Notes under the pieces: model-generated | What the model saw: only the letters and a program-made list of their open reading frames with translations | Database searches by the model: none | What the model was told of the DNA's origin: nothing | Assembly: GCA_021825295.1 (NCBI GenBank) | Contig: JAKAHV010000005.1 | Span: forward strand, 8,512-72,511 | Source of the DNA: Nitrospirota bacterium | GTDB lineage: Bacteria; Nitrospirota; Thermodesulfovibrionia; Thermodesulfovibrionales; JdFR-88 | Length of the DNA: 64,000 bases | Direction: 5' to 3' | Made by a program: the position numbers and the translations under genes | Part shown: positions 1 to 64,000 of the stretch, piece by piece | How positions within the stretch are numbered: position 1 is the first letter of the stretch | How the letters are laid out: every line of letters starts with the position of its first letter

Positions 1-278
1 CCCCTTTTCTTCAGCCGGTCCACATAGGCCCGGAATTTTTCATCCTCGCGGATCATCCGGTAGACATTGGTCCCCTCGATGGTCCAGGAGTACCGCCCTT
101 GGGCGTCCCTTTTAAGCTGCATTTTCATGGGCTTTTCAGGGATGATGCCGCTTATGGCCGGGTTCTTCCTGAACTGCGTCTGGAGGCCCCATGCGGCCTC
201 CGAAACGGGAAAAAGAGAGAGAGCAAGAAGCAATAATGTTCCAAAAAAAACTTTTCCTGTCTTACCCGGTCTGTCCAT
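1..278 (-). CDS. hypothetical exported protein, N-terminal part only (gene runs off the left edge)
   Basis: My own reverse-strand translation from ATG at 278-276 gives MDRPGKTGKVFFGTLLLLALSLFPVSEAAWGLQ... with a signal-peptide-like hydrophobic N-terminus. A GGAGGGG Shine-Dalgarno lies about 10 nt upstream. The frame stays open to position 1. It is absent from the ORF track because it is truncated. Confidence 0.35.
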   Translation of the reverse strand, partial: MDRPGKTGKVFFGTLLLLALSLFPVSEAAWGLQTQFRKNPAISGIIPEKPMKMQLKRDAQGRYSWTIEGTNVYRMIREDEKFRAYVDRLKKR

Positions 279-313
279 TTGCGAAACCCCTCCGGAAAAA
301 TTTTAGATGATTT

Positions 314-2035
314 TTAAAAGCTCCTGTATCTGTTTGTTATCGGGAACCTCCGGTCGCGTCCAAAGGCGCGGGGGGTGATCTTTATCCCCGGCGGGGCCTG
401 CCGCCTCTTGTATTCGCTCCCGTCTATCATCGAAATGATCCTTTTTGCCGTTTCGGCATCGCAGAGGTCCAATATCTCCTCATAGCTCATATCGCTTTCG
501 ACATAGGCTTTCAGCACGGGGTCCAGTACGGGATAGGGCGGAAGGGAATCCGTGTCCTTCTGGCCGGCCTTCAGCTCGGCCGAGGGCTCCCTGGCTATTA
601 TGCGTTGGGGAATAACAGGGCCGCCCCTCTGTCTGTTCCTCCAAGCCGCAAGACAATAAACTAGTGTCTTCGGGACGTCCTTGATCAGGGCGAACCCCCC
701 GGCCATGTCTCCGTACAGGGTGGCGTAACCCACGCTCATCTCGGATTTGTTGCCGGTGGTGACCACGAGCCAGCCGAATTTGTTTGATAATGCCATGAGG
801 AGGTTTCCCCTGATCCTGGCCTGTATGTTCTCTTCGGTCGTATCGGCCGGGGCGCCCCTGAAGGGCCGGGAGAGCGTGGCCAGATAGCTTTTAAAAATGG
901 GCTCGATGGATATCTCCCGCATATTTATTCCCAGCTTTTCCGCCAGGGCGCGTGCGTCCTGGCGGGATTCAGGCGAGGTGTAGCGTGAGGGCATGAAAAG
1001 GGCGTGCACACGGTCCCTGCCCAGGCTGTCGGCCGAGACGGCCGCGACAAGGGCCGAGTCCACCCCGCCGCTGAGGCCCACGATGACGCCTTTGAAACCG
1101 TTCTTCCTCACGTAGTCCGCAAGGCCCAGTTTGAGGGCCTTGTAAACCTCCTCCTCCATTTTCAGCGGGGGCGCAAGCGGGGCCGGGGCCATCCTGCGCG
1201 GCGCCGCGGCGGGCTGTGGAAGGGGGATTCTTGTTACCTGCTGGCCCGCGGCTATCTTCTCCTGTCTTCTGCGCGGGTCGTGAAGCCTCCACATGAAGAC
1301 GGACTCCAGGTCCAGGTCAACCAGCAGGAGCTGCTCTTCAAAGAGTCTTGCCCTTGCCACAAGGTTTCCCCTCTCGTCAAAGACCATGCTGCCGCCGTCG
1401 AATACAAGCTCGTCCTGGCCGCTCGCCATGTTCAGGTAAAGGACGATGGCGGCGCAGTCGGAGGCCCTGGTTGCGAGCATCTTTTCCCTGAAGGCGTTTT
1501 TCCCGATGGTGTAGGGGGAGCCGTTTATGTTTATGATGAACTCGGCGCCGCCCAGCGCCTGCGTCCTTGCCGGCCCCGTTGGATACCAGATGTCCTCGCA
1601 TATCGTGACACCGAAGCTTGCATCCCCAATCTCGTAGACGGGGCACCGGGTGCCTGCCTGGAAATAGCGCAGCTCGTCGAAGACCCCGTAGTTTGGCAGG
1701 AACATCTTGTGATATATGTCTATTACCTTCCCGTCCCCGATCACCGCGGCGGAGTTGTATATGTCCTGGGCCCTGCCCACAAAGCCCACGACCCCCACGA
1801 TTCCCTGGGCATGACGGCTCACCGCCTCCAGCGCGGCGATGTTGTCCTCTATGAATTCCGGCTTTAACAGCAGGTCCTCAGGCGGGTAACCGGTCAGGGC
1901 AAGCTCAGGAAAGGCAACGATCGCGGCCCCCCGGGCCGCGGCCTTCTCCATGTAATCGATGATCTTGTCCGCATTGCCCGATAAGTCGCCCACTGTGGGG
2001 TTCATCTGGGCGAGGGCAACCCTCAAAGTTTTCAT
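314..2035 (-). CDS. nadE: glutamine-dependent NAD+ synthetase (CN-hydrolase domain fused to NAD synthetase domain)
   Basis: 573 aa. The N-terminus MKTLRVALAQMNPTVGDL...FPELALTGYPPEDL is a nitrilase/CN-hydrolase fold. The C-terminal half has the SGGVDSA PP-loop motif (GLSGGVDSALVAAV). Confidence 0.9.
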   Translation of the reverse strand: MKTLRVALAQMNPTVGDLSGNADKIIDYMEKAAARGAAIVAFPELALTGYPPEDLLLKPEFIEDNIAALEAVSRHAQGIVGVVGFVGRAQDIYNSAAVIGDGKVIDIYHKMFLPNYGVFDELRYFQAGTRCPVYEIGDASFGVTICEDIWYPTGPARTQALGGAEFIININGSPYTIGKNAFREKMLATRASDCAAIVLYLNMASGQDELVFDGGSMVFDERGNLVARARLFEEQLLLVDLDLESVFMWRLHDPRRRQEKIAAGQQVTRIPLPQPAAAPRRMAPAPLAPPLKMEEEVYKALKLGLADYVRKNGFKGVIVGLSGGVDSALVAAVSADSLGRDRVHALFMPSRYTSPESRQDARALAEKLGINMREISIEPIFKSYLATLSRPFRGAPADTTEENIQARIRGNLLMALSNKFGWLVVTTGNKSEMSVGYATLYGDMAGGFALIKDVPKTLVYCLAAWRNRQRGGPVIPQRIIAREPSAELKAGQKDTDSLPPYPVLDPVLKAYVESDMSYEEILDLCDAETAKRIISMIDGSEYKRRQAPPGIKITPRAFGRDRRFPITNRYRSF

Positions 2036-2166
2036 GGCTCACTAAATCTTAACGAAAGCCCTTGTTTATGTAAAGATTTTACCTATACGGGCATTCCGGA
2101 GGCCAAGTGATGACAGAGACAGTGAATGCTTGGGAAAACAGGCAGCGTGTTTTTTCGTTTCTGTTT

Positions 2167-2418
2167 TTAGCCGCAGGTGCTACAGCTTCTGCCCTTCATC
2201 CTGAGTGTCCAGCCTCTTTCGCCTCTCTCCAGATCGACTATGCAGCCGGACATCTTCATGAAGGCCCGGAGCCTTCGCGCCTCGCTCTCGGAGTCGGTGA
2301 TCACGTCAACGAGCGTGCCTTCGTTGCAGAGCCCCAGCGCCTCGCGCACCTTCCGGCATGGCTCCTTGTCTCTGAGCCCGCTGACGTCTATTACCAGCCT
2401 CTCTTCGTTCGATATCAT
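2167..2418 (-). CDS. small TusA/SirA-like fold protein (atypical)
   Basis: 83 aa. IDVSGLRDKEPCRKVREAL...LVDVITDSESEARRLRAFMKMSG resembles the TusA alpha-beta sandwich, but the canonical CPxP cysteine position is shifted. The C-terminus is CSTCG. Confidence 0.5.
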   Translation of the reverse strand: MISNEERLVIDVSGLRDKEPCRKVREALGLCNEGTLVDVITDSESEARRLRAFMKMSGCIVDLERGERGWTLRMKGRSCSTCG

Positions 2419-2487
2419 CAGGATCCCTCATCCTCTCGAAAATGACAGCGCTTTTGTTCTAATCTTAACACCGAAGCGAAAAAAATG

Positions 2488-3390
2488 CTAAGGAAGGAGT
2501 GTCCGGTCCGCCGTTTTTTTCAGGTGCTCGACGAAGAGCTGTGAAATCAGGGGCATGGTCATTTTTTTGTGGGTAACGATATAGAACCGCTGTTGCATCC
2601 GAAACCCCTTTATCTTCACCTCTTTGAGGGCCCCTTTTTCAAGCTCCTCCGACACGCAGACGCGCGGCAGCACCCCGGCCCCCAGGCCCGCCTTCATCGC
2701 CTCGATCAGGGAGTGGTTTGAGCTGAAGGACGCAACCACGCGCAGTCTGCCCGGCGGTATCCCCTTGCCCTGGAGATAACCCTCTATCGTCTTTCTGGTG
2801 CAGGAGCCCTCCTCCCTCAGGACGAGCGGGACTTTGACAAGCTCGCCGGGGCTTATGGAATTTTCCGGCATTACGGCGCCGGAGCAGGCGAGTATCAGCT
2901 CCTCCTCGGCCAGCGGCGTATAGTTCAGGGATTTGCGTTTCGTCCCCGCTCCGACCACGCCCAGGGACAATTCGTGCTCCATGATCATGTTGATTATCGT
3001 CCTCGACTGCCCGATCGCCAGTTTGAAAAAAACGCCGGGATAGAGCGCATTAAAGCTGGCGGCCGCCCGCGGGACAAGATAAGTGCCCGGGGTGTCGCTG
3101 GCTCCAAGCAGAAGCTCACCGCCCGGCACCGCTTTGCGCTGTCTTATATCCGATTTTATGGCTTCCAGCTTCTCAATGATCTCGATGGCCCTCGGGTAAA
3201 GCACATTGGCCTCTCTTGTGGGCTCGATGCTTCTGCCCAGACGGTCAAACAGTCTGGAGTCCAGGGTCTCCTCCAGGGTCTTGACGTGGTCGCTTATGGT
3301 GGGCTGGCTCAAAAGGAGGTCCTGCGAGGCCTTCGAGAAGCTCCGGTTTTTGTAAACCGAACAAAAGACCTTAAGCTGGTGAATGTCCAT
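2488..3390 (-). CDS. LysR-family transcriptional regulator
   Basis: MDIHQLKVFCSVYKNRSFSKASQDLLLSQPTISDHVKTLEE is a classic LTTR wHTH followed by a substrate-binding domain. I prefer the internal ATG at 3390 over the track start at 3444, because the extra 18 codons lie over a repeat motif. Confidence 0.85.
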   Translation of the reverse strand: MDIHQLKVFCSVYKNRSFSKASQDLLLSQPTISDHVKTLEETLDSRLFDRLGRSIEPTREANVLYPRAIEIIEKLEAIKSDIRQRKAVPGGELLLGASDTPGTYLVPRAAASFNALYPGVFFKLAIGQSRTIINMIMEHELSLGVVGAGTKRKSLNYTPLAEEELILACSGAVMPENSISPGELVKVPLVLREEGSCTRKTIEGYLQGKGIPPGRLRVVASFSSNHSLIEAMKAGLGAGVLPRVCVSEELEKGALKEVKIKGFRMQQRFYIVTHKKMTMPLISQLFVEHLKKTADRTLLP

Positions 3391-3517
3391 CAGCCCCCCC
3401 TTCCCGAATCCGGAACCTATCTCAAAATCGCTGCAACTTAACAACCCAAGGTTGCATAGGTAAAGAAGTATACAACCTTAAGGAGTTTATTGCAACCCTG
3501 GCGGGAATTTTTGGAGT

Positions 3518-4816
3518 TTATTTCCCCCGCTGCCGTCCGCGGGGGGATTGAAGGCGTGAAAACACCTCTTTCAGCGGCAGCCCGGTCTTCCTGGCCGCCT
3601 TAAGGCAGTCTTCGTATTCGGGGACCTCCCGGCGTACGCCTTTTCGGCCGGAAGGGGATATCTTGAACCTGACAGGGCCAAAGGCTGTCTGATATGTTTC
3701 GATCCTGCGGGGGAGGGTGCTCCTGCCCGCCCGGTAGAACCTGACGCCAAGCGTTGTTGTCTCGGAAAAGATTATCTCTTGCATACGCGCGGCGTCCCCG
3801 GGGTTGCAGAGCATGGTAATTTTAATCGCGGGCCGGCCTTTTTTCATGATTATCTGGGTGAGGAAGACGTCGAGCGCGCCGGCCTCGAAGAGCCGCTCCA
3901 TCAGGAGGCCGTATATCTGGGGGTTCATGTCGTCGATGTTGGTCTCGATTACCGTCACATCGCCGTCATTTTCAGGGTTTTCGCTTTCGCTTTCACTTTT
4001 CCCGTTGTCCCCGGCCCCGGCCAGCGGCTCTCCTATGAAGGCCCGAAGCACGTTCGGGAAATCCTTGAAATCCATCCTGCCCGCGCCAAAACCGGTTTTC
4101 TCCAGTCTCATGCAAGGCATTTGGGAAAAGCCTTTTGCGAGGCCCTTGAGCAGGGCGGCACCGGTTGGGGTCGTAAGCTCGAACGGCGGCGCGCCGCCGT
4201 AGACCGGCAGGCCTTCAAGAAGAAGGGCCGTGGCCGGCGCCGGGACCGGGAGCCTTCCGTGGTGCGTGCCGGCAGTGCCGCCGCCCAGGTTTACCGGGGA
4301 TGAGCGGACTTCCTCCACGCCCAGCAGTTTCAGGCAGACAAGCGAGCCGAAGACGTCGATAACCGTGTCCGCGCTGCCAAGTTCGTGGAGGTGGACCTCT
4401 CCGGCCCCCTTAAGTCCGTGGATTTTCGCCTCCGCATCGAACAGGCTTTTGATAATGTCCAGCCCTTTCCGCCGGATGTCATCGGGCAGGGCGCTCTCCC
4501 TCACAATCCGCTTCATTTCATTCCACCCGAGCGGACGCGCGCCCGCGTGCTCCTTCACATCGAATTTGGTCGCGGCAAAAGAGCCCATCCGGAGGACTTT
4601 TCCGGCGCTTATTCGTACGTTTTTAAGCGGGATTTTGCCAAGAAGCTCCGATTTCAGACGCGCCAGCGGCGCTCCGGCCGAGATGAGCGCCCCGATGAAC
4701 ATATCGCCGCTTATGCCGGAGGAGCAGTCCAGCCACAGTATCCTTCTGTTAACGGGTGCGGGTTTTTCATTCCTGAAGGAGGGTTTTTTCTCCCAGGCGG
4801 GTTTTTTTTCCATCAC
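3518..4816 (-). CDS. larC: nickel-pincer cofactor biosynthesis protein LarC (DUF111 family)
   Basis: ILWLDCSSGISGDMFIGALISAG is the LarC N-terminal signature. 432 aa. Its start overlaps the birA stop (ATGA). Confidence 0.85.
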   Translation of the reverse strand: MMEKKPAWEKKPSFRNEKPAPVNRRILWLDCSSGISGDMFIGALISAGAPLARLKSELLGKIPLKNVRISAGKVLRMGSFAATKFDVKEHAGARPLGWNEMKRIVRESALPDDIRRKGLDIIKSLFDAEAKIHGLKGAGEVHLHELGSADTVIDVFGSLVCLKLLGVEEVRSSPVNLGGGTAGTHHGRLPVPAPATALLLEGLPVYGGAPPFELTTPTGAALLKGLAKGFSQMPCMRLEKTGFGAGRMDFKDFPNVLRAFIGEPLAGAGDNGKSESESENPENDGDVTVIETNIDDMNPQIYGLLMERLFEAGALDVFLTQIIMKKGRPAIKITMLCNPGDAARMQEIIFSETTTLGVRFYRAGRSTLPRRIETYQTAFGPVRFKISPSGRKGVRREVPEYEDCLKAARKTGLPLKEVFSRLQSPRGRQRGK

Positions 4817-5859
4817 GGGGCCTCGTCCCTTAAAAATACGGAGTGCACCTCGCCCGTTGAAAAAAGAAGCGTGCCTTCATCGGTTTTCAGGGCGAGCCTG
4901 CCGTCATCGTCTATGCCGGTTGCCGTCCCAGTGAAGGATTTCCCCTCTGTCTGTATCCTTATCTTCCTGCCTATCGTGTCGCACAGGCTGCGATAGGCCC
5001 TCAGAAGGTGGGCCTCGCCTCTGGCCCCCCTTCTGAGCATGCCGGCCCAGTAGTCAAGCTCCTTGTACACAGCGGCTGCGAGGGCTGCCCTGTTGACCCG
5101 CCTGCCGGTCTCGGCGAGTATAGAGGACGCCGGGTTTTTCATGCCCTTTGGAAGCTCCGATTTCTTCAGGTTGGCGTTTATCCCGATGCCGGCCACGGCG
5201 AAGAGCACCCTGTCCGGGTCCGAGCGGAATTCAAGGAGTATGCCGCCCAGCTTCCTTACTTTGCCGTCGGCGTTTTTGCCGGCGGGAGCTAGCAGGTCGT
5301 TTGGCCATTTCAGGCGGACTTCAAGGCCGGCCTGTCCTTTTATCGCAAGGGCCGAGGCCAGGCCGGCCGCGAGGGCCAGCAGCGGCGACTTCCTGGGAGG
5401 GATTTCCGGCCAGAGCACCACGCTCATATAGATGTTCACTCCGGGCGGGGAGAGCCAGCACCGCCCAAGCCTGCCCCTGCCGGCGGTCTGGGAATCGGCA
5501 ACCACAAGCGCGGAAAGGGGTGGCCGGGCCGCCGTCTGGCCGGGGGCGGACATTCCTTTAAAGGCCATTTCAAGCGCGAGGTCGTTTGTGGAGGACGTAT
5601 TCTCCCTGTATACGATTTTGGTTCCAGGCAGATAATATGCCAGCTCAAGGGCCGAGAGTTCCGGGCCGCCAAGCAGTCTGTAGCCGTTTTTCGATGCGCG
5701 GATCTGATAGCCGCCGGCGCGGAGGCGTTTGATCTTTTTCCAGATGGCGGCCCTTGTCACGCCAAGCGCCCTGGAGAGCTCGGGACCCGGGATTTCGCCT
5801 TCCCCCCGCGGCCCGCCGGAGGGATGATCCTTGAGGAGCTTCAAGATTCTTTCCGGCAA
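4813..5859 (-). CDS. birA: bifunctional biotin-protein ligase / biotin operon repressor BirA
   Basis: HTH region ELSRALGVTRAAIWKKIKRLRAGGYQI, followed by the ligase core GRGRLGRCW and KWPNDLL. The first ~96 codons of the track ORF (to 6156) overlap the upstream MBL gene. The likely true start is the TTG at 5859, just after that gene's stop. Confidence 0.8.
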   Translation of the reverse strand: MPERILKLLKDHPSGGPRGEGEIPGPELSRALGVTRAAIWKKIKRLRAGGYQIRASKNGYRLLGGPELSALELAYYLPGTKIVYRENTSSTNDLALEMAFKGMSAPGQTAARPPLSALVVADSQTAGRGRLGRCWLSPPGVNIYMSVVLWPEIPPRKSPLLALAAGLASALAIKGQAGLEVRLKWPNDLLAPAGKNADGKVRKLGGILLEFRSDPDRVLFAVAGIGINANLKKSELPKGMKNPASSILAETGRRVNRAALAAAVYKELDYWAGMLRRGARGEAHLLRAYRSLCDTIGRKIRIQTEGKSFTGTATGIDDDGRLALKTDEGTLLFSTGEVHSVFLRDEAP

Positions 5860-5867
5860 GAGAAAAA

Positions 5868-6509
5868 CTATTCCTCCCGGTCCAGTATTATGACGCTTAC
5901 TTTTCCTTCGAGGAGGTTTTTGAACCGGACGGCGTCCTCCCTGTCGCCGACGATGGAGCCGTAATGCATGGGTATGGCGATCCCCGGATTCATGTCCAGG
6001 GCGGCCCGGGCCGCCTCTTCGGCCGTCATCACATAAGTCCCTGAAACCGGCAGCAGGGCGATATCGGCCTTGAATCCCCTCATCTCGGGGATATAATCGG
6101 TGTCTCCCGCGATGTAAATCCTTTTCCCCTCGATGCTGAAGATGTAGCCCACCCACTGGTTTTCCCGCGGATGGAACTTCTTGTTGGTGTTATATGCGGG
6201 CACTGCTTCGATGCCGACCCCCGCCAGCTCCATCCTGTCTCCGGGTTTTACCGCCATTGTTTTCATCTTTTCCCGGAACTTGTCCGCGCAGCCGGCCGGA
6301 CAGATGACGACAGTCCCGTCCTTGGCTATTTTCCCGACGTCTTCCGGGCTGCAGTGGTCGTAGTGCTCGTGTGTGATGAGTATCAGGTCCGCCTTTTTGT
6401 CCTGGCCGGTTTTTCCGATCCTGAAGGGGTCTGTGTACAGGATTTTCCCCCCGCTTTGAATCCTGAATGTATCATGTCCAAGCCAGTGGATGTCCTTGAT
6501 CATTTCCAT
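5868..6509 (-). CDS. metallo-beta-lactamase-fold metal-dependent hydrolase
   Basis: 213 aa with the HxHxDH motif (ILITHEHYDHC). Confidence 0.8.
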   Translation of the reverse strand: MEMIKDIHWLGHDTFRIQSGGKILYTDPFRIGKTGQDKKADLILITHEHYDHCSPEDVGKIAKDGTVVICPAGCADKFREKMKTMAVKPGDRMELAGVGIEAVPAYNTNKKFHPRENQWVGYIFSIEGKRIYIAGDTDYIPEMRGFKADIALLPVSGTYVMTAEEAARAALDMNPGIAIPMHYGSIVGDREDAVRFKNLLEGKVSVIILDREE

Positions 6510-6555
6510 GCCGGTTTCTCCAGGGGCAGCGGCCCGCTATTTTCATCACATTATA

Positions 6556-7413
6556 TCAGAATTTCAATCCCATATAGCGAAGCGGGTTTTCCCTGCCCCA
6601 AAGCCCCGGCAGCCTTTCGTCCAGCCGCGGGAAGATTGTCCTTAGCGTCTGCGCGCATTCCGAAACGCTCTTTCCGCCCCCGGCCAGGATGCCGTTTTCG
6701 AAGACGGGCTCGCCGGCCCCGCCCCTCACGGAATCCGAGACCATGATTATCCTCTCCGGGTCCTTGATTTTAATGACAAGCTCAAGCGCCTCCGGCCCAA
6801 GATGGAAGCCGTCCGCGATGACCTCCACATATATGTCCTCATCCAGCAGGGCAAATCCCGCAAGCCCCGGCTCCCTGTGATGGAAGGGCCTCATAGCGTT
6901 AAACAGGTGGGTAACGCCCGTGGCCCCGGCACGTTTGCCTTCGCGCGCGGCGCTGATGGTGGCGTCCGAGTGTCCCATGTTCACCCTGATGCCGAGCTCC
7001 GAGCATCTTTCCATCACCTTAAGGGCGCCCGGCATCTCCGGCGCGATGGTGATTATCTTTATGACGTCCTCGAACCCGCTTATAAGCCCCCTGAGATTTT
7101 CAAGCGACGGGCTTTGGAAATTCCCGCCCCCAAGCGCGCCGCACCTGGCGGGGTTCAGGAAAGGCCCCTCCAGGTTTATGCCGCCTATGATTTTTCCAGT
7201 CTCCCCGCCAGTCAGCATCGCCTCTTTTACCGCGGACATCTGCGCGCGCATGGCGGCGGTATCCGCGGGATATATGGTTGGATATATGAGCGCCGTGCCT
7301 TTTCCCCTGTGGGCGGCGGCCATCCTGAGGACCGTCCCGGGGTCTGCGGCCCTTGTGTCGCAAGGGCCCAGGCCATGCGTATGCAGATCGACAAAGAGGC
7401 CTTCCGGGACCAT
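6556..7413 (-). CDS. amidohydrolase, N-acetylglucosamine-6-phosphate deacetylase (NagA)-like core without the N-terminal beta-sandwich
   Basis: FVDLHTHG, NLEGPFLNP, GHSDAT and THLFNAM follow the NagA metal and active-site motif order. At 285 aa it is short for NagA. Confidence 0.6.
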   Translation of the reverse strand: MVPEGLFVDLHTHGLGPCDTRAADPGTVLRMAAAHRGKGTALIYPTIYPADTAAMRAQMSAVKEAMLTGGETGKIIGGINLEGPFLNPARCGALGGGNFQSPSLENLRGLISGFEDVIKIITIAPEMPGALKVMERCSELGIRVNMGHSDATISAAREGKRAGATGVTHLFNAMRPFHHREPGLAGFALLDEDIYVEVIADGFHLGPEALELVIKIKDPERIIMVSDSVRGGAGEPVFENGILAGGGKSVSECAQTLRTIFPRLDERLPGLWGRENPLRYMGLKF

Positions 7414-7420
7414 TTGGGAT

Positions 7421-7897
7421 TTACCTGTAGAGGGGATTATTTTCTATCTTCTTCAATTTCGCGGGAGTGAGGGCCGCCTGCAGCCTGAAGCCGGGCTGGG
7501 CGTACACATCCGATCTTTTCATCAGGAGCCAGTCGTTTGGAGACTTTCCCTTTTTGAATCTTGCAAGCACGAAGCCGCCTTTGAGCTTTTTGCCCCTCAG
7601 TGTGAATTCGATAATCCCCTCTCCGGGGCTGCCTTTTTCCAGTTCGAAAGCCCCGGTGTCCCAGATTAAGACCGCCCCGGCGCCGTACTGCCCCTCGGGG
7701 ATGACGCCCTCCCAGGAGCCGTATTCGAGGTCATGGTCTTCCACCATGACGGCAAGCCTCTTGTCGGCCGGGTCCATGGAAGGCCCTTTGGGGACGGCCC
7801 AGCTCTTCAGGACTCCCTCCATCTCCAGCCTGAAGTCATAATGAAGGCGTGTCGCGTGGTGCTCATGCACCACGAATACCGCCGTGTTTTTTTTCAT
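7421..7897 (-). CDS. stand-alone DNA ligase D 3'-phosphoesterase (PE) domain protein
   Basis: FVVHEHHATRLHYDFRLE...LKSWAVPKGPS...VEDHDLEY is the LigD PE-domain signature. 158 aa. Confidence 0.8.
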   Translation of the reverse strand: MKKNTAVFVVHEHHATRLHYDFRLEMEGVLKSWAVPKGPSMDPADKRLAVMVEDHDLEYGSWEGVIPEGQYGAGAVLIWDTGAFELEKGSPGEGIIEFTLRGKKLKGGFVLARFKKGKSPNDWLLMKRSDVYAQPGFRLQAALTPAKLKKIENNPLYR

Positions 7898-8048
7898 TTC
7901 ACTTTTTACCGGCCATCTTCGCCTTTAACGGGCTGCTTTCCGGACAAGCCGATATTTAAGTTTACCTTATCCGGGGCTGATTTTGAATCTGAACGGACAA
8001 GCCCATGCGGGGGGATTCGTGAAGATCTCAGAGAGAAATGAAGGGGTT

Positions 8049-9374
8049 TTAGGCCGCGCCTGTGCCCGCGTCAGCCGTCTTGAAGCCGGAGACGGCCTGC
8101 CTCAGCTCCCTGGCTATATCGGTCAGGCTGTCCACATTGGATATCAGGCCGGCCGCGGAATCATCCATCTGCCTGGAGATGGATGAGGAGACCGCCATGT
8201 TGCCGGTAATCTGCGAGGCCACGCTAGACTGCTCTTCCACGGCAGTGGCGATCTCGGTTATCCGGTCGCGCACCCTCTGCGCCCCTTCGACTATGGCCTC
8301 GAGCGATTCTCCGACCTTTCTGATGTTGCCGGTGGCGCCCCGGACCTCGTCCGCGGACATCCTCATCGCGTTTGTGGTTTCGGCGGTGCCGGACTGGAAG
8401 GACTTTATCTTGCCGGCTATAAAGGCTGTTTCCCTTATGGTCTTTTCGGCAAGTTTCCTGACTTCTTCGGCCACTACGGCAAAGCCTTTGCCATACTGGC
8501 TTGCGCGCGCCGCCTCGATTGAGGCGTTCAGGGCAAGCAGGTTTGTCTGGTCCGCTATCTCGGTGATCACGGAGACGACCTGGCTTATCTCCACGGTGTT
8601 TTTGTTGAGGCTTTCTATCTTCTCCTGCAGTTTCCGGGTGGACTCATAAACCCTGCCCGACGCTTCGATTGCCGCGCGCGCCTCCGCCTTGCCCTCCTCG
8701 GCGGTCTTCAGGGCCGAGTGGGCGCTTTCGGAAACCTCGGCAGCCCGTTTTGCTATATCGTTTATGGTCTGGCTCATCTCCTCGCTTGCGGTAGCGGTCT
8801 GTGAGGCCTGCGAGGCCTGATTTTGCGCCCTGCCGGCGGTCTTTGCGGCCTCCTGCTTCAGGTGCCCGACAGTGGCGATCACCCTGTTTGCCGCGTCCGT
8901 AACCTGGTGTATCATCCCGTTGAGTGAAAAGGCCATGTGGCCCACGCTGTCATAGAGCTGTCCGACCTCGTCATCGGCGGCGCCGTCCGTATGCGGCCTC
9001 AGGGTCAGGTCCCCTTCGGAGAGCCTCCGGACCGCCTCGATCATGCCTGTGAGCGAGTTCGTAATGGAGCGGCTGACCGCCTTCATGGCGACGATTATGA
9101 GTATGCCCATCAGGCCGAGAAGGCCGGCCGCGAATGTCATTACGCGAACCGCGCCTCTGAGCATGGCGCTGAGCATCTCCGCCTGCGCGGCCCACGCGCT
9201 CCTGCCGGCCGACGCCGCACTGGTCAGGGATTCGCTGAAACTCTCCGTCTTCTGCACAAGCAGGACGGAAAAAAATGCCATCATGACTACGGCAAGCACG
9301 ACCATTAAAATGGAGAAATTCAGCTTTTTCCTGATGCTCCAGCCAGACATGGAATCAGACCTCCACAACATCAC
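8049..9374 (-). CDS. methyl-accepting chemotaxis protein
   Basis: Two N-terminal hydrophobic segments, a HAMP-like linker, and the conserved MCP signalling hairpin (EIADQTNLLALNASIEAARA...GKGFAVVAEEVRKLAE). Confidence 0.85.
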   Translation of the reverse strand: MMLWRSDSMSGWSIRKKLNFSILMVVLAVVMMAFFSVLLVQKTESFSESLTSAASAGRSAWAAQAEMLSAMLRGAVRVMTFAAGLLGLMGILIIVAMKAVSRSITNSLTGMIEAVRRLSEGDLTLRPHTDGAADDEVGQLYDSVGHMAFSLNGMIHQVTDAANRVIATVGHLKQEAAKTAGRAQNQASQASQTATASEEMSQTINDIAKRAAEVSESAHSALKTAEEGKAEARAAIEASGRVYESTRKLQEKIESLNKNTVEISQVVSVITEIADQTNLLALNASIEAARASQYGKGFAVVAEEVRKLAEKTIRETAFIAGKIKSFQSGTAETTNAMRMSADEVRGATGNIRKVGESLEAIVEGAQRVRDRITEIATAVEEQSSVASQITGNMAVSSSISRQMDDSAAGLISNVDSLTDIARELRQAVSGFKTADAGTGAA

Positions 9375-9460
9375 GCTTTATACTTTTATACGAGATTAAT
9401 TTATTTCTTAACTGCTATTTAATTTATCGTCAGATTCAAAAAAAAGCTATAGGCGCGGGA

Positions 9461-10873
9461 TCAGGTTTCGGGGAAAATCTTTCCGGGGTTCAAAATCCCG
9501 CCGGGGTCAAAGGCTTTTTTTATACGACGCATGAGGTCAAGTTCCACGGGTTTTATCTCCATCCGGATGAAGGGCTTTTTTGTAAGCCCCACACCGTGTT
9601 CGCCCGAAAGCGTGCCGCCCAGCGCAAGCACTTTTTCGAACAGCTCCCGAAGGACGGGGGTCAGGTCCTTTTTCTCTTCAGGAAGGAGGTTTACGTGCAG
9701 GTTTCCGTCTCCCGCATGGCCGAATGAGGCTATCGGGATGGAGGTTTTAAGGGCGAGGGCTTTCAGTTCCGAGAGCATCCGGGCGATGTTGCCCCTTGGC
9801 ACCACGATGTCTTCGCTGACCTTGTGCGGGCACATCTGGTAGAGCGCGGGGGAGACACCCCGCCTGGCCCTCCAGAGGGCTTCGCGCGCGGCGTCGTCTT
9901 CTGCCATTGTCACCTCCGCGCCAAGCATCCGGCATATCTCTATCACGCGGCCCGCTTCCGCCTTTATGGCCTCCGGATGCCCGTCCAGCTCGATAAGCAG
10001 AAGGGCCTCGGCCCCGGAGGGCAGGCCGGCGGGGCTTTTGCTTTCAACCGCGAGCATGCATTGCCTGTCCATGATCTCGAGTGTCCGCGGGATTATCTTC
10101 GAGGCGATAATGCGGCTGACCGCCTCGCCGGCTGCGCCCACGTCCCCGAATATGGCCAGAAGGGTGAGCACGTCCTCCGGCAGCGGCAATACCTTGAGCC
10201 TTATCTTCGTGACCGCCGCAAGTGTCCCCTCGGAACCCACCAGGAGCCTGGTGAGGTCGTATCCCACCACCCCTTTCGGCGTTTGCACTCCGGTGTGTAT
10301 AAGCTCCCCGCCCGGAAGCACGGCCTCCAGCCAAAGGACGTAGTCCTTTGTGACGCCGTATTTCAGGGCCTTCGGGCCGCCCGCGTTTTCGGCCACGTTG
10401 CCCCCGATTGTGCAGAACTCCAGGCTGGCGGGGTCCGGAGGATAGAAAAGCCCGTAGCCCGCAAGCTCCCGCTGGAGCCGGCCGTTCACCACGCCGGGCT
10501 CCACGAGCACCGTCAGGTTGACGTCGTCCACTTCCAGTATCCTGTTCATGCGCTCGAAACTCAGCACTATCGCCCCGCCCGGAGGCAGCCCGGCGCCAAC
10601 AGCAGGCATCTGGATGCCTGCGGGCATAGGCACGGCCCCGCCGGTCATGCCGGTGCCCGCGCCGCGCGGAATTACCGCCGCCTTCATCTGGCTGGCATGG
10701 CGCATGAGCTTTATCACTTCCTCGGTCGTCTCCGGCCAGGCCACGACGGCGGCGGCACCGGAGAGGCCCGAGGCGTCGAATCCGTATGCCAGAAGGTCTT
10801 CGGGGTCCGTGGAATAGCGCCTTATGTCAAGTTTTAATCCGCTCACGTCACTGCACCCATGTGGAATATTCAA
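9461..10873 (-). CDS. FAD-linked oxidase (GlcD / D-lactate dehydrogenase family)
   Basis: 470 aa. FAD-binding PCMH-type region (VIPRGAGTGMTGGAVP) and a C-terminal GEHGVG motif. Confidence 0.85.
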   Translation of the reverse strand: MNIPHGCSDVSGLKLDIRRYSTDPEDLLAYGFDASGLSGAAAVVAWPETTEEVIKLMRHASQMKAAVIPRGAGTGMTGGAVPMPAGIQMPAVGAGLPPGGAIVLSFERMNRILEVDDVNLTVLVEPGVVNGRLQRELAGYGLFYPPDPASLEFCTIGGNVAENAGGPKALKYGVTKDYVLWLEAVLPGGELIHTGVQTPKGVVGYDLTRLLVGSEGTLAAVTKIRLKVLPLPEDVLTLLAIFGDVGAAGEAVSRIIASKIIPRTLEIMDRQCMLAVESKSPAGLPSGAEALLLIELDGHPEAIKAEAGRVIEICRMLGAEVTMAEDDAAREALWRARRGVSPALYQMCPHKVSEDIVVPRGNIARMLSELKALALKTSIPIASFGHAGDGNLHVNLLPEEKKDLTPVLRELFEKVLALGGTLSGEHGVGLTKKPFIRMEIKPVELDLMRRIKKAFDPGGILNPGKIFPET

Positions 10874-10989
10874 TTTTAAGTGATTTCATGGACCCCAGGC
10901 AACATTGCGGATGTGTGGTGCCTGAAATCAACTATAATAAGAGCGGCGCGGCTGCCGCATAAGAGTGTGAAATTCCTGGAGGCTGAAAG

Positions 10990-11565
10990 ATGGACAAAAA
11001 ATTCCCGCCGGAAAAACTCGCGAGGCTCAACGACCCCAAAAGGCTTGCATATCTTCCGCCTGACCTCATCTGGCAGACCCTCTCCCCCGGGGCCGAAGGC
11101 ATACGCACCGCCATCGAAATAGGCGCGGGCACCGGTTTTTTCGCTTCCCGGTTCGCGCGGAAGCTGGCTGGCGGCAAGGTTTACGCCTGCGACATCCTGG
11201 ACGTGATGGTCGAGTGGATGAGGGAAAACCTCCCCGCGGACCTGTCAGACGCGGTGATTCCCCTCAGGATGGAGGAAAGCTCCGTACCACTGCCGGACGG
11301 CATGGCGGACCTTGTTTACATGATAGAGCTCCATCACGAGCTTGAAGAGCCGGAAAAGGTCATCGGCGAGGCCCGCCGCCTGCTCCGGGCAGGCGGCAGG
11401 CTGCTGATTATCGACTGGAAGAAAGAGGAAACCCCTGCGGGGCCGCCGCTGCCGATAAGGGTCGATGCGGCGCAGATCGTTTCGCAGGTGAAAAAGGGCG
11501 GATTCTCAGGCGTAAGAAACCTCAAGGTCCTCCAGTACCACAACTTTATCCTGGGCGAAAAGTGA
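10990..11565 (+). CDS. class I SAM-dependent methyltransferase
   Basis: Motif I IEIGAGTGFF, plus the post-I and later motifs (LLRAGGRLLIIDW). Confidence 0.75.
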   Translation: MDKKFPPEKLARLNDPKRLAYLPPDLIWQTLSPGAEGIRTAIEIGAGTGFFASRFARKLAGGKVYACDILDVMVEWMRENLPADLSDAVIPLRMEESSVPLPDGMADLVYMIELHHELEEPEKVIGEARRLLRAGGRLLIIDWKKEETPAGPPLPIRVDAAQIVSQVKKGGFSGVRNLKVLQYHNFILGEK

Positions 11566-11633
11566 AAAAATTCTCCTCCATGCATTAAAATAATAAAGTC
11601 TGAAAACTGGAACAGGGGGACCCATCCGTTTAA

Positions 11634-12368
11634 ATGATAGGCGTAATCGTATTTCCCGGAAGCAACTGCGACCACGACTGCTACCATGTCATGAAGCATG
11701 TGATGGGGGCGCCCGTACGGTTCGTGTGGCATAAGGAGAGGGAGCTTCCGGCCGGCACCGAGGCGGTGGTGCTGCCGGGCGGGTTTTCCTACGGGGACTA
11801 CCTGCGCACGGGGGCCATAGCGCGCCTTTCAGCCGTTATGGGGGCCGTGGAGAGGTTCGCGAAAAAAGGCGGCCCGGTAATAGGCATCTGCAACGGGTTT
11901 CAGATACTGGTGGAGAGCGGGCTTCTTCCCGGGGCTCTCCTGAGAAACAGCGGCCTGAAATTCATATGCAGGGACGTCTTCCTGAGGGTTGAAAACTCAT
12001 CGACCCCGTTTACGAACAAGCTCCGGCCGGGACAGGTCCTGAGGATGCCCATAGCGCATGGGGAGGGCAATTATTTCCTGGATGCGGCGGGGCTGAAATC
12101 CCTGAATGAAAACAATCAGGTGGTCTTCCGGTATTCGTCCCAGGAAGGCGCGGTTACGCCGGAGGACAACCCGAACGGCTCGCTCGAAAACATAGCGGGC
12201 ATCGTAAACCGGCAGGGCAACGTCCTTGGGATGATGCCGCACCCGGAGCGCTGCGCCGAGGCCATCCTCGGCAACACGGACGGCAGGCTCCTCTTTGAAT
12301 CCCTCCTGGCCTGGCTCTCCGGGAATTTTGAAAAGCCGGGGGCAAGGGCCTCCGGGAGCTTCAGATAA
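11634..12368 (+). CDS. purQ: phosphoribosylformylglycinamidine synthase, glutaminase subunit PurQ
   Basis: [15 protein letters not shown]..., GICNGFQIL (catalytic Cys) and MMPHPER. Confidence 0.9.
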
Positions 12369-12379
12369 ACCGGCCGGAA

Positions 12380-14317
12380 ATGGACCTCCGCGTCAGGGGC
12401 GGGCAAAAACGCGAAATACCCGTAAAGGAAGGGCAGAGCATCCTTGCGGCCCTCAAGGCGGCGGATATCTATCTTACGGCCTCCTGCGGCGGGAAGGGCA
12501 CCTGCGGCAAGTGCAGGGTAAAAATCCTGGACGGCCCCGTGGAGATAACCGGATTTACGAAACTCACCCGGCAGGAGCGCGATTTCGGCATCGCCCTTGC
12601 CTGCCAGAGCTTCCCCAAAGGCGATGTCAGCATAGAGATACCGGAGACTTCGAGAATCGCCGTGGGGGAGAAGATCGCTGTCTCCCGCGCTGAGAACCTG
12701 CTCGGGCTGGTCTCCGAAATGGGCCAGGAGATAGCCCCGGCCGTAAAGACGGCCGGGCTGGAACTGGTCCCGCCGGCCATTGGCGACAATCTGAGCGACC
12801 TTGAACGCCTGAAAAACGGGCTTCAAACGGCCGGGATAAGCGGCATGGATTTTCCGCATGATTTCGCGGCCGGGATGGGCAAGGCGTTCAGAGAGGCCGA
12901 CTGGAAGGCGGATCTGCATTATTATCTTATTGATGGTCAAGGCGGGCTTCCGTCCGGGCAAGGCGGGGCCGCGTGCTCCGCGGTCGCCATCTATCCTTCC
13001 CGGGACAAGGCAAACGGCCGCTACGGCGCAGCCGTGGACATCGGCACGACAACGGTAGTCGTTTATCTTGTGGACCTCTCGAACGGGAAGCTCATCGATG
13101 CGGGGTCCACATACAATTCACAGATCCGCTACGGGGACGACGTCATTACCAGGATTGTGCACGCCACGGAGAGGGGCGGGCTGAAGGACCTCAGGCAAGG
13201 CGTGCTTGAGGACATAAACGGGCTCATAGGCGCGGTATCGCAGAGGCACGCGATAAACGCAAGGGCGATCGAGATGGCCGTGATAAGCGGCAATACCACA
13301 ATGAGCCACCTCTTCTGGGGCCTGGACCCCGCCTCGATAAGGGAGGAGCCCTATGTCCCCGGCGTGAGCTATTTCCCGGTGTGGAAGGGCGGCGATTCGG
13401 GCCTTACGATGAACCCCTGCGGGGCGGTCTACACGATGCCCTGCATGGCCAGCTACGTGGGGGGCGACATCGTATCGGGCGTGCTGGCCTCCGGCATGAC
13501 AAGGAAGAAGGAGGCCGCCCTTTTCATGGACATCGGGACCAACGGCGAGGTGGCCGTGGGCAATAACGAGTGGCTGATAACCGCGGCCTGCTCGGCCGGC
13601 CCCTGCTTCGAGGGTAGCGGGATAAGGCACGGAATGAGGGCGACCGAGGGGGCGATAGAATCCGTCAGGATAACGCCCGGCATGGAAGTCGAGGCCGGCG
13701 TCATAGGCAACCACTCCCCGGTTTACCCGAGGGGCATATGCGGCTCCGGCATGATAGACGCGATCTCGGAGATGTTCATGCGGGGTGTCATCGACAGGAA
13801 GGGGATTTATCACGGACAGGAGGGGGCTTTGGCGAAGAGGCTCCGTTCGGGGGAGGATGGGATGGAATTCGTGATAGCCTCCGGGCCCGCCGGGGAGATC
13901 GCGCTCACACAGGCGGACATCGAGAACATACTCCGGGCCAAGGCGGCCATCTATGCCGGCGTCTCCACGCTAGTAAAGGAGGTCGGTCTCTCGCTGGCAG
14001 ACATAGAGAAGGTGTACATCGCGGGCGGGTTCGGCAATTACCTGAATGTGGAGAGGGCAATAATGCTGGGGATGCTTCCGGACATCCCCAGGGAAAAGTT
14101 CATCTTTCTGGGGAATACCTCCATAGCTGGAGCCTATCTTGGCCTCGTCTCTGAGGGGCTAAGGCGGGAGGCCGAACAGATCGCCTCCCGGATGACCTAC
14201 ATGGAGCTTTCAGTCTCGCCCGGCTTCATGAGCGAGTACATGTCCGCGCTCTTTCTGCCCCATACCGACTCAACCCAGTTCCCCACGGTGGAAAAACTGC
14301 TTAAGGGTTTGCAATAG
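12380..14317 (+). CDS. 2Fe-2S ferredoxin fused to ASKHA ATPase domain (RACo-like corrinoid reductive activase family, DUF4445)
   Basis: Plant-type ferredoxin cysteines ([14 protein letters not shown]...LACQS), followed by a long ASKHA-type domain (DIGTTTVV..., DIGTNGE...). Confidence 0.7.
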
Positions 14318-14361
14318 CGAGAGGGGCTTTTTTACCCGCCGCCCCACTGCTCAGAAGGCTG

Positions 14362-14649
14362 CTATTTGCCCCCGAGAATTGCGTCTTTTGCGGCCTTGGC
14401 GACCCTGAATTTTACGACCTTCTTCGCCGGTATCTTGATCGTCTCGCCGGTCCGGGGGTTCCTTCCCGTGCGGGCCTTGCGCTTCACCAGGACGATCTTG
14501 CCGATGCCCGGCAGCGTGAAGGAATTCTTGGCCTCCTTGTAAGCAAGGGCCGCGATCTCATCGAGGATCTTCGCCGCCTGCACCTTCTTGATCTCCGCCT
14601 TCTTCGACAGATGCTCCGCGATCTGGGACTTGGTCATCGCCTTTGCCAT
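14362..14649 (-). CDS. HU/IHF-family DNA-binding protein
   Basis: 95 aa. GIGKIVLVKRKARTGRNPRTGETIKIPAKKVVKFR is the HU beta-arm signature. Confidence 0.9.
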   Translation of the reverse strand: MAKAMTKSQIAEHLSKKAEIKKVQAAKILDEIAALAYKEAKNSFTLPGIGKIVLVKRKARTGRNPRTGETIKIPAKKVVKFRVAKAAKDAILGGK

Positions 14650-14749
14650 AAAAACCCGCCTCCTTTAATAATTTTTGTAAAAAGACTGCAGATAGTATAA
14701 AGGATTGAAAAAAAAATGGATAGGGATATTGGGACGGAAAATAGCGGCA

Positions 14750-14956
14750 GGGCCTGCGTCAGATTTGTGGGGCAAGGCGGGGCATCTGCCAGCTCCTTCC
14801 GTTCAGCGCGCGGTTCCGGGCGTAGGTCCCGCCGCGGCGGGATTGCCGCCAAGGGCGAATATCAAGCCATTGTCAAGATGCGGTCCGCCGGTATCCGTCC
14901 GCTCTTCGCTTCTCAGGAACAGGCAGATGCCAGCCCCACAAATCTGACGCAGGCCC
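14750..14956. mobile_element. 207-bp non-autonomous (MITE-like) element, copy A1
   Basis: Perfect 23-bp terminal inverted repeat: gggcctgcgtcagatttgtgggg at 14750-14772 and its reverse complement at 14934-14956. It is flanked by the direct 9-bp repeat atagcggca at 14741-14749 and 14957-14965. No ORF is credible inside it. Confidence 0.75.
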
Positions 14957-14999
14957 ATAGCGGCATCCGAAATTGATTACTTCCGCGATATCGGTTATC

Positions 15000-15890
15000 A
15001 TGAAAGCTCAGGCCATGAACGCGGTGGAAAAAACAGAAATACCTGGCGTGCCGGCGCCCAGGCGCGGCAAGGTCCGGGATGTATACGACCTTGGCGACAA
15101 GCTTCTCATAGTCGCCACGGACAGGGTGAGCGCCTTTGACGTGATCCTGCCGGACGCGATCCCGGAGAAGGGCAAGATACTGACGCAGATATCGCTCTTC
15201 TGGTTCCGGCAGATGGCGGACATAATCGAAAACCACGTCATATCGGCTGAAGTCTCCGACTTCCCTCCGCCGTTTGACTCGTACGGGGAACTGCTTGCGG
15301 GCAGGAGCATCCTGGCAAAAAAGGCGGACGTCTTCCCCGTCGAATGCATAGTGAGGGGCTACCTCTCCGGCAGCGGCTGGAAGTCTTACAGGGAAACGGG
15401 CTCCGTCTGCGGCATAGAGCTGCCGGCCGGCCTCAGGGAATCCTCCCGGCTGCCCCGGCCGATTTTTACGCCCAGCACAAAGGCCGCGGAGGGGCACGAC
15501 GAAAACATCTCATTTGACCAATGCGTGGAGACGGCCGGCAGGCGGGAGGCCGGAATGCTCAGGGACTATTCCATAAAGATATACGAAAGGGCCCGTGACA
15601 TAGCACTGAAAAAGGGCATCATAATAGCCGACACGAAGATGGAATTCGGGATGCTTGACGGCAGGATGATGCTCATAGACGAGCTGCTGACGCCTGATTC
15701 ATCCAGGTTCTGGTCCGTGGAGGGCTACCGCGAGGGGGCGGGCCAGGACAGCTTCGACAAGCAGATAATAAGGGACGCGCTTATCGCAATGGGCTGGGAC
15801 ATGCGGCCTCCGGCCCCGAAACTCCGGGAAGAGGTCCTGTCCAAGGCGACCGCCAGGTACAAAGAAATACTGAACATACTCACCTCCTGA
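15000..15890 (+). CDS. purC: phosphoribosylaminoimidazole-succinocarboxamide (SAICAR) synthase
   Basis: GKVRDVYDLGDKLLIVATDRVSAFDVILP and ADTKMEFG motifs. The start is ambiguous among TTG 14973, ATG 15000 and ATG 15015. Confidence 0.88.
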   Translation: MKAQAMNAVEKTEIPGVPAPRRGKVRDVYDLGDKLLIVATDRVSAFDVILPDAIPEKGKILTQISLFWFRQMADIIENHVISAEVSDFPPPFDSYGELLAGRSILAKKADVFPVECIVRGYLSGSGWKSYRETGSVCGIELPAGLRESSRLPRPIFTPSTKAAEGHDENISFDQCVETAGRREAGMLRDYSIKIYERARDIALKKGIIIADTKMEFGMLDGRMMLIDELLTPDSSRFWSVEGYREGAGQDSFDKQIIRDALIAMGWDMRPPAPKLREEVLSKATARYKEILNILTS

Positions 15891-16870
15891 TGCCCGCGAT
15901 AATCAGGGTCGAGGAGCTCACGAGGAAATTCGGCCCTATCACGGCGGTTGACAGGATTTCCTTCCAGGTGGAGGAGGGGACCATATTCGGTTTCCTCGGC
16001 CCGAACGGCGCCGGCAAGACCACCACCATAAACATCCTCTGCACACTGCTTAACCCGACGTCGGGAAGGGCCTTCGTAAACGGGTTTGACTGCAGGAGCG
16101 AGTCCCGCATGGTGAGAAGCTCCATCGGCATAGTCTTTCAGGACAGCACGCTGGACAAGGACCTGACGGCTTACGAAAACCTCGCGTTCCATGCCTATAT
16201 CTACGGCGTGAAGAAGCCGGAGGTGAAACCCAGGGTGGAGGAGGCGCTGCGGTTCATGGGTCTGTTCGACAGGAAGGACGACCTCGTCAAGAGGTTCTCG
16301 GGCGGTATGAAAAGACGGCTGGAGGTCGCGCGGGGGCTTATCCACAGGCCGCGGGTGCTGTTCCTGGATGAGCCTACCCTTGGGCTCGATCCGCAGAGCA
16401 GGTCGCACCTGTGGGAGATGGTAGTCCGCCTGCCCAGGGAGCACGGCGTCACCGTGTTCATGACCACCCATTACATGGAAGAGGCGGAGGTCTGCGACTC
16501 GCTTGCGATAATAGACGGCGGCAGGATCATCGCCTCCGGGAGCCCGGAGGAGCTTAAAAGGTCCATGGGCGGGGATGTCATTTTCCTGAAGACGACAGAC
16601 AACGCGGCGGCCAGGCTGAAGCTGGAGGCGGCGCTGGGCGTGGCGCCGGAGGAGGAGGCCGGAGAGCTTTTCTTTTCCGCGCCGCGGGCCGAGGAGCAGG
16701 TGCCGGCGGCCATAAGGGCGCTATCCGACATGGTGCTGTCGCTGAGGCTGCAAAAGCCCACGTTGAACGACGTTTTCCTGAGACTCACCGGCAAGCAGAT
16801 CAGGCCGGAGGATGTCCATGGCGCGGACTCGGTCAAGGAAGAGCTGAGGGCCTACCGGAGGCGGCATTGA
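15890..16870 (+). CDS. ABC transporter ATP-binding protein (ABC-2/DrrA-like exporter)
   Basis: Walker A GPNGAGKTT, signature SGGMKRRL and Walker B LFLDEPT. Its start overlaps the purC stop. Confidence 0.9.
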   Translation: MPAIIRVEELTRKFGPITAVDRISFQVEEGTIFGFLGPNGAGKTTTINILCTLLNPTSGRAFVNGFDCRSESRMVRSSIGIVFQDSTLDKDLTAYENLAFHAYIYGVKKPEVKPRVEEALRFMGLFDRKDDLVKRFSGGMKRRLEVARGLIHRPRVLFLDEPTLGLDPQSRSHLWEMVVRLPREHGVTVFMTTHYMEEAEVCDSLAIIDGGRIIASGSPEELKRSMGGDVIFLKTTDNAAARLKLEAALGVAPEEEAGELFFSAPRAEEQVPAAIRALSDMVLSLRLQKPTLNDVFLRLTGKQIRPEDVHGADSVKEELRAYRRRH

Positions 16871-17640
16871 CGGACCTTAACGCCATATACGTCATCGTGA
16901 TGCGGGAGATGAAGAAATTCCTGCGTGAGAGGAGCCGCCTCATCTCCAGCATCGCCAGACCCCTTATCTGGCTTTTTCTCGTCGGCGCGGGGCTAAGCAG
17001 GCTTGTGAGCCCGAGGGCCGGCATGCCGTACACGCAGTTCATCTTCCCCGGCATCCTGGGAATGACCATACTGTTCAGCTCCATATTCTCGTCCATCTCC
17101 ATCATCTGGGACAAGGAGTTCGGGTTCCTGAAGGAGATCCTTGTGGCGCCGGTGCGCAGGTCTTCCATAGTCATCGGGAAGGCCCTGAGCGGGACCATAG
17201 TGTCGACCATCCAGGCGGCGATAGTGCTCATGGTCTTCCCCGTCATCGGGGTAAAACTCTCGGCCGCGCAGATTGGGCTTACTATAATCGTCAGCCTGCT
17301 GGTGGCGTTTTCCATCTCCTGCTTCGGCATAGTGATCGCGACGTTTTACGAAAGCTACGAGAGTTTCAGCGTGATAATGAACTTCATAATAATGCCGATG
17401 TTCTTTCTCTCCGGGGCGATGTACCCGGTGAAACTGCTGCCGCCGGCCCTGAGGGCCGCCGCCAGGCTGAATCCGCTTACCTACGGGGTGGACGCGCTGA
17501 AAAATACCGTCTTCACGTCTGCCGCCAAAGCGGGCCCTATGAGCCCGGACTTCAGCTTCTCCGCCGATCTGGCCTTCATCATACTTAGCTCGGCGGCGTT
17601 TGTCGCCCTGGCCTCGGGCTTCTTCGAGAGGAAACAATGA
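16867..17640 (+). CDS. ABC-2 type transporter permease
   Basis: 257 aa with six hydrophobic segments. Overlaps the preceding ATPase gene by 4 nt. Confidence 0.85.
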   Translation: MTDLNAIYVIVMREMKKFLRERSRLISSIARPLIWLFLVGAGLSRLVSPRAGMPYTQFIFPGILGMTILFSSIFSSISIIWDKEFGFLKEILVAPVRRSSIVIGKALSGTIVSTIQAAIVLMVFPVIGVKLSAAQIGLTIIVSLLVAFSISCFGIVIATFYESYESFSVIMNFIIMPMFFLSGAMYPVKLLPPALRAAARLNPLTYGVDALKNTVFTSAAKAGPMSPDFSFSADLAFIILSSAAFVALASGFFERKQ

Positions 17641-17644
17641 GGGC

Positions 17645-18277
17645 ATGACAGGGCATTTCATCGATTTCTTCATCCATCTGGACGTGCACCTGGGCGCGAT
17701 GATCCGGCACTACGGCGCGTGGACCTATCTGGCGCTTTCCCTGATAATATTCTGCGAGACCGGGTTCGTGGTGACGCCGTTTCTTCCCGGCGACTCCCTT
17801 CTCTTTGCCGCGGGCGCATTTGCCGCCAAGGGCGCGCTTGATATAAGGAGCCTGCTTTTTTTCCTGAGCGCGGCGGCCGTGGCAGGCAATGTTGTCAACT
17901 ACCAGATAGGCTATTTCGCCGGCCCAAGGGTCTTCCATTCGGACAGGGTGAGGCTTTTAAACAGGAGGCACCTTGAAGAGACGCACAGATTCTATGAGAA
18001 ATGGGGCCCCATTACGATCGTGCTGGCAAGGTTTATGCCCATCATACGCACCTTCGCGCCGTTTTTGGCGGGAGTGGGCAGGATGGCCTACTGGAAGTTC
18101 TCCCTTTACAACGCCGTGGGCAGCGTGGCGTGGGTTTCGGTTCTGACCCTCGGGGGCTATTTTTTCGGGAATATACCGGGGGTGAGGAAAAATTTCTCCC
18201 TTGTGGTACTGGCCATTATAGTGATTTCGCTGCTGCCCCCGGCCATCGCCTTTTTCCGCGCCCGCGCAAGGAAGTGA
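17645..18277 (+). CDS. DedA-family membrane protein
   Basis: FCETGFVVTPFLPGDSLLFAAGAFA is the DedA signature. I prefer the ATG at 17645 (MTGHFIDFF), which falls after the permease stop. Confidence 0.85.
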   Translation: MTGHFIDFFIHLDVHLGAMIRHYGAWTYLALSLIIFCETGFVVTPFLPGDSLLFAAGAFAAKGALDIRSLLFFLSAAAVAGNVVNYQIGYFAGPRVFHSDRVRLLNRRHLEETHRFYEKWGPITIVLARFMPIIRTFAPFLAGVGRMAYWKFSLYNAVGSVAWVSVLTLGGYFFGNIPGVRKNFSLVVLAIIVISLLPPAIAFFRARARK

Positions 18278-18312
18278 AACCCCCCGCCGGCAGGCGGAGA
18301 GGGCGGGCAAAA

Positions 18313-19428
18313 TTATGCAGGCTTGTCCCTGGGCGTATCGGACTCAAATGGTCCCCGGATGAACTCGAATTCGGGGGCGGCCTCCTCGAAGGCCCTCATA
18401 ACCCTGGGGTCGAAGTGCGAGGGCATCGTCCGCCCGTCGCCTTCAAGTATTATCCTCACCGCCTCCTCGTGGGCAAGGGGCGGCTTGTAGGGCCGCCTGC
18501 TCACAAGAGCGTCATATTGGTCGCAGATCATCACGATCCTGCCTTCGATGGGTATATCCTCCCCCGAAAGGCCGCGGGGATACCCCGTCCCGTCCCATCT
18601 CTCATGATGGTTCAGCGCGATTGAGGCCGCCATCTGCAGATGGGGGTGGCTCGATCCCTGGAGTATCTTTTCGCCCATTACGGTGTGGGTCTTTATTATC
18701 TCGAACTCCCCCGGCAGCAGCCGCGCCCGCTTCAGGAGTATGTAGTCCGGTATGCCTATCTTGCCGATGTCGTGCATCGGACTGGCGAAGGAGATGGTTT
18801 CGACGAAATCCGCGGGCATGCCCATGGTCTGAGCGATCCTGTTTGAATAGAGGCCGATGCGGATGTTGTGGGCGCCCGTATCGGCGTCCTTGTACTCGGC
18901 CACGGCCGTCAGGCGCTGGACGATCTCGTTGTTCAGGCTCCTCACCATCGAAAGGGCGTCGGCAAGCTCCCGTGTCCTCTCGTTCACCGTCTCTTCGAGC
19001 GTCCTCTTGTAGTCCTTTTCCATGCGGGAGAGCTTGCTGTATTTCACCGCCCTCTCGACGGAGTGCAGCACATGTATGGATTGGTAGGGTTTGACTATGA
19101 AATCGAAGGCGCCTTTTTGGACCGCGTTTATCGCGGTGCTCAGATCGGCGTGCGCGGTCATCAGTATGACGGGTATCTCCGGATGCTCACTGCGGACCTT
19201 TTCCAGCAGGTCTATGCCCGAGAGCTCCGGCATCTTGATATCGGCAAGCACCGCGTCCACCTTGATCGTGGCCAGCGTCCTTGCGGCCCCCGTTGCGTCA
19301 CCGCATGGGATGACCGGATAGCCGTTTTCCTTCAGAAGACATGAGAGGGCTTCAAGGACGAAAGGCTCATCGTCGACGATGAGTACGGCGCTGTCTATCT
19401 TTTTAACCTGCTCCATCCGCCCGATCAT
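18313..19428 (-). CDS. response regulator with HD-GYP c-di-GMP phosphodiesterase domain (RpfG-like)
   Basis: The receiver domain has VLIVDDEP...DIKMP. The HD-GYP domain has [10 protein letters not shown]...[14 protein letters not shown]. The track start at 19473 is probably too far upstream. Confidence 0.85.
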
Positions 19429-19519
19429 CAGCAAGCCTCCTGTCCAAGTCAAAAAGACCTCAGAAGTATACAAAAGTAAGCAAAAAAGTTCAATAATCGC
19501 GAAACATCAACGTGAACTT

Positions 19520-19680
19520 GCAATTCCCTGTAGCTTGCTACAGGGTTTCCGCAAACTCCTCCCCCTGGAGGGGGGAGGTTGGGAGGGGGTGCCTGATTAT
19601 TCACCCCCCCCTTTATCCCCTCCCCTCAAGGGAGGGGATGATTTAGATACCCTGCGGCTTGCCGCAGGGTGATTCATTGG
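19520..19680. repeat. cluster of four GC-rich hairpins (family D, copy D1)
   Basis: The hairpins are ccctgtag-cttg-ctacaggg (19526-19545), cctcccc/ggggagg, atcccctccc-ctcaa-gggaggggat, and ccctgcggcttgccgcaggg (19650-19669). The last motif, gataccctgcggcttgccgcagggtgattcat, recurs at 36003-36036. Confidence 0.55.
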
Positions 19681-19699
19681 GCCGGTTTGGAAGGAGCTT

Positions 19700-20383
19700 T
19701 CAGTTTTTCAGGTAGAGCTTTAACCGTTCGCCGAGCTTGACGGGGGATGTGGTAGTCCTGGGCATGAACTCGGTGGCCCCGGCCTTTATGGCGTGTTCCA
19801 CGTCGTTCACGGACGATGCGGTGGAGAGGACCAGGATCGGCGCGGACTCCATCCCCGGCCTTGCCCTGATTTCGCACAGCACCTCAAAACCGTTTGCCCC
19901 GCGCTGGTTTAAATCCATAAGGACAAGATCTACCTGTTCCCTGTCAATCAGGTCCAGGGCGGCGGAGCGGTCCGCCGCCTCGAATACGGTGAAGCCTTCG
20001 AGGACTATCCTGCTCCGGTATACCTGCATGGTTGTGACGTTTTCAGCCAGTATAAGCACCTTCTTCCTGGCCTGGCCGACGGCCTCGTGCTCGTGTTTTT
20101 TAATGAACGAGGACAGGACCTCCTGCTGTTCGGGCGTCATGTTTATGAACATCAGCCCCATCCCTACGCCGGCCTTTGAATGCTGTACACGCGCGGCGAC
20201 GTTAAGGGTGCCGCCATCGAGCGGGAGGGAGACGTCAATCATGTTTCCTGCGGGGAAATGGCGGCCGGTATGGATGTATATGCCGCCTTCGCTCAAGTCA
20301 AGGCCCATCGCGCTTATGACCTTGTTCAGGACGACCTGCCTTCTCAAGATCATCCTTGGCTTTTTGCGCTTTTCAATCCCCAA
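19700..20383 (-). CDS. PilZ domain - receiver domain fusion protein
   Basis: N-terminal PilZ motifs RMILR (RxxxR) and DLSEGG (DxSxxG). The C-terminal CheY-like receiver has the phospho-acceptor context DLVLMDLN, but AEN replaces the usual acidic pair. Confidence 0.75.
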   Translation of the reverse strand: MGIEKRKKPRMILRRQVVLNKVISAMGLDLSEGGIYIHTGRHFPAGNMIDVSLPLDGGTLNVAARVQHSKAGVGMGLMFINMTPEQQEVLSSFIKKHEHEAVGQARKKVLILAENVTTMQVYRSRIVLEGFTVFEAADRSAALDLIDREQVDLVLMDLNQRGANGFEVLCEIRARPGMESAPILVLSTASSVNDVEHAIKAGATEFMPRTTTSPVKLGERLKLYLKN

Positions 20384-20608
20384 TTCTCTCTCACCCCTGC
20401 AGCAAAATCTTCCGATCTCATTTTAAATGTTTCAAGCGGCCCAAAGCAACTTGCCCCATGCGGCCTCTGCCGGCGGAATTTCGCGGCGAAACGCAAAAAT
20501 GCCAGTGTCTTCCGGGCCTGGACCCCTCCCGAAGGCCGTGGATCCAAGCCAAAACCCTTCGTGGGCGCGGATTGCGGAGAGGCCGGGAAAACGTGCTAAA
20601 CTTTTGTT

Positions 20609-21604
20609 ATGAAACTTGTCTCGTTCGGTTTAAAACCGTCACCTCCCTTCAGGCTGGATTATACGGCCTGGGCCCTGCGCAGGATGCCAGACAACATCGT
20701 TGACTGCTGGGAGGACGGCCGGTACAGCAGGGTATTTTCGATAAACGGCAGGGCCTTCGCCGTTTCGGCCAGACAATGCGGCGATGCGGACAGGCCCCTG
20801 ATTGAAGTGGACGTGAGGGGCGACAGGATACCGGCGGCCTCCGTAAAAAGGATAAATTTCTCTCTCAGAAGGATGCTGGGGCTCGATATTGAGCTCTCCG
20901 GCTTTTATGAATTGGCAAAAAAAGACAGCCGGCTGGACGCTCTGGCCGGGGAATTTTACGGCCTGAAGCCGCCCCGCTTCGAAGGTCTCTACGAGGCGCT
21001 TGTGAACGCGGTGGCCTGCCAGCAGCTCTCACTCCTGGTCGGCATCCGGCTCCTGAACAGGCTTGCCCGTGCCTACGGCAAGGCATTTCCGGAGGGGGCC
21101 ATGCCGGCTTACAGCTTTCCGCCGCCGGAAAACCTGGCGGAGGCCCAGCCCTTGGAGCTTCGGGAACTCGGGTTCAGCGGCAACAAGGCGGCCTCCCTGA
21201 TCGGGATATCCCGCCTCGTTGCAAACGCGCGTCCGGGCAACGGCCGCGCGGACCTGGAGGCGGTCTCCGGGATGGATGACGTGGAGGCGGAAAAAAAGCT
21301 GATGTCATTCCGGGGGATCGGGCGCTGGAGCGCCCAGTATGTGCTTCTGAGGGGCCTTGGCAGACTGAGCGTCTTTCCAGGCGACGACGTGGGCGCCAGG
21401 ACGAAATTGAGGAACTGGCTTGGCATAAAGACCCCGCTTACCTATGAGGGGGTGGGAGAGGTCGTCTCCCGGTGGCATCCGTACGGCGGGTTCGTATATT
21501 TCCATCTGCTTCTTGAGAACCTGAAGGCAAGGGGATATCTGGATGCAGCCGCCCCAAAAAGGCCGCCAAGGTCCGGCAAGATATGCAAGGAGGCGACTGC
21601 GTGA
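20609..21604 (+). CDS. HhH-GPD superfamily DNA glycosylase (AlkA-like 3-methyladenine glycosylase II)
   Basis: Helix-hairpin-helix plus Gly/Pro-Asp region: LMSFRGIGRWSAQYVLLRGLGRLSVFPGDDVGARTKL. Confidence 0.75.
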   Translation: MKLVSFGLKPSPPFRLDYTAWALRRMPDNIVDCWEDGRYSRVFSINGRAFAVSARQCGDADRPLIEVDVRGDRIPAASVKRINFSLRRMLGLDIELSGFYELAKKDSRLDALAGEFYGLKPPRFEGLYEALVNAVACQQLSLLVGIRLLNRLARAYGKAFPEGAMPAYSFPPPENLAEAQPLELRELGFSGNKAASLIGISRLVANARPGNGRADLEAVSGMDDVEAEKKLMSFRGIGRWSAQYVLLRGLGRLSVFPGDDVGARTKLRNWLGIKTPLTYEGVGEVVSRWHPYGGFVYFHLLLENLKARGYLDAAAPKRPPRSGKICKEATA

Positions 21605-22170
21605 GCGAAAGCCGGGTCGTATATACCATCGGCCATTCCACGCGTTCAAGCGAGGACTTGATAAAGATGCTCAAAAAAGAAGGCGTGCAGGCCGTCTGCG
21701 ACGTGCGCACGGTGCCCAGGAGCTCGTTCAATCCCCAGTTCAACATAGACACCTTTCCGGGGGAGCTCAAAAAGGCCGGGATAGAATATTTCCACGTGAA
21801 GGGGCTCGGGGGGCTGAGACACCCGGAAAAAACCTCGCCCAATACCGGCTGGCATAACGCCTCTTTCCGCGGGTTCGCCGATTACATGCAGACGCCGGAG
21901 TTCGAGCGGAGCCTGCATGAGCTTATTGAAATCGCCTCCAGCCGGAAGGTGGCCATCATGTGCGCGGAGGCGGTGCCATGGCGGTGCCACCGCCTGCTCA
22001 TAGCGGACGCGCTTGCCGTGCGCGGCTGGCAGGTGGAGCATATCGTGGGCGTAAAGGGGTTCCAGCATCATGAGCTTACCTCCTTTTTGAAGGCGGAGGG
22101 GACGAAGATCACCTACCCGGAGAAGGAGACGCCCGCCGGCGTGCCCTCGAAAGAGAAGACGAAGAAATAA
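21583..22170 (+). CDS. DUF488 domain protein
   Basis: VYTIGHSTRS...LIKMLKKEGVQAVCDVRTVPRS and CAEAVPWRCHR are DUF488 hallmarks. An alternative GTG start at 21601 overlaps the glycosylase stop (GTGA). Confidence 0.8.
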   Translation: MQGGDCVSESRVVYTIGHSTRSSEDLIKMLKKEGVQAVCDVRTVPRSSFNPQFNIDTFPGELKKAGIEYFHVKGLGGLRHPEKTSPNTGWHNASFRGFADYMQTPEFERSLHELIEIASSRKVAIMCAEAVPWRCHRLLIADALAVRGWQVEHIVGVKGFQHHELTSFLKAEGTKITYPEKETPAGVPSKEKTKK

Positions 22171-22234
22171 AATTAAACCCCGCCGCGGGTGCATCACGGT
22201 TTTCAAAATGGGGGGATTGAGTATATATTAGTAT

Positions 22235-23155
22235 ATGAATTTCTCGCGCGCGGCCGCACGGCTCACTCTCATTGTGCTTTGCCTGCTTCTTGCCGTCTCG
22301 TGCGCGCCGAAGACAGCCCCGCCGCCGGTCCCCGCCCAGCCCAGACCTGCGAGGATCGCCCTGGTGCTTGGGGCCGGGGCCGCAAGGGGGTTTGCCCACA
22401 TCGGGGTGCTGAAGGTGCTCGAAGAAAACCATATCCCGATAAGCATGATTGTCGGCACAAGCGCGGGAAGTCTCGTTGGCAGCCTCTTTGCCTACGGCTA
22501 CAGCCCGTATCAGCTTGAAAAGCTGGCCATCTCCATCAAGAAAGACGATCTTGTCGACCTGACAATACCAAGCGGCGGCTTCATCAGGGGGCGCAAACTT
22601 GAGGATTTCGTAAACCGCTGCGTGAGGAACACGCCCATGGAAAAGCTTAAGATACCCTTTTACGCCGTGGCCACCGACATACAAAGCGGCAGGGAGGTCG
22701 TCTTCGGCAGGGGCAACACTGGAGAGGCGGTAAGGGCAAGCTGCTCCATCCCGGGCATCTTCCAGCCCGCCCCGATAGGCGGCAGGCTGTATGTGGATGG
22801 CGGCGTGGCAAGTCCGTTGCCGGTCGAGGAAGCAAGGAGGTACGGGGCCGATATGGTCATAGCCGTGGACATATCGGCGGACCTCGATACCAGCCGGCCC
22901 TCAGGCATAATGGACGTGGTCTTCAAGACCGTGGGCATCATGTACGGCGAACTGGAGAAGGCCGAGGCCTCGAAGGCCGACATCCTCATCAGACCGCGTG
23001 TGGGAGACATAGGCTCATCCGATTTCTCGAAGAGGTACGACGCCATCCTTGAGGGCGAGAGGGCTGCCGAACAGGCCATGCCCGCCATAAAGGCAAAGAT
23101 AAACCAGTTGAGAGAGGCCGGAAGACTGCCGCTTTATTCCTCGGCGGGCAGGTGA
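22235..23155 (+). CDS. patatin-like phospholipase (RssA-like) with signal/lipobox-like N-terminus
   Basis: Oxyanion loop LGAGAARG, nucleophile elbow GTSAGS, and a DGG catalytic Asp motif (YVDGGVAS). Confidence 0.85.
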   Translation: MNFSRAAARLTLIVLCLLLAVSCAPKTAPPPVPAQPRPARIALVLGAGAARGFAHIGVLKVLEENHIPISMIVGTSAGSLVGSLFAYGYSPYQLEKLAISIKKDDLVDLTIPSGGFIRGRKLEDFVNRCVRNTPMEKLKIPFYAVATDIQSGREVVFGRGNTGEAVRASCSIPGIFQPAPIGGRLYVDGGVASPLPVEEARRYGADMVIAVDISADLDTSRPSGIMDVVFKTVGIMYGELEKAEASKADILIRPRVGDIGSSDFSKRYDAILEGERAAEQAMPAIKAKINQLREAGRLPLYSSAGR

Positions 23156-23194
23156 TCGGTTCCTGATTAAAGGCAGGGCCGGCAGGACATCCCC

Positions 23195-23974
23195 ATGAAC
23201 GAAAAAGATTTCAGCCGCCTGAAAAGGCGGTTCCTGCGATATGCGGACGGTTACCGGATGGATAAGCCGGATGAACAACGCAATATCGCCCTTAAAAGAA
23301 AGCACACGCTAAAAGTCTGCCGGGAGATGGGTTTCATAACCCGCGGCGAGGGGCTCGGGGCGGAGGACGCCCTCCTGGCAAGGACAACCGCCCTGCTGCA
23401 CGACATAGGCAGGTTCCCCCAGTACGCGAAGTTCAAGACATTCAATGACGGGGCTTCGGTAAACCACGGGCAGCTCGGGGCGGAGATCCTCCTGAAAGGG
23501 GACTTCCTGGAGGGCCTCGCCCGGAGGGAGCAGTCTCTTGTAATCAGGACCGTGAGATACCACAACGCGTTTGCCGTCCCCAGGCTGGACAAAAGGACCG
23601 TCTTTTTCCTGAAACTGGTCCGCGACGCGGACAAGCTTGACATCTGGAGGGTATTCATCGAGTATTTCGGGCTGGGAAAAAACAAGAGGCCGACCGCAGC
23701 GGGCCAGGACCTTCCGGATGGGGAGGACATCTCCCCCGGCGCGCTCCGCAGGGTCCTCGAGAACCGCCTGATCACCCTTGCCGAAGTGCACAACTTGAAC
23801 GACTACAAACTCCTTCTCCTGTCGTGGGTTTTCGGCATCAATTTCAGGACCACCTTCCGTCTTTTCCGGAAAAGACGCTGCCTTGAGCGGCTCGCGGCCT
23901 ATCTGCCGCCGGGAGAACCCACGGGCAGGGTCGTCCGCCACCTGAAGGAATTCGTCTCCGTCAGATCTTCCTGA
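23195..23974 (+). CDS. HD-domain protein of unknown specificity
   Basis: An H...HD metal motif (KHTLKV...ALLHDIGR) and a later D (RDADKLD). 259 aa. Confidence 0.65.
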   Translation: MNEKDFSRLKRRFLRYADGYRMDKPDEQRNIALKRKHTLKVCREMGFITRGEGLGAEDALLARTTALLHDIGRFPQYAKFKTFNDGASVNHGQLGAEILLKGDFLEGLARREQSLVIRTVRYHNAFAVPRLDKRTVFFLKLVRDADKLDIWRVFIEYFGLGKNKRPTAAGQDLPDGEDISPGALRRVLENRLITLAEVHNLNDYKLLLLSWVFGINFRTTFRLFRKRRCLERLAAYLPPGEPTGRVVRHLKEFVSVRSS

Positions 23975-25025
23975 GCAAAAGCGCGTGGGCCGAAAGCCCC
24001 GCCCCGAAGGCGACCATCATGAGCCAATCGCCCCTCTCCACCCTGGCCGAGTCCATTATCCGTCTCAGGACGAACCATACTGTCGGGGAGGACATGTTTC
24101 CGAAATCAACCAGCACCTGCCTTGCCGCGGCTACCTGCTCCTCCGACAGACCTATGGCGTCCCTCACGGAGTTGATGATCTTTTCCCCGCCGGTATGGAG
24201 CGCCCAATGCCTGATGTCTCCCCGCCCGAGGCCGGCCAGGGACAGCGCTTCATCGACGGCCCTGCGGGCGGCCTCTTTTACGAGGGCCGGCAGGTCTTCG
24301 GAGAGTTGGTTATGGAGCTGGCCGCCCTTATGGACAAACCTGATGGACTCCCTCTGTTCGGGGGCGTAAAAGGCCGCCCCCGCGCCTATCCGAAACCCCT
24401 GCGGACGGTCCCACAGGACGGCCGCGGCCGCCCCGTCGGCAAAAAGCGCGTTTGAGAGCATGAGGCTGATGTCCTCTCCCATCTGGAAGGTGCAACTGCA
24501 TATCTCGACCGAGACGCTCGCCGTGACCCCGCCGGGGGGGCAGAGGGCCCTGGCCGCCTGGAGATTGGGGATTGCCCCGCCGCAGCCAGCCCCGGCCAGG
24601 TCGAAGGCCCAGATTGTCCTTGAAAGCCCCATTTTTTCTATCAGGTAGGTCGAGATGCCCGGGCATATATAGCCCGTGCAGGTGTTCACCACTATGTGGG
24701 TCAGTTGTGAGGGGGAGATGCCCGCCCGGGCGAGCGCCCCGCCAAGCGCCTCCGCCCCAAGCCGGACCGCTTCTTCCGTAAAGCGGGCAATGCGGGCGTC
24801 AGGGTCCTCGCAGACGAGCGAGGCGGGGTCCTTCAGGGCGAAATGCCTGTTTGCGACTGACGGGTGCTCAAAGATTTTCTTCATGAGTTTCAGGGCCCTT
24901 CTGCCCAGCCGCCCGCTATAGTTTTGCTCCAGAAACTCCCGGGCCTGCCGCTGGCTTGCCCGAAACGCGGGGACGGCGACATCGAATGCCCCCAGATAAA
25001 TTTCCCGCTCCGCCGTCATGACCAC
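23961..25025 (-). CDS. type III polyketide synthase (chalcone/stilbene synthase family)
   Basis: Catalytic Cys context NTCTGYICPG, His WALHTGGEKI and Asn FGNMSSPTV. 354 aa. Confidence 0.85.
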   Translation of the reverse strand: MVMTAEREIYLGAFDVAVPAFRASQRQAREFLEQNYSGRLGRRALKLMKKIFEHPSVANRHFALKDPASLVCEDPDARIARFTEEAVRLGAEALGGALARAGISPSQLTHIVVNTCTGYICPGISTYLIEKMGLSRTIWAFDLAGAGCGGAIPNLQAARALCPPGGVTASVSVEICSCTFQMGEDISLMLSNALFADGAAAAVLWDRPQGFRIGAGAAFYAPEQRESIRFVHKGGQLHNQLSEDLPALVKEAARRAVDEALSLAGLGRGDIRHWALHTGGEKIINSVRDAIGLSEEQVAAARQVLVDFGNMSSPTVWFVLRRIMDSARVERGDWLMMVAFGAGLSAHALLLRKI

Positions 25026-26512
25026 CCGTTGTAGAGGCCCAATGTCCTAAGGGCGCCCCTTATGAAGACAGTATGGCGCCAGAGCGGCTGTTTAAATCCA
25101 AGCCAGTGGAAGAGCCGTCCGATCCGGGGCAGGAGGTTCAGGCCGAGGGAGCCGGAGTTGATAAAATTCATGTGGTGGCGCATCCGCTCGCCGATCTCGC
25201 TCATGATCCAGCCGGGGCTTACCTCCGGGGATGTGTAGAAGACCGGCTCCAGCATCTCTTCCGGGGCAAGCGATAAAACCCCCTGGCGCCTCGCGATGCC
25301 TTCCAGCCCGGTCCCCGGATATATTCGCAGGCCGATATTGAAAAAAACGGGATCGGAGGTGCGTATGCGCCTGCTGGCGAACTCCAGGGTCTCCCTGACA
25401 GTCGACTTTGTCTCGCCCGGGCCGCCCAGCAGGAATATCCAGAAGCATGGAAGTGCGTGGCGCCTCATCACCTCCGCGGCTCTGCGGACATGCCCCTCGT
25501 CGTAGCCCTTGCAAAGACCATCCAGCACCTTGCCGGAAGCGCTCTCCGCGGTGATGCCCGCGCCGACAAAACCGGCCCGCTCCATCTCATCAATGAGGTT
25601 GTCGTCGATGAAAAGCGGATTGAGCTCGATGGTCTGGAGCCTGGGCCTTCCGCCGGGCCCGCCGGAAGATCGTGAAAGTGAAATCTCCTGGCAGACGGCG
25701 AGGGCATGCTCGTAGGGCGAGTTGAAGACATTGTCCACGAACTCGATGTCCCTGAGCCCGGAGGCGCAGAGCCTGCGGACCGCCTCGGCTGCGAGGCCGG
25801 GCGGAGAAAGCCTGTAACGGCCGCCCTCTATCTTCCTGTAGGTGCAATAGACGCAATTGAACCCGCAGCCGGCCTTGGTCTGGACGGCGGCGGTGGCAAA
25901 AAGCCCCGCGTATCTTTTAACATCCACCCACCTGCTGTAATCCGCGGAGATGGCGCGCCCGGAGAGCGACGTCCCGTCTGAAGGGGGCGCCGTCCTTATC
26001 AGCGTCCCTTTCTCCAGCCATGCCGTGCCTGGCGTGAGGCCCGCCGCCTCGCGCAGGCCGCGCCCCTCCCCCAATCTTTCAAGCAGGAGGGGAAAGACCG
26101 TCTCTCCATCGGACAATACGGCGCAGCCGGCGCCGCTCAGCCTCAAAAGCGCCTCCGGCATGACGGCGACAGCCGGGCCGCCGAGCACAACGGGCGGCTT
26201 TTTGCCCCGGCTGCGGCAAGACCCCTCCGGGCCCAGAAGCGCGGCAAGGCTTCGGACCTCACGGGCCGCATAGAAGAGGGGGGTTTGCATGTCGTTATTG
26301 TCTATGTTTCTCATGGAGACGCCGGCAACATCGGGGGAGAAGCCGTGGAGGGCGGCGGCTACGGCGCGACCGGGGTCGGGCTCGAACATGAGGTCCAGAA
26401 ATTTCACTTCATGGCCCGCATCCTGTGCCGCCTCGGCCACAAGACAAGCCCCTGCGGGCATCACAGGCACCGGCAACCTGTTTCTGTTTGACGCAATCAC
26501 GAGCACCTTCAT
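25016..26512 (-). CDS. B12-binding-domain radical SAM enzyme
   Basis: MKVLVIASNRNRLPVPVMPAGACLVAEAAQDAGHEVKFLDL is a cobalamin-binding Rossmann-like N-terminus. It also has the CxxxCxxC cluster GCGFNCVYCTY. I use the ATG at 26512, since the upstream 80 codons of the track ORF have no homology-like features. The stop overlaps the PKS start by 10 nt. Confidence 0.85.
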   Translation of the reverse strand: MKVLVIASNRNRLPVPVMPAGACLVAEAAQDAGHEVKFLDLMFEPDPGRAVAAALHGFSPDVAGVSMRNIDNNDMQTPLFYAAREVRSLAALLGPEGSCRSRGKKPPVVLGGPAVAVMPEALLRLSGAGCAVLSDGETVFPLLLERLGEGRGLREAAGLTPGTAWLEKGTLIRTAPPSDGTSLSGRAISADYSRWVDVKRYAGLFATAAVQTKAGCGFNCVYCTYRKIEGGRYRLSPPGLAAEAVRRLCASGLRDIEFVDNVFNSPYEHALAVCQEISLSRSSGGPGGRPRLQTIELNPLFIDDNLIDEMERAGFVGAGITAESASGKVLDGLCKGYDEGHVRRAAEVMRRHALPCFWIFLLGGPGETKSTVRETLEFASRRIRTSDPVFFNIGLRIYPGTGLEGIARRQGVLSLAPEEMLEPVFYTSPEVSPGWIMSEIGERMRHHMNFINSGSLGLNLLPRIGRLFHWLGFKQPLWRHTVFIRGALRTLGLYNGWS

Positions 26513-26664
26513 GACCCGGATTTCTCCCGCTCCCAGGAAATCGCGGCGATTTACCCAAAGGAATTCCCGAAGAGCCCGAAATTTTAAGAAGGGGGCAGGT
26601 CCCGGAAAAATTATATCAGGCTGCGGCCGTCTGGCATAGACTATATGAAAAACCCGAAGAAGCT

Positions 26665-26842
26665 GGAACCTATCTCCAAATTGACTCCGAAGCGAAAGAG
26701 AGAGGAAATCGTGGCAGACAAGGAGAAAAGGAAAAATCGCCCGGAGGCGCAACAGCGTTTCGTTGAGGACGATTTTTCCTTGGCGACACCGAATGCTGCG
26801 ATTTCAGCCTCTTGCAGCCGGAAGCGATTTTGAGATAGGTTC
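26665..26842. repeat. 178-bp inverted-repeat element (family E)
   Basis: ggaacctatctccaaatt at 26665-26682 faces agcgattttgagataggttc at 26823-26842. There is a nested stem aaggaaaaatcg / cgatttttcctt. The 20-mer ggaacctatctcaaaatcgct also occurs at 3412-3432. Confidence 0.55.
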
Positions 26843-27978
26843 TAAAACGTGACCCTGTTTTTGCCGGCCCTCTTGGAGTCGTACAGGGCGACGTCGGCCC
26901 GCTTCAGGATCTCGTTTGGGTCGGGGATGCCGTTGTAAGCGGCGATGCCCAGGCTGAGGGTGGGTCTCACCGTGATGTCTTCCGGGTAGCTTATGTCCTC
27001 CACCATATGGCGGATCCTCTCGGCAAATCCACCCGCGCCTTCAAGCGGCGTCTGCGGCAGGATGAGCATGAACTCGTCACCTCCAAGTCGCCCCAGGATA
27101 TCGGATTTTCTCAGCGCCCCCGAGAGGGTCTGCGCTACCGTTCGAAGCACCCTGTCGCCGGCCTCGTGCCCAAGGGTGTCGTTTACCAGCTTGAAGTTAT
27201 CGAGGTCGCAGATTATGAGGGAAAGCGGGGCATGGTATCTCCTGGCCCTGTCCACTTCGTATTCGAGCCTCTCAAGCAGGGCCCTTTTATTGAGGAGCCC
27301 GGTCAGGTCATCGGACCTGGAAAGCTGCTCCAGCTTCTCTATGAAGCGCTTTCTTTCCATCTCCGAGGCCTTCCTGCTCGTTATGTCCCGGACATACTCG
27401 ATCACATGGGAGACCCTCGCGTTCGAGTCCAGGATCGGATAGGTATAGATCTCGACCCATGCGTCGGCGCCGTCTGGGAGGCGCAGCCGCTTCTCTTTCG
27501 CGCAGGGATTGGTGGTAAGCATCGTTTTTTGCACGACGCAGTCCTCGCATACGGAGGCGCGGCCCTGCATCTCATAGCACCGGCTGCCGCCTGTCAGCTC
27601 CGCTACGGTCCTGTTCTTCAAGGCGGCGTACTCGCTGTTTACCTTTACTATGCGGAAGTCGTTTGAGAAGATGCTGAAGGGGTCGCGGATGCTTTCGAAT
27701 ACGTCGCCCAGGAAACGCGAAGACCTTCTCATCGCGTCTTCCGAGCGCTTCTGCTCCTTCAGTATGAACTGGACTATAAGAGTGGATATGACGGCCGAGA
27801 CTACAAGGGCGTCTATGGCGCCTGTCAGAAGCAGGCCGGCGTCGATGCGCCCATCTCTTATAAGGCTCAAGGCCGTGTTAAACAGGGCTACAAGGGATTC
27901 AGATACAAAAAATGAAGTCCAGAGAAGGTGCCGGGGACTTGAGGACTTGAACTTCTCAAAAAGATTTCTCCCCCCCAT
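26842..27978 (-). CDS. PAS-domain diguanylate cyclase (GGDEF)
   Basis: N-terminal membrane segments, a PAS domain, and a GGDEF domain with an intact active site (RLGGDEFMLIL). Confidence 0.85.
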   Translation of the reverse strand: MGGRNLFEKFKSSSPRHLLWTSFFVSESLVALFNTALSLIRDGRIDAGLLLTGAIDALVVSAVISTLIVQFILKEQKRSEDAMRRSSRFLGDVFESIRDPFSIFSNDFRIVKVNSEYAALKNRTVAELTGGSRCYEMQGRASVCEDCVVQKTMLTTNPCAKEKRLRLPDGADAWVEIYTYPILDSNARVSHVIEYVRDITSRKASEMERKRFIEKLEQLSRSDDLTGLLNKRALLERLEYEVDRARRYHAPLSLIICDLDNFKLVNDTLGHEAGDRVLRTVAQTLSGALRKSDILGRLGGDEFMLILPQTPLEGAGGFAERIRHMVEDISYPEDITVRPTLSLGIAAYNGIPDPNEILKRADVALYDSKRAGKNRVTF

Positions 27979-28160
27979 CAGCCGCTACTCTGACACCGCT
28001 TTTCGGGCATGCACTTTGGGCAACCCAGCCCCCGGCCGTCTAAAAAGCCGTTTTCTCCCCTCCCCCGCACTGGCAGATATGCCGGAACCCCGGCCCCTGC
28101 TTCTCCCGAAGTTATTATGCAAAACCAAACGACAGGAATTCAAGGGGTGAATGGGGAGCG

Positions 28161-28194
28161 GGCAGATGCCAGCCCCGCAAATCTGACCAGGCCC
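28161..28194. repeat. solo end fragment of the family A element (copy A3)
   Basis: ggcagatgccagccccgcaaatctgaccaggccc matches the right end of copy A1 (14922-14956) with 3 mismatches. I could not find a matching left end. Confidence 0.5.
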
Positions 28195-28340
28195 GGGAAA
28201 TGGATAGCGGCTTTGGGAGACCCCGGCGGACAGTTCCATTGCCGGAGGGGAGATGATCGCATTCCTTGACTGCCCGCTTCTTTTTGATAGCCTTGAAGAA
28301 AGGGGATTGGACGGTTTTCAGTTTAAAGGAGGTTTTGACT

Positions 28341-28763
28341 ATGACCGTCAGACAGTACATGAACAAGAATGTAATTTCGCTTCCCACATCGTCAACCCTT
28401 CTTGAAGCCGCCCGGCTGATGAAGGATAAAAAGGTAGGCTCGATCATAATCGAGGAAAACCTCAAGGTCAAGGGAATATTGACCGACAGGGACATCGCAT
28501 TTGCCGTTGCTGCCGGCGGGAAGGACCCCAGCTCCACGCTGGTCAGCGACATAATGGTTCAGGACCCCATAACCGTCGACGCCGATGCGGACCTGGACTC
28601 CGCCCTGAGGATAATGAACAGGGCAAGCGTGAGACGGCTTCCGGTGCTAGAAAACGGCAAACTCTCCGGGGTGATTTCCTCCGCTGACATAGCCTGCGCC
28701 ATGAAAGAGCAGATAAACCAGTTCATGGGGCTCGAAGAGTCTTACACTGGCGTCAAGGGATAA
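28341..28763 (+). CDS. CBS-domain pair protein
   Basis: Two CBS repeats (VISLPTSSTLLEAARLM...GILTDRDI and PITVDADADLDSALRIMNRASVRRLPV). A strong AAGGAGG lies 8 nt before the ATG at 28341, so the track start at 28266 is rejected. Confidence 0.8.
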   Translation: MTVRQYMNKNVISLPTSSTLLEAARLMKDKKVGSIIIEENLKVKGILTDRDIAFAVAAGGKDPSSTLVSDIMVQDPITVDADADLDSALRIMNRASVRRLPVLENGKLSGVISSADIACAMKEQINQFMGLEESYTGVKG

Positions 28764-28807
28764 GGGATCTCCAGGCCCGCCTAAAACCAATCCCCTTTTG
28801 GTATCGC

Positions 28808-28841
28808 CTCCACCCCGGGAAACAGTTTCCCCGGGGTGGAG
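28808..28841. terminator. 12-bp GC-rich hairpin between convergent CBS and sppA genes
   Basis: ctccaccccggg-aaacagtttc-cccggggtggag. There is no clear U-tract on either strand, so it may only be a stabiliser or bidirectional pause site. Confidence 0.35.
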
Positions 28842-28926
28842 CAATACGCTCGCCATCCATTTACCAAGAAGTACACAAGTTAAGATTAAAATATCATTGC
28901 GCCGTTAAAAGCCGTCATGCCGCTGC

Positions 28927-29901
28927 CTACGGGTTCCAAAGGTACATGAACGCCACGCCAGGCTCCGGCGCGAGGCCTTCGATGGATATGAGGTTTATGT
29001 TGACCCCGTTTTGCATCCTCCCGCCAAAGGGCGCCTCCGAATATACCGTTTCCTTGAACTGCCCCGGCCTGGCATACGTCACGACCCTCGCCCTTGTAAT
29101 TTTCAGGGATTTCTCCAGGCCCTTTATGGCCTCATCCAGATAGGCCTCCTGGTCTATGAGCCTCGCCTTGAGCGCCTGGTCCGCCGTGAATATGCGGCCG
29201 TCCGACAGCGCCAGGACCTGCTGTCTGGAGAGCACCTTCTGCCTGTTTTTGTAAACGGCGTTTATGAACCTGCCGTAGAGGTCCTCTATGACCGACTGCA
29301 GCATGGCCTTCTCCTGCGGCGTGCTCGGACGGAAGGGCGACCAGAAATCCTTTACCGGCCCGGATTTGTACGTCTCCTCCCGGACCCCCACCTTCGACAT
29401 CAGGCCCTCGATGTTGAGCTTCATCGCAATCACGCCGATGCTGCCCGTAAGCGCCGTGGGGCTGGCGATTATCCGGTCCGCCGCCGATGCCACATAGTAG
29501 CCGCCCGATGCCCCGATATCCATTATGTATGCATACACGGGGACCTTCTTTTTCCGCTTGAAGCGCTCTATCTCGTGATAGATGGTGTCGCTGGCCGTTA
29601 CGCCCCCGCCGGGGGAGCTGATCCTGATTATGACGCCCTCTATGTCCTTGTCCTTTTCAGCCTTCCGAAGGGCCTCGCTGAAATATTCAACGGGCGAAGG
29701 CGCTCCCGCCCCAAGATAAGTCTTTTTCTCGCCGAAGGATATGACGCCGTCCAGGTCCAGCAGGAGAATCTTCGGACGCCCTTCCCCTTCTATCAGCTTT
29801 TCCTTTAGGGGCTTTGCCTGCGGGAAAAGCGAAATGTTAAAACTCGCGCAGGCGGCGAGCATCAAAAAAAGAGGCAGGAGAAAGACGATCTTTTTTTTCA
29901 T
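28927..29901 (-). CDS. sppA: signal peptide peptidase SppA (36K type)
   Basis: Lipoprotein-like signal sequence (LMLAACAS) and ClpP/crotonase-fold motifs (MDIGASGGYYVASAADRI, GSIGV). Confidence 0.85.
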   Translation of the reverse strand: MKKKIVFLLPLFLMLAACASFNISLFPQAKPLKEKLIEGEGRPKILLLDLDGVISFGEKKTYLGAGAPSPVEYFSEALRKAEKDKDIEGVIIRISSPGGGVTASDTIYHEIERFKRKKKVPVYAYIMDIGASGGYYVASAADRIIASPTALTGSIGVIAMKLNIEGLMSKVGVREETYKSGPVKDFWSPFRPSTPQEKAMLQSVIEDLYGRFINAVYKNRQKVLSRQQVLALSDGRIFTADQALKARLIDQEAYLDEAIKGLEKSLKITRARVVTYARPGQFKETVYSEAPFGGRMQNGVNINLISIEGLAPEPGVAFMYLWNP

Positions 29902-29961
29902 TTCCAGGCTCCTTGGGGTGGGATTTATTCACTTCATTTTCATGTATGAGATTATATCAAA

Positions 29962-30130
29962 GTCCGTCTTATCCGCCCGGCCCTTTCGTTCGGTCGCGCG
30001 GTTCCGGGCGTGTACAAACGGCTTTATTCAGGCGTCTTCCAGGGCGAATGGCGAAAGCTTGGCAAGATGCGGCGCGCCGTGATCCGTCCGCTTGCTCGCT
30101 CTCTCAAGGTCAGGAGCGGATATCCCTCCC
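29962..30130. repeat. core-only relative of the family A element (copy B1)
   Basis: cctttcgttcggtcgcgcggttccgggcgt...cagggcgaatggcgaaagcttggcaagatgcgg...atccgtccgct aligns with the interior of A1 (14791-14915). It lacks the outer 23-bp TIR. Confidence 0.55.
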
Positions 30131-30184
30131 CATGCCGCTAATTTTAAAGCAAATTTACGGGGCACTAATATTTTGGGATAGGTT

Positions 30185-30652
30185 CTACACTGAAAGTTCC
30201 TCCAGGAGCTGTCTTACAGTCTTTTTAAATACGGGGTGGACCGCCTCGGGCGCGATCTCGGCCAGCGGCATCAAGACAAATTCCCTTTCGTGCATGAGCG
30301 GGTGAGGGACCTTCAGGCCCGGCTGGTCTATTATCTCGCCGCCGTACAGGAGGATATCCAGATCGATAATCCTGGGGCCCCATTTCCGGACGCGCACCCG
30401 GCCCATCTCATTTTCCACCTGAAACAGGGTTTGAAGGAGTTTCATTGGCGCGAGGTCCGTCTCCACGACGGCGGCCATGTTTATGAAATCCGGCTGGCCG
30501 GCCACCTCCCGTCCGCCCCAGGGCTTTGTCACATGCGCGCCGGAGACGGCCTTGATCCTTATGCCTCTTTGTTCGAGGAGTTTTAGCGCCTTCCGGCAGT
30601 TTTGGAGCCTGTCGCCCAGGTTCGAACCTATGCCGATGCAGGCGGTTGGCAA
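30185..30652 (-). CDS. folK: 2-amino-4-hydroxy-6-hydroxymethyldihydropteridine diphosphokinase
   Basis: IGIGSNLGDR..., GPRIIDLDILLYG and PHPLMHEREFVL are HPPK motifs. Confidence 0.85.
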   Translation of the reverse strand: MPTACIGIGSNLGDRLQNCRKALKLLEQRGIRIKAVSGAHVTKPWGGREVAGQPDFINMAAVVETDLAPMKLLQTLFQVENEMGRVRVRKWGPRIIDLDILLYGGEIIDQPGLKVPHPLMHEREFVLMPLAEIAPEAVHPVFKKTVRQLLEELSV

Positions 30653-30662
30653 GGGCGGGCGG

Positions 30663-31835
30663 TCAGAGGGATTTGCCTATCCGCTCCACGGCTTCCTCTG
30701 TCCTGGAGACAGGGACGGTGAGGGCAAAGCGGATATATCCCTCGCCCGCCGCCCCAAATCCCACGCCGGGGGTGGCCACGATGCCGGCCTTTTCAAGGAG
30801 GAGTTTCGCGAAGGCCCTGGAATCGTTTCTGTATTCGGCCGGGCATGACGCCCACAGATAGAACGTGGCCTCAGGTTTCATGACCTGGAAGCCCAGCCTC
30901 CTCAGCCCGGAATAAAGCGCGTCTCTTCTCTGCTGATAGGTCTCTCTTATGCCGGAGAGCTCTCCGTCTCCGGTCTCAAGGGCGGTGATGCCGGCCTCCT
31001 GAACGGCCTGGAACACGCCGGAGTCCAGGTTGGTCTTTATCTTTCCGAGCCCGGCTATTACGTCCCGGTTGCCCACGGCGAACCCGATGCGCCAGCCTGT
31101 CATGTTGTAGGTCTTGGAAAGTGAATGAAATTCTATCCCGGCCTGCTTTGCCCCGGGAGTTTCGAGGTAGCTTTCCGGCCTTTTCCCGTTGTAATAGATT
31201 TCCGAATAAGCGGCGTCATGGCAGACGATTATGTTGTGTCTGCCGGCAAAATCCACCACTTTCCTGAAAAAACCCTTGCCGGCCACCGCGGAGGTGGGGT
31301 TATTGGGGTAATTTACGAACATGAGCTTCGCCCGCTTCAGGACGTCAGCGGGGATGGATTCAAGGTCCGGCAGGAACCCGTTTTTCTCCAGAAGGGGCAT
31401 CGGGTAGCCCTCGGCGCCGGCAAAAAGCGCGCTTACGGGATAGACGGGGTAACCGGGCGAGCTGTAGAGCACTGCGTCCCCAGGTCCGGCAAAGGCAAGG
31501 GGGATATGCCCGATGCCCTCTTTCGAGCCTATGAGCGACAGGACCTCCGTTTGGGCATCCAGGGAAACGCCGAAGCGCCTCTTATACCAGTCCGCCACGG
31601 CCTGCCTGAAGGCAGGCATCCCCTCGTAGGAGGGGTAACGATGATTTTTCGGCTCCTGGGCGGCCTTCTTCAGCGCATCCACTATATGCCCTGGCGTGGG
31701 CATGTCTGGGTCGCCGATGCTTAAATCTATGACGTCGACGCCTTTTCTGAGCTGCTCCTGCTTCAGCCTGTCTATCTCGGCAAACAGATAAGGCGGCAGA
31801 TGGCGCAGCCTTTCGGCGAGCTCTACTTTTATCAC
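30663..31835 (-). CDS. class I/II PLP aminotransferase, LL-diaminopimelate aminotransferase (DapL)-like
   Basis: LPPYLFAEIDRLK...IDLSIGDPDMPTP and a SLSKTYNMTGWR lysine motif. The preferred start is the GTG at 31835, 7 nt after a GGAGG; the track start is 31868. Confidence 0.75.
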   Translation of the reverse strand: MIKVELAERLRHLPPYLFAEIDRLKQEQLRKGVDVIDLSIGDPDMPTPGHIVDALKKAAQEPKNHRYPSYEGMPAFRQAVADWYKRRFGVSLDAQTEVLSLIGSKEGIGHIPLAFAGPGDAVLYSSPGYPVYPVSALFAGAEGYPMPLLEKNGFLPDLESIPADVLKRAKLMFVNYPNNPTSAVAGKGFFRKVVDFAGRHNIIVCHDAAYSEIYYNGKRPESYLETPGAKQAGIEFHSLSKTYNMTGWRIGFAVGNRDVIAGLGKIKTNLDSGVFQAVQEAGITALETGDGELSGIRETYQQRRDALYSGLRRLGFQVMKPEATFYLWASCPAEYRNDSRAFAKLLLEKAGIVATPGVGFGAAGEGYIRFALTVPVSRTEEAVERIGKSL

Positions 31836-31957
31836 TGTAAGGACCTCCAAAAAATGCCGGCAAAACAAAAAACAGGAGACTTTATTTTGCCGCTTTTCAA
31901 AATTTCAAAATATTATACATTATTGATTAGGTCGGGTTAGGGTTTGGGATTGGGGTT

Positions 31958-32485
31958 TTAAATCCCTATTCCCAGAATAATATAGTAGGAATCTATCCCC
32001 TCGTTGTAATTGAAGAGGCCGGCGTTTGAAAGATGCCTGTACCTGTATGAGAGGCTTATGTCTCTGGCAAGATAAAAACCGCCGCCGAGGATGAGGTCGA
32101 ACAGGAAATCGTCGCCAAGGAGCCTGCCCGCGAAGTGCCTGTTGGAAATCAGGTTGGCTCCCGCGCCGAGGTCCACAAAGGCCGTAAGGCTTTTGTAACG
32201 GGCCAGCTTGCGTCCAACCAGCGAAAAGCCGCCGGTCCAGAGCGTATCGCTGTCCGTATTAATGTATTCCAGGGTCGGCTCCACGCGCAGCAAAAAATCC
32301 GGGTAGAGCGGGCGCTGCCATGCGCCCATGAGCATCACCTGCTTCGCCCCGTTTCCGTTCAGGCTCCCGCCTCCGGCAATGTCGATCTCAAAGCGCTTCT
32401 GCCCGGCGGCGCTGCAAGGCGGGACAAGGACGAAAAACATCATGGCAAGAAGCGATACACCCCGTTTCGACGTTGCGAAATTCAT
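31958..32485 (-). CDS. outer-membrane beta-barrel, acyloxyacyl hydrolase / lipid A deacylase (PagL)-like
   Basis: Signal peptide, alternating beta-strand pattern, and a C-terminal HLSNAG motif typical of the PagL-like family. Confidence 0.55.
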   Translation of the reverse strand: MNFATSKRGVSLLAMMFFVLVPPCSAAGQKRFEIDIAGGGSLNGNGAKQVMLMGAWQRPLYPDFLLRVEPTLEYINTDSDTLWTGGFSLVGRKLARYKSLTAFVDLGAGANLISNRHFAGRLLGDDFLFDLILGGGFYLARDISLSYRYRHLSNAGLFNYNEGIDSYYIILGIGI

Positions 32486-32599
32486 GGTGAATTAAAACTC
32501 CACTTCGGCAAAACCATATAAAATGATACTTTTTTCGCATGCGGGGAGGCAAGGAAAAATCTGTATTGAACACGTCTTCCGCGTTATAATATTGAATCT

Positions 32600-32923
32600 A
32601 TGGGGCCCTTTATAAAAACCCTCCTTACGGTGAATGACCGTATCTATGATCTGGCCGTCCTTGTCTACTCGGGGGCGGGCCTGATAGCGTGGGCTGCTCC
32701 GAAGCGGGCCGGCGGGCGGCCTCTGCTTCCCAGGCTGGCCAAGCTTTCATTTGTATTTTTTGTCCTGGCCGGGATGCCGAGGATGCTCACGTATCACAGC
32801 TTCGAATGGCGGAGCGCGGTAAGCTCGGGGCAGGCGGAAACGCTGCTGTTAAAACTCTGCGTCCTCTGTCTTCTTGCCGGCCTGGGCACATACGCCTGGC
32901 TCAGGGCAGGCAAAAAGGGTTAG
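32600..32923 (+). CDS. small hypothetical membrane protein
   Basis: 107 aa with three hydrophobic segments and no recognisable motif. Convergent with the SAM synthetase gene, overlapping it by 4 nt. Confidence 0.4.
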   Translation: MGPFIKTLLTVNDRIYDLAVLVYSGAGLIAWAAPKRAGGRPLLPRLAKLSFVFFVLAGMPRMLTYHSFEWRSAVSSGQAETLLLKLCVLCLLAGLGTYAWLRAGKKG

Positions 32924-34140
32924 CAGACCCTGTATCTTCCCCTGGCAAGACGGCCTGTAAAGGAGAGGATATTCTTCTCTGACAGCTCCTCCTCGATTAC
33001 GCCGTTTATCAGGCCGGAGACGTCCCCTATGCGGACCCCTTTTTGCAGCCTCAGTTTCACCGATATGGCGGCGGGCCTGTTGACCTGCACACCTATGCGG
33101 CTTACAAGAAGCACATAGGCCTCGCGCACGCCCTCCGCCGCCTCAACGACCTTTCTTGCAAGCAGGTGCGCCAGGACGCCGTAGATCTTTCCCGTATGGC
33201 TCAGCGGGTTTTTCCCCGCGGCGGCCTCCATGGTGATGGGCCGCCCCGGACTTATCAGGCCGTTTGCGCGGTTGCCCCTGCCCACCTGGCCGCTGTCGGC
33301 GTCCTCGGCGCTGGTGCCAAGCACGCTCAGATAGATGCCGTCCGCGCCGCGGCCCCGCGCATCGAGACTATTTAGATGGACCAGGAAATCATCGAAATAG
33401 GCGCCCGTGTTTCCCTTTCGCAGAAACCCCTCTATCGCGGCCAGTATCATCTCTTTTCTCACAAAGTATTCCGCTTCGGCCCTCAGGAACCTGTCTATAA
33501 GCGGCATCGCGATTGTTACCGTGACGGACCTGTTCTCCCTCACCGCCATCACCTTTATGTCCTCTCCGGTCTCGGGATAGCGCCGCTTGAAGGCCTTTGA
33601 ATTCAAAAACCCTTCGAGTTCAAGCACCAGGGTCTCGGTGGGCGACAGCGGCCAGTAGCCGATGGCGGCCGAGGTGTCGTTGGCGCCCAGGAGCCTGCGC
33701 CTGCCGCCTTCCGCATAGATCTGCGCCAACTGGGCGGAGCCCGGTGCAAGCTCCGGATGGAAGGTGATGTGCCTTTCGGGCTCCACAAACCGCAGATTGG
33801 CCGCAAGCCACTTTCTTGCGGCCTCCACCGCTATGTCTGCTACCGGGATTTCGACGCGCCCTGCCCGGAAGGTGGCCCTGTCTCCCATGAAAAAGCGCAT
33901 CGGCCTTATGATCCGGCCTCCCTGGAAGGCCTTTTGCGCCCGGCCCGCAGCCAAAAAACCCTTGTCGGCGTTATGGTGCAGGACCGTGCCCGCAATCCGC
34001 ATGTACTCTTTTGACAGGGACAGCGAAATGGCCTCCGAGAGGAGGTCCGCCATCGTGTCCGGATGGCCCAGCCCCTTCCTTTCGACGCACTCCACAGCCT
34101 CCTCGGATACGCTATGGCCGCCCAGGGATTCGATTTTCAT
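32920..34140 (-). CDS. archaeal-type S-adenosylmethionine synthetase (MAT, PF01941-like)
   Basis: VECVERKGLGHPDTMADLLSEAIS...VLHHNADK matches the archaeal MAT N-terminal signature (ERKGLGHPD...HHNTD), not bacterial MetK. Confidence 0.85.
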   Translation of the reverse strand: MKIESLGGHSVSEEAVECVERKGLGHPDTMADLLSEAISLSLSKEYMRIAGTVLHHNADKGFLAAGRAQKAFQGGRIIRPMRFFMGDRATFRAGRVEIPVADIAVEAARKWLAANLRFVEPERHITFHPELAPGSAQLAQIYAEGGRRRLLGANDTSAAIGYWPLSPTETLVLELEGFLNSKAFKRRYPETGEDIKVMAVRENRSVTVTIAMPLIDRFLRAEAEYFVRKEMILAAIEGFLRKGNTGAYFDDFLVHLNSLDARGRGADGIYLSVLGTSAEDADSGQVGRGNRANGLISPGRPITMEAAAGKNPLSHTGKIYGVLAHLLARKVVEAAEGVREAYVLLVSRIGVQVNRPAAISVKLRLQKGVRIGDVSGLINGVIEEELSEKNILSFTGRLARGRYRVC

Positions 34141-34299
34141 GGATAAATCATATCACCGCCTGCCAATGACAAGAAGCCGGCAAAATTTTTCCCCCTTTGA
34201 GGCAGAGTTCTCCGCCACATTAAAAAAGCGTTACATTCAGAAAAACCCCGTCGAAGAAGAATACCTTGAAACGGCGCGGATGCGGGAATTTATTTTTCT

Positions 34300-34911
34300 T
34301 TACGCCGCTATGCCGATGATTACCAGCGGGACAGCGGGAACGCCGCGCCCCTGCCTTATAACATTGTAAATCTCACCTTCATAATAGGCGACGCCGGAAC
34401 TCATTTGACTTTGAAGGGATTTCATAGGGAGGATTTCAATGCCCACGTCAATGAAATCGCTGACATAGAAGGCCAGATGTTTGACAAACAAGTCATAGGC
34501 CACAAAAGAATACTTGCCGAACTGGACTTCAACCGCCACTCTGTCCTTTACGAAATCGGTTTGATTATAACTAAAAATCGGCGATTCGCCCGCCGCTTCA
34601 ATTTCCTTCTTTTGCTCTTCGGGCGGCATCGTCAGGGTTTTGCGAATCAATTTTTCACTTTTGGTAACCCAATAGCTGACCCTGCTTTCATGCCAGTTTT
34701 TGGCTTTTAAGAGACTGTCAAAATTTTTGTTTAAATCTATGGGGCTGCAGAGAACTTTTCCTCTCATGGTCTTTTCTTTTGATATTTTTGTCCTGCATTT
34801 TTCCGCATCAACGGATTCGATAACATTTTGTATTTCTTTCCAAAGGTCCGGCTTATGGACAAGCAGGAATTCAAGGCCGTTGAGATGGGAGTAAGTTTCG
34901 GCTATTTTCAT
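34300..34911 (-). CDS. type II restriction endonuclease, BglII/BamHI-fold family
   Basis: 203 aa. PDLWKEIQNVI near the N-terminus and the catalytic-core-like DRVAVEVQFGKYSFVAYDLF resemble my recollection of BglII (PQLWKEIE, TLVEVQFSNYPF). AT-rich codon usage. The start overlaps the methyltransferase stop. Confidence 0.7.
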   Translation of the reverse strand: MKIAETYSHLNGLEFLLVHKPDLWKEIQNVIESVDAEKCRTKISKEKTMRGKVLCSPIDLNKNFDSLLKAKNWHESRVSYWVTKSEKLIRKTLTMPPEEQKKEIEAAGESPIFSYNQTDFVKDRVAVEVQFGKYSFVAYDLFVKHLAFYVSDFIDVGIEILPMKSLQSQMSSGVAYYEGEIYNVIRQGRGVPAVPLVIIGIAA

Positions 34912-35858
34912 TGGCCAGGATATTTCCGTTTCTTTTCTTTAATCAACAGGGGTTGATCGGAATTGCCCGCTTTTACCCAAGGGGCAACCGTCAGGCTGTT
35001 GCCTGCTTTCCTGGGATCATACACGGGACGGTTCATGGGACGTGTTCTTAATATCCCGGCTAATTCTTTTTCTATTCTTTGTCCTGCAAGTCTGATATAT
35101 TGCGGAAGAATTTCCGCGCCGGCTCCCCGGCGATTATGACGGATCGCTGAAATTATTGATGTGCCAGTGCCGAGGAAAGGATCGAAGACCCAGTCGTCTT
35201 CACAAGTCATTGAAAGAACGAGTCTTTCTATAAGTTCAACGGGAAATTGGCACGGATGGTCCGTTTTTTCCACATGATTACTCTTAACATTGGGAATTAT
35301 CCATAAATCTCCAGGGTTTTTGCCAAGCGGATTGCAGGAATATTTACCGGCTTTCGGACCTTTAAAATATTTTTTGCCTGGATATTTCTGAGGAACTCTG
35401 ACAGGATCCAGGTTAAAAACATAATTATCCGATTTGGTAAACCAGATTATGGTTTCATAACGCCCTGAAAATCTGCGGCTGCAATGGAGGCCGTGCTCGA
35501 AATGCCATATTATTCTATTTCGCATTTTTAAACCAAGACTGGTAAATATCGGGTAAAGAACGGTATCTAAAGGAATAATGCTGCCGTTATCAACATAATT
35601 GCCGACCTGCCAGCAAATACTGCCGCGGGGGCTAAGACTCCTGGCGCACTCGCGGATTACAGCAGCCTGCTGTTCAAGATAATTTCCAAGCTTGAGCCTT
35701 TTTTCGTACTCTTTCCCGATATTGTACGGCGGTGAAGTAACAATAAGCTGCAGCGACTCGTCCGGGATTGCCGATAAGAGTTCCAGGCAATCTCCCTGAT
35801 AAATGATTATGCGCTCGGAACGTGAAAATTTTTCCGCTATGGTCCATTTATTAAACAC
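34908..35858 (-). CDS. DNA methyltransferase, beta-class, SPPY motif (predicted N4-cytosine or N6-adenine)
   Basis: Motif IV IVTSPPYNIGKEY precedes motif I DPFLGTGTS, which is the beta-class order. SPPY is more typical of m4C enzymes. Confidence 0.85.
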   Translation of the reverse strand: MFNKWTIAEKFSRSERIIIYQGDCLELLSAIPDESLQLIVTSPPYNIGKEYEKRLKLGNYLEQQAAVIRECARSLSPRGSICWQVGNYVDNGSIIPLDTVLYPIFTSLGLKMRNRIIWHFEHGLHCSRRFSGRYETIIWFTKSDNYVFNLDPVRVPQKYPGKKYFKGPKAGKYSCNPLGKNPGDLWIIPNVKSNHVEKTDHPCQFPVELIERLVLSMTCEDDWVFDPFLGTGTSIISAIRHNRRGAGAEILPQYIRLAGQRIEKELAGILRTRPMNRPVYDPRKAGNSLTVAPWVKAGNSDQPLLIKEKKRKYPGQ

Positions 35859-35914
35859 GCTTATTATCTTTAAAAATAAGTAGTGATAAAATCAAATGTT
35901 GATCTTCCCTTGCG

Positions 35915-36036
35915 TTGTCATCCCCGCAAGCGAAGCGCGTCGGGAATCCTTCTTAAGAAAGATTCCGGGCAAGCCGGAATGACAAACCCAAAATTCAAAA
36001 CAGATACCCTGCAGAGCTTGCCGCAGGGTGATTCAT
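35915..36036. repeat. hairpin repeats (family D, copy D2)
   Basis: Imperfect inverted repeat: ttgtcatccccgcaagcgaagcgcgtcgggaatc ... gattccgggcaagccggaatgacaa (35915-35985). It is followed by gataccctgcagagcttgccgcagggtgattcat (36003-36036), which is near-identical to 19646-19677. Confidence 0.55.
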
Positions 36037-36096
36037 TCACAATCTGCGGAATTATAACAGATTTTAAAATTGCAATATCCCGGAAAAACCCCTTTG

Positions 36097-36352
36097 GGGC
36101 CCGGTCAGATTTGTGGGGCCCGTATCTGTCAGTATCCGGAGAGAAGCGTATCTGCCCGCTCCAGGTAGAAGCGAAGAGCGGACGGATACCGGCGGGCCGC
36201 ATCCTGACAATGGCTTGATATGGGGGCTTGATATTTGCCCTTGGCGGCAATTTAAGCAGAGACGTTTGCATACGCCCGGAAGGAAAAACGCGCGCCAAAC
36301 GGTGGTGAGCAGGCAGATGCGCCGCCTTGCCCCGCAAATCTGACGCAGGCCC
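36097..36352. mobile_element. MITE-like element, family A, copy A2 (inverted relative to A1, about 256 bp)
   Basis: The ends are gggcccggtcagatttgtgggg and ccccgcaaatctgacgcaggccc. The reverse complement of the interior aligns with A1 (for example atatcaagccattgtcaggatgcggcccgccggtatccgtccgctcttcgcttc). I saw no target duplication. Confidence 0.7.
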
Positions 36353-36368
36353 CGAAAATGTCTTTTAT

Positions 36369-36397
36369 TTGACACCTTTTTTGTTTTTAGGTTAATT
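36369..36397 (+). promoter_or_regulatory. candidate sigma-70 promoter (TTGACA-17 nt-TTAATT) for the 36405 ORF
   Basis: TTGACA at 36369-36374 and TTAATT at 36392-36397. The predicted start site falls on or next to the ATG at 36405, so the transcript may be leaderless. Confidence 0.35.
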
Positions 36398-36404
36398 TCA
36401 AAGA

Positions 36405-36653
36405 ATGGATATTACAACCAAGCTCGCCCTGGTCCTCGGGCTTTTTTTCTTTACCGTCCTTTTGAACCTGCCCTTCGGCTACCTTAGGGCGAAGGTGAAA
36501 AAATTCTCCTTCCACTGGTTTCTCTATATACATCTGCCCATTCCGCTTATCTTTCTTGGCAGGAGGCTGTCGCAGCTTAGCTGGCATTACATCCCCCTGT
36601 TTGTGGCCGCGGCCCTTATAGGCCAGTTTTCGGGCGGCGGTCTCGTCTTCTGA
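36405..36653 (+). CDS. small hypothetical membrane protein
   Basis: 82 aa with three hydrophobic segments. Directly upstream of the two dehydrogenase genes. Confidence 0.45.
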   Translation: MDITTKLALVLGLFFFTVLLNLPFGYLRAKVKKFSFHWFLYIHLPIPLIFLGRRLSQLSWHYIPLFVAAALIGQFSGGGLVF

Positions 36654-36663
36654 TTCACCCCCC

Positions 36664-37698
36664 ATGCGGATGAAACAGCCGATGAAGCAGCTCTGGCTTG
36701 CGGCCCCGGGGAAAACCGAGCTAAGGACGGTGCCCGTGCCGGAGCCCGGAAGGGGGGAGCTTTTGATAAAGGTGGAGGCGGCCCTCACCTGCGGCACGGA
36801 CCTCAAAGCCTGGCAGCGCGGGCACAGGCTGATCCCGATGCCCGGTCCCTTCGGCCATGAATTTTCCGGGACCGTCGCCGCCGCCGGCAGCGGCGTCAGG
36901 AAATTCAGGCCGGGCGATGCCGTCATGGCCGTCCACACCGCCCCCTGTCTCGACTGTGATTACTGCAAAAAGGGGTTTTACAACCTCTGCCGCAACATCA
37001 TGGACACGAAAGTGCTGGGCGCCTTCGGCCAATACGTGCTGCTGCCCCGCCGCATAGTGCAAGTAAACACCTACCATAAACCGAAGGCCCTGTCATTCGA
37101 AGAGGCCGCCTTTCTTGAGCCGCTAAGCTGCGTGGTGCATGGCGTGGAGAGACTGGAGGCCGGCGGGAAAGGCGAAAACGCGCTGATATTCGGGGCCGGC
37201 CCGATAGGGCTTTTGCATCTTGTCCTGCTGAAGGCAAAGGGTCTCAGGGCCGCCGTCTGCGACCCCGGCCCCGCGAGGCTGAGACTTTCAAAAAAGCTTG
37301 GCGCCGATGCGGCCTTCAGGCCGGAGGACGCAAAAAAGGCGGTGGAACGATTCGCCCCCCTGGGCGCCGATTACGTGATAGAGTGCACCGGACGCAGGGA
37401 GGTCTGGCAGTCCGCCCCTGAATACGCAAGGCGCGGGGCAAAAATAATGCTCTTCGGCGGGCTCAAGGAAGGCATGCAAGTGGCATGGCCTTCCCACAGG
37501 CTCCACTACGATGAACTGACGCTCATGGCGTCCTTTCACTTTTGCCCCCGGGACGTGCGGCTGGCCGTCAGGCTCCTTTCGGAAAGAAGGATCGATGTGA
37601 AACCCCTCATATCGGGCATATGTACGCTTGCCGGGGCTGAAAGGGCACTCGGGCGCCTGGCCCTCGGCCGGGGAATAAAGTACGTGATTAAAACTTAG
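36664..37698 (+). CDS. zinc-dependent medium-chain alcohol/polyol dehydrogenase
   Basis: The catalytic zinc motif context is LTCGTDLKAWQRGH. A structural zinc Cys cluster (CLDCDYCKKGFYNLC) and a GAGPIGL Rossmann motif are also present. Confidence 0.85.
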   Translation: MRMKQPMKQLWLAAPGKTELRTVPVPEPGRGELLIKVEAALTCGTDLKAWQRGHRLIPMPGPFGHEFSGTVAAAGSGVRKFRPGDAVMAVHTAPCLDCDYCKKGFYNLCRNIMDTKVLGAFGQYVLLPRRIVQVNTYHKPKALSFEEAAFLEPLSCVVHGVERLEAGGKGENALIFGAGPIGLLHLVLLKAKGLRAAVCDPGPARLRLSKKLGADAAFRPEDAKKAVERFAPLGADYVIECTGRREVWQSAPEYARRGAKIMLFGGLKEGMQVAWPSHRLHYDELTLMASFHFCPRDVRLAVRLLSERRIDVKPLISGICTLAGAERALGRLALGRGIKYVIKT

Positions 37699-37709
37699 CG
37701 GGATGGCAG

Positions 37710-38756
37710 TTGAAGGTCGCGAAACTCTACAGTTTTAACGATATAAGGATAGAGGAGATGCCCGTCCCGGAGCCCGGCCCCGGGGAGGCCGTCATGAAGA
37801 CGATGGCCTCCGGAATCTGCTCGGGCGACCTGATGCCCTGGTACATAGAGAAAAAGGCTCCTCTTGTGCTTGGCCACGAGCCGTCAGGCGTGATCGTGGA
37901 GACGGGCGACGGAGTTTCCGGCTTCAAACCTGGCGACAGGGTGGCGGTCCATCACCATGCCCCCTGCATGGACACCGCAAGGTGTCCTTTCTGCAGAAAG
38001 GGCGATTTCGTCCACTGTCCCACATGGAAGGGCTCTTCCATCCATCCGGGCGGCATATCGGAATACATCCGCATACCCCGGGTAAACCTTGAAAACGATA
38101 CCCTCAAACTTCCCTCAGGCATTTCCTTCGAGGACGGGATGCTCGTGGAGCCCCTGGGGTGTGTGCTGAAGGGGATTCGGAGGGCCGGGCTTGCCGGCGG
38201 CGGGTTTCATGCGGAGACGGCCCTTGTCATAGGGCTTGGCGTAATGGGCGCCCTCCATGTGCTTGCCCTGAAGGCCCTCGGCGTAAAAAAGGTAATCGGC
38301 GCCGACCGGGTTTCCTACCGGATTCAAAAGGCCCTGGAACTTGGGGCCGATCACGCAATAGATGCCGGGCGCGAGGACCTGGAGCGGGCGGTTTACGGGA
38401 TCACCGGCGGGCGGATGGCTGATGTGGTGATAGCGGGGCCAAACAGCGTCCATGCGATGGAGGCGGCCGTTAAGACGGCGGGCGAGGGCGGAAGGGTCGT
38501 CCTTTTTACGCCGGCAAAACCGGGGGAGGCGCTCAGCATGGACCCAAACGAGATTTACTTCAGGGAGATCAGCCTCATACCGAGCTACTCGACGGGCCCG
38601 GAGGACACCAGGGCGGCGCTGAAGATGATAGAGGAGGGGCGCGTGAGGGCCAGGATGGTCGTTACCCATCGCTTCCCCATCGGGGATACTCCCGTGGCGT
38701 ACAGGCTCGCCGCGCAGGCCGGGGAGTCCCTGAAGATCGCAATTACATTTGAGTGA
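37710..38756 (+). CDS. zinc-dependent medium-chain alcohol/polyol dehydrogenase (second paralogue)
   Basis: GICSGDL...GHEPSG, the Cys cluster CMDTARCPFCRKGDFVHC and GLGVMG. Confidence 0.85.
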   Translation: MKVAKLYSFNDIRIEEMPVPEPGPGEAVMKTMASGICSGDLMPWYIEKKAPLVLGHEPSGVIVETGDGVSGFKPGDRVAVHHHAPCMDTARCPFCRKGDFVHCPTWKGSSIHPGGISEYIRIPRVNLENDTLKLPSGISFEDGMLVEPLGCVLKGIRRAGLAGGGFHAETALVIGLGVMGALHVLALKALGVKKVIGADRVSYRIQKALELGADHAIDAGREDLERAVYGITGGRMADVVIAGPNSVHAMEAAVKTAGEGGRVVLFTPAKPGEALSMDPNEIYFREISLIPSYSTGPEDTRAALKMIEEGRVRARMVVTHRFPIGDTPVAYRLAAQAGESLKIAITFE

Positions 38757-39268
38757 AAGTGAAACCCGGATGCGGAGGCGAAATGCGCGCGAAACAGGCA
38801 AAGGACAAAAACACTAGCAGGGTCTTCAAGCACAAGGGCGGTTGCTCATGGAAGGGTGTAAGGCCGGAGATATATAAAAAAGGCGGCCCCGGCGACTGGA
38901 CCAGGGTGGCAAGGCATCTCCTGGTGGCGGGTTTCAGGGGGGAGAAGACGAAATTCCACCTGAGATATTTCGAGGTCTCCCCCGGCGGATATACGAGCCT
39001 TGAGACCCACAGGCACGAGCATGTCGTGGTGGTCATAAAGGGGCGGGGCAGGGTGAGGCTTGGCCGCAGGCTTCGCGAGCTGGGTTACCTGGACACGGTT
39101 TACATAGGCCCGGATGAGCCGCACCGCCTGCTGAACCCCTACGGGGAACCGTTCGGGTTTTTCTGCATCGTGGACGCCCGGCGCGACAGGCCTGTGCCGC
39201 TTGATCCCGATGGAGATAAAGGCCGCCGGGCAATAGCGGCGTGCCAGTTGCCGCCTGCCGGGGATTGA
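38753..39268 (+). CDS. cupin-domain protein
   Basis: The cupin metal motif pattern is GGYTSLETHRHEHVVVVIKG...P..PH. The GTG start overlaps the preceding stop (GTGA). Confidence 0.7.
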   Translation: MKVKPGCGGEMRAKQAKDKNTSRVFKHKGGCSWKGVRPEIYKKGGPGDWTRVARHLLVAGFRGEKTKFHLRYFEVSPGGYTSLETHRHEHVVVVIKGRGRVRLGRRLRELGYLDTVYIGPDEPHRLLNPYGEPFGFFCIVDARRDRPVPLDPDGDKGRRAIAACQLPPAGD

Positions 39269-39342
39269 TTGATATTTGGCGGCAAAAAATATTATCATAA
39301 ACCTTGGGTTTTCGGGATTTTGCATGAAAGGAGTATTTCGTA

Positions 39343-40905
39343 TTGGCTTCAAAAAGCTTTTCCGACAGGGTCTGGTCTTTCTTCTCCTCCATTAAGCTTG
39401 CAATCGCAATATTCGCCTTAATCGGCCTTACCTCCATTGTGGGCACCGTGATAGAACAGCAGGCCTCCTACAATACGAACATCAGGGTGCTTAACCATCT
39501 TGTCGGGCAGGGGCTTGCGCCCACGGCCTACAGGGTGCTGGACGCCCTGGGGTTCATGAACATGTACCGTTCCTGGTGGTTTTTGTCGCTGCTGGTGCTC
39601 TTCGCGGTAAACCTGCTTGTCTGCTCGATTGACAGGTTCCCGGCCATCTGGCGCATCATGCGGGCCCCGGTAAAGCCGCTGGCGGCGGAGCAGATGATGA
39701 AGATGCCCATAAAGGCGGAATTCAGGTTACAGGGGAGCCCGGAGGAGATCGAGCGGAAGGCCGCCGCCGGGATGAAATCCATCGGTTTCAGGGCGGCCAG
39801 GCATGAAGAGGGGGACGGCGCGGTCGAGCTTTTCGCGCAGAAGCACGCCTGGAGCCGTTCGGGTGTCTTTATCACGCATTTCAGCATCCTCATAATCATG
39901 ATCGGGGCCGTATCGGGCATCTTCTTCGGTTTCAACGCGATGTTGAACCTGCCCGAGGGCTACTCCACAAACGTCGTCTTTTCCCGTTCCGTCGATCTCT
40001 CCGACCAGGCGGAAAACGCCGTAAGGGCGAACCTGATGGGCGCGCTGGACTCCGCGGGGGGCGACATCAACCAGGCCGCCAGGGCCGCAGGCGAGGATGC
40101 GGCCAGCTTCAAAAAGGGCATGGAGCAGGCGGGGCTTATCCCCCTTAATTTCCAGGTGCTCTGCCAGCAATTCGAGGTCAAATACTACGGGCAGAGCGAT
40201 ATGCCGAAGGCATACAGGAGCCTGCTTACGGTGATTGATCACGGCAAGCCGGTCCTCACCAAGTGGGTTGAGGTGAACCATCCGCTTAAATACCATGGCG
40301 TTACGTTCTATCAGTCAAGCTACGGCCTCATGGACGACCTGTCAAACGGCATAGCCGAGCTCGATGTGAAATCCCCGAACGGGCAGTCCGTGACGGAGCG
40401 GCTTAAGATCGGCCAGAGCTTCCAGATACCGGGCACCGAGGAGACGGTGAAGCTGGCGGAGTTCAATCCGGCGCTGGCCTTCGACGATTCCGGGAAAGCC
40501 ATAACGTACTCGCAGATGATGACAAACCCCGCCGTCAGGGTCGAGATAACGGACGGCAAAGGGCCCGGGGTGTCCAAATGGATAGCCCAGAGATATCCGG
40601 AGACCTGGAGCCTGCCGGACGGCAGCACCGTGGGCCTGAAGGATTTCTGGGGCGTCCAGTACACGGGGCTGCAGGTCAGAAAAGACCCCGGCGTGTGGAT
40701 CGTCTATCTGGGCTGCATAACCCTGGCGCTCGGCCTTATGGTGGCTTTTTTCATGAGCCACAAGAAGATATGGATTCGCCTTGAGCCCGAGCAAAAAAAG
40801 AAGGGCACGCGCCTCATGATTGCGGCCACTTCCAACAAAAACAGGCAGGCATTCGAAAGGACCGTCGAAAAACTCGCCCTCGAATTGGAAAAAGGAGGTA
40901 AATAG
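39343..40905 (+). CDS. ccsB: System II cytochrome c biogenesis protein CcsB/ResB
   Basis: SSIKLAIAIFALIGLTSIVGTVIEQ is the ResB N-terminal signature. A large periplasmic domain and a C-terminal TM segment follow. Confidence 0.85.
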   Translation: MASKSFSDRVWSFFSSIKLAIAIFALIGLTSIVGTVIEQQASYNTNIRVLNHLVGQGLAPTAYRVLDALGFMNMYRSWWFLSLLVLFAVNLLVCSIDRFPAIWRIMRAPVKPLAAEQMMKMPIKAEFRLQGSPEEIERKAAAGMKSIGFRAARHEEGDGAVELFAQKHAWSRSGVFITHFSILIIMIGAVSGIFFGFNAMLNLPEGYSTNVVFSRSVDLSDQAENAVRANLMGALDSAGGDINQAARAAGEDAASFKKGMEQAGLIPLNFQVLCQQFEVKYYGQSDMPKAYRSLLTVIDHGKPVLTKWVEVNHPLKYHGVTFYQSSYGLMDDLSNGIAELDVKSPNGQSVTERLKIGQSFQIPGTEETVKLAEFNPALAFDDSGKAITYSQMMTNPAVRVEITDGKGPGVSKWIAQRYPETWSLPDGSTVGLKDFWGVQYTGLQVRKDPGVWIVYLGCITLALGLMVAFFMSHKKIWIRLEPEQKKKGTRLMIAATSNKNRQAFERTVEKLALELEKGGK

Positions 40906-40907
40906 AA

Positions 40908-41996
40908 TTGGAAAGCTCGTTATTTTTCGGCCTTTCCACTATGGCATACATCCTGGCAATGGTGGTCTACATAACCTATATCGGCTTCAGGAAGAAGGCG
41001 ATCGGGGTCACGGCGAGTGGTCTGACCATGTTCGGCTTCGCCTCGCAGACCCTGGCGATACTGCTTAGATGGAAGGAATTCTACCAGATCTCCGGCATGG
41101 GGCTTTTGCGCTCCATACCGCTTACAAACCTCTATGAATCGCTGGTCTTTTTCGTATGGTGCCTCATACTGGGCTACCTGATAGTGGAGTTCCGCTATAA
41201 AAACCGCTCCTTCGGCGCCTTCGTGACTCCGGTGGCTGCCCTTGCCCTGCTGTTCATAAGCCTCTCGGGTATGTCCACGCAGATAGAGCCCCTGGTGCCG
41301 GCCCTGCAGAGCAACTGGCTTCTGGCCCACGTGACGCTCTCTTTTATCTCCTATTCGGCCTTTGCCCTCTCCTTCAGCACGGGGCTCATGTACCTGATAG
41401 CCACCACAAAGCGCGGAGAAGGCGCCTACGCGTTCTGGACAGTGACGCTGGGTGTGTTCCTTGCGGTGCTTATGGCCATGGTGCTTGACTTCATAAGGTT
41501 CAAGGCGGCGGGCCTGGCGCCGGGCTCTGAGGAATTCATAAAAAGCTTCCTCTTCAAAAGCACCTACAAAAACCCCGAGGCTTCCATGCGGCTGGTAAGC
41601 TATCTGGCCACGATCCTGATCATATTCCTGACATGGAGGTATGGGGGGGCCCTCAAGAGGATAATCGAAGGTTTTAAGCTCCAGCCCGCGACGCTCGATG
41701 AGATAACCTACAAGGCCGTGGCCATAGGCTTTCCGATTTTCACCCTTGGCGGCCTCATATTCGGGGCCATCTGGGCCGACCAGGCATGGGGTGTTTACTG
41801 GAGCTGGGACCCCAAGGAGACCTGGTCCCTCATAACCTGGTTCATCTACGCATTCTATCTGCACGCGCGGTTCCTGAGGGGATGGCGCGGGCACAAGATC
41901 TCGGTGGTCGCCGTAATGGGTTTCGTGGCGGTTATATTCACGTACCTCGGGGTCAATCTGCTTTTAAGCGGGCTGCACTCCTATGGGAGCCGGTAG
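40908..41996 (+). CDS. ccsA: System II cytochrome c biogenesis protein CcsA/ResC
   Basis: WWD-type tryptophan-rich motif WGVYWSWDPKETWSLITW. TTG start 9 nt after AAGGAGG. Confidence 0.9.
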   Translation: MESSLFFGLSTMAYILAMVVYITYIGFRKKAIGVTASGLTMFGFASQTLAILLRWKEFYQISGMGLLRSIPLTNLYESLVFFVWCLILGYLIVEFRYKNRSFGAFVTPVAALALLFISLSGMSTQIEPLVPALQSNWLLAHVTLSFISYSAFALSFSTGLMYLIATTKRGEGAYAFWTVTLGVFLAVLMAMVLDFIRFKAAGLAPGSEEFIKSFLFKSTYKNPEASMRLVSYLATILIIFLTWRYGGALKRIIEGFKLQPATLDEITYKAVAIGFPIFTLGGLIFGAIWADQAWGVYWSWDPKETWSLITWFIYAFYLHARFLRGWRGHKISVVAVMGFVAVIFTYLGVNLLLSGLHSYGSR

Positions 41997-43494
41997 AGAA
42001 AAGAGGGCTATCCGTTCGAGCCTGAAAGGCAGATTTCTGCTGGCCGCGGGCGGCCTGCTTCTGGCCGTCCTGGGATTTCTCAATTACCAGGGCTACGCCT
42101 ACGGTCGCCACCGCATAATCGAAGGCTACTCCCGCAGTCTCTCCAATATTACGGAGGTGGTCAAAAGCGGCCTGACGACCGTGATGACGAGCGGCAACGA
42201 GAGCCTGTTCAGGAATTTCATCACGGCCGGCATGACCGAAAACCTCAAGGTAATGCGCCTCATAAACCCGGACAGCGGCAAGATCATCTCCTCCACCATG
42301 GCCTCGGAGGACAATTACGTCATGAAAAACCCGCCCCTCGAGAGAAAGATCGTCATGGACGGCCGGGGAATCCCGCTATCGATGTTCGTCCCCATATACA
42401 ACAACAAGCCCTGCCAGGGCTGCCATGGCGCTGAAAAAGAGATACTTGCGGTGCTGAACGTGGAGCTTGTAAACCAGGAGGCGGCCGACAGGCTCCGCGC
42501 GCTTAAAAACAGGGCCATGATTTCCTTCGGGGCGGGCTTTCTGCTCATATTCATGCCGCTGTCGCTCTTTTATATCCGCTTTGTGGACAAACCTCTGAAG
42601 TCCATACAAAAGAGCGCGAAGGCGGCCGCCGGAGGGGATTTTACCGTAAAATTCCGCGATGGGCGGCCGGAAGGGGCCCGGGGCATGGATTACCGGGGCC
42701 CGGACGAGCTTGGCAGGCTCTGCGCGGACTTAAACCATGTATTCGGGAATTTCAGGCGGATGAAGGCGGAATTTGAAAGCCGTTCGGCCGAGACGGTGGC
42801 GAAGATGGAAAAGATGGCCACCCTTGGAGAGCTGGCGGCGGCCGTGGCGCATGAGATCAAAAATCCGCTGGCGGGCATCAGCGGGGCCATACAGGTTTTT
42901 GCCGAGGACATCCCCGGAAATGACCCCAGAAAAGAGATTATAAATGACGTCCTGGGCGAGATAGACCGCCTCGACCAATCCGTAAGGAACCTGCTTGCCT
43001 ACGCGAGGCCCCCCATACTGCGCCCGGTGAATATGGACCTCCTCTCGGTCGTCGAGCGCGCCAGGAGGCTCACGGAAAAACAGGCCGACTCGCAGGGCGT
43101 GCAGATAGTAATGCCCTCCATGGCCGCTGCGCCCGCCGTCATCGAGGCGGACCCGGAGCAGATGCAGCAGGTCTTTTTCAATATCTTCCAGAACTGCCTG
43201 CGCTCCATGCCAAGCGGAGGGGTGCTTTCCGTCGAGATCCTGCCTGGCGCCGGCGAAGAGGTGGAGGTCCGGATTTCGGACACCGGCATGGGCATACCGG
43301 CCGATTCCCTGGAGCACATCTTCAAGCCCTTTTTTACGACGAAACATTCGGGTTCGGGCCTGGGGCTTGCCATCAGCAAGAATATCGTTGAAGAGCACGG
43401 CGGCCGGATCGAGGTCGAGAGCCGGCCCGGCTTGGGGAGCACTTTTCATGTTATAATGCAAAGCCGCATGGCAGCGTCCCGGAAAGATGGCTAA
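41983..43494 (+). CDS. sensor histidine kinase with periplasmic CxxCH (putative haem c) sensor domain
   Basis: Two TM segments flank a periplasmic region of ~140 aa containing NKPCQGCHG (42412-42426). It also has HAMP-like, H-box (AAAVAHEIKNPL) and HATPase (GSGLGLAISK) regions. The start overlaps the ccsA stop by 14 nt. Confidence 0.85.
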   Translation: MGAGREKRAIRSSLKGRFLLAAGGLLLAVLGFLNYQGYAYGRHRIIEGYSRSLSNITEVVKSGLTTVMTSGNESLFRNFITAGMTENLKVMRLINPDSGKIISSTMASEDNYVMKNPPLERKIVMDGRGIPLSMFVPIYNNKPCQGCHGAEKEILAVLNVELVNQEAADRLRALKNRAMISFGAGFLLIFMPLSLFYIRFVDKPLKSIQKSAKAAAGGDFTVKFRDGRPEGARGMDYRGPDELGRLCADLNHVFGNFRRMKAEFESRSAETVAKMEKMATLGELAAAVAHEIKNPLAGISGAIQVFAEDIPGNDPRKEIINDVLGEIDRLDQSVRNLLAYARPPILRPVNMDLLSVVERARRLTEKQADSQGVQIVMPSMAAAPAVIEADPEQMQQVFFNIFQNCLRSMPSGGVLSVEILPGAGEEVEVRISDTGMGIPADSLEHIFKPFFTTKHSGSGLGLAISKNIVEEHGGRIEVESRPGLGSTFHVIMQSRMAASRKDG

Positions 43495-44872
43495 GACAAA
43501 GATACTTGTAATTGACGACGAAAAACTCCTCAGGTGGTCCCTTGAACAGAACCTCTCAAAGGACGGCTATCAGGTAATAACCGCGGAAAAAGGGCTGGAC
43601 GGCCTCACCGTGTTCCGGGAGGAGTCCCCCGATATAACGCTCCTGGACATCCACCTGCCGGACATATCCGGCATAACCGTGCTTGAAGGGCTCAAGGAGA
43701 TAAACAAGGACGCCGTTGTCATAATGATAACGGCCTTCGGAGACGTCCAGACGGCAGTAAAGACCATAAAGCTCGGCGCCCATGATTTCGTCGAAAAACC
43801 CTTCAATATGGACAAGCTCAAGATCATCATACAAAAGGCGCTTGAGACCTGCACCCTGAGGAAGGAGGTCTCCCAGTTCCGCTCCCAACTCAGCTCACGG
43901 TACGGCTTCGAAAGCATCATCGGGCAGTCTGCCCCGGTAAAAAAGATCCTCGGGCTGATAGAGAAGGTCTCCAGAAGCGATGCCACCACGGTCCTTATGC
44001 AGGGGGAGAGCGGCTCGGGCAAGGATCTGGTCGCCAAGGTCATCCATTACCAGAGCGCCCGCATGGAAAAGCCCTTCATAGAGATAAACTGCACGGCCTT
44101 GCCGGAAAACCTTATCGAAAGCGAGCTCTTCGGTTATGAAAAAGGCGCCTTCACGGATGCCAGGGCGATGAAAAAAGGGCTCTTCGAGCTTGCCGACAGG
44201 GGCACGATATACCTGGACGAAATCGCTGACATGAGGCTCAACACCCAGGCCAAGCTCCTGAAGGTGCTCGAGAACAAGGCCTTCAAGCGCGTGGGGGGGA
44301 TAAAGGACATAGAAGTCGACCTGCGCATAATAGCCGCCACAAACAAATCGCTCGATGAGGAAGTGAAGAAGGGGAATTTCCGGGAGGACCTCTACTACAG
44401 GCTGAAGGTCGTCCCGATACACCTGCCGCCCCTGAGGGAGCGCGGCGAAGACATCCTGCTTCTGGCCCGCTATTTCATAGACACCTTCAACCGCGAATTC
44501 AGGAAGAACGTAAAGGGCCTTTCCAGGGACACGGAGACCCTTTTCCTCGAATACCACTGGCCCGGCAATGTGCGGGAGCTGAAAAACGTGATAGAAAGGG
44601 CCATGATACTCGAAAACGAGGAGTTGATACTGCCGGAGCACCTGCCGCTTGAACTCTGCTCCGACAACTCCGATGGCGCGGAAAACAATGATGTGGATGT
44701 AAAACTGCCCGCCGGGGGGCTGGACATCGAAAAGGTCGAAAAGGAACTTATAAGACAGGCCCTGGATACTACCAGGGGCAATCAGACGAAAGCCGCCAAA
44801 CTGCTTAATCTGACGAGAGACACGCTCCGTTACCGGATGCAGAAATTCGGTTTTCTTCCTGATAAAGAATAA
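43487..44872 (+). CDS. sigma-54-dependent response regulator (NtrC/AtoC family)
   Basis: Receiver domain (ILVIDDE...LLDIHLPD), an AAA+ domain with GESGSGKD and a GAFTDA loop, and a C-terminal Fis-type HTH. Overlaps the kinase gene by 8 nt. Confidence 0.9.
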   Translation: MAKTKILVIDDEKLLRWSLEQNLSKDGYQVITAEKGLDGLTVFREESPDITLLDIHLPDISGITVLEGLKEINKDAVVIMITAFGDVQTAVKTIKLGAHDFVEKPFNMDKLKIIIQKALETCTLRKEVSQFRSQLSSRYGFESIIGQSAPVKKILGLIEKVSRSDATTVLMQGESGSGKDLVAKVIHYQSARMEKPFIEINCTALPENLIESELFGYEKGAFTDARAMKKGLFELADRGTIYLDEIADMRLNTQAKLLKVLENKAFKRVGGIKDIEVDLRIIAATNKSLDEEVKKGNFREDLYYRLKVVPIHLPPLRERGEDILLLARYFIDTFNREFRKNVKGLSRDTETLFLEYHWPGNVRELKNVIERAMILENEELILPEHLPLELCSDNSDGAENNDVDVKLPAGGLDIEKVEKELIRQALDTTRGNQTKAAKLLNLTRDTLRYRMQKFGFLPDKE

Positions 44873-44943
44873 AACTGGATTATTAAAAAAAAGAGTTTCG
44901 AAATATAGCACGCTTTTTGCTGCAACCAATCTAATATACCGGA

Positions 44944-45297
44944 ATGAATATCCTAATTGTAGATGACGAACAGCTCGTCAGGTGGTTCCTCGAGAGGGCG
45001 CTATCGCGTCTCGGACACAAGATTGTATCGGTTTCCAGCGCCGCGGAGGCCGTCCGGGCCCTCTCCAGTGAGAGGTTCGACCTCATGTTCACCGACCTGA
45101 GGATGCCTGAGGAAAATGGCGCAGTTTTGATAGAAAAAGTGAGTGAAATCACCAAAGGCAACCCACCGAAGATAGTGGTTTGCTCCGCTTATCTGACCTC
45201 CGAGATGATCGATGGATATAAAAACGGGGGAATAAGGGTCCTTAGAAAGCCCTTCAAGCTCGAGGAGCTGGAGGGCATACTGGCCGATTCGGCCTAG
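44944..45297 (+). CDS. single-domain response regulator (CheY-like)
   Basis: 117 aa. NILIVDDE, FTDLRMP and a conserved Lys context (VLRKPF). Confidence 0.85.
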   Translation: MNILIVDDEQLVRWFLERALSRLGHKIVSVSSAAEAVRALSSERFDLMFTDLRMPEENGAVLIEKVSEITKGNPPKIVVCSAYLTSEMIDGYKNGGIRVLRKPFKLEELEGILADSA

Positions 45298-45340
45298 TGT
45301 GAAGTCCCGGAAATAACCATAATAATTCCATCCCCATACT

Positions 45341-45468
45341 GGACATCTGCCCGGTCCTTTCGTTCGGCCGCGCGGTTCCGGACGTATACAAACGGCCTTA
45401 TTTAGGCGTCTTTCAGGGCGAATGGCGAAAGATTGGCAGGATGCGTCAGGAACCCCGCAGATATCGCC
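45341..45468. repeat. deleted core-only relative of the family A element (copy B2)
   Basis: ggacatctgcccggtcctttcgttcggccgcgcggttccggacgta...cagggcgaatggcgaaagattggcaggatgcg aligns with B1 and with the A1 interior. The right part is deleted. Confidence 0.5.
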
Positions 45469-45632
45469 TTTCACTGGAATATCATCGAGAGCCTGCAAAT
45501 CAAACGGAGGCGCTACCAAAACCGGAAGGGCCCATTTTTTTGGTTTAATCTATGTTAATCTATGAGAAGAAGGCAAAAAAGGGAGGGAAAACCCCTTTTG
45601 ATTTGTCTTTTTGAAGGAGGAACATTTCCGCA

Positions 45633-46469
45633 ATGAACGGACTAAAGACCACTGTCCTGCTGGTTGCGCTCACTCTGTTTTTTCTCTGGGTGGGACGCCT
45701 GATAGGGGGCCAGCAGGGGATGACCATCGCCCTGATATTCGCCCTGGGCATGAACGCGTTCGCCTATTGGTTTTCAGACAAGATGGTGTTGAGGATGTAT
45801 CATGCGCAGGAGGTGGACGAGTCCACCGCGCCGGAGCTCTACGGCATCGTCCGCAGGCTTTCGACCAAGGCGGGGCTGCCGATGCCGAAGGTCTACATCA
45901 TTCCCCAGGACCAGCCAAACGCCTTTGCCACGGGAAGAAACCCCAAGCACGCGGCGGTCGCGGCCACGCAGGGCATTTTGAGACTGCTTACCCCGGAGGA
46001 GCTGGCTGGTGTCATCGGCCATGAGCTGTCGCACGTGAAACACAGGGACATTCTAATAAGCTCGGTTGCCGCCACCGTGGCCGCTGCCATAAGCTATCTT
46101 GCCCAGATGGGCCAGTGGGCCCTGATCTTCGGCGGCGGGCGGGACCGCGACAGGGATGAAAGCCCCCTGGCCGCGCTTCTCATGATGTTCATCGCGCCCA
46201 TAATCGCAATGATCATCCAGATGGCGATATCGAGGTCAAGGGAGTACTCCGCGGACCAGAGCGGGGCCGAGCTGGCCGGCAATCCCCGTTTTCTCTCGAA
46301 CGCCCTGAGGAAACTGGATTACGCCTCCAAACGGGTCCCGATGGGCGCAACGCCGGCAACCGCCCATATGTTCATAGTCAACCCCTTAAGCGGCAAATTC
46401 CTGCTGAGGCTGTTTAGCACCCATCCGCCCATTGAGGACCGGATCAGGCGTCTCGAAGGCGGCCTGTAA
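45633..46469 (+). CDS. htpX: zinc metalloprotease HtpX (M48)
   Basis: The [10 protein letters not shown] HExxH motif, four TM segments and a C-terminal [10 protein letters not shown]. Confidence 0.9.
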
Positions 46470-46478
46470 GACAACCGG

Positions 46479-46553
46479 GGCAGAGGCGCATGGGGGCATG
46501 GCTCCCCATCCGCCTTCTGCCACGCTCTGCATTGCCTGATGCACTACAGGCCC
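46479..46553. repeat. family C element, minimal hairpin copy C1
   Basis: ggcagaggcgcatggggg-catggct-ccccatccgccttctgcc. The following acgctctgcattgcctgatgcactac is the reverse complement of the left arm of C2 (50557-50600). Confidence 0.5.
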
Positions 46554-46600
46554 CCAAGGCAAGTTGACTCTTTTGCAGGAATTCATCAAAATATCTACCT

Positions 46601-47566
46601 ATGAGCGCCCTGGTTACAGGAGCCACCGGTTTCATCGGGGGCCATCTGGTGCCGAAGCTCCTCGAAAAAGGGTACAAGGTGCGCTGTCTTGTGAGGGGAA
46701 CTTCCGCGCTGGCAAAGCTGGATGGCTTGGATGTGGAGTTTTTTCCCGGAGACCTTTCAGACCCCGGGTCTCTGCGCAAGGCGGTCCGCGGAGTGGACTA
46801 TGTCTTCCATCTGGCCGGGCTTACAAAAACCAATAAAAATCAGGAGTTTTACGACGTAAACTTCCGCGGGACGGAAAATCTGGCTGAGGCGGCGGCAAAA
46901 GAAAATCCCGGACTTAAGAAATTCGTCTATCTCAGCTCCCATGCCGCGGCGGGTCCCTCGTTTAACGGCGGGGCCCTCACGGAGGAAAAAGAGCCCCATC
47001 CGGTTTCGCACTACGGAAAAAGCAAGCTGCTGGGGGAGAAGGCCGTCCTCGGACGCGCAGGCCTGATGCCCGTGGTGGTATTGCGCCCGACTGCGGTTTA
47101 CGGGCCGGGGGACAGGGATTTTTACCTTTTTTTCAAGGCAATCAACAAGGGCATTTTCCCCTATTGGGGGGCGTGCCGCTACTCTCTTTTATACGTCGGG
47201 GACCTGGTCCAGGGAATAATCGCCGCGGCCGAGGCCCCTCAGGCCGCCGGAAGGGTTTTTTTCCTCTCCGACGGGAACATTTATACCAACAGCGAGATAG
47301 CCCGGACCATTGCGGGCGCCCTCCACAGCAGGCTCCTGAAACTCCCCATGCCCAGATTTTTTCTTCTCATTGCAGCCACTTTTTCGGCCCTGGCCGGAAA
47401 AGATTCAGGTATAATAAACAAGGACAAGCTCAGGGAGATGGGCTTTCCGAACTGGTGCTGTGACCCGGGCAGGGCTAAAAGGGAGATCGGTTTTCTGCCC
47501 AAAATCACTTTAAAGGAAGGGGCAAAGTGGACGGCAGAGTGGTACAGGATTCATCAATGGTTATAA
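46601..47566 (+). CDS. NAD-dependent epimerase/dehydratase-family (extended SDR) reductase
   Basis: [12 protein letters not shown] Rossmann motif and a YxxxK context (HYGKSK). Confidence 0.8.
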
Positions 47567-48753
47567 AACATCAGGACTTGTTCGAAAAGTGCGGGAAGTT
47601 CACCAAGGCCAAAGAGCTCGTGCAGGCAGGCCTTTATCCTTATTTCAGAACCATTGAGAGCGCCCAGGACCCGGTTGTTTATTTAAACGGCAAAAAAATG
47701 ATAATGGTCGGCTCGAACAACTACCTGGGGCTCACCAACCACCCCAAGGTCAAGGAGGCGGCCATAGAGGCCGTAAAGAAATACGGGACCGGCTGCGCCG
47801 GCTCCAGGTTCCTGAACGGCACCCTGGACATCCACGTGGCGCTCGAGGAGAAGCTCGCCCGGTTCATGCGCAAGGAGGCCGCGCTGGTTTTTTCCACCGG
47901 GTTCCAGGTGAACCTGGGGGTCATCTCGGCCCTCTGCGCCAAGGACGATATCGTCATCATAGACAAGATGGACCATGCAAGCATCATAGACGGCTGCCGG
48001 CTCTCCTACGCCGAGGTGAAGAAATTCCGCCATAACGACATGGACGACCTGGAGCGCGTGCTTTCCACCTCGGGCGAGGCCGCGGCCCTTGTCGTGGTCG
48101 ACGGCGTATTCAGCATGGAGGGGGACATCGCGAAGCTGCCACAGGTGGTTGAGGCGGCCCATAAATGCGGCGCGCGGGTGATGGTGGACGACGCCCACGG
48201 CATAGGCGTGCTTGGCAAGACGGGCCGGGGCACAAGCGAGCATTTCGGGCTCGAAGACAAAGTCGACCTCATAATGGGCACATATTCCAAATCGCTTGCC
48301 TCCATAGGCGGCTTCGTATCAGGAAGCGCGGATGTGATCCATTACATAAAGCACTTCGCCCGGTCGCTGATATTCAGCGCAAGCCCTCCGCCTGCGTCGA
48401 TCGCCGCGGTGAGCGCGGCCCTGGACATCATCGAAAACGAACCGGAGAGGATAGAGCAGCTCTGGAAAAATACGCACAAGATGATGGACGGCCTGCGGGG
48501 TATGGGATACGAGACCGGCCCGGCCGAGACCCCGATTATTCCGGTGCTCGTGGGCGACAGCGAGACAGCGTTCAAGATGACACTCATGCTCCAGGATGAA
48601 GGGGTCTTCGCCAACGTCGCCGTGAGCCCGGCCGTGCCCAACGGCAAGGCGCTCATAAGGACAAGCTATATGGCCACTCATACCGATGAGCACCTGGACG
48701 CCGTTCTTGCCGCGTTTGAGAAGGTTGGAAAGGCAGCCGGCCTGATTTCATAA
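47557..48753 (+). CDS. alpha-oxoamine synthase family PLP enzyme (serine palmitoyltransferase / KAPA synthase-like)
   Basis: [38 protein letters not shown] and the PLP lysine context GTYSKSL. The ATG at 47557 overlaps the SDR stop by 10 nt. Confidence 0.85.
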
Positions 48754-48780
48754 ACGGTGTCTCCGGATTCGAGGGGGGGC

Positions 48781-48811
48781 AGCAGGGGGCGGGAGAATTT
48801 TCCGCCCCCTG
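48781..48811. terminator. GC-rich hairpin between convergent genes (candidate terminator)
   Basis: gcagggggcgg-gagaatttt-ccgccccctgc, followed by ccgtttgag on the + strand. Confidence 0.4.
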
Positions 48812-48855
48812 CCCGTTTGAGATCCGTTTGCGGAGGCGTTTCTCCTTATAAAGTA

Positions 48856-50538
48856 TTAGAGTGCCCGCTGCCCGTTCGGCGGGGTGCAGGCCGGCAGGAA
48901 GAGACTGACGACGGTCCCCTTTCCGGACTCGCACGTGACTTCAATGCCGCCTTTCATCTTCGACATCATCTTTTTCACGATCACAAGCCCCAGCCCGGTC
49001 CCCTTCGGCTTTGTGGTATGAAACGGTTTAAACAGGTTGCGCATCTGCTCCCCGGTCATGCCCGGGCCGTTGTCCTCCACCGTGACCAGTATCATGTCCT
49101 CCAGCCCGGAGGTCTTCACCGTAATGACAGGCTCAGGGACACCCTCCAGGGCGTCGGCGGCATTTGAGAATACATTTAAAAGGGCATGATTGAAGGCCCT
49201 CTCATCCATGTGCGCGCGCTCGGCGCTGGGGCTCAGGCAGGACTTTATTTTTATTCCCTTCGCCAGGAAGTCGGCTTTGGCCATGGCCAAAAAATTATCC
49301 AGAAAGGCCCGGAGGCTCACGCAGTCCGATTTTACTTCCTCGAAAAGGTTGAAGCTTTTCAGGGATTTCAGGAGAAACTCGATCCTTGCCACGCCCTCCA
49401 GCGCCCTGTCGATATAATCGCCGATTTTTTCCCCCGGCAACGTCCTGTACTGTCTTTTCAGGATATCGAGATTGAACTTGGTGGTATTGAGCGGATTTCC
49501 AAGCTCATGCCTGATGCCGCTGAAGACGTATCCGATATTGTCCATCATGTTCAGGGCCTCGGCGATCGACTCCAGGCGCTTTTTTTCGCTGATGTCGCGG
49601 AATATCACGCTGACCCGCGTGTTGCCGCTCTTGTCCCTGAACACGGCGGCGGAATGCTCGCAGGGGATCTTTTCGCCGTTTTTGCGCAGGCATGTGACCT
49701 CTCCCCTGGCCTTTCCCGACCGCGCCCGTTCCTCAAGATAGAGCTTCACTTTCGGGTCCGCCATGTCCAGGATACCGCTCCTGCCGGCCTCGAGTATCTC
49801 TTCCTCCGTCCTCCCCAGGATGCTGCAGGCCTCCGGATTTGCCGCGAGGATGCGGCCTTCAGGCGAGCTAAGCAGGATTCCATCCAGGCTGTGATTGAAA
49901 AAAGACCTGTACTGCTCCTCGCTCTCCTTCAGGGCCTCTTCCGCCTTTTTGCGTTCCGCTATCTCGGCCTCCAGCTCCTCGTTGGCGGCGGCAAGCTGGG
50001 CCGTCCGCTCGGCAACGCGTCTCTCAAGCGCTTCCTCCAGTTCTTTCTCGGCGGTGACATCCTCCAGGACCAGCAGGGCAAAAAGCTCTCCCAGATAACG
50101 AAAAGGAGCGGCGGTCACGGAAAAAAACTTTTCCTCGATCCGGCCGACACTGGCCAGTTTCATCCTTGCCGTTTCACGATGGACTCTTCCGCCCCCGAAA
50201 ACCTTCATCACGGAATTCCTGATGACGCAATCCCTGCACGCCGGGGCATGGCCGCAGCCGCCCGGAGCCTCGGAGGCATGGATGCAGTACAGGAGTTCGC
50301 CGCCTCTCCTGAATAATACGCGTCCCCTTTCCGCCCCCAGAAGCGACAGCGCGGCGGCATTCAGGTGGTGGATCCGGACGTCGGAGTCTACGATGAACAG
50401 GAAAGAGGGGACCGCGTCGAAGACGCTCTGCAGGAATTCGGAATTATCGAACAAATGCTGTATCATTTTTGGCCCGCATGCGGCTTTCAGTTCAAAATAA
50501 CTTCCCGCCCCCCCTAGCATTCTAAAAAAAATTGACAT
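48856..50538 (-). CDS. multi-PAS sensor histidine kinase
   Basis: Two PAS-like regions, a coiled coil, an H-box (FSGIRHELGNPL) and HATPase (GTGLGLVIVKK). The real start is probably the ATG at 50466 (MIQHLFDNSEF). Confidence 0.85.
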   Translation of the reverse strand: MSIFFRMLGGAGSYFELKAACGPKMIQHLFDNSEFLQSVFDAVPSFLFIVDSDVRIHHLNAAALSLLGAERGRVLFRRGGELLYCIHASEAPGGCGHAPACRDCVIRNSVMKVFGGGRVHRETARMKLASVGRIEEKFFSVTAAPFRYLGELFALLVLEDVTAEKELEEALERRVAERTAQLAAANEELEAEIAERKKAEEALKESEEQYRSFFNHSLDGILLSSPEGRILAANPEACSILGRTEEEILEAGRSGILDMADPKVKLYLEERARSGKARGEVTCLRKNGEKIPCEHSAAVFRDKSGNTRVSVIFRDISEKKRLESIAEALNMMDNIGYVFSGIRHELGNPLNTTKFNLDILKRQYRTLPGEKIGDYIDRALEGVARIEFLLKSLKSFNLFEEVKSDCVSLRAFLDNFLAMAKADFLAKGIKIKSCLSPSAERAHMDERAFNHALLNVFSNAADALEGVPEPVITVKTSGLEDMILVTVEDNGPGMTGEQMRNLFKPFHTTKPKGTGLGLVIVKKMMSKMKGGIEVTCESGKGTVVSLFLPACTPPNGQRAL

Positions 50539-50556
50539 AACAAATCAATAACGTTG

Positions 50557-50674
50557 GTAGTGCATCAGTTTGACGCAGAGCGGGGCAGAAGGCGGATGGG
50601 GGCATGGCTCGCGGCATTCCTGCGAAGTGCAGTCGGCCTCGCTACACGCCTCGCTCGAGGCCCCATGCCGGATG
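50557..50674. repeat. family C element, copy C2
   Basis: gtagtgcatcag...gcagagcggggcagaaggcggatgggggcatggctcgcggcattcctgcgaagtgcagtcggcctcgct... shares the ggatgggggcatggctcgcg core with 54998-55020. Confidence 0.5.
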
Positions 50675-50693
50675 AAATAAGTTATAATCATCG

Positions 50694-51815
50694 GTGGAGA
50701 AAATAACCGAGGTCAAGACAAAAAAAGACCTCCTCGATTTCATTAAATTCCCTTTTTCGCTGTACAGTGACGACCCGATATATTCTCCCCTGCCCGTCTC
50801 CGAGCAGAAAAAGCTCTTCGACCCGGCCAAAAACCCGTTTTATAACGATGCGAGGGTGAAACTCTTTCTGCTTGAGAGGAACGGAAAGACAGTGGGCCGC
50901 ATCGCATCCGTGATAGACGGCAGGCACCTGGAATACCACGGGGACGGGGCCGGGTTTTTCGGTTTCTATGAATCCATAAAGGATCCGGGGGTGGCGCGGG
51001 CGCTCCTGGGCCGGGTGGAGGCGGAGCTTAAAGAGGCGGGGCTGAAGACGATGCGTGGCCCCATGAGTTTTTCCACAAACGAGGAGTGCGCCTTCCAGAT
51101 CGAGGGGTTTGAGTATCCCCCCATGATCATGACTCCCTACAATCCGCCCTGGTACAACGGCCTCATGGAGGCCTCAGGGATGAAAAAGGCAAAAGACCTG
51201 ATCGCATACATCCGCGATATGGCGCTGCCGCTGCCGGAAAAGGTCCGGCGCGTTGCCGCCCTGGCGGAGAAAAAGGGAGTGACGGTCCGCCTTGCGGACA
51301 TGAAGAAACTCAACCTGGAGCTTTCGGTTTTCCGCGATGTCTACAACTCTTCCTGGAAGGACAACTGGGGGTTCATACCCATTACCCCGGAGGAGGTGGA
51401 CAATATGGCGAAACAGCTCAAGGGCGTCCTGGTGCCGGAGCTTACGATCATCGCCCAGGCCGGGGGAGAGCCCGTGGGGTTTCTGGGCATCGTGCCAGAC
51501 GTCAACCAGGTGCTGAGGGTCCTCAGGGGCAGGCTGACCCCGCTGGGGATACTTAAAGCATTTTTCCGTTTCAGGAAGATAGACGCCATAAGGCTGATGC
51601 TCCTTGGCGTGAAACGGGAGTGGAGGGGCCGGGGGGTCGAGGCCCTGATGATAAAAAAGGGGTTCGAGGGCATAAAGAGTTTCGGCGGCAAATACAAGCA
51701 GATAGAGTTCTCCTGGATACTCGAGGACAACCTTCCCATCATCCACATCTCGGAGATGATCGGCGGGCATGTGTACAAGAGATACAGGATTTACGAGCGG
51801 GAGATTTCCGCCTGA
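50694..51815 (+). CDS. large GNAT-like N-acyltransferase family protein of unknown function
   Basis: 373 aa. The pattern FIKFPFSLYSDDPIYSPLP...KNPFY...GRIA...GFFGFYE...RGPMSFSTNEE...PYNPPWY matches a widespread uncharacterised GNAT-related family that I recognise only by pattern. Confidence 0.5.
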   Translation: MEKITEVKTKKDLLDFIKFPFSLYSDDPIYSPLPVSEQKKLFDPAKNPFYNDARVKLFLLERNGKTVGRIASVIDGRHLEYHGDGAGFFGFYESIKDPGVARALLGRVEAELKEAGLKTMRGPMSFSTNEECAFQIEGFEYPPMIMTPYNPPWYNGLMEASGMKKAKDLIAYIRDMALPLPEKVRRVAALAEKKGVTVRLADMKKLNLELSVFRDVYNSSWKDNWGFIPITPEEVDNMAKQLKGVLVPELTIIAQAGGEPVGFLGIVPDVNQVLRVLRGRLTPLGILKAFFRFRKIDAIRLMLLGVKREWRGRGVEALMIKKGFEGIKSFGGKYKQIEFSWILEDNLPIIHISEMIGGHVYKRYRIYEREISA

Positions 51816-51831
51816 TCCTCCCGCGGGTCTC

Positions 51832-52920
51832 TCAGGCCTGCGTGATCTTCTTCAGCACACTCTCGAAGCTGGCCGCCATCGCCTGGGCGGAGAACCGGGT
51901 CTCTACCGACTTTTTACCGTTGGCCGCGAGTCTTTGCGCCAGTCCGGCCTCTTCGGCTACAAGCCCTATCGCGCGGGCCAGGGAGTCCGGGTCGCCAGGG
52001 GGCACGAGGATGCCGTTTTCCCCGTTTTCCACGATCTCCGGCACGCCCCCGACCGAACTTGCGATCACCGGCAGGCCCGCCGCCATCGCCTCTATCACCA
52101 CCATCCCGAAGGTCTCGCGGCAGATCGAGGGGAAGACGAATATGTCCATGGCATGGTAGATGCGCTCCATGTCCAGCCTCCTTCCGGAAAAGACCGCGTC
52201 CACTCCAAGCGCCCCAGCCTTCCTTTCAAGCGCCCCGCGTCCCTCGCCCTCGCCGGCCATAAGCAGCTTTATCTTCAGTTGCGGATGCTCTCGCTGAAGC
52301 CGGCTTGCCGCCTCCAGCAACACAAAAAGGCCCTTGCCGGCATTGAGCGCGCCCGCGGCGCCTATTACAAGGTCGCCGTCCGAAAAATGAAAGTCAGAAC
52401 GCACGGCATCCCTGACTCCTGGCTGCGGCGCGAACCTTCCCGGTTCGATGCCGTTGTGGACAACCGAGATCCTGCCCGCGGGCAGGCCGGTCTCCAGAAG
52501 GCCATCCCTTACGAAACCGCTTACCGCAACCACATTGTCCACGGCCATCCGTACGAGCTGGCGGGTGGATTTTTTGAGAGGGTCCGCCATGTGCCTGATA
52601 AAGACGACCTTCCGGCCGGCAAGCTTCGCCGTAAGGGCAACGGGCCAGTATTCCTTTCCCATCGTGGCCGCGACGACCTCCGGATTGCGCCTGCGGACCG
52701 CCGCCCGCATCCTGCAGGCGGCAATCAGGTCGCCCGAGTTTCTGAAGGCGATGTCCTCGACCGGCACGCCCGACCTCAAGGCGTTCTCATAAACGGGACT
52801 GCCGGCCGCGCATCCAAGCACGATGCCGTGTCCCCTCGCCAGCAGCGCGCGCGCCAGATGCAGGGTCTGGTTTTCGAGACCTCCGTAAGCCTTCGAGGAA
52901 TTTATGATGAGTATATTCAC
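51832..52920 (-). CDS. glycosyltransferase family 4 (GT-B, group 1)
   Basis: N-terminal GG motif (YGGLENQ) and the C-terminal E-x7-E region (FPSICRETFGMVVIEAMAAGLPVIAS). Confidence 0.85.
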   Translation of the reverse strand: MNILIINSSKAYGGLENQTLHLARALLARGHGIVLGCAAGSPVYENALRSGVPVEDIAFRNSGDLIAACRMRAAVRRRNPEVVAATMGKEYWPVALTAKLAGRKVVFIRHMADPLKKSTRQLVRMAVDNVVAVSGFVRDGLLETGLPAGRISVVHNGIEPGRFAPQPGVRDAVRSDFHFSDGDLVIGAAGALNAGKGLFVLLEAASRLQREHPQLKIKLLMAGEGEGRGALERKAGALGVDAVFSGRRLDMERIYHAMDIFVFPSICRETFGMVVIEAMAAGLPVIASSVGGVPEIVENGENGILVPPGDPDSLARAIGLVAEEAGLAQRLAANGKKSVETRFSAQAMAASFESVLKKITQA

Positions 52921-53091
52921 GATGCCTCCTGGATTTTATATTAACACGGCATTTTTTCCTGAAACGTTGCCGTTTGCGGCAAGCGGCGCGCGGGGCTGGC
53001 CGGGGCTGGCCCCCTTGACAGCCGCCCCCGGTTATACAAGAATGGTTTTTAGGAAAAAACAGGCCTGATTTTTGGCCGGAAGGAGCGAAAA

Positions 53092-53409
53092 ATGTTCGGT
53101 GCGGAGCTTCCGGATATAGCGGCCCTCGCAAAAAACGCCGGGGACGCGGACAGGGAGTTTTTAAGGCTGTCGATAATGGCGGAGCTGGACGCCATAAACC
53201 TCTACGAGCAGATCGCGGGGCTTACGAAAAACGAGGACATCCGAAAGGTAATGCTCGATGTCGCCAGGGAGGAAAAGACACATATGGGAGAGTTCCAGAC
53301 GATGCTTCTGCTCCTGGACGGCGAGCAGACCGAAGAGCTGGAAAAAGGCGCCCTGGAAGTGGAGGAGATCACCGGCCGGAGGTTTTCACCGCACAAGACA
53401 GGCCGCTAG
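53092..53409 (+). CDS. small ferritin-like (EncFtn-like half-ferritin / rubrerythrin-fold) protein
   Basis: 105 aa. MAELDAINLYEQ...DVAREEKTHMGEF reproduces the E...ExxH pattern I recall from encapsulated ferritins (ELEAVDWYDQ...RDEEKEH). Confidence 0.5.
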   Translation: MFGAELPDIAALAKNAGDADREFLRLSIMAELDAINLYEQIAGLTKNEDIRKVMLDVAREEKTHMGEFQTMLLLLDGEQTEELEKGALEVEEITGRRFSPHKTGR

Positions 53410-53509
53410 TGTGCCGTCCCAAAAGTTTCCGGTATGAATCCTTTGAGTCCTGAAAATTACCCGCTGGCGTTATGAGGGGTGCGGCTGGCAGTGAGCGGGG
53501 CGCGCCCAA

Positions 53510-54886
53510 TTATTTCAGTCTGCTCAATGTCTCCGGTATCAGTTCCGAAAGCTCGGGGAATATGTGCAGGCCCCTGGTGATATAGTCCGCTTTTCCGCGG
53601 TTTGCAATCGTGTTTACCACCTCCTGGATGAGGATGGGGGCAAGGGGGCCAAGGATATGGAAGCCCAGGAGCCTTTCCGTTTTTTTATCCGCTATTGCCT
53701 TTGCGAAGCCCACCTTCTCCTGCATCGCGATCCCCTTGGCCACGTCGGAATATGCAGCTTTTCCCACCAGCACTTCCCCGCACTGCCTGGCCTGCCGTTC
53801 CGTAAGCCCTACGGAGGCAACCTGGGGGTGGGCGAATATCGCGTGCGGGACGGCGTCAAAATCCATCGTCATCTTTTCGCCATGTGTCGCGTTGTGCCAG
53901 GCGATTTCGGCCTCCCTGTCTCCGGCATGGGTGAACATCTGCCTGCCTATGGCGTCTCCGAAGGCCCAGGTGTTCTCAATATTCGTCTGGAGGCCGTCGT
54001 CAACCTTTATGTAATTTCTTTCATCAATTTGGAGGCCCGCGTCCGCGGCCCTTATGAGGTCCGCGTTCGAGGTTCTGCCCGCGGCGACCATGAGGCTGCC
54101 TGCCGTGAACCTCCTTTTCCCCCCGTTGCTGTCCTGTGTGAGCACGAATGCATCCCCCCACTCGCGCCCGGCCTCGATGACCTTTAACCCCTTGTTGATC
54201 TGCACATATTTGGACATCTCCGTTTCGAAGGCGCTGCTGATCTCGGGCTCCTCCTGCGATATGATACTCTCCAGGGCCTCGATTATCGTGACATTGGCGC
54301 CGGCAGCCGAAAAGAAGTGGGCGTATTCCACCGCGACATATCCGCCGCCGATTATTATCATGCTCTCCGGGGGTTTTTCCAGCTCCAGGACGGTCTCGTT
54401 CGTGAGGTAGCCGGTCTCCTCAAGGCCCTTTATGTTCGGGATCAAGGGCCGGGAGCCGGAGGCAATAAAGACCTTTTCCCCCCTTATACGCAACCCCTCG
54501 AGTTGTCCCCCCTCCAGCTCAACCGTACGGGGTTCCGTGAAATGCGCCGCGGCATGATAGTAGTCCAGGTTTCCGGATTTTTCTATCTCTTCCTTCAGAA
54601 AATTTCTGCCGTGGTTTCTCGCCTTGTTCATCCTCGCCATTATGGAGGCGAAGTCCACCTTCTCCACCCTCGCCATCACCCCGATGCCGGCCGCCTCCTC
54701 TACCTGCCTTATCCTGTCGGCCGGATAGATCAGGGTTTTTGAAGGCACGCATCCCACGTTCAGGCATGTCCCGCCGAGGTGGTCCTTGCTCACCAGCGCC
54801 ACCTTGAGCCCGGCCTCGACCGCCCTGAAAACGATATTCATCCCCACCCCAGCGCCTATAACAAGGACGTCGTATTCTTTCAGCAT
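53510..54886 (-). CDS. class I pyridine nucleotide-disulfide oxidoreductase (dihydrolipoamide dehydrogenase-like)
   Basis: GAGVG FAD motif, redox disulfide GGTCLNVGCVPSK, and a C-terminal dimerisation domain with an H-x4-E context (HIFPELSE). Confidence 0.85.
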   Translation of the reverse strand: MLKEYDVLVIGAGVGMNIVFRAVEAGLKVALVSKDHLGGTCLNVGCVPSKTLIYPADRIRQVEEAAGIGVMARVEKVDFASIMARMNKARNHGRNFLKEEIEKSGNLDYYHAAAHFTEPRTVELEGGQLEGLRIRGEKVFIASGSRPLIPNIKGLEETGYLTNETVLELEKPPESMIIIGGGYVAVEYAHFFSAAGANVTIIEALESIISQEEPEISSAFETEMSKYVQINKGLKVIEAGREWGDAFVLTQDSNGGKRRFTAGSLMVAAGRTSNADLIRAADAGLQIDERNYIKVDDGLQTNIENTWAFGDAIGRQMFTHAGDREAEIAWHNATHGEKMTMDFDAVPHAIFAHPQVASVGLTERQARQCGEVLVGKAAYSDVAKGIAMQEKVGFAKAIADKKTERLLGFHILGPLAPILIQEVVNTIANRGKADYITRGLHIFPELSELIPETLSRLK

Positions 54887-54974
54887 TTTTCCGGCCCTCC
54901 GGGACGATGATGCCCTTTTTTAAAGATCATATCACAGTACGGGCCGGCGTCTGTCCCCGGGGTAGCAGGACAGG

Positions 54975-55190
54975 GGCAATGCAGACCGGGCAGAAAGAGG
55001 ATGGGGGCATGGCTCGCGTCATTCTTGCGAACTGCGGCTGGCGGCTCGCTGCTCGCCCAATGTGGGCCGCACACTCCATCCCGGCGTTTACGCAGCGGGC
55101 CAAGGCCCGCGTGGAGGGGATTCCGCGTCGGCCCACAGGGGCGTTTCGCTCGCCGCCAACCGCAGTTCGACCATGCCCCCGTCCGCTGGC
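54975..55190. repeat. family C element, full-length copy C3 (about 216 bp, long imperfect terminal inverted repeats)
   Basis: The left arm is ggatgggggcatggctcgcgtcattcttgcgaactgcggctggcggctcgc. The right arm is gcgagcg-type: cgctcgccgccaaccgcagttcgaccatgcccccgtcc. Confidence 0.55.
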
Positions 55191-55406
55191 TCCACGCGAT
55201 TCGCTTATACCGGCCTGTTTGTTTCATCCACTACCTCCTGCCGAACTGGCGAAAGGCCGGCTGAGCATGGTATCATGAGGAATTGTTTAATTTGGGCGTC
55301 AAGGTTTCATGGGCGGTCCCGCATCCATGATTCAATCCCGTTAGAACCGATCTCAAAATTGATTCTAAAAAGAAAAATTGTGAAGGCAGCCTGCAGGCCC
55401 GATGAG

Positions 55407-56654
55407 ATGACCGCAAGGGTTTCCCCCGGGGACGCCGGCCGCACCGGCTTCAAGGTGCTGGGCGCGATCAGTTTTTCACATTTTCTGAACGACACCATGC
55501 AGTCCCTGCTTCTGGCGATTTATCCATTGCTTAAGGGGAAGTTCCAGCTCAGCTTCGCGCAAATCGGACTGATCACGCTCTGCTATCAGCTCACCGCTTC
55601 CCTGCTTCAGCCCGCGGTCGGGCTGTACACCGACCATCATCCAAGGCCGTATTCTCTTGTCTTCGGGATGGGATGCACACTGGCCGGCCTTCTGTTTCTG
55701 GGTACGGCGGGCAGTTACGGCATGCTTCTTTTCGCGGCCGCCCTGGTCGGAACCGGCTCGGCGGTCTTCCATCCGGAATCCTCGCGCGTGGCCCGGATGG
55801 CGTCGGGCGGCAGACACGGGCTGGCGCAGTCCATCTTCCAGGTCGGAGGAAACACGGGGACCGCCATGGGCCCGCTGCTGGCCGCCTGGATTGTCATCCC
55901 CCGGGGGCAGGGCAGTGTCGCGTGGTTCTCGCTGGCCGCCTTTCTTGCCATCGCGGTGCTCTGGCAGGTGGGAGGCTGGTACAGGCGCAATCACCGGATT
56001 GCCGCTCGCGTCGATGCCCGCCGCGGACTGCGCCCGGACTTGCCCACGCGGAAGGTGGCCCTGTCCGTATTGATCCTGCTAGTGCTTGTTTTTTCGAAGT
56101 ACTTCTACCTGGCGAGCCTGAGCAGTTACTATATTTTTTACCTGATGCACCGCTTTCACCTGTCCGTGCGGTCCGCACAGGTGCATCTCTTTGCGTTTCT
56201 GTTTGCGGTCGCCGTGGGAACGTTTTTTGGAGGCCCGATAGGCGACCGCATCGGCAGAAAGCGCGTCATCTGGGTCTCGATCCTGGGCGCCGCGCCCTTC
56301 GCCCTGGCGCTGCCCTATGCGGACCTTGCCTGGACGGGGATCCTCGCCTTCATGACCGGGCTGATACTGGCTAGCGCCTTTTCGGCCATCCTCGTGTTCG
56401 CGCAGGAACTCATTCCGGGCAAGGTGGGCGCCATCTCCGGCCTGTTCTTCGGTTTTGCCTTCGGCATGGGCGGCATAGGCGCCGCGGTGCTGGGCAAACT
56501 GGCCGACCAGCGCGGAATAGTATTCGTATACCACCTGTGCTCGTATCTGCCCCTGCTGGGCGTTCTGGCCATGTTTCTGCCGGATGCCGGAATCAAAGGC
56601 CGCTCCGGCCGGCATTTTTCACCTGAGGATATCGACCCCGGCGCTTCCCTGTAG
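55407..56654 (+). CDS. MFS transporter (Fsr/fosmidomycin-resistance-like)
   Basis: 12 predicted hydrophobic segments and the FSHFLNDTMQSLLLAIYPLLK signature. The track start at 55062 runs through repeat C3, so I use the ATG at 55407. Confidence 0.8.
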   Translation: MTARVSPGDAGRTGFKVLGAISFSHFLNDTMQSLLLAIYPLLKGKFQLSFAQIGLITLCYQLTASLLQPAVGLYTDHHPRPYSLVFGMGCTLAGLLFLGTAGSYGMLLFAAALVGTGSAVFHPESSRVARMASGGRHGLAQSIFQVGGNTGTAMGPLLAAWIVIPRGQGSVAWFSLAAFLAIAVLWQVGGWYRRNHRIAARVDARRGLRPDLPTRKVALSVLILLVLVFSKYFYLASLSSYYIFYLMHRFHLSVRSAQVHLFAFLFAVAVGTFFGGPIGDRIGRKRVIWVSILGAAPFALALPYADLAWTGILAFMTGLILASAFSAILVFAQELIPGKVGAISGLFFGFAFGMGGIGAAVLGKLADQRGIVFVYHLCSYLPLLGVLAMFLPDAGIKGRSGRHFSPEDIDPGASL

Positions 56655-56674
56655 CGGGATTTTATCTCTGGATT

Positions 56675-58228
56675 TTATCTCTCCAGGACCGAATGGAGTT
56701 TCCTGTTTAAGTCCTCCAGCCTGTAGGGTTTTGCTATCGATTCCATGTAGCCGTACTTCCTGAAATCCCGCATCACCGGATCGTCCGGGTAGCCGCTGGA
56801 GGCGATGGCCCTTACCCTGGGGTCCAGCTCCAGAAGTCTTTTTATTACCTGGGGGCCTCCGCCGCCGGGCATCGTCAGGTCCAGGACGACCGCATCGAAG
56901 GGATTGCCCGACTGGGAGGCGCTTCTGTAGATTTCAACGGCGCTGTTGCCGTCCGCGGCATAGGCGACCTCGTAGTCCAGATTCATGAGCATCTCGCCCG
57001 CGACCTCGCGCACCATCTCCTCGTCATCGACGACCAGGACCCTCCCCGCGCCGGTCTTTGAATCTGTTCTGGGAATTTCCCCCTCCAGCGCGGGCAGATA
57101 GATGTAGAAAGTCGTCCCTTCGCCCGGCTCCGATTCCACCCCCACAAACCCGTTATGCTTGCTGATTATCGAGTAGACTATGGCAAGCCCCATCCCCATC
57201 CCTTTAAGGCTTCCCATCTTCTTGGTGGTGAAATAGGGGTCGAATATTCTCTCCAGATTTTCCGGTGGGATGCCCCGTCCCCTGTCTGCCACCTTTATCC
57301 TTACATACCGCCCGTTTTTCACAAGCGGCAGGGGGGAATGCCCCCCGGCCGTCCTGAAGTTGTCCGCCTCCAACGTGATCCTGCCTCCTGCCGGCATCGC
57401 CTCCCGGGCGTTTGCAATCACGTTTTGCAGGACTATTTTCATCTGGGCCCGGTCGGCCTCCACGGGCCAGAGGTCCTGGCAAAAACGAAATTCGGCGCTG
57501 ACGGGCGAGCCGGCAAGGGTCTGGGCCGCCGCGTCCCTCAGGACTTCCGGCAGCAGGAGTTTCTCCTTGCAGGGCTCCCCTCCCTTTGAGAAGGTAAGAA
57601 GCTGATATGTCAGGTCCTTGGCCTTCAGCGAGGCGCGCTCGGCGTCGGCAAGCCTCTCATAGAGTTTCCCTCCGCCGGGGGGCAGATTCATTTTGGCCAG
57701 TGAGATGTTCCCGAGGATTGCTGTAAGGAGGTTGTTGAAATCGTGGGCGATGCCGCCGGCCAGCAGCCCGACGGATTCGAGTTTTCTGGCCTTTAAAAGC
57801 TCGTATTCGATGCTTTTGCCGCGGGTGACGTCGTTCAGGAGAAGCAGCCTGGCCCTTCCCGGCCCTCTTTCTCCCGCAAATTCTATATTCCGGATGGTTA
57901 TCTCCAGGTCGGCAACCCCGTCGTCCTTCCCCCGGTGGCTGCAGGCAAAGCCGGTTACCTCCTCATCGCCGGAGACGATCTCCAGTAGCTGCGTATCGAA
58001 GCCGAGCTGCTTGAAATCCGCGGCGGGAAAATCCTTCCCGGTGTCTTTCGGACCGGCGCCGCAGCAGCTCATTGCGGCCTTGTTTGCATCCAGGATCTTC
58101 AGGCTCGCCGGGTCGATTATCATGACGGGCTGCGGGTTTGACTCAAACAGCAGGCGGTACCATTCCGGCCCCCCGGGTATTTTTTCTTTTCCCCCCATAG
58201 AAACGCCCCCCCGTTTTAAAAAAGGCAT
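56675..58228 (-). CDS. hybrid sensor histidine kinase / response regulator with PAS domain
   Basis: A PAS region, an H-box (GIAHDFNNLL), HATPase (GMGMGLAIVYS) and a C-terminal receiver (VLVVDDE...VLDLTMPG). Confidence 0.85.
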   Translation of the reverse strand: MPFLKRGGVSMGGKEKIPGGPEWYRLLFESNPQPVMIIDPASLKILDANKAAMSCCGAGPKDTGKDFPAADFKQLGFDTQLLEIVSGDEEVTGFACSHRGKDDGVADLEITIRNIEFAGERGPGRARLLLLNDVTRGKSIEYELLKARKLESVGLLAGGIAHDFNNLLTAILGNISLAKMNLPPGGGKLYERLADAERASLKAKDLTYQLLTFSKGGEPCKEKLLLPEVLRDAAAQTLAGSPVSAEFRFCQDLWPVEADRAQMKIVLQNVIANAREAMPAGGRITLEADNFRTAGGHSPLPLVKNGRYVRIKVADRGRGIPPENLERIFDPYFTTKKMGSLKGMGMGLAIVYSIISKHNGFVGVESEPGEGTTFYIYLPALEGEIPRTDSKTGAGRVLVVDDEEMVREVAGEMLMNLDYEVAYAADGNSAVEIYRSASQSGNPFDAVVLDLTMPGGGGPQVIKRLLELDPRVRAIASSGYPDDPVMRDFRKYGYMESIAKPYRLEDLNRKLHSVLER

Positions 58229-58306
58229 GCCTGAAACGCCCCTGCCCCCCGCATGTAATCTACAAACTAACAGCCGCCCGTGTCAATGTTTATAAAATAG
58301 AAATGC

Positions 58307-59131
58307 TCAGGACTCTTTCATTGCCGTAAGGGGCTCCATATTTCTTATCTTTATGATCGGCGCGATTGCCCCGAGCACGCAAACCCCCGTGCCCACCGCT
58401 ATTCCGGCAAGGCCGATCCCGCACCTCTCAGCCACCGAAAGGCCGGCCGGCATGTCCCTGAAGAGCACGAATATCCTGGAGAATGAGACCGCAAGGTAAG
58501 TGCCGAAGCCGGTTCCGGCCGTGCTTCCTATCACCCCGAGAAGGAAGACCTCGATAACGAACGCCCTCACTATGTGCCTCGTCTTTGCCCCGATTGCCCG
58601 CATCACGCCTATTTCCCTCGTCCTCTCGTTGATGATGGCCGAGAAGATCGCCCAGGTCAGAAGGGCCGAAAGCGCAAGGCAGAGCAGCACCGTAAGGATG
58701 AATACCGTCTTTACGTCCCTGAGGGTGTCGAGTATGTTTTTGCCCATCTTGCTCCTGGGCACGACCGAGACCTGAAAGAGCCTGTTTTCGATGTTCGTGG
58801 CGACCTGCTTCGGGTCGTAGCCGGGCTTCGCCTTGACGAATATGATGGACACCTGGTTTGGCTTCAGGGGCGCTTTGCCGTGTTTAATCATGGCGGGCAG
58901 GTTTTCATCGCTCACGAAGATGCAGTTGTCGAACCCCGTGCCCGTTTTGTCCAGTATGCCCACGACCTTGAAACTGTTGCCGAAAAGGGTGCACTTGTCC
59001 ATCTCCAGCAGCCCCAGGTTGATCCATGCCTGGTGTCCAAGGATGGCTTCGCCGGGCGCGAGCCTCCGGTTTATGGCCTTTTTAAGCCACGGGCCGACTA
59101 TGAAATCCGTATTCTGATTGAAGGCGACCAC
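58307..59131 (-). CDS. MacB/FtsX-type ABC permease, C-terminal part (same frame as 59150-59512, separated only by one TGA)
   Basis: Contains the rest of the periplasmic core domain and the FtsX three-helix bundle (ERTREIGVMRAIGAKTRHIV). The GTG start given by the track is probably not a real start. Confidence 0.7.
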   Translation of the reverse strand: MVAFNQNTDFIVGPWLKKAINRRLAPGEAILGHQAWINLGLLEMDKCTLFGNSFKVVGILDKTGTGFDNCIFVSDENLPAMIKHGKAPLKPNQVSIIFVKAKPGYDPKQVATNIENRLFQVSVVPRSKMGKNILDTLRDVKTVFILTVLLCLALSALLTWAIFSAIINERTREIGVMRAIGAKTRHIVRAFVIEVFLLGVIGSTAGTGFGTYLAVSFSRIFVLFRDMPAGLSVAERCGIGLAGIAVGTGVCVLGAIAPIIKIRNMEPLTAMKES

Positions 59132-59149
59132 CTCCGCGCTGGAGACGTC

Positions 59150-59512
59150 TCAGCAGAGCCCGGCGATGGTGGTCAGGTATGTCTGCCACGTGACCTGGCC
59201 TACGCCTTTCACCTCCTTTACCTTATCCACGATATCCCTGCTCATGTAAAAACTCTTGGCCTTGTTGGACTGCAGCAGGACGTCTTCGGCGTAGTCCTGG
59301 GCCCCGTACGGCACCACGAGCACGTCCGCGCCCAGCCGGTCGATCGATTTTCTCAGGCTTGCGCTTACGCCGAGGACGAACGAAAGGCCGAATACGAGTA
59401 TTGAAACGAACAGGCCGATCGACGTCACGAGTATCGCCGTCCTGAGAGACCTCCTTTTCAGGTTTCTGACTGCAAGCGTACGCAGATTAAACGAACCAGG
59501 CATGTCCCGCAC
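59150..59512 (-). CDS. MacB/FtsX-type ABC permease, N-terminal part ending at in-frame TGA 59152-59150
   Basis: LAVRNLKRRSLRTAILVTSIGLFVSILVF is the typical N-terminal TM1 of MacB-like permeases. The likely start is the ATG at 59503, 8 nt after AGGAAGG. The ORF ends ...TIAGLC-TGA. Confidence 0.7.
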   Translation of the reverse strand: MRDMPGSFNLRTLAVRNLKRRSLRTAILVTSIGLFVSILVFGLSFVLGVSASLRKSIDRLGADVLVVPYGAQDYAEDVLLQSNKAKSFYMSRDIVDKVKEVKGVGQVTWQTYLTTIAGLC

Positions 59513-59630
59513 CTTCCTTCATCGTATATTTTGTTTCATATATCGAGCCTGCCCGCCGCCCTTTTATTCCCTTGTTCCCCGCCCCTTCCCCACGGGGTAG
59601 GAGAGAAGGGGCGGGGGGCAGGGACCCGGG

Positions 59631-60764
59631 TTATTTCTTCCAGTTTGTGTCAATGCCGCAGAGTGCGGCGCTGAAGTACAGGCCGTATTTGTAGTGGCAG
59701 CCGCCGCAGATCGACACCGGGGGGCCAACCATCTCGTGCCTCTGGAGGCTGTAGAGCTGCAGCACGCCGTCGGTGATGAGTTTGCCGCCCGGGCCGGGAT
59801 GGGGCACCCTCACAGTCAGGAGGGCATACCTGCCGTCAGGGGTGGAGATTGCGTCATGGTTTTGCCCGTTCGGGCAGCCGGGTTCGGTTTTGAGGCTTGC
59901 CTTTCCCGTTGCCGGAAACATATGCTGGTCCACGAGCTTGAGCGTTTTTGCGTCTATCACCCAGAACCTGTCGCCTGCGGCCTGCAGCAGGTACTTGCCA
60001 TCGGGCGTGAAATTCTGTCTGAAGGTGATGGTGTCGCCGGGGCTGCCGGAGAGGGTGTTCCTGGCGATGACCTTTATCCTGCCCTCAAGCAGGCTCTTCA
60101 TGTCCAGCAGCACGAAATCCACGTTGCCGTTTGGCTTGCCGTTGGTCATCCTGTTGACGGCCACCACGAATTCCTTCATGTCGGGCGTGTTGGTGCCGTG
60201 GAAGAAGAGGTAGTTGTGGTTTTTGTAGCCGAGCTTGTCCAGGAAGACGCGGTGAAGAAGCTTCATCGTTTTTTTGTCCCGCACGTCAATGTACGCCTCG
60301 TCGGTCATCGTGACCGGCAGATAGCTGGTCTTGCTCTGCCCGGAGGCGCAGTAACAGTGCTTGGTCTCCGTGGCCCGCGGGTCGGGGCTTACGGCCTCGT
60401 CCATGATGACCTTGCCAGTCCTGAGGTCCGACTTGCCCACGTGCAGCTTTCCACCGGGGTCCTTGTGATAGGTCGCCCAGTACATGATGTTCCTGTTTTC
60501 CAGGTCGATCCTCGGGTCATGCACCGCGTGGTCGTCCTTGCCGCCTATGATTATCCTGTCGAGGTTATTGACCTTGATGGGTTCGGGACCGGACGGGTCT
60601 ATAGTCAGATCGATGGCGGCGAAGTGTCCGCCCATGCCTGCCACATAAGCCATCCCGCTGTAGGTCCTTCCCGCCGCCTTTGCCGCCGGCACCCGGTGGC
60701 CGGACAGCAGATAGCCGCCGGCTATCAGGGCCAGCGCCGCCATTGCCGTCAGAAATTTCTTCAT
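59631..60764 (-). CDS. secreted beta-propeller-like protein with C-terminal CxxCH haem c motif (function unknown)
   Basis: Signal peptide MKKFLTAMAALALIAGG...AAKA. Repeated strand-turn motifs typical of propellers (TPDGKYLL, TPDGRYALLT). CGGCH at 59694-59708, 21 residues from the C-terminus. GGAGGAG RBS. Confidence 0.6.
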   Translation of the reverse strand: MKKFLTAMAALALIAGGYLLSGHRVPAAKAAGRTYSGMAYVAGMGGHFAAIDLTIDPSGPEPIKVNNLDRIIIGGKDDHAVHDPRIDLENRNIMYWATYHKDPGGKLHVGKSDLRTGKVIMDEAVSPDPRATETKHCYCASGQSKTSYLPVTMTDEAYIDVRDKKTMKLLHRVFLDKLGYKNHNYLFFHGTNTPDMKEFVVAVNRMTNGKPNGNVDFVLLDMKSLLEGRIKVIARNTLSGSPGDTITFRQNFTPDGKYLLQAAGDRFWVIDAKTLKLVDQHMFPATGKASLKTEPGCPNGQNHDAISTPDGRYALLTVRVPHPGPGGKLITDGVLQLYSLQRHEMVGPPVSICGGCHYKYGLYFSAALCGIDTNWKK

Positions 60765-60932
60765 TGAACTCCTCCATTTTGTTTTTTCCCCGCGATAAAA
60801 AAACTACTGCCGGCCTAAAAATAAAATTCCGATGCACCTCCTCCCGCCCGGCGGGCCTCTGAATGGCCCCGCCGGCCATATGATGTCAATTAACCATCAT
60901 TTAATTAATAAACTACTAAACTCCTTTAGTAA

Positions 60933-60949
60933 TTGCAACTTTCATGCCA
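60933..60949 (-). promoter_or_regulatory. sigma-54 (-24/-12) promoter
   Basis: The reverse strand reads TGGCATGAAAGTTGCAA. This matches TGGCAC-N5-TTGCW with correct GG-to-GC spacing, about 170 nt upstream of the propeller gene ATG. Confidence 0.6.
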
Positions 60950-61052
60950 CAAAAAATTCCTTGAAAATAAAGGATTTCAGATCTGAAGTTTTTGCATTTG
61001 CGCAAAAATCTTTTTCATATCTGCAAATTGGAAAGGAGAATGAAAGCCGGGG

Positions 61053-61085
61053 GATTCCCCGCGGCGCATCAGGCCGCGGGGAATC
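61053..61085 (-). terminator. 13-bp perfect stem hairpin just after the cytochrome gene stop
   Basis: gattccccgcggc-gcatcag-gccgcggggaatc. On the transcribed strand a moderately T-rich tract follows (CTTTCATTCTCCTTTCC). Confidence 0.5.
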
Positions 61086-61090
61086 ATGGG

Positions 61091-61984
61091 CTACCTGTTG
61101 TGGCATTTGTCGCAATCCGTCACCGCGAATGCCGTCTTCCCGTTATGGCAGCCCCCGCAGTACTTCCCGTTATACATGGGGTCCATTTTCATCCCGCTGC
61201 CGCCCTTTTGCATCTTGAAGCGTTTTGTATGGCAGTCGGCGCACTTGAACATCTGGGTATGGAGGGCATGGCTGAAGGCGGCCTTCTTCATCCCCTTGGC
61301 CGTGTACACGAGGCTTGCCTTTGGGGCCGGCACCTTCGCGTGGCACCGCCCGCACTGGCTGGCGGCAAACGCCTTTTTCCCGTTGTGGCATGAACCGCAC
61401 TGTTTCCCGCGGTCTATGCCGGCCATTGTTATCTCCATCCTGCCTTTGCTCATGGGGAACATGCCGGAGTGGCACTCCGAGCAGCCGAATATCTGGGTGT
61501 GCACCTTGTGGCTGAACTGCACGGCGACGTCGCCTTCCCCGATCCTTATCGGGCCGCCCGGGGGCACCAGGGCCACGCCCTGCACGGCAACCGTCCTGGC
61601 ATAGGCCCTCGCCCCCTTGACCCCCGCGTGGCAGCGCGCGCACTGGGAGTCCGAGGCGAATGCCGTCCGCCCGTTATGGCAGGCCCCGCAGTATTTGCCC
61701 TTTGAGAACGAGGCCATCGTAAAATCGCCTTTGCCCTGGGCGCTGTACGCGGCGGGCGCGAAGAGGCCGCTGTGGCACCTGTCGCAGCCAAGGCCCCTCT
61801 TTACGACGTGAAGCTCATGGCTGAAGACGACCGACTTTACCGGCTCGGTGTATACGATGTCGCCCTTGTAAAGCGCGTTTTCTGCGGCGCCGGCGGCGCC
61901 GCAAAGCGGAAAGAAGGCCGCCAGGAAGGCCAGCACGAAAATGGAGGCTATCGCCAAAATGGGTATGGGTTTCTTTTTGACCAT
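61091..61984 (-). CDS. nonahaem c-type cytochrome built from three c7-type trihaem domains
   Basis: Signal peptide plus nine CxxCH motifs (CDRCH, CGACH, CARCH, CSECH, CGSCH, CGRCH, CADCH, CGGCH, CDKCH). They are arranged as three repeats of FSHxxH...CxxCH...CGxCHNG..AF...CxxCH. Confidence 0.9.
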   Translation of the reverse strand: MVKKKPIPILAIASIFVLAFLAAFFPLCGAAGAAENALYKGDIVYTEPVKSVVFSHELHVVKRGLGCDRCHSGLFAPAAYSAQGKGDFTMASFSKGKYCGACHNGRTAFASDSQCARCHAGVKGARAYARTVAVQGVALVPPGGPIRIGEGDVAVQFSHKVHTQIFGCSECHSGMFPMSKGRMEITMAGIDRGKQCGSCHNGKKAFAASQCGRCHAKVPAPKASLVYTAKGMKKAAFSHALHTQMFKCADCHTKRFKMQKGGSGMKMDPMYNGKYCGGCHNGKTAFAVTDCDKCHNR

Positions 61985-61988
61985 ATCC

Positions 61989-62741
61989 TCATCCTTTCAT
62001 GTAGAAGACGTTTGGTTTTGTGCCTACCTCCGGCCTGAGCACCCATACCGGCTTCTCGATCTGGTGCACAAGCTGATAGACCTCGCTGCCGGGGTCCGAG
62101 AGGTCGCCGAAGACGCGGGCATGTGCGGGGCATATGGCCGCGCACGCCGTGAGCTTCTCCCCCTTGGAGAGGCGCGTGTCGAAGCAGAAGTTGCACTTGT
62201 CGACGGCGTGTCTTTCATCGTCGAAGTAGCGCGCGTTGTAGGGGCATGCCAGCACGCAGGTCTTGCAGCCGATGCACTTCTTGTAATCTATCAGGATTAT
62301 GCCGTTTGTCTCGTCCTTGTAGCTGGCCTTTGTGGGACAAGCCCTGACGCAGGGGGGGTTGTTGCACTGGTTGCAGAGCACGGGGATGAACTCGCGCTTC
62401 TGCCCGATGGCGCCCGGCACGTCCTTCTCCATTATCCGCGTGCGGTAGCCGTATTCCGGCACGTGGTTGGTTATCCTGCAGGCCTGCCTGCACCTCTCGC
62501 AGTCGATGCACCGGTCCTGCCTGATGACCATGCTGTAGTGCGGCTTGTACGGATAGTGCTTGTATACGTCCTCGGGCGACGCGAAGGCCCGCCCGATGTT
62601 CGAGGCGACGGAAAAGAGCGTCCCCCCGGCGAATACGCCCGTTATCACGAGCCCGATCTTCAGGAACTCCCGGCGTTCCACCCCGGAAGGCGGAGCGTCG
62701 TGCCTCTTTAAATTATCAAGGTCAATCCCACCCGGTTTCAT
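61989..62741 (-). CDS. Tat-exported 4x[4Fe-4S] ferredoxin subunit (NrfC/PsrB/HybA-like)
   Basis: Twin-arginine motif ERREFLKIG and four cysteine clusters (CIDCERCRQAC, CNQCNNPPC, CIGCKTCVLAC, CNFC...C). Confidence 0.9.
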   Translation of the reverse strand: MKPGGIDLDNLKRHDAPPSGVERREFLKIGLVITGVFAGGTLFSVASNIGRAFASPEDVYKHYPYKPHYSMVIRQDRCIDCERCRQACRITNHVPEYGYRTRIMEKDVPGAIGQKREFIPVLCNQCNNPPCVRACPTKASYKDETNGIILIDYKKCIGCKTCVLACPYNARYFDDERHAVDKCNFCFDTRLSKGEKLTACAAICPAHARVFGDLSDPGSEVYQLVHQIEKPVWVLRPEVGTKPNVFYMKG

Positions 62742-62763
62742 TGTCTTTCACCTCCGTCCGTTC

Positions 62764-64000
62764 CTAATGGATTTCAGATTTGTGCCCCTTGAAGACCCGT
62801 TCCCCAAGCAGGAAACTCAGCGCCACAAGGCCCACGCCCCCTATAACGACCATTATCTCGTGGAAGGTGGGGTGGTAAACAAGCAGACGGGAGTATTCGT
62901 TTACCCCAAGCTCGTAGTAGGAAGGCACTATCTGGCCCACCACCACGAGGTCGTACCTCATCATGAATATGCCCGTGATCATCATCACCGATGCGGCGAA
63001 CATCATCCCGATGTTCCTGAACCTGGAGTAAAGGAACAAGATGAAGGGGATAACCATCCCCAGGGCCACCTCAAACCCCCAGAAATTCACCGAATAGGGG
63101 CCGGCCAGTTCGGCCCTGAAGGCCGCCACCTCGGAGGGGTCTCCGACCAGGCCGGTGATTATCTTCCATGTGTAGAAGAACATCAGGATGGCTATCAGGA
63201 GCGTCGCCAGTTTTCCCACGGCCTCCAGGGCGCGCTCCATGGGTTTGTCCATCTTCTCGTTGTTGATCTTGTAGCCCAGGTACGTGAAGAATATGATCGC
63301 CGCGCAGCCGGACATCATGGCCGAGGCGATGAAGTAGATGGGCATGAACGGCCCGTACCAGTAGGGCCGGGCGTGGAGCATGCCGAAGATGCCCCCCAGG
63401 TTGCTGTGGGCCGAGACCCCCGATAAGAGGCCAAGCAGCCCGGCGTACATCGCAAACCTGTGGCTGCCCGCCAGCAGGAGTATGTACTCCACTATCATGA
63501 AGAACATGTAAGCGCCGTAAAGCGTCCCCATCCACCAGATGTTGGAGGTCAGGTTCGGGGAGATCACGTTGTAAAGGGCCATCCGGAAGGGGTTTTCGAT
63601 GTCGAAGAAGATCACGGTGAAGCCCGCCATTATGGTGACGATGGCCAGGAACACGGAGCGCTTCGCAATCGGCATGAATTCCTCCACCCCGAAGACGTGC
63701 CCTATGCTGGACACTATGCAGAGGCCGGTCGATGTGACGACGAAAAACACATACGCGCCGATCAGGACGCCCCATGGTATCTCGCGCGTCACCCCGTAGG
63801 CCTCGCGGTAGCCGATGTTCATCGCGTCCAGCCCCACCGCCGCCGCGGCGAAGACGACAAGCCCGCTTATGCCCAGCATCACGTAAAACAGTTTTCTGCC
63901 TGACAGGTGCTCCAGAACGTTCGACCACCAGTTTGAAGCGAATGTGGAATCAAATGAACTGGCAACGCTCTTGACTATATCGGAAAACTGGACGTCGTTT
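62764..64000 (-). CDS. NrfD/PsrC-family integral membrane quinol-interacting subunit (5' end may lie beyond the window)
   Basis: At least 372 aa of polytopic membrane protein. The track start is the GTG at 63882, but I checked that the frame has no stop up to position 64000 (...FSDIVKSVASSFDSTFASNWWSNVLEHLSGRKLFYVMM...). The true start is therefore unresolved. Confidence 0.85.
   Translation of the reverse strand, partial: NDVQFSDIVKSVASSFDSTFASNWWSNVLEHLSGRKLFYVMLGISGLVVFAAAAVGLDAMNIGYREAYGVTREIPWGVLIGAYVFFVVTSTGLCIVSSIGHVFGVEEFMPIAKRSVFLAIVTIMAGFTVIFFDIENPFRMALYNVISPNLTSNIWWMGTLYGAYMFFMIVEYILLLAGSHRFAMYAGLLGLLSGVSAHSNLGGIFGMLHARPYWYGPFMPIYFIASAMMSGCAAIIFFTYLGYKINNEKMDKPMERALEAVGKLATLLIAILMFFYTWKIITGLVGDPSEVAAFRAELAGPYSVNFWGFEVALGMVIPFILFLYSRFRNIGMMFAASVMMITGIFMMRYDLVVVGQIVPSYYELGVNEYSRLLVYHPTFHEIMVVIGGVGLVALSFLLGERVFKGHKSEIH

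Follow-up and report, generated by a model that had tools for sequence, protein, structure and literature searches.

Here, we describe a 207-bp non-coding insertion between hup and purC in the genome of an uncultured Nitrospirota bacterium, analysed within a 64-kb stretch of DNA (64,000 nucleotides, referred to throughout as the window). We are confident that this insertion (copy 1) is a MITE of the ISKra4 family. Taken as a whole, the account developed below, in which an ISKra4-family MITE was mobilised in trans and inserted in a promoter-directed manner upstream of the purC -35 box, is very likely correct.

The element and its setting

Copy 1 lies in the spacer between two divergent genes, with the following features:

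14362..14649, minus strand: hup, gene for an HU-type DNA-binding protein, 95 aa (PF00216)
14741..14749, no strand: left 9-bp target-site duplication (TSD) ATAGCGGCA, abutting the left TIR; the two copies of the duplication are 100% identical
14750..14956, plus strand: MITE copy 1, 207 bp, intact, non-coding
14750..14773, plus strand: left TIR GGGCCTGCGTCAGATTTGTGGGGC, IRR type, 24 nt, 100%
14933..14956, plus strand: right TIR GCCCCACAAATCTGACGCAGGCCC, 24 nt, with a terminal C
14957..14965, no strand: right 9-bp TSD ATAGCGGCA, abutting the right end of the element
15015..15890, plus strand: purC, SAICAR synthetase (PF01259), start probable

The arms of copy 1 (14750-14773 and 14933-14956) are 24 nt long, 100% complementary and 159 nt apart. 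The original prediction of a 207-bp element between hup and purC agrees with these coordinates and with the Pfam matches of both flanking genes, and its 9-bp TSD is present directly against both element ends; its perfect TIR is indeed perfectly complementary, but measures 24 nt and not 23 bp. Allowing up to three mismatches, the 24-mer is expected 0.00 times in the window (100 dinucleotide shuffles), and the chance of an exact 9-bp match at both fixed junctions of copy 1 is about 4e-6. The subterminal ~48 nt are also inverted repeats (81% over 48 nt), so that one long hairpin can be folded from either strand, with a predicted energy of -126 to -128 kcal/mol and z of about -7 to -8. No promoter-like or terminator-like sites were found inside copy 1, and tblastn detected no similarity between it and ISKra4-family transposase or orfA. 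These are the characters of a MITE: copy 1 is small and non-coding, is bounded by TIRs and flanked by a TSD, occurs in multiple copies, and has ends in common with autonomous ISs. An 86-aa open reading frame (14716-14976) that runs through the whole of copy 1 is called in public annotations (cluster P0121, two contigs); a search of 5.8e9 proteins returned no homologue other than itself, and it is almost certainly a spurious annotation.

For purC, the ATG at 15015 appears more likely to be the start than the TTG at 14973, because it gives a protein of 291 aa, the length found in most homologues. Taxon labels of the nearest purC homologues read Nitrospiraceae, Nitrospirota or Thermodesulfovibrionales. 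In relatives whose purC is 88% and 85% identical, the RACo-HU-purC synteny and both conserved flanks of the spacer are preserved, and the MITE is absent. The insertion adds 216 bp to the hup-purC spacer of the window and spares the 100 bp that precede hup as well as the conserved purC box.

All contigs that encode an identical HU protein (from two ENA samples and one NCBI MAG) carry the identical element, and no exact empty site was found among them or among the purC relatives. The spacer centres of the 85-88% relatives consist of 95-145 bp of unrelated sequence, and therefore no exact empty site is visible there. A 95% purC variant (P0017) begins inside purC, hence has no upstream DNA, and a relative with 82% purC has a different synteny. 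The search for an empty site put forward as a check on the original prediction thus gave relatives without the element but no allele with a single ATAGCGGCA, the spacers being too diverged. The spacer centres of relatives L029 (1776-2000) and L032 (1728-2000) are mutually unrelated, and that of L029 contains a GCCCCCG...CGGGGGC hairpin. Insertion or sequence turnover seems to have occurred repeatedly in the hup-purC spacer.

Other copies in the window

Four further members of the family were found in the window:

36097..36352, minus strand: MITE copy 2, 256 bp, oriented opposite to copy 1 (nhmmer E 4e-62)
29965..30123, plus strand: decayed relic, core kept, TIRs nearly unrecognisable, intergenic (nhmmer E 8e-42)
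45342..45513, plus strand: decayed relic, core at 45342-45464 (E 4e-25), degraded right TIR at about 45490-45513
28156..28194, plus strand: solo right-end fragment GGCAGATGCCAGCCCCGCAAATCTGAC-CAGGCCC, 90% over 41 nt (E 4e-5)

The relics (29965-30123, 45342-45464 and 28156-28194) were detected with an nhmmer profile built from the window copies. Copy 2 has a mean column identity of about 81% with copy 1, with several indels; the TIR search matched its 36329-36352 end, decay has affected its left TIR, and its ends show no recognisable TSD. A response-regulator gene and an htpX-like gene (labelled htpX by translation) flank the relic at 45342..45513. In total, the family in the window comprises two TIR-bearing copies and three relics, all intergenic, at about one per 13 kb, so that the copy count proposed with the original prediction comes out as multi-copy already within 64 kb. 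The 160-bp MITE interior is present at four separate intergenic sites that have no flanking sequence in common. Because the copies differ in decay, the family is old in this lineage and copy 1 is young; "recent", as the insertion was originally described, is reasonable for copy 1 but not for the family, given the decayed relics.

Copy 2 also borders a low-GC island (34300-35858; 0.45 vs about 0.58) with genes for a BglII-like restriction endonuclease (PF09195) and an N6/N4 DNA methylase (PF01555), probably a type II restriction-modification system gained by horizontal transfer. On its other side, the island is flanked by an archaeal-type AdoMet synthetase gene (PF01941, 32920-34140). Between the island and copy 2, a palindromic pair, gtcatccccgcaagcgaagcgcgtcgggaatcc ... 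gattccgggcaagccggaatgac (35918-35990), occurs once in the window; a motif resembling it, ggattcccgccttcgcgggaatgac, is found inside the MITE of locus L002 (4440-4462), and the palindrome may represent another small repeat family. No tRNA genes were found in the window.

Partner insertion sequences

By tblastn, the window contains no ISKra4-family transposase, in agreement for this family with the original statement that no transposase is encoded there. The right-end pattern of the MITE gave two matches in a set with one genome per species (the source species not among them), both in Nitrospirota/Thermodesulfovibrionales MAGs, and was found in 23 metagenome contigs. In 10 of these 23 metagenome loci, an ISKra4-family transposase gene stops ~28 nt before the same terminus. 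The end of copy 1 is identical over 26 of 26 nt to the right ends (IRR) of ISKra4-family elements L012 and L018, and agrees in its terminal 12 nt with both ends of L008, L017, L022 and L023. These last four loci contain complete elements of 1796-1819 bp (full-length elements overall are ~1.78-1.82 kb); the left end of the L012 element runs off its contig. Candidates for the autonomous partner that had been expected elsewhere are thus the ~1.8-kb elements in metagenomes with the same ends and an ISKra4-family transposase.

Full-length ISs carry orfA (121-132 aa, DUF6788) and a transposase gene (~430-445 aa). The transposases of L008 and L023 score 285.5 and 287.8 bits against the NCBIfam model NF033572 (ISKra4 family transposase, cut-off 205), with E about 1e-85. 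Partner transposases also match Pfam UPF0236, and their second-best model, NF033529 (ISLre2), scores 90-95 bits, under its cut-off of 200. The orfA gene lies just upstream of the transposase gene or slightly overlaps it (L008 158-556, L012 1332-1697, L023 2340-2720, L049 1088-1459), and its DUF6788 (PF20586) matches come from scans of L008 and L023 and from precomputed results for L049 and L050. An IS256 parent, considered on account of the TIR and an 8-9-bp TSD, was rejected, as the transposases match ISKra4 and no IS256 model is among the matches; IS256 (p-MULT 1) falls within the same Mutator-like superfamily as ISKra4.

The partner transposases belong to a clade that is very abundant in environmental metagenomes, with at least 8000 protein clusters; all but one of the 8000 candidates scored had E <=1e-40. 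Members are mostly on contigs one IS long, and some are named ISKra4 family transposase in Aminicenantes MAGs. They are only 25-29% identical to the transposases of annotated plasmid ISKra4 copies, which are therefore too distant for a useful TIR comparison.

The ends of the full-length ISs are IRL GGGCCTGCGTCATGAAA.GGG and IRR GGGCCTGCGTCAGATTTGTGGG. The window MITE has an IRR-type sequence at each end and hence did not arise from an IS by simple internal deletion. Its interior has no detectable relation to any full-length IS recovered, and its core was not found in the other loci. Other short elements have the same ends: L001, a locus from the set with one genome per species, contains one of 105 bp with an unrelated interior and a perfect 9-bp TSD, and L015 and L028 each contain a 204-bp MITE, with unrelated interiors and perfect 9-bp TSDs that differ in sequence. 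Truncated elements in L007, L009 and L016 retain only the C-terminal end of the transposase gene.

Among full-length ISs on long contigs, perfect 9-bp TSDs were found for L038 (GCGGTTGAA), L044 (ACCGTAAAA) and L049 (TTGCGCGTG), so that 9-bp direct repeats (DRs) occur in copy 1, L001, L015, L028, L038, L044 and L049. No matching TSDs were found for the full-length elements on short contigs (L008, L017, L022, L023) or for two on longer contigs, L046 (5/9) and L047 (0/9). For these six, we infer either chimeric assembly of a multi-copy repeat or rearrangement. Directly beside the IRR of L023 starts a 327-aa open reading frame, IS110-like by its predicted sequence (24-1029), and the start of a Y2_Tnp fragment (2737-3057) in L046 overlaps the final bases of the element. 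Such arrangements suggest nesting or a use of these ends as targets by other elements, and may explain the missing TSDs of L023 and L046.

Spacing to promoters

According to Guerillot et al. (2014, PMC3942029), the inverted repeats (IRs) of p-MULT elements measure 18-39 bp and have a terminal C, and their DRs are 8 or 9 bp long. For TnGBS, ISLre2 and part of the ISKra4 group, insertions are reported to fall 13-17 bp ahead of sigma-A -35 boxes, most often at 16, and both orientations occur where the two IRs are nearly identical; promoter targeting is linked there to a signature in the transposase sequence between domains N1 and N2 (PMC3942029). Throughout this analysis, promoter calls are consensus matches. 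Promoter-like sites with the same spacing were found beside both window copies and four full-length ISs:

14973..15001, plus strand: predicted sigma-70-like box of purC, TTGATT-17-TATCAT (9/12), its -35 starting 16 nt past the right end of copy 1 (14956)
36369..36374, plus strand: perfect -35 hexamer TTGACA, 16 nt past the end of copy 2 (36352), upstream of the open reading frame 36405-36653
L044, IRL junction, offset 16 nt: TTGACG-17-TATAAT
L046, IRL junction, offset 16 nt: TTGACA-18-TATCAT
L047, IRL junction, offset 16 nt: TTGAAT-17-TATAAT
L038, IRL junction, offset 16 nt: TAGCCA-18-TATAAT

The -10 box beside copy 2 is weak (TAATTT or TTAATT). The offset of 16 is found in four of the five full-length relatives with a readable left flank, and in these four (L038, L044, L046 and L047) the promoter points towards a gene that is read away from the IS. 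Among 30 element-genome junctions, seven promoter-like sites lie within 50 nt, five of them at exactly 16 (copy 1, L038, L044, L046 and L047); as background, 0.22% of window positions have a promoter-like site 13-17 nt away. No offset-16 promoter was found at L049, at the L001, L015 and L028 MITEs or at the window relics. The IRR junctions of the 23 metagenome matches likewise gave no promoter signal, which is on the IRL side of the ISs on longer contigs. Because the promoter sequence varies by locus, and because the TSD lies between the IR and the -35 box, the promoters belong to the target and not to the element. Copies 1 and 2 meet their promoters with opposite ends, as expected from the identity of the two ends of the element. 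On this evidence from sequence, the position of copy 1 probably reflects promoter-directed integration.

One could accept the MITE and its family and hold that the 16-nt spacing in the window is coincidental, intergenic insertions being tolerated and those elsewhere purged. Targeting by this MITE itself is the least secure part of the account, as this genome offers only two intact copies, one of them beside a weak -10; the relics and the L001, L015 and L028 MITEs are not at this distance from a promoter, and selection alone would concentrate surviving insertions in spacers. However, intergenic survival does not predict single-nucleotide precision, and the expected distance (13-17 bp, peak 16) had been set beforehand by the literature. 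The proportion of nearby sites that fall at exactly 16 (5/7), and the differences between the adjacent promoters, which hence are not element sequence, also speak against coincidence, and we consider it unlikely.

The predicted purC box is conserved in the hup-purC spacers of the MITE-less relatives L029 and L032, and because it sits intact 16 nt past the right end of the element, the purC core promoter is judged untouched. Copy 1 therefore probably neither supplies nor destroys this promoter, contrary to the original suggestion that it could do either. What copy 1 has displaced is the sequence formerly upstream of purC position -51, for example an A/T-rich tract as in relative L029. If the predicted -10 boxes (14996-15015 region) are used, the purC leader would be only ~6-7 nt long, with no Shine-Dalgarno; likewise, with the predicted -10 in the 36393-36405 region, the open reading frame at 36405 would be essentially leaderless.

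Proposed mechanism and other origins

From the anatomy of the element, the relationship of its ends, the 9-bp duplications and the 16-nt offset, we propose the following sequence of events. An ISKra4-family DDE transposase (Mutator-like, p-MULT 4), encoded outside the window, would mobilise the MITE in trans by binding its two GGGCCTGCGTCA...GTGGGG ends and then excising or copying it. The complex would be directed to a position ~16 bp upstream of a sigma-A -35 box, here that of purC, through some form of promoter recognition, and integration via a 9-bp staggered cut would produce the ATAGCGGCA duplication. The MITE would thereby land in the divergent hup-purC spacer, leaving both genes and the purC core promoter unbroken. 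Having identical IRR-type ends, it could insert with either end facing the promoter, which copies 1 and 2 appear to have done. A transposase-mediated insertion, as originally predicted, is supported by the TIR, the TSD, the multiple copies and the ISs with the same ends.

Copy 1 could instead be what is left of a full-length IS that inserted at this site and later lost its interior, without ever having moved in the short form, and elements truncated to the C-terminal end of the transposase gene (L007, L009 and L016) are known in metagenomes. Against this, the same 160-bp interior at four window sites indicates that it was the short form that spread, two IRR-type ends would not result from a simple internal deletion, and no transposase remnant is detectable. 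We regard this origin as very unlikely.

The very stable predicted hairpin (-126 kcal/mol, z about -7) and its location upstream of a purine-biosynthesis gene, a class that often bears riboswitches, would also suit a structured cis-regulatory RNA or a protein-binding palindrome serving purC or hup (a riboswitch-like leader, or a terminator or insulator), with the flanking repeat incidental. However, no Rfam match was obtained at E up to 10 over 14000-15600, nor at gathering thresholds across the window, and the conserved purC box is downstream of the element, which is therefore not in the purC leader. The MITE is absent from relatives, its copies adjoin unrelated genes, divergent genes need no terminator between them, and a hairpin is what a palindromic MITE bounded by TIRs would form. 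A regulatory RNA or binding site is accordingly an extremely improbable reading. A coincidental inverted repeat flanked by an equally coincidental direct repeat, for which nothing speaks beyond a G+C-rich background, has a negligible probability given that shuffles predict zero matches and that the family is found in many genomes, with transposase genes.

Comparison with known systems

Read as an ISKra4-family MITE, the window element resembles the ISKra4 group (p-MULT 4, PMC3942029) in its terminal C, in an IR within 18-39 bp and in its 9-bp duplication. It also shares the position 16 nt upstream of a sigma-A-type -35 box (predicted here), the use of both orientations with like IRs, and partner transposases that pass the NCBIfam ISKra4 equivalog cut-off. 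It differs from that group in being 207 bp long and without a transposase; both of its ends are IRR-type, and its interior shows no relation to the ISs recovered. The partner ISs differ too, as a divergent environmental clade that always has a DUF6788 orfA. A limited full-text literature search found no papers describing ISKra4-family MITEs.

The TnGBS ICEs and ISLre2 (p-MULT 3) are similar in their oriented integration 15-17 bp upstream of sigma-A promoters and in their Mutator-like DDE superfamily, but are autonomous and known mostly from Firmicutes, with reports from Fusobacterium and Synergistetes strains as well (PMC3942029). Pack-MULEs and other non-autonomous plant MULEs are Mutator-superfamily derivatives with 8-9-bp TSDs that prefer the 5' ends of genes (PMC3942029). 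Like the window MITE, they are non-autonomous derivatives of this superfamily; unlike it, they are eukaryotic and much larger, they often contain gene fragments, and a fixed distance from a -35 box is not known for them.

Classical MITEs (Correia/NEMIS in Neisseria, and those derived from IS630 or IS5) are likewise small, non-coding, multi-copy and intergenic, with a TIR, a TSD and a long hairpin. Correia elements create TA duplications and contain promoters and IHF sites of their own. The window family duplicates 9 bp, has no internal promoter-like site and appears to be aimed at promoters by the transposase.

Biological significance

The spacer between hup and purC, like at least four others in the window, contains DNA derived from transposons and not regulatory RNA. 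A small non-coding element appears to follow the target rule of TnGBS, ISLre2 and ISKra4, 16 bp upstream of the -35 box, which would imply that the ends, together with a transposase acting in trans, suffice for targeting. The two-orientation behaviour of this symmetric-ended MITE fits the published idea that IR asymmetry dictates orientation. In addition, MITE junctions mark probable promoters, which are otherwise hard to map in this uncultured phylum.

More tentatively, and as a doubtful extension of these results, the uncultured Nitrospirota may have a lineage-specific MITE family whose integration, directed by RNA polymerase or by promoters, is inherited from the Mutator-like ISKra4 transposases, and which has thereby rewired the regulation of many genes. 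If this is true, and if the density seen in the window holds genome-wide, the DNA just upstream of -35 boxes (UP elements, activator and repressor sites) would have been systematically replaced. The regulation of many genes, purC included, would have been rewired with core promoters left intact, and the family would provide natural support for IR asymmetry as the determinant of insertion orientation.

Follow-up and report, generated by a model that had tools for sequence, protein, structure and literature searches.

A conserved gene pair of anaerobic bacteria, encoding a cobalamin-binding radical SAM enzyme and a type III polyketide synthase, that probably makes a methylated phenolic lipid

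To our knowledge, the described pathways to phenolic lipids and polyketide quinones all rely on ordinary SAM methyltransferases and O2-dependent oxygenases. Characterised alkylresorcinol operons combine genes for a methyltransferase, an FAD oxidoreductase and the type III polyketide synthase (PKS) (PMC10896814). The abstract of one source puts polyketide quinones forward as an advantage under O2 scarcity (PMC9927152), and that of another gives the type III PKS products of anaerobes as unknown until 2022 (PMC9827899). No paper describing the pairing of a type III PKS with the cobalamin-binding radical SAM enzyme analysed here (rSAM) was found in searches of PubMed Central and bioRxiv literature, in agreement with the earlier note on this DNA, which knew of no characterised pathway containing it.

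The two genes lie in the window, that is, the whole 64-kb stretch of DNA that was analysed, and the locus has the following features.

25016-26512, minus strand: cobalamin-binding (class B type) radical SAM enzyme, 498 aa, predicted TsrM-like fold, sister of TIGR04072 by profile score
25016-25019, minus strand: ATGA stop/start overlap of the rSAM and PKS genes, 4 nt, probable translational coupling
23961-25019, minus strand: type III polyketide synthase of 352 aa; a GTG at 25025 is the alternative start
26610-26637, minus strand: promoter-like site, ATGCCA, 16-nt spacer, TG-extended TATAAT

The rSAM open reading frame was intact, with GGGAG preceding its ATG at 26512. Its product has the architecture of a class B radical SAM enzyme: an N-terminal B12-binding domain (PF02310, 50 bits; cutoff 32) and a radical SAM domain (PF04055, 60 bits; cutoff 29.5), both above the gathering threshold, the latter carrying a CxxxCxxC motif (C216/C220/C223). 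This motif was invariant in an alignment with 17 homologues, which had more than 100 invariant columns in common. The PKS open reading frame was also intact. Its product scored 72 bits for Chal_sti_synt_C, 43 for Chal_sti_synt_N and 64 for FAE1_CUT1_RppA (cutoff 27 each), its top PDB matches were all type III PKSs, and the triad Cys146/His275/Asn308, aligned to C164/H303/N336 of CHS2, was invariant in 14 homologues. The earlier note had assigned a cobalamin-binding radical SAM gene to 25016-26512 and an intact Cys-His-Asn triad to the PKS, and both assignments held. It had also given the overlap between the genes as 10 nt; the overlap itself was confirmed, but this length needs the GTG start at 25025. 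The start called independently on identical public contigs, and favoured as well by homologue N-termini and a GGTGG just upstream, is the ATG at 25019; it is the most likely one and gives an overlap of 4 nt.

The genes overlapped and were co-oriented under either start. A -4 overlap was present in 24 of 116 related loci, and the junction was no longer than 100 nt in 91 of them. The promoter-like site lies approximately 98 nt upstream of the rSAM start, within the 329-nt gap that follows a GGDEF gene; with 10 of 12 matches plus the TG extension it is a consensus match only, and the scanned region contained two sites of this kind against 1.1 expected. The gene downstream of the PKS is convergent. 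Together, the ATGA overlap, the upstream promoter-like site and the convergent downstream gene support the conclusion that rSAM and PKS form a two-gene operon. Both in the window and in its 74%-identical relative, the pair stands among c-di-GMP signalling genes. The corrinoid activator RACo is also encoded in the window, which shows that corrinoids are used.

The rSAM scored below the cutoff of every model in an NCBIfam profile search. The closest was TIGR04072, matched over the full length at 238 bits (cutoff 360), followed by the models for BzaD and TsrM. None of 11 proteins reached the TIGR04072 cutoff, the ten relatives scoring 288-339 bits. Against the BzaD model (TIGR04385, curated cutoff 450) the window protein scored 101 bits and the relatives 138-184 bits; against the TsrM model (TIGR04428, equivalog cutoff 500) the window protein scored 85 bits. 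By profile comparison, then, the rSAM falls outside all characterised families, as a sister of uncharacterised TIGR04072, for which we know of no reaction, and among characterised enzymes it is closest to the aromatic C-methylases BzaD and TsrM. No placement in a family of established unrelated function emerged from this search.

An AF2 model of the rSAM (pLDDT 83) was compared to the PDB using Foldseek. The best match was TsrM (E = 1e-28, TM 0.83), with TM values of approximately 0.6 for CysS, MgmA, AprD4, OxsB and TokK. Arg69 of TsrM, which we take to be the lower-axial Arg below the corrin ring, matches R68 of the rSAM, an invariant residue in the motif S-x-R-N-x-D. Glu273 of TsrM, presumably the ligand of the cluster's unique iron that underlies non-radical catalysis and blocks radical chemistry, aligns with Val/Ile in the rSAM family (motif EFVD[NS][VI]FN). 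The B12 domain, the CxxxCxxC motif, the BzaD and TsrM models, the predicted TsrM fold and R68 suggest that the rSAM is a methylase. Since Glu273 is not conserved, the enzyme may act on an sp3 carbon by canonical 5'-dA radical chemistry or catalyse a different radical reaction.

The PKS retains F215 (F193 here), T197 and S338 of CHS2, whereas an invariant Asn (N237) takes the place of the gatekeeper F265, F/Y that of G256, which makes this position bulky, and Cys that of T194 (compare C205 of PKS18). Several bacterial type III PKSs likewise deviate at F265, so this change is no bar to type III PKS membership. With its triad and F215 conserved and its top matches all type III enzymes, the protein is predicted to be competent as a type III PKS, and the signature motifs NTCTGY[IL]C and [VI][HY][KR]xGQL[HY]NQ mark it, as judged from the alignment, as a distinct subfamily. 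Its best NCBIfam model was DpgA, with a score of 165 bits where the cutoff is 425. DpgA is a malonyl-CoA-only enzyme with a small aromatic product, and a non-lipid product is therefore possible.

A pattern scan of GTDB species-representative genomes yielded at least 528 rSAM relatives, of which the best 80 loci were kept. The PKS gene lay immediately downstream of rSAM in 69 of these best 80; among the approximately 77 evaluable loci, eight had rSAM without an adjacent PKS. When metagenomes were scanned reciprocally with the PKS, rSAM was present in 60 of 66 evaluable loci (57 in the gene order seen here and three on the other side of the PKS), and four more carried other B12-rSAMs. Genes flanking the pair were otherwise unrelated from locus to locus, the commonest form being the bare two-gene core. 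Distance matrices for the two proteins were correlated across 99 loci (Mantel r = 0.87, p = 0.001); rSAM and PKS co-evolve. The pairing is far above chance and is kept both in relatives and across phyla. Its carriers belong to anaerobic lineages of the Nitrospirota, Desulfobacterota, anammox Planctomycetota (Scalindua, Brocadia and Jettenia) and Elusimicrobiota, most of them being non-anammox Nitrospirota, Desulfobacterota and Elusimicrobiota. They include a cultured organism, Pelotalea chapellei DSM 13688, and one with a complete genome, Ca. Brocadia pituitae.

In relatives, fuller clusters also contain a SAM methyltransferase (class I, PRK06202/UbiE-like), FabF and WrbA (each above its equivalog cutoff), a lipocalin-like DUF2147 protein related to HP1028, a second B12-rSAM, and an aromatic FAD monooxygenase (PF01494) or, in its stead, a U32-like protein, for which the match was weak (25 bits). 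A U32-like protein or FAD aromatic hydroxylase, plus the UbiE-like methyltransferase, was found in about 10-20% of loci. Among the best 80 genome loci from the at least 528 relatives, WrbA, an NAD(P)H:quinone oxidoreductase, was directly upstream in seven, mostly from anammox or other Planctomycetota, and DUF2147 adjoined the pair in 13; it did so in a further 11 metagenome loci. A CuA-type cupredoxin, COX1 and SCO1 adjoin the pair in several Nitrospirota, and Cu/Zn superoxide dismutase, haem-copper oxidase and SCO1 are near it in several loci. Searches of the 64-kb window by tblastn returned no homologue of the methyltransferase, FAD monooxygenase, U32, WrbA, FabF or DUF2147 proteins; in the window, a SAM methyltransferase and FAD oxidoreductase do not adjoin the PKS in the manner of Srs and Hid. 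An adjacent hydroxylase or methyltransferase is absent at most loci, that of the window included. The fuller clusters support a phenolic-lipid/quinone reading. The O2-dependent FAD monooxygenase and the superoxide dismutase and haem-copper oxidase neighbours in some relatives indicate that the pathway is tied to oxygen exposure in some hosts and is not strictly anoxic.

From these results we infer that the pair probably makes a methylated phenolic lipid by an uncharacterised route. The PKS would condense malonyl-CoA units onto an acyl-CoA starter, for which a fatty acyl group is the likeliest, and cyclise the chain into a phenolic or pyrone head group, giving a lipid of the alkylresorcinol/alkylpyrone type. 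The rSAM would then pass a methyl group from SAM, by way of methylcobalamin, to a carbon atom of this product, the likeliest target, by analogy with TsrM and BzaD, being its electron-rich aromatic ring, in a step that would require no O2. For the window the predicted end product is a C-methylated phenolic lipid. In relatives with fuller clusters, the class I methyltransferase, the FAD monooxygenase or U32-like putative O2-independent hydroxylase, FabF, the second B12-rSAM, WrbA and DUF2147 may elaborate this core into a methylated, methoxylated alkyl-hydroquinone or quinone. We regard it as somewhat better supported than not that the two genes are an autonomous, horizontally mobile operon acting as one biosynthetic unit, whose PKS lipid is C-methylated by the rSAM without O2. 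An oxygen-independent route to a C-methylated lipid had been proposed in the earlier note; the conserved pairing and the kinship to TsrM and BzaD favour it, while the FAD monooxygenase and the superoxide dismutase and oxidase neighbours of some relatives count against full independence from oxygen. The same note had described the host as rich in respiratory modules, in which the window is not notably rich, and had suggested a membrane redox carrier, for which quinone-type neighbours were found in relatives but no hydroxylase or methyltransferase homologue in the window.

What such a lipid would do is suggested chiefly by the neighbouring genes. It might serve a structural or protective purpose, as an antioxidant or membrane rigidifier, being made by anaerobes or microaerophiles under stress or oxygen exposure and carrying no electrons, a possibility that we hold with less than even confidence. 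This role fits the prevalence of the bare two-gene core, the superoxide dismutase, oxidase and SCO1 neighbours, the adjoining periplasmic DUF2147 protein, and the c-di-GMP signalling genes around the pair in the window and its close relative. Alkylresorcinols in Azotobacter cysts and alkylpyrones in sporulating Negativicutes are parallels. The DquA alkylpyrones of anaerobic Sporomusaceae are a precedent (PMC9827899). Gene neighbourhood, however, is weak evidence for physiology, and the WrbA, methyltransferase and hydroxylase neighbours suggest quinone chemistry in some hosts. These same neighbours, together with the CuA-type cupredoxin, COX1 and SCO1 of several Nitrospirota, would suit a membrane redox carrier or its precursor, an anaerobic "polyketide quinone" in which C-methylation by the B12-rSAM and U32-type hydroxylation stand in for O2-dependent steps; quinones from type III PKS clusters are documented as alternative electron carriers in a published abstract (PMC9927152). 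We consider this unlikely: a resorcinol or pyrone needs further hydroxylation for reversible two-electron carriage, most loci hold the bare pair, the O2-independent hydroxylase role of the weakly matching U32-like protein is only putative, and the oxidase and superoxide dismutase neighbours could equally mean a protective role. For the window's locus the idea is weakly supported and is the weakest part of the reading, because only the two core genes are present, with no hydroxylase, methyltransferase or WrbA homologue across 64 kb. The more specific proposal that the pair is the invariant core of an O2-independent, benzoquinone-type pathway in anaerobes, with ring C-methyls from the B12-rSAM and hydroxyls of U32 type, appears more doubtful still.

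The reaction of the rSAM also has to be weighed. Non-methylase B12-rSAMs exist (BchE, OxsB and AprD4), and the enzyme could instead subject the polyketide to some other radical reaction assisted by cobalamin, or make an unusual starter before the PKS acts. C-C coupling or cyclisation (to cyclophane-like or dimeric lipids), ring rearrangement and dehydration are examples of such reactions. The family scores below every characterised methylase model, its closest model has no known reaction, the change of Glu273 to Val/Ile would permit canonical SAM cleavage, OxsB and AprD4 were among the structural matches, and within the operon rSAM comes before the PKS gene. We nevertheless judge a non-methylase improbable: the clearly best relatives in both sequence and structure are methylases, as are the majority of characterised B12-rSAMs, the TsrM-type Arg under the corrin is kept, and gene order is a poor guide to reaction order. 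A role in making ladderanes or other lipids of fatty-acid type, which the name of TIGR04072 would suggest, is consistent with the top NCBIfam match and with the anammox carriers, but is very improbable given that all the tested proteins fell short of that model, that most carriers are not known ladderane makers, and that the partner is a type III PKS and no FAS-II enzyme. Furthermore, Kuenenia has no PKS-like genes according to Rattray et al. 2009 (PMC2649909).

The rSAM/PKS pair is a two-gene module inherited as a unit in at least four phyla of environmentally important anaerobes, including anammox bacteria, iron and sulfur reducers and subsurface Nitrospirota. Should the preferred reading, a C-methylated phenolic lipid, be correct, cobalamin-dependent radical SAM enzymes would have polyketide phenolic lipids as a new class of substrate, the large clade of uncharacterised TIGR04072-like proteins, which genome miners read as "ladderane", would gain its first functional foothold, and new methylated alkylresorcinol or quinone lipids would be predicted that could serve as biomarkers of anoxic settings. 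Were the product a polyketide quinone, anammox bacteria, Geobacterales, anaerobic Nitrospirota and Elusimicrobiota would have, in addition to the menaquinone on which they are thought to rely, a membrane electron carrier of higher potential that is coupled to WrbA and haem-copper oxidase modules. The P. chapellei culture and the Ca. B. pituitae genome make the question directly testable.

Compared with known type III PKS systems, the locus resembles Srs (SrsABC of Streptomyces griseus), Hid (cyanobacterial hidABC) and the planctomycetal methyltransferase/FAD-oxidoreductase/PKS operons in having the PKS as the last or core gene of a small operon beside enzymes that tailor the ring. The layout of an alkylresorcinol operon (PMC10896814) recurs in Geobacterales-type relatives as FAD monooxygenase, class I methyltransferase, (rSAM), PKS. 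Unlike in Srs and Hid, the only constant partner is the B12-rSAM, whose gene lies directly upstream of that for the PKS; the SAM methyltransferase and the flavin oxidoreductase accompany the pair only in some relatives and are missing from the window, some clusters swap the flavin enzyme for the U32-like protein and add a second B12-rSAM, and the PKS forms its own subfamily by its motifs and the F265 to Asn change. The polyketide quinones of Mycobacterium and Streptomyces are similarly alkyl aromatic type III PKS lipids tailored by methylation and hydroxylation, but they are made in aerobes with ordinary SAM methyltransferases and O2-dependent oxidoreductases, whereas the pair has a constant B12-rSAM and anaerobic hosts, and the window has no quinone-forming enzyme. 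The DquA alkylpyrone locus of Sporomusaceae likewise joins a type III PKS to a methylating partner in strict anaerobes and yields a long-chain phenolic or pyrone lipid, but with a conventional methyltransferase, a narrow taxon range and no B12-rSAM (PMC9827899).

Among radical SAM enzymes, TsrM (tryptophan 2-C-methyltransferase, PDB 6wte/6wtf) shares with the rSAM an N-terminal cobalamin domain and radical SAM barrel, is its top PDB match in both sequence and fold, and has its R69 under the corrin kept as R68; TsrM and BzaD, a benzimidazole C-methylase, both methylate aromatic sp2 carbons. They differ in having only about 22% identity to the rSAM, with scores far under the family cutoffs, in the cluster ligand Glu273 of TsrM, which is Val/Ile here, and in their genomic partners, a thiopeptide or cobamide pathway in place of a PKS. 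The "lipid biosynthesis B12-binding/radical SAM protein" family TIGR04072 (ladderane-cluster rSAM, for example Kuste2803), the closest full-length profile, is likewise found in anammox bacteria with a thiolase-fold condensing enzyme as neighbour (PMC2649909); its partners are FAS-II genes, whereas all tested members of the rSAM family, below its curated cutoff of 360, belong with a type III PKS.

On the minus strand of the window lie two long ORFs; the first, taken at its longest, spans 26752 to 25016, and the second runs from 25025 to 23961. The genes assigned to them were as follows.

25016-26512, minus strand: B12-binding radical SAM gene (rSAM), ATG at 26512 preceded by GGGAG, 498 aa
23961-25019, minus strand: type III polyketide synthase (PKS) gene, ATG start favoured (GTG alternative at 25025)

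The presence of a cobalamin-binding radical SAM gene at 25016-26512, claimed earlier from the sequence alone, was borne out by both Pfam domains (B12-binding, 50 bits against a cutoff of 32; Radical_SAM, 60 bits against 29.5) and by a canonical CxxxCxxC motif (C216/C220/C223); an identical protein is already on record from a Nitrospiraceae MAG. The PKS scored above gathering for Chal_sti_synt_C, Chal_sti_synt_N and FAE1_CUT1_RppA in Pfam, and its strong PDB matches were type III PKSs without exception. Its Cys-His-Asn triad, which the earlier note had described as intact, was identified as Cys146/His275/Asn308; these residues were invariant in 14 homologues and aligned with C164/H303/N336 of CHS2. 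The same note had the two genes overlapping by 10 nt. They do overlap, but that length presupposes the GTG at 25025. With the ATG at 25019 the stop/start overlap is 4 nt (ATGA), and this start is favoured by gene calls on identical public contigs, by homologue N-termini, by a GGTGG shortly 5' of the ATG and by the -4 overlap at 24 of 116 related rSAM/PKS junctions.

Conservation of the pair was examined in one genome per GTDB species, using a pattern from the rSAM alignment, and reciprocally in metagenome contigs, using a pattern from the PKS alignment. Pairs were counted by tblastn and not from ORF calls; a simple ORF caller chose opposite-strand shadow ORFs at several high-GC loci. The genome scan returned at least 528 rSAM relatives, and at 69 of the best 80 loci, which were the ones analysed, a PKS of 44-60% identity lay immediately downstream on the same strand; the PKS of one related locus, L071, was a more distant homologue (34% identity). 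Three of the 11 loci without an adjacent PKS end at contig ends and eight are real exceptions. The reciprocal scan returned 80 loci, 66 with enough flanking sequence to be judged, and the rSAM was present at 60 of these (57 with the rSAM upstream and co-oriented, 3 with it on the opposite side of the PKS); of the other six, four had other B12-rSAMs and only two had none. These results showed that the pairing, whose co-occurrence and synteny had been put forward as a check, is conserved. Most of the 116 junctions were tight (27 overlapping, 23 at 0-30 nt and 91 at no more than 100 nt), and the pairwise distance matrices of rSAM and PKS were correlated across 99 loci (r = 0.87, Mantel p = 0.001).

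Hosts of the best 80 genome loci were Nitrospirota (36), Desulfobacterota (18), Planctomycetota (15), Elusimicrobiota (4) and other or unclassified lineages (7). Among the Desulfobacterota carriers are Geobacter MAGs and a cultured organism, Pelotalea chapellei DSM 13688 (locus L056), and among the Planctomycetota carriers are Scalindua, Brocadia and Jettenia, which are anammox genera. Mean identity was 57% within phyla and 53% between phyla for the rSAM, and 62% and 56%, respectively, for the PKS; so small a gap is consistent with either old divergence or horizontal spread. The genes around the pair vary from locus to locus, which argues that the pair moves as a cassette. In the window, GC content over the pair (24001-26000) was 62.9%, compared to 55-60% in the neighbouring 2-kb bins, and this increase is mildly consistent with cassette-like, horizontally mobile behaviour.

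The highest NCBIfam score of the window rSAM was to TIGR04072, the ladderane-associated lipid biosynthesis B12-binding/radical SAM protein (238 bits, cutoff 360), followed by BzaD (101 bits) and TsrM (85 bits). Ten relatives gave 288-339 bits to TIGR04072, all below cutoff, and 138-184 bits to BzaD. Assignment to TIGR04072, TsrM, BzaD, HpnR, BchE, PhpK or any other NCBIfam family was rejected, as all scores were below cutoff; this leaves the rSAM family as a sister, so far without a name, of the uncharacterised TIGR04072. The earlier note had held that grouping with a family of established unrelated function would count against its proposal, and the rSAM reached the cutoff of no NCBIfam family. 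A role for the pair in ladderane biosynthesis was rejected because of the host distribution, the sub-cutoff TIGR04072 scores and the kind of gene with which the rSAM is paired. Kuenenia was reported by Rattray et al. to be without PKS-like genes (PMC2649909).

An AlphaFold model of the rSAM (pLDDT 83, pTM 0.85) matched TsrM (E = 1e-28, TM-score 0.83) far above other solved B12-rSAMs; the TM-scores to CysS, MgmA, AprD4, OxsB and TokK were approximately 0.6. In a profile alignment, TsrM R69, which reportedly sits under the corrin ring, aligned with the invariant R68 of the family, and TsrM E273, which is said to ligate the unique iron of the cluster and to be the basis of a non-radical mechanism, aligned with Val/Ile of the motif EFVD[NS][VI]FN of this family. 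The rSAM thus very probably binds cobalamin as TsrM does and, unlike TsrM, may bind SAM on the cluster and carry out radical chemistry. The reaction is most likely a methylation, on ring or chain, and the nearest characterised relatives (BzaD and TsrM) are methylases of aromatic sp2 carbons; a radical reaction other than methylation seems improbable.

The PKS subfamily is marked by the signatures NTCTGY[IL]C and [VI][HY][KR]xGQL[HY]NQ. Its best NCBIfam match was DpgA (165 bits, cutoff 425), and the best PDB profile matches were Ectocarpus PKS1, 2-pyrone synthase and PKS18. Active-site positions compared with CHS2 were as follows.

CHS2 F215, T197 and S338: kept in the subfamily
CHS2 G256: Phe/Tyr
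CHS2 F265: invariant Asn
CHS2 T132 and M137: Cys
CHS2 T194: Cys, matching C205 of PKS18, a long-chain enzyme

Prediction of the starter or product from the CHS and PKS18 active-site positions was abandoned, since reading the residue pattern was judged to require structures and assays.

A minority of loci carried fuller clusters, whose accessory proteins were detected by clustering and tblastn and annotated via Pfam, NCBIfam or PDB. The loci concerned were as follows.

L023, L031, L040, L115, L127, L132, L141, L144: Geobacterales-type clusters
L028, L035, L042, L076: Nitrospirota clusters with, in this order, methyltransferase (MT), U32-like, FabF, rSAM, PKS and DUF2147 genes
L089, L105, L122: metagenome variants with, in this order, divergent rSAM, MT, U32 and PKS genes, second rSAM adjacent
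L023, L040, L046, L056, L089, L105, L115, L122, L127, L130-L132, L141, L143, L144, L153: second B12-rSAM adjoining the PKS
L028, L035, L042, L076, L089, L105, L122, L130, L153: U32-like protein
L007, L030, L038, L041, L044, L045, L064, L070: cupredoxin
L011, L029, L033, L047: further loci for COX1, SCO1 or Cu/Zn SOD neighbours

In the Geobacterales-type clusters the order is FAD aromatic monooxygenase (PF01494), class I MT (PRK06202/UbiE-like), DUF2147 in most, rSAM and PKS, and a convergent second B12-rSAM follows the PKS. This second enzyme is unrelated to the first, with which it shares 22% identity, and resembles BchE/HpnR in NCBIfam; it was found in Geobacterales-type and some metagenome clusters and is usually convergent. 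In L089 and L122 it follows the PKS, and in L105 it lies upstream of the cluster. Its position beside the PKS implies that those pathways include two steps that depend on cobalamin. The U32-like protein (e.g. L076:4970-6193; 407 aa, Cys-rich C-terminus) matched weakly (PF01136, 25 bits; PDB 5d88, E = 3e-6) and gave no match in NCBIfam. Within its clusters, its gene takes the slot that belongs to the FAD monooxygenase in clusters of the Geobacterales type. Among U32 proteins are UbiU and UbiV, ubiquinone hydroxylases that work without O2. The exchange suggests that an O2-independent and an O2-dependent hydroxylase may stand in for one another. DUF2147 resembles H. pylori HP1028, a lipocalin-like protein. 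WrbA, an NAD(P)H:quinone oxidoreductase that scored above the equivalog cutoff, lies directly upstream in Planctomycetota and some others, and at a part of these loci a cupredoxin with a CuA motif lies upstream as well. This cupredoxin, which is small and exported and carries the CuA-like motif C-x3-C-x3-H-x2-M, was observed directly upstream of the pair in eight loci (e.g. L070:7583-7984). COX1 with SCO1 was found near the pair in four Nitrospirota loci, and Cu/Zn SOD upstream of it in three loci.

When the 64 kb of the window was searched by tblastn with the accessory proteins (MT, U32, FabF, DUF2147, WrbA, cupredoxin, FAD monooxygenase and second rSAM), nothing was matched other than the rSAM itself. 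The idea that the window holds a larger cluster was therefore rejected; the locus consists of the two core genes only. An RNA element such as a riboswitch in front of the operon was likewise rejected, as Rfam gave no match above gathering across the window; an extended -10 site resembling a promoter lies approximately 98 nt ahead of the rSAM start. The surrounding features were as follows.

3518-4816, minus strand: LarC-type nickel insertion protein (PF01969)
12380-14317, plus strand: RACo, corrinoid-protein reductive activator (Fer2, RACo middle and C-terminal domains)
18313-19473: REC-HD_5 (HD-GYP-like) gene
19700-20383: PilZ-REC gene
23195-23974, plus strand: HD/HDIG-domain gene, convergent, with a 14-nt overlap (23961-23974) with the PKS 3' end
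26842-27978: PAS-GGDEF gene, directly upstream of the pair
32920-34140, minus strand: archaeal-type S-adenosylmethionine synthetase (PF01941, 463 bits), approximately 6.4 kb from the pair
34908-35858, minus strand: N6/N4 DNA methylase ORF (PF01555)
39343-41996, plus strand: system II cytochrome c biogenesis pair (ResB-like, then CcsA-type Cytochrom_C_asm)

The pair sits among c-di-GMP signalling genes (18313-20383 and 26842-27978). The order GGDEF, pair, HD, with the same tail-to-tail HD/PKS overlap, is kept in the closest, 74%-identical relative; conservation of these flanks stops there and does not extend to the wider family, and a flanking patatin gene is not conserved even in that relative. 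RACo shows that corrinoids are in use and indicates a corrinoid-dependent, Wood-Ljungdahl-type metabolism, so that cobamide is available to the B12-rSAM. The S-adenosylmethionine synthetase is of archaeal type in a bacterial genome (Nitrospiraceae MAG). The segment 34001-36000, which contains the DNA methylase ORF, has a GC content of 45%, compared to approximately 58% elsewhere in the window, and probably represents a restriction-modification island gained by horizontal transfer. Apart from RACo and cytochrome c biogenesis, the content is mostly regulatory and housekeeping; the earlier note had spoken of an anaerobe rich in respiratory modules, and the window itself is not conspicuously respiratory.

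The best-supported reading, which we consider fairly probable, is that the PKS would produce an alkylresorcinol- or alkylpyrone-type phenolic lipid and that the B12-rSAM would C-methylate it without O2; in the fuller clusters, the methylated phenolic core would be taken on to methylated, methoxylated hydroquinones or quinones. The earlier note had suggested that the product could be an alternative membrane redox carrier. The WrbA, hydroxylase and oxidase neighbours in other genomes argue for this role, but the window locus itself offers little in its favour, and overall it appears unlikely. A protective or structural phenolic lipid, which fits the bare two-gene pair as well as the SOD, oxidase and lipocalin neighbours, is a possible, still doubtful, alternative.

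A full-text literature search of PubMed Central and bioRxiv returned no description of an rSAM/type III PKS pairing, in agreement with the earlier note, which knew of no characterised pathway that contains it. A passage of the DquA paper (2022) states that type III PKS products of anaerobes had remained unknown (PMC9827899). What is new is a putative type III PKS phenolic-lipid operon whose obligate partner is a B12-rSAM. This operon is widely distributed and uncharacterised, and a cultured carrier exists. The rSAM is like TsrM in its fold (TM-score 0.83) and its sub-corrin arginine, and differs from it in having Val/Ile in place of E273. In the Geobacterales-type clusters, the FAD-monooxygenase, MT and PKS genes are laid out as in the alkylresorcinol operons that have been characterised in cyanobacteria and in aerobic Planctomycetota (PMC10896814).

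Follow-up and report, generated by a model that had tools for sequence, protein, structure and literature searches.

A predicted haem-c sensor kinase paired with the System II cytochrome c synthase genes ccsBA in Nitrospirota

In Nitrospirota, the System II cytochrome c synthase genes ccsB and ccsA head a conserved five-gene unit, in which they are followed by genes for a predicted haem-c sensor histidine kinase, an NtrC-type sigma-54 activator and a single-domain receiver. We think it probable that CcsBA matures the sensor, that the His/Met-ligated haem of the sensor reports the periplasmic redox state or NO/CO, and that the NtrC-type regulator in turn drives sigma-54 promoters. Each of the component parts is ordinary; the novelty lies in their pairing, and we found no publication that describes ccsBA together with a haem-c sensor two-component system. 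Outside Bacillus ResDE and Corynebacterium HrrSA, little is understood of how bacteria match cytochrome c maturation to demand. In the unit described here, a haem-c sensor kinase forms a fixed part of a System II operon throughout a phylum of anaerobes, many of which rely on multihaem cytochromes.

The DNA analysed, referred to as the window, is a 64-kb stretch (positions 8,512-72,511) of contig JAKAHV010000005.1 from a Nitrospirota bacterium, assembly GCA_021825295.1. Gene identities, topology, family membership, haem-ligand conservation, synteny and promoter elements were computed here. The features of the unit, in window coordinates, are as follows.

39266..39298, + strand: sigma-70-type promoter of the ccsB operon, TTGATTGATATTT...AAAAATATTATCAT (TTGATA-18-TATCAT, 10/12 matches)
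39343..40905, + strand: ccsB/resB, System II cytochrome c synthase subunit (Pfam ResB PF05140, E 2.9e-94, 18-508 of 520 aa)
40908..41996, + strand: ccsA/resC, haem-handling WWD subunit of System II, 362 aa (Pfam Cytochrom_C_asm PF01578, E 1.4e-47)
41983..43494, + strand: sensor histidine kinase, 503 aa (Pfam HAMP, HisKA, HATPase_c)
42091..42510, + strand: predicted periplasmic sCache_haem (PAS-like) sensor domain, aa 37-176 of the kinase (profile, AF2, Foldseek)
42184..42186, + strand: codon of Met68, predicted distal axial haem ligand (alignment with GSU0935, homologue conservation)
42412..42426, + strand: CQGCH haem-c attachment motif (Cys144, Cys147, proximal His148), invariant in homologues and aligned to GSU0935/GSU0582
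43487..44872, + strand: NtrC-family sigma-54 activator/response regulator, 461 aa (Pfam Response_reg; Sigma54_activat, E 9e-68; AAA_lid_14; HTH_8)
44906..44921, + strand: conserved sigma-54-like -24/-12 element TAGCACGCTTTTTGCT, 22 nt before the receiver start codon
44944..45297, + strand: single-domain response regulator (receiver only), the fifth gene (Pfam Response_reg, E 5.7e-20)

Two nucleotides separate ccsB from ccsA, ccsA overlaps the kinase gene by 14 nt, and the kinase gene overlaps the regulator gene by 8 nt. An earlier note on this DNA had described ccsB, ccsA, the kinase and the regulator as one tight unit distinct from the Bacillus res operon. Both statements agree with the ORFs and spacings given here, but the fifth conserved gene had been overlooked. 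The ccsB gene starts with TTG behind the ribosome-binding site GAAAGGAG, and the His of its ITHFS stretch aligns to the transmembrane (TM) histidine of H. hepaticus CcsBA (PDB 7S9Y). CcsA scores 262 bits against the NCBIfam equivalog TIGR03144 (cut-off 187.6), and its WWD motif WGVYWSWDPKETW and three His (in LAHV, LHARF and GLHSYG) align to the same structure. Because these motifs align and the equivalog score exceeds its cut-off, CcsBA is, judged by its motifs, catalytically complete.

Like resABCDE of Bacillus subtilis, in which resB and resC are co-transcribed with a respiratory/redox two-component system, the unit joins ccsBA to signalling genes. Unlike that operon, it has no thioredoxin-like gene (resA), genes for CcdA and ResA/CcsX are not part of it, and its receiver-only fifth gene is missing from res. 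Furthermore, ResE is without haem c and ResD is of the OmpR type, whereas the window unit encodes a haem-c kinase and a sigma-54 activator. Membership in resABCDE is rejected on these grounds, and the signalling part is an analogy to res, not a homologue. In Corynebacterium glutamicum, HrrSA links haem status to the expression of ccsX-ccdA-resB-resC (PMC3353115); HrrS, however, is without a haem-c domain, HrrA is LuxR-type, the hrrSA genes lie outside the resBC operon, and a comparable regulatory link to ccsBA was not found for the window unit.

The kinase comprises, in order, TM1, the sCache_haem domain, TM2, HAMP, HisKA (phospho-His290) and HATPase. Its start codon overlapping ccsA is confirmed by the N-terminus MGAGRE, which is kept in orthologues. 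Hydrophobic segments lie at residues ~17-36 and ~177-199, with a 140-aa loop between them. Since exactly two TM helices are predicted, with a basic N-terminus (5 K/R versus 1 D/E) ahead of them and a TM2 that runs straight into HAMP and an ATP-dependent kinase core, this loop must be periplasmic as judged from sequence, where the earlier note had also placed it. The kinase core is closest to ZraS/AtoS (ZraS PDB 9JFJ, E 1e-45). The regulator, which has a phospho-Asp54 in LLDIHLPD, an AAA+ domain and a Fis-type HTH, is nearest to AtoC/NtrC/ZraR, yet falls under every equivalog cut-off. ZraSR and AtoSC of Enterobacteria are thus the nearest named relatives of the kinase core and regulator; with scores far under the equivalog cut-offs, the window proteins are not their orthologues, and the periplasmic sensors are unrelated.

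The CQGCH at residues 144-148 is the only CxxCH of the kinase. The earlier note had reported the heptapeptide PCQGCHG at 42412-42426; the motif is present, but those coordinates cover CQGCH, and the heptapeptide spans 42409-42429. A CxxCH occurs at the equivalent position in 120 of the 120 best homologues (34 to 100% identity), whereas the number expected in a 140-aa loop, at the amino-acid composition of the window, is ~4.5e-4. These alignments mark it as a genuine conserved haem-c site, beyond chance. The alignment of orthologues that the earlier note had proposed thus bears out conservation of the motif, and it also yields a conserved distal ligand, Met68 (117/120). In the alignment its counterpart is Met26 of chain 3B42_A, numbered Met60 in GSU0935 itself (offset 34, anchored by His110 = His144; PMC8396549).

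The fold of the loop points to the same relatives. A profile of the loop from 33 orthologues matches PDB 3B42 (GSU0935) at E 3.8e-11 and 3B47 at E 1.2e-5, and the single kinase sequence gives a weak phmmer match to 3B42 (E 9e-4) in which the CxxCH is aligned. In Pfam searches, the window kinase reaches 21 bits against PF21563, under the threshold of 27, and has no match to PF11845; about half of the kinase orthologues carry precomputed PF21563 matches. An AF2 model of the sensor (pLDDT 87) predicts a long helix (14-70) that is unbroken from TM1 onwards and a sheet of five strands (88-94, 100-104, 122-125, 131-139 and 154-162), with CQGCH between the last two strands. Foldseek matches of this model include the WalK extracellular sCache (E 5e-5) and 3B42/3B47 (probability 0.98-0.99). 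By profile and predicted structure, then, the kinase loop is a member of the sCache_haem / GSU0582-GSU0935 family.

The periplasmic haem-c sensor domains of G. sulfurreducens GSU0935 and GSU0582 were reportedly characterized by Londer in 2006 and Pokkuluri in 2008. Like these (3B42, 3B47), the window sensor has a predicted PAS-like/sCache fold between two TM helices and one CxxCH in the same position (CQSCH in both), within a shared P-x-x-N-x-x-x-C-x-x-C-H context. It also resembles GSU0935 in combining a proximal His with a Met that the N-terminal helix contributes as the predicted distal ligand. Identity to the Geobacter domains is only ~19%, the output here runs by way of a histidine kinase to a sigma-54 activator rather than through a chemoreceptor, and no ccsBA operon context has been reported for GSU0935/GSU0582. 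In the GSU0935 domain, His144-Met60 ligation undergoes a redox-linked change of spin and ligation, and NO and CO bind reversibly, displacing Met (PMC8396549). According to preprints, the family, which includes DUF3365/Tll0287-like and GSU0582/0935 domains, has been renamed sCache_haem; it is enriched in Nitrospirota, is an extracytoplasmic Cache with an inserted CxxCH segment fused to HAMP and kinase modules and also to chemoreceptors and c-di-GMP enzymes, and depends on cytochrome c maturation machinery for the attachment of its haem (PMC12889525, 10.64898/2026.05.25.727664). The preprint text consulted reports no neighbourhood with cytochrome c maturation genes. The earlier note had taken the arrangement for a solution independent of Bacillus res; its haem-c loop, at least, is no separate invention, since it falls within this family as described in PMC8396549 and PMC12889525.

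Upstream of ccsB, between the cupin stop codon and ccsB, lies the sigma-70-type promoter listed above. The TATTATNAT -10-like box recurs upstream of ccsB in other loci, including L018 and L020 with different flanking genes, and the TTGATTGNTATTT box recurs in most loci. A conserved GG/GC sigma-54 element within 400 nt upstream of ccsB is absent in 21 of 22 sequences, the remaining one (L002) having one weak, non-conserved match (8/11). Since ccsB has a sigma-70-type promoter and no sigma-54 one, nothing here suggests that the regulator acts back on ccsBA through a nearby sigma-54 promoter.

Wherever a locus includes the NtrC gene and enough sequence beyond it, the receiver gene comes next. The sigma-54-like element ahead of the receiver gene reads TAGCA instead of TGGCA, with AG standing where sigma-54 promoters almost always have GG. 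An exact TAGCAY-N5-TTGCW is present as a single copy in each of 13 fetched loci and in L022, invariably after the NtrC stop and before the receiver start; it is degenerate in L010, L024 and L018, and has few matches elsewhere in 321 kb of locus DNA. The distance from the element to the start codon is 22-26 nt in the ten loci measured. In some loci the element is also an inverted repeat, TAGCA-N7-TGCTA, and given this and the AG for GG, it could be an operator, not a promoter. A hairpin with a T-run lies between the NtrC stop and the element in L003, L005, L007 and L008. The sigma-54-contacting loop of the regulator is likewise unusual, being GAFTDA (44144-44161) versus the canonical GAFTGA, and is the same in 18 of 18 orthologues detected; like the AG for GG, it counts against the mechanism favoured below. 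The element is a conserved candidate target promoter, directly testable, in which an unusual -24 element (TAGC) is paired with an unusual activator loop. Elsewhere in the window, the sigma-54 promoter at 60934-60949 to which the earlier note had pointed is real and canonical; it precedes a mono-haem protein gene adjoining a nine-haem cytochrome cluster.

The mechanism that follows is inferred in four respects: that this CcsBA attaches the haem, what the signal is, between which partners the phosphoryl group passes, and which genes make up the regulon. The sigma-70-type promoter would give a single, tightly coupled ccsB-ccsA-kinase-regulator transcript. CcsB and CcsA, as the System II synthase, would export haem and join it to CxxCH in the periplasm, linking one haem covalently to Cys144 and Cys147 of the sensor with His148 as the proximal ligand. 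Met68 would be the exchangeable distal ligand, on a helix that runs directly into TM1. As in the Geobacter domains, a redox change or the binding of NO/CO may then switch the haem between a Met-bound low-spin and a Met-free state. Such a switch would displace the TM1 helix and reach the ZraS/AtoS-like core (His290) by way of TM2 and HAMP, and the phosphoryl group would go to Asp54 of the NtrC-type activator, which would remodel sigma-54 holoenzyme at target promoters. The only candidate target visible at the locus is the neighbouring receiver gene, whose product probably serves as a phosphate sink in feedback or as a branch output. Co-transcription with ccsBA would produce the sensor alongside the machinery needed for its function, and would tie signalling to the cell's commitment to c-type cytochrome production. 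The unit may provide a test case for recently defined sCache_haem signalling through a kinase and sigma-54 activator. If the sensor reports only redox state or NO, it is a useful but ordinary addition to the sCache_haem family.

Conservation of gene order bears on whether the pairing is functional at all. Upstream sequence is present on ~19 distinct Nitrospirota contigs, and every one of them has ccsB-ccsA directly upstream of the sensor, with sensor identity down to 27%. Most loci also share a syntenic block of ~12 genes, comprising two ADH genes, a cupin gene, the unit, htpX, an epimerase and an aminotransferase, and part of the conservation of the unit may therefore be phylogenetic inertia and not selection for coupling. 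Taken further, the linkage would be historical only, with a housekeeping ccsBA and an unrelated redox/NO two-component system that is read through downstream. The functionally unrelated genes in the block would fit this account, as would a very conserved CcsA (61-93% identity) that passes a general System II equivalog, as expected of a housekeeping enzyme, and a canonical haem motif for which no special lyase is necessary. We nevertheless hold it to be unlikely. The five-gene core outlasts rearrangements on both sides, being kept without the upstream ADH/cupin genes in L018 and L024 and without htpX in L018, L022 and L023, and intergenic overlaps or gaps of no more than 63 nt are found in most loci (L016 has a 144-nt annotated gap). 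The sensor also stays beside ccsA after other signalling genes are gone: L011 has lost the regulator, and L020 has lost both the kinase core and the regulator, leaving a Cache_haem-HAMP architecture. These losses imply that the signalling output is not always needed.

This constant placing of the sensor next to ccsA would be consistent with CcsBA and the sensor domain being linked directly, whether in function or by physical contact. We know of no maturation system into which a quality checkpoint on the making of cytochrome c is built. The kinase could in principle provide one as a sentinel CcsBA substrate: because it shares an mRNA with CcsBA and needs haem loading by it, its apo/holo ratio would report haem-attachment capacity or haem supply, and the sigma-54 activator would tune apocytochrome, haem or maturation genes. 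The 14-nt overlap, which couples sensor translation to ccsA, would suit such a role, as would the persistence of the sensor beside the synthase in L011 and L020 and the canonical sigma-54 promoter ahead of the mono-haem gene. Acidobacterial relatives of the kinase have no ccsBA beside them, which indicates that the sensor-ccsBA link is lineage-specific and not family-wide, and this too counts in favour of the checkpoint. Nothing, however, ties the sigma-54 promoter ahead of the mono-haem gene to the NtrC-type regulator, and the region upstream of ccsB has a sigma-70-type promoter instead of a sigma-54 one. The conserved, exchangeable Met68 favours a ligand or redox switch, and the characterized family members signal through haem redox or ligand change, not occupancy (PMC8396549, PMC12889525). 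On balance, we consider a reading of haem occupancy quite improbable, and favour the redox or NO/CO switch.

It is least credible, indeed very improbable, that CcsBA is a specialized isoenzyme with the sensor as its main or sole substrate: adjacency of lyase and substrate genes, invariant here, is typical of dedicated System II lyases such as Wolinella NrfI for NrfA, CcsA1 for MccA, and the four Geobacter ResB/ResC pairs encoded beside particular multihaem cytochrome genes (PMC12285233, PMC2700814), but those act on CxxCK or CX15CH (PMC12285233) and not on a canonical CxxCH, the highly conserved CcsA looks like a general System II enzyme, above that equivalog cut-off, and neither the 64-kb window nor any compared locus shows a second ccsBA. 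The NrfI-NrfA and CcsA1-MccA type of pair was accordingly rejected, the motif being CxxCH in 120/120 and not a non-canonical one beyond the reach of the general lyase. The neighbour of the lyase genes also differs from those of the Wolinella and Geobacter pairs in being a signalling protein with one canonical CxxCH, where those are respiratory enzymes with unusual motifs. As a single-haem membrane substrate encoded with its CcsBA, it would constitute a natural minimal cognate pair for studies of substrate handling by System II. The kinase-less variant in L020 has the same Cache_haem-HAMP architecture as a Pseudomonas azotoformans receptor, which, as described in the preprints (PMC12889525, 10.64898/2026.05.25.727664), pairs with a Ser/Thr kinase, unlike the window kinase.

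The unit of ccsB, ccsA, a histidine kinase and an NtrC-type regulator proposed in the earlier note is present as described, with all four open reading frames matching exactly in coordinates and spacing. Successive genes are separated by a 2-nt gap and then by overlaps of 14 nt and 8 nt, and a gene for a single-domain receiver follows as the fifth member of the unit.

39343-40905, + strand, ccsB (Pfam ResB, E 2.9e-94)
40908-41996, + strand, ccsA (Pfam Cytochrom_C_asm, i.e. CcsA/ResC, E 1.4e-47)
41983-43494, + strand, histidine kinase (Pfam HAMP-HisKA-HATPase_c)
43487-44872, + strand, NtrC-type regulator (Pfam Response_reg-Sigma54_activat-HTH_8)
44944-45297, + strand, single-domain receiver

Both CcsB and CcsA are of the ordinary System II type. 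CcsA scores 262 bits against the NCBIfam System II equivalog TIGR03144, for which the cut-off is 187.6. In alignments with Helicobacter hepaticus CcsBA (PDB 7S9Y, a solved structure), the WWD motif (WGVYWSWDPKETW) and three histidines of CcsA match those of the Helicobacter protein, and the histidine in ITHFS of CcsB matches its transmembrane histidine. By these residues, both look like fully functional maturation genes. Known RNA elements were not found by Rfam anywhere in the window.

Two hydrophobic segments of the kinase, at residues 17-36 and 177-199, bracket a loop of 140 amino acids. Because the N-terminus is basic, and because the second transmembrane segment (TM2) runs directly into the HAMP domain and the ATP-dependent core, this loop must face the periplasm. 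It holds the sole CxxCH of the protein, CQGCH, at residues 144-148 (nt 42412-42426), a motif expected by chance only about 4.5e-4 times in a loop of such size. The interval fits this pentapeptide; the heptapeptide PCQGCHG, to which the earlier note had assigned it, spans 42409-42429. All of the best 120 homologues of the kinase (34-100% identity) have Cys144, Cys147 and His148, and 117 of them retain Met68; a kinase identical to that of the window lies on a 4-kb contig of the Nitrospirota MAG GCA_027426215.1. The haem motif is thus neither lost from orthologues nor cytoplasmic, the two findings that would have spoken against the original proposal, and both outcomes, as read from sequence, favour a haem-c sensor.

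The loop can be assigned to a family. A phmmer search of PDB sequences returned the Geobacter haem-c sensor domains GSU0935 (3B42, E 9e-4) and GSU0582 (3B47), both aligned at the CxxCH, and a profile built from 33 orthologous N-terminal regions matched 3B42 at E 3.8e-11 and 3B47 at E 1.2e-5. A P-x-x-N-x3-CxxCH context is common to the loop and the Geobacter proteins. In the AlphaFold2 model of kinase residues 1-262 (mean pLDDT 87), a single long helix (14-70) extends TM1 into the periplasm. The model also contains a sheet of five strands, the last two of which flank a lower-confidence insertion carrying the CxxCH, and another long helix (165-216) that makes up TM2 and HAMP. With this model as query, Foldseek returned WalK (extracellular sCache domain, E 5e-5) as well as 3B42 and 3B47 (probability 0.98-0.99). 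His144 ligates the haem of GSU0935 and is joined in the low-spin form by Met60; reduction, NO and CO alter this ligation (PMC8396549). Residue 110 of the 3B42 chain corresponds to His144 (offset 34), and kinase Met68 then aligns exactly with Met60. A 2026 preprint renames the family sCache_haem and describes about 20,000 members, enrichment in Nitrospirota and fusions to kinases, chemoreceptors and c-di-GMP enzymes; it also reports NO binding, and that haem attachment requires a cytochrome c maturation system (PMC12889525). The kinase shows all the defining features of the sCache_haem/GSU0935 family that can be assessed computationally, with the haem site itself predicted; by profile and modelled fold, its sensor is a new member of this known family.

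To place the operon in a wider context, the window proteins were mapped onto contigs found by way of the kinase itself, a genome scan and a metagenome scan. The locus scans were narrow, with a 10-sequence alignment yielding 10 genome loci and 3 metagenome loci, and the resulting breadth is about 19 distinct contigs besides the window. All of them appear to be Nitrospirota, and those with a source label are annotated as Nitrospirae/Nitrospirota, Nitrospira or Thermodesulfovibrio. In every one of these contigs with upstream sequence, ccsB-ccsA lies directly 5' of the sensor gene, and in all but two the regulator and then a single-domain receiver of 117-130 amino acids follow 3'. Divergence is uneven: in locus L012, for instance, identities are 31% for the sensor loop, 58% for the kinase core, 72% for CcsA and 77% for the regulator. 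Most loci also have common flanks, consisting of two alcohol dehydrogenase (ADH) genes and a cupin gene 5' and htpX, an epimerase and an aminotransferase 3', and the conservation is therefore in part regional synteny. The five-gene core is kept despite changed flanks, with other genes upstream in L018 and L024 and no htpX in L018, L022 and L023; that the association of ccsBA with the two-component system is pure historical linkage is unlikely. The upstream block (36405-39268 in the window) is made up, there and in most loci, of an 82-aa membrane ORF, the two ADH genes, which are of the zinc type, and the cupin gene; it is missing from L018 and L024. Further upstream, a stretch of low GC content at about 34300-35900 (0.45 against about 0.58) carries two - strand ORFs, one of which starts like a DNA methyltransferase. 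It separates an AdoMet synthase gene from the 82-aa ORF, and since these neighbours are adjacent in L002 and L015, it is probably an inserted restriction-modification cassette.

Two reduced loci retain the sensor. L011 has a full kinase (7995-9446) with htpX directly next, the regulator and receiver being absent. L020 has only a 318-aa protein (5878-6834) directly after ccsA, again with htpX next and with no kinase core, regulator or receiver. This protein reads, in order, TM, sCache_haem (CQKCH), TM, HAMP and coiled coil, a Cache_haem-HAMP architecture that has been described (10.64898/2026.05.25.727664). Outside the phylum, the closest relatives are kinases of Bryobacteraceae (Acidobacteriota) with a CX4CH variant (CAVAECH). 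In two of their loci, L025 (8001-11487) and L026 (6001-9448), a gene for an M54 (archaemetzincin-like) peptidase stands between the kinase and the NtrC-type regulator, and no ccsBA occurs near either kinase; L021 (233-1813) is too short to give context. Among the loci compared, the coupling to ccsBA is therefore a feature of the Nitrospirota orthologous group alone and would not be general for sCache_haem kinases.

A sigma-70-type promoter (TTGATA-18-TATCAT, 10/12 matches) is located right after the cupin stop codon, and its -10-like TATTATNAT box recurs 5' of ccsB in the other loci, including those with different neighbours. Searched in all loci, the regions 5' of ccsB, the ADH and cupin genes and htpX hold no conserved sigma-54 (GG/GC) element. 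The operon therefore starts at ccsB, and it looks constitutive; sigma-54 autoregulation of ccsBA was rejected for lack of a conserved sigma-54 promoter at these genes. A candidate Fur box in the AT-rich -10 region was also rejected, as its key position varies by locus (C, G, T or A).

The intergenic sequences between regulator and receiver, 36-183 nt in length, cannot be aligned except for one common element, which in the window lies between the regulator stop and the receiver start.

44906-44921, sigma-54-like element, [AT]TAGCA[CT]G[CT]TTTTTGC[TA]

The element, TAGCAY-N5-TTGCW in short, occurs once per locus, solely before the receiver gene, in 13 loci and in L022; it is degenerate in three further loci and absent from L013 and L023. 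Its distance to the receiver start codon is 22-26 nt in the ten loci measured.

Position of TAGCAY-N5-TTGCW in relatives' loci
L002, 10494
L003, 10984
L005, 10969
L012, 10825
L015, 10853
L016, 10765
L019, 8889
L022, 9848

In spacing and in extended consensus (TGGCACG-N4-TTGCW) the element conforms to sigma-54, except that the first G of the -24 doublet is changed to A; the canonical TGGCAY-N5-TTGCW is not found in any locus. A hairpin with a T-run separates the regulator stop from the element in L003, L005, L007 and L008. Together, these features read as a separately controlled candidate promoter of the receiver gene. The element could instead be an operator, given that some loci contain the perfect inverted repeat TAGCA-N7-TGCTA, but loci with TTGCA break the repeat and keep the sigma-54 consensus, which makes a pure inverted-repeat operator less likely. 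The regulator, a member of the NtrC family of activators, has a non-canonical sigma-54-contact loop (44144-44161), which reads GAFTDA and not GAFTGA in the window and in all 18 orthologues found, among them regulators of 17 loci.

Starting from the gene identities, topology, haem ligands, conserved and tightly spaced co-location and promoter elements described here, a composite mechanism can be put forward, which we consider probable as a whole. CcsBA would export haem and attach it to the kinase CxxCH. The haem, held by His148 and Met68, would switch ligation with periplasmic redox state or with NO/CO, as in the Geobacter domains. Because Met68 is on the helix continuous with TM1, the switch would be transmitted across the membrane and through HAMP to the ZraS/AtoS-like core. 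The NtrC-type regulator would then activate sigma-54 promoters; the best candidate target is the neighbouring receiver gene, whose product may serve as a feedback sink or a branch output. Through co-transcription, production of the sensor would always be accompanied by that of its maturation machinery. The earlier note's observation is real and conserved, and its interpretation is partly right. Its bolder reading takes haem loading itself as the signal. This is slightly favoured by the adjacency of sensor and ccsA, which outlasts loss of the kinase core or regulator; no sigma-54 promoter precedes ccsB, however, and an exchangeable ligand is conserved, both of which leave that reading quite unlikely. 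That CcsBA is a dedicated lyase is very improbable, as the haem motif is canonical and CcsA looks like a housekeeping protein.

Several known systems resemble the ccsBA-sensor operon in part. In Bacillus resABCDE, maturation genes are likewise co-transcribed with a respiratory two-component system, but the window operon lacks resA, its kinase carries the haem c motif and its regulator is sigma-54 dependent; it works like resABCDE and is not a member of that group. Dedicated lyase-substrate gene pairs of Wolinella and Geobacter also place lyase genes beside a gene for a haem-c protein (PMC12285233, PMC2700814), whereas here the motif is canonical and the neighbour is a signalling protein. In Corynebacterium, regulation of resBC by HrrSA responds to haem (PMC3353115), but HrrSA is unlinked to resBC and free of haem c. 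No paper coupling ccsBA to a haem-c sensor kinase was found in the literature, and the text of the sCache_haem preprint does not mention such a neighbourhood (PMC12889525). The parts are of known kinds; their operonic combination and the unusual pairing of promoter and activator appear undescribed.

Elsewhere in the window, a - strand cluster within 59631-63882 includes the following genes.

62764-63882, - strand, NrfD-like membrane protein
61989-62741, - strand, 4Fe-4S protein
61091-61984, - strand, nine-haem, c7-type cytochrome

NrfD, Fe-S and cytochrome neighbours in L025 were considered as a target common with this 61-64 kb cluster, but were not reproduced in L026. A palindrome, TTTGCGCAAA, follows the nine-haem cytochrome gene. 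Next comes TGGCATGAAAGTTGCA (60949-60934), a canonical sigma-54 promoter located some 170 nt 5' of the gene for a 377-aa secreted protein. This protein carries a C-terminal CGGCH and matches nothing in Pfam or NCBIfam. Two more histidine kinases, both cytoplasmic PAS proteins, are encoded less than 15 kb from the operon, at 48856-50538 (-) and 56675-58228 (-), and one of them is a hybrid with a receiver domain.
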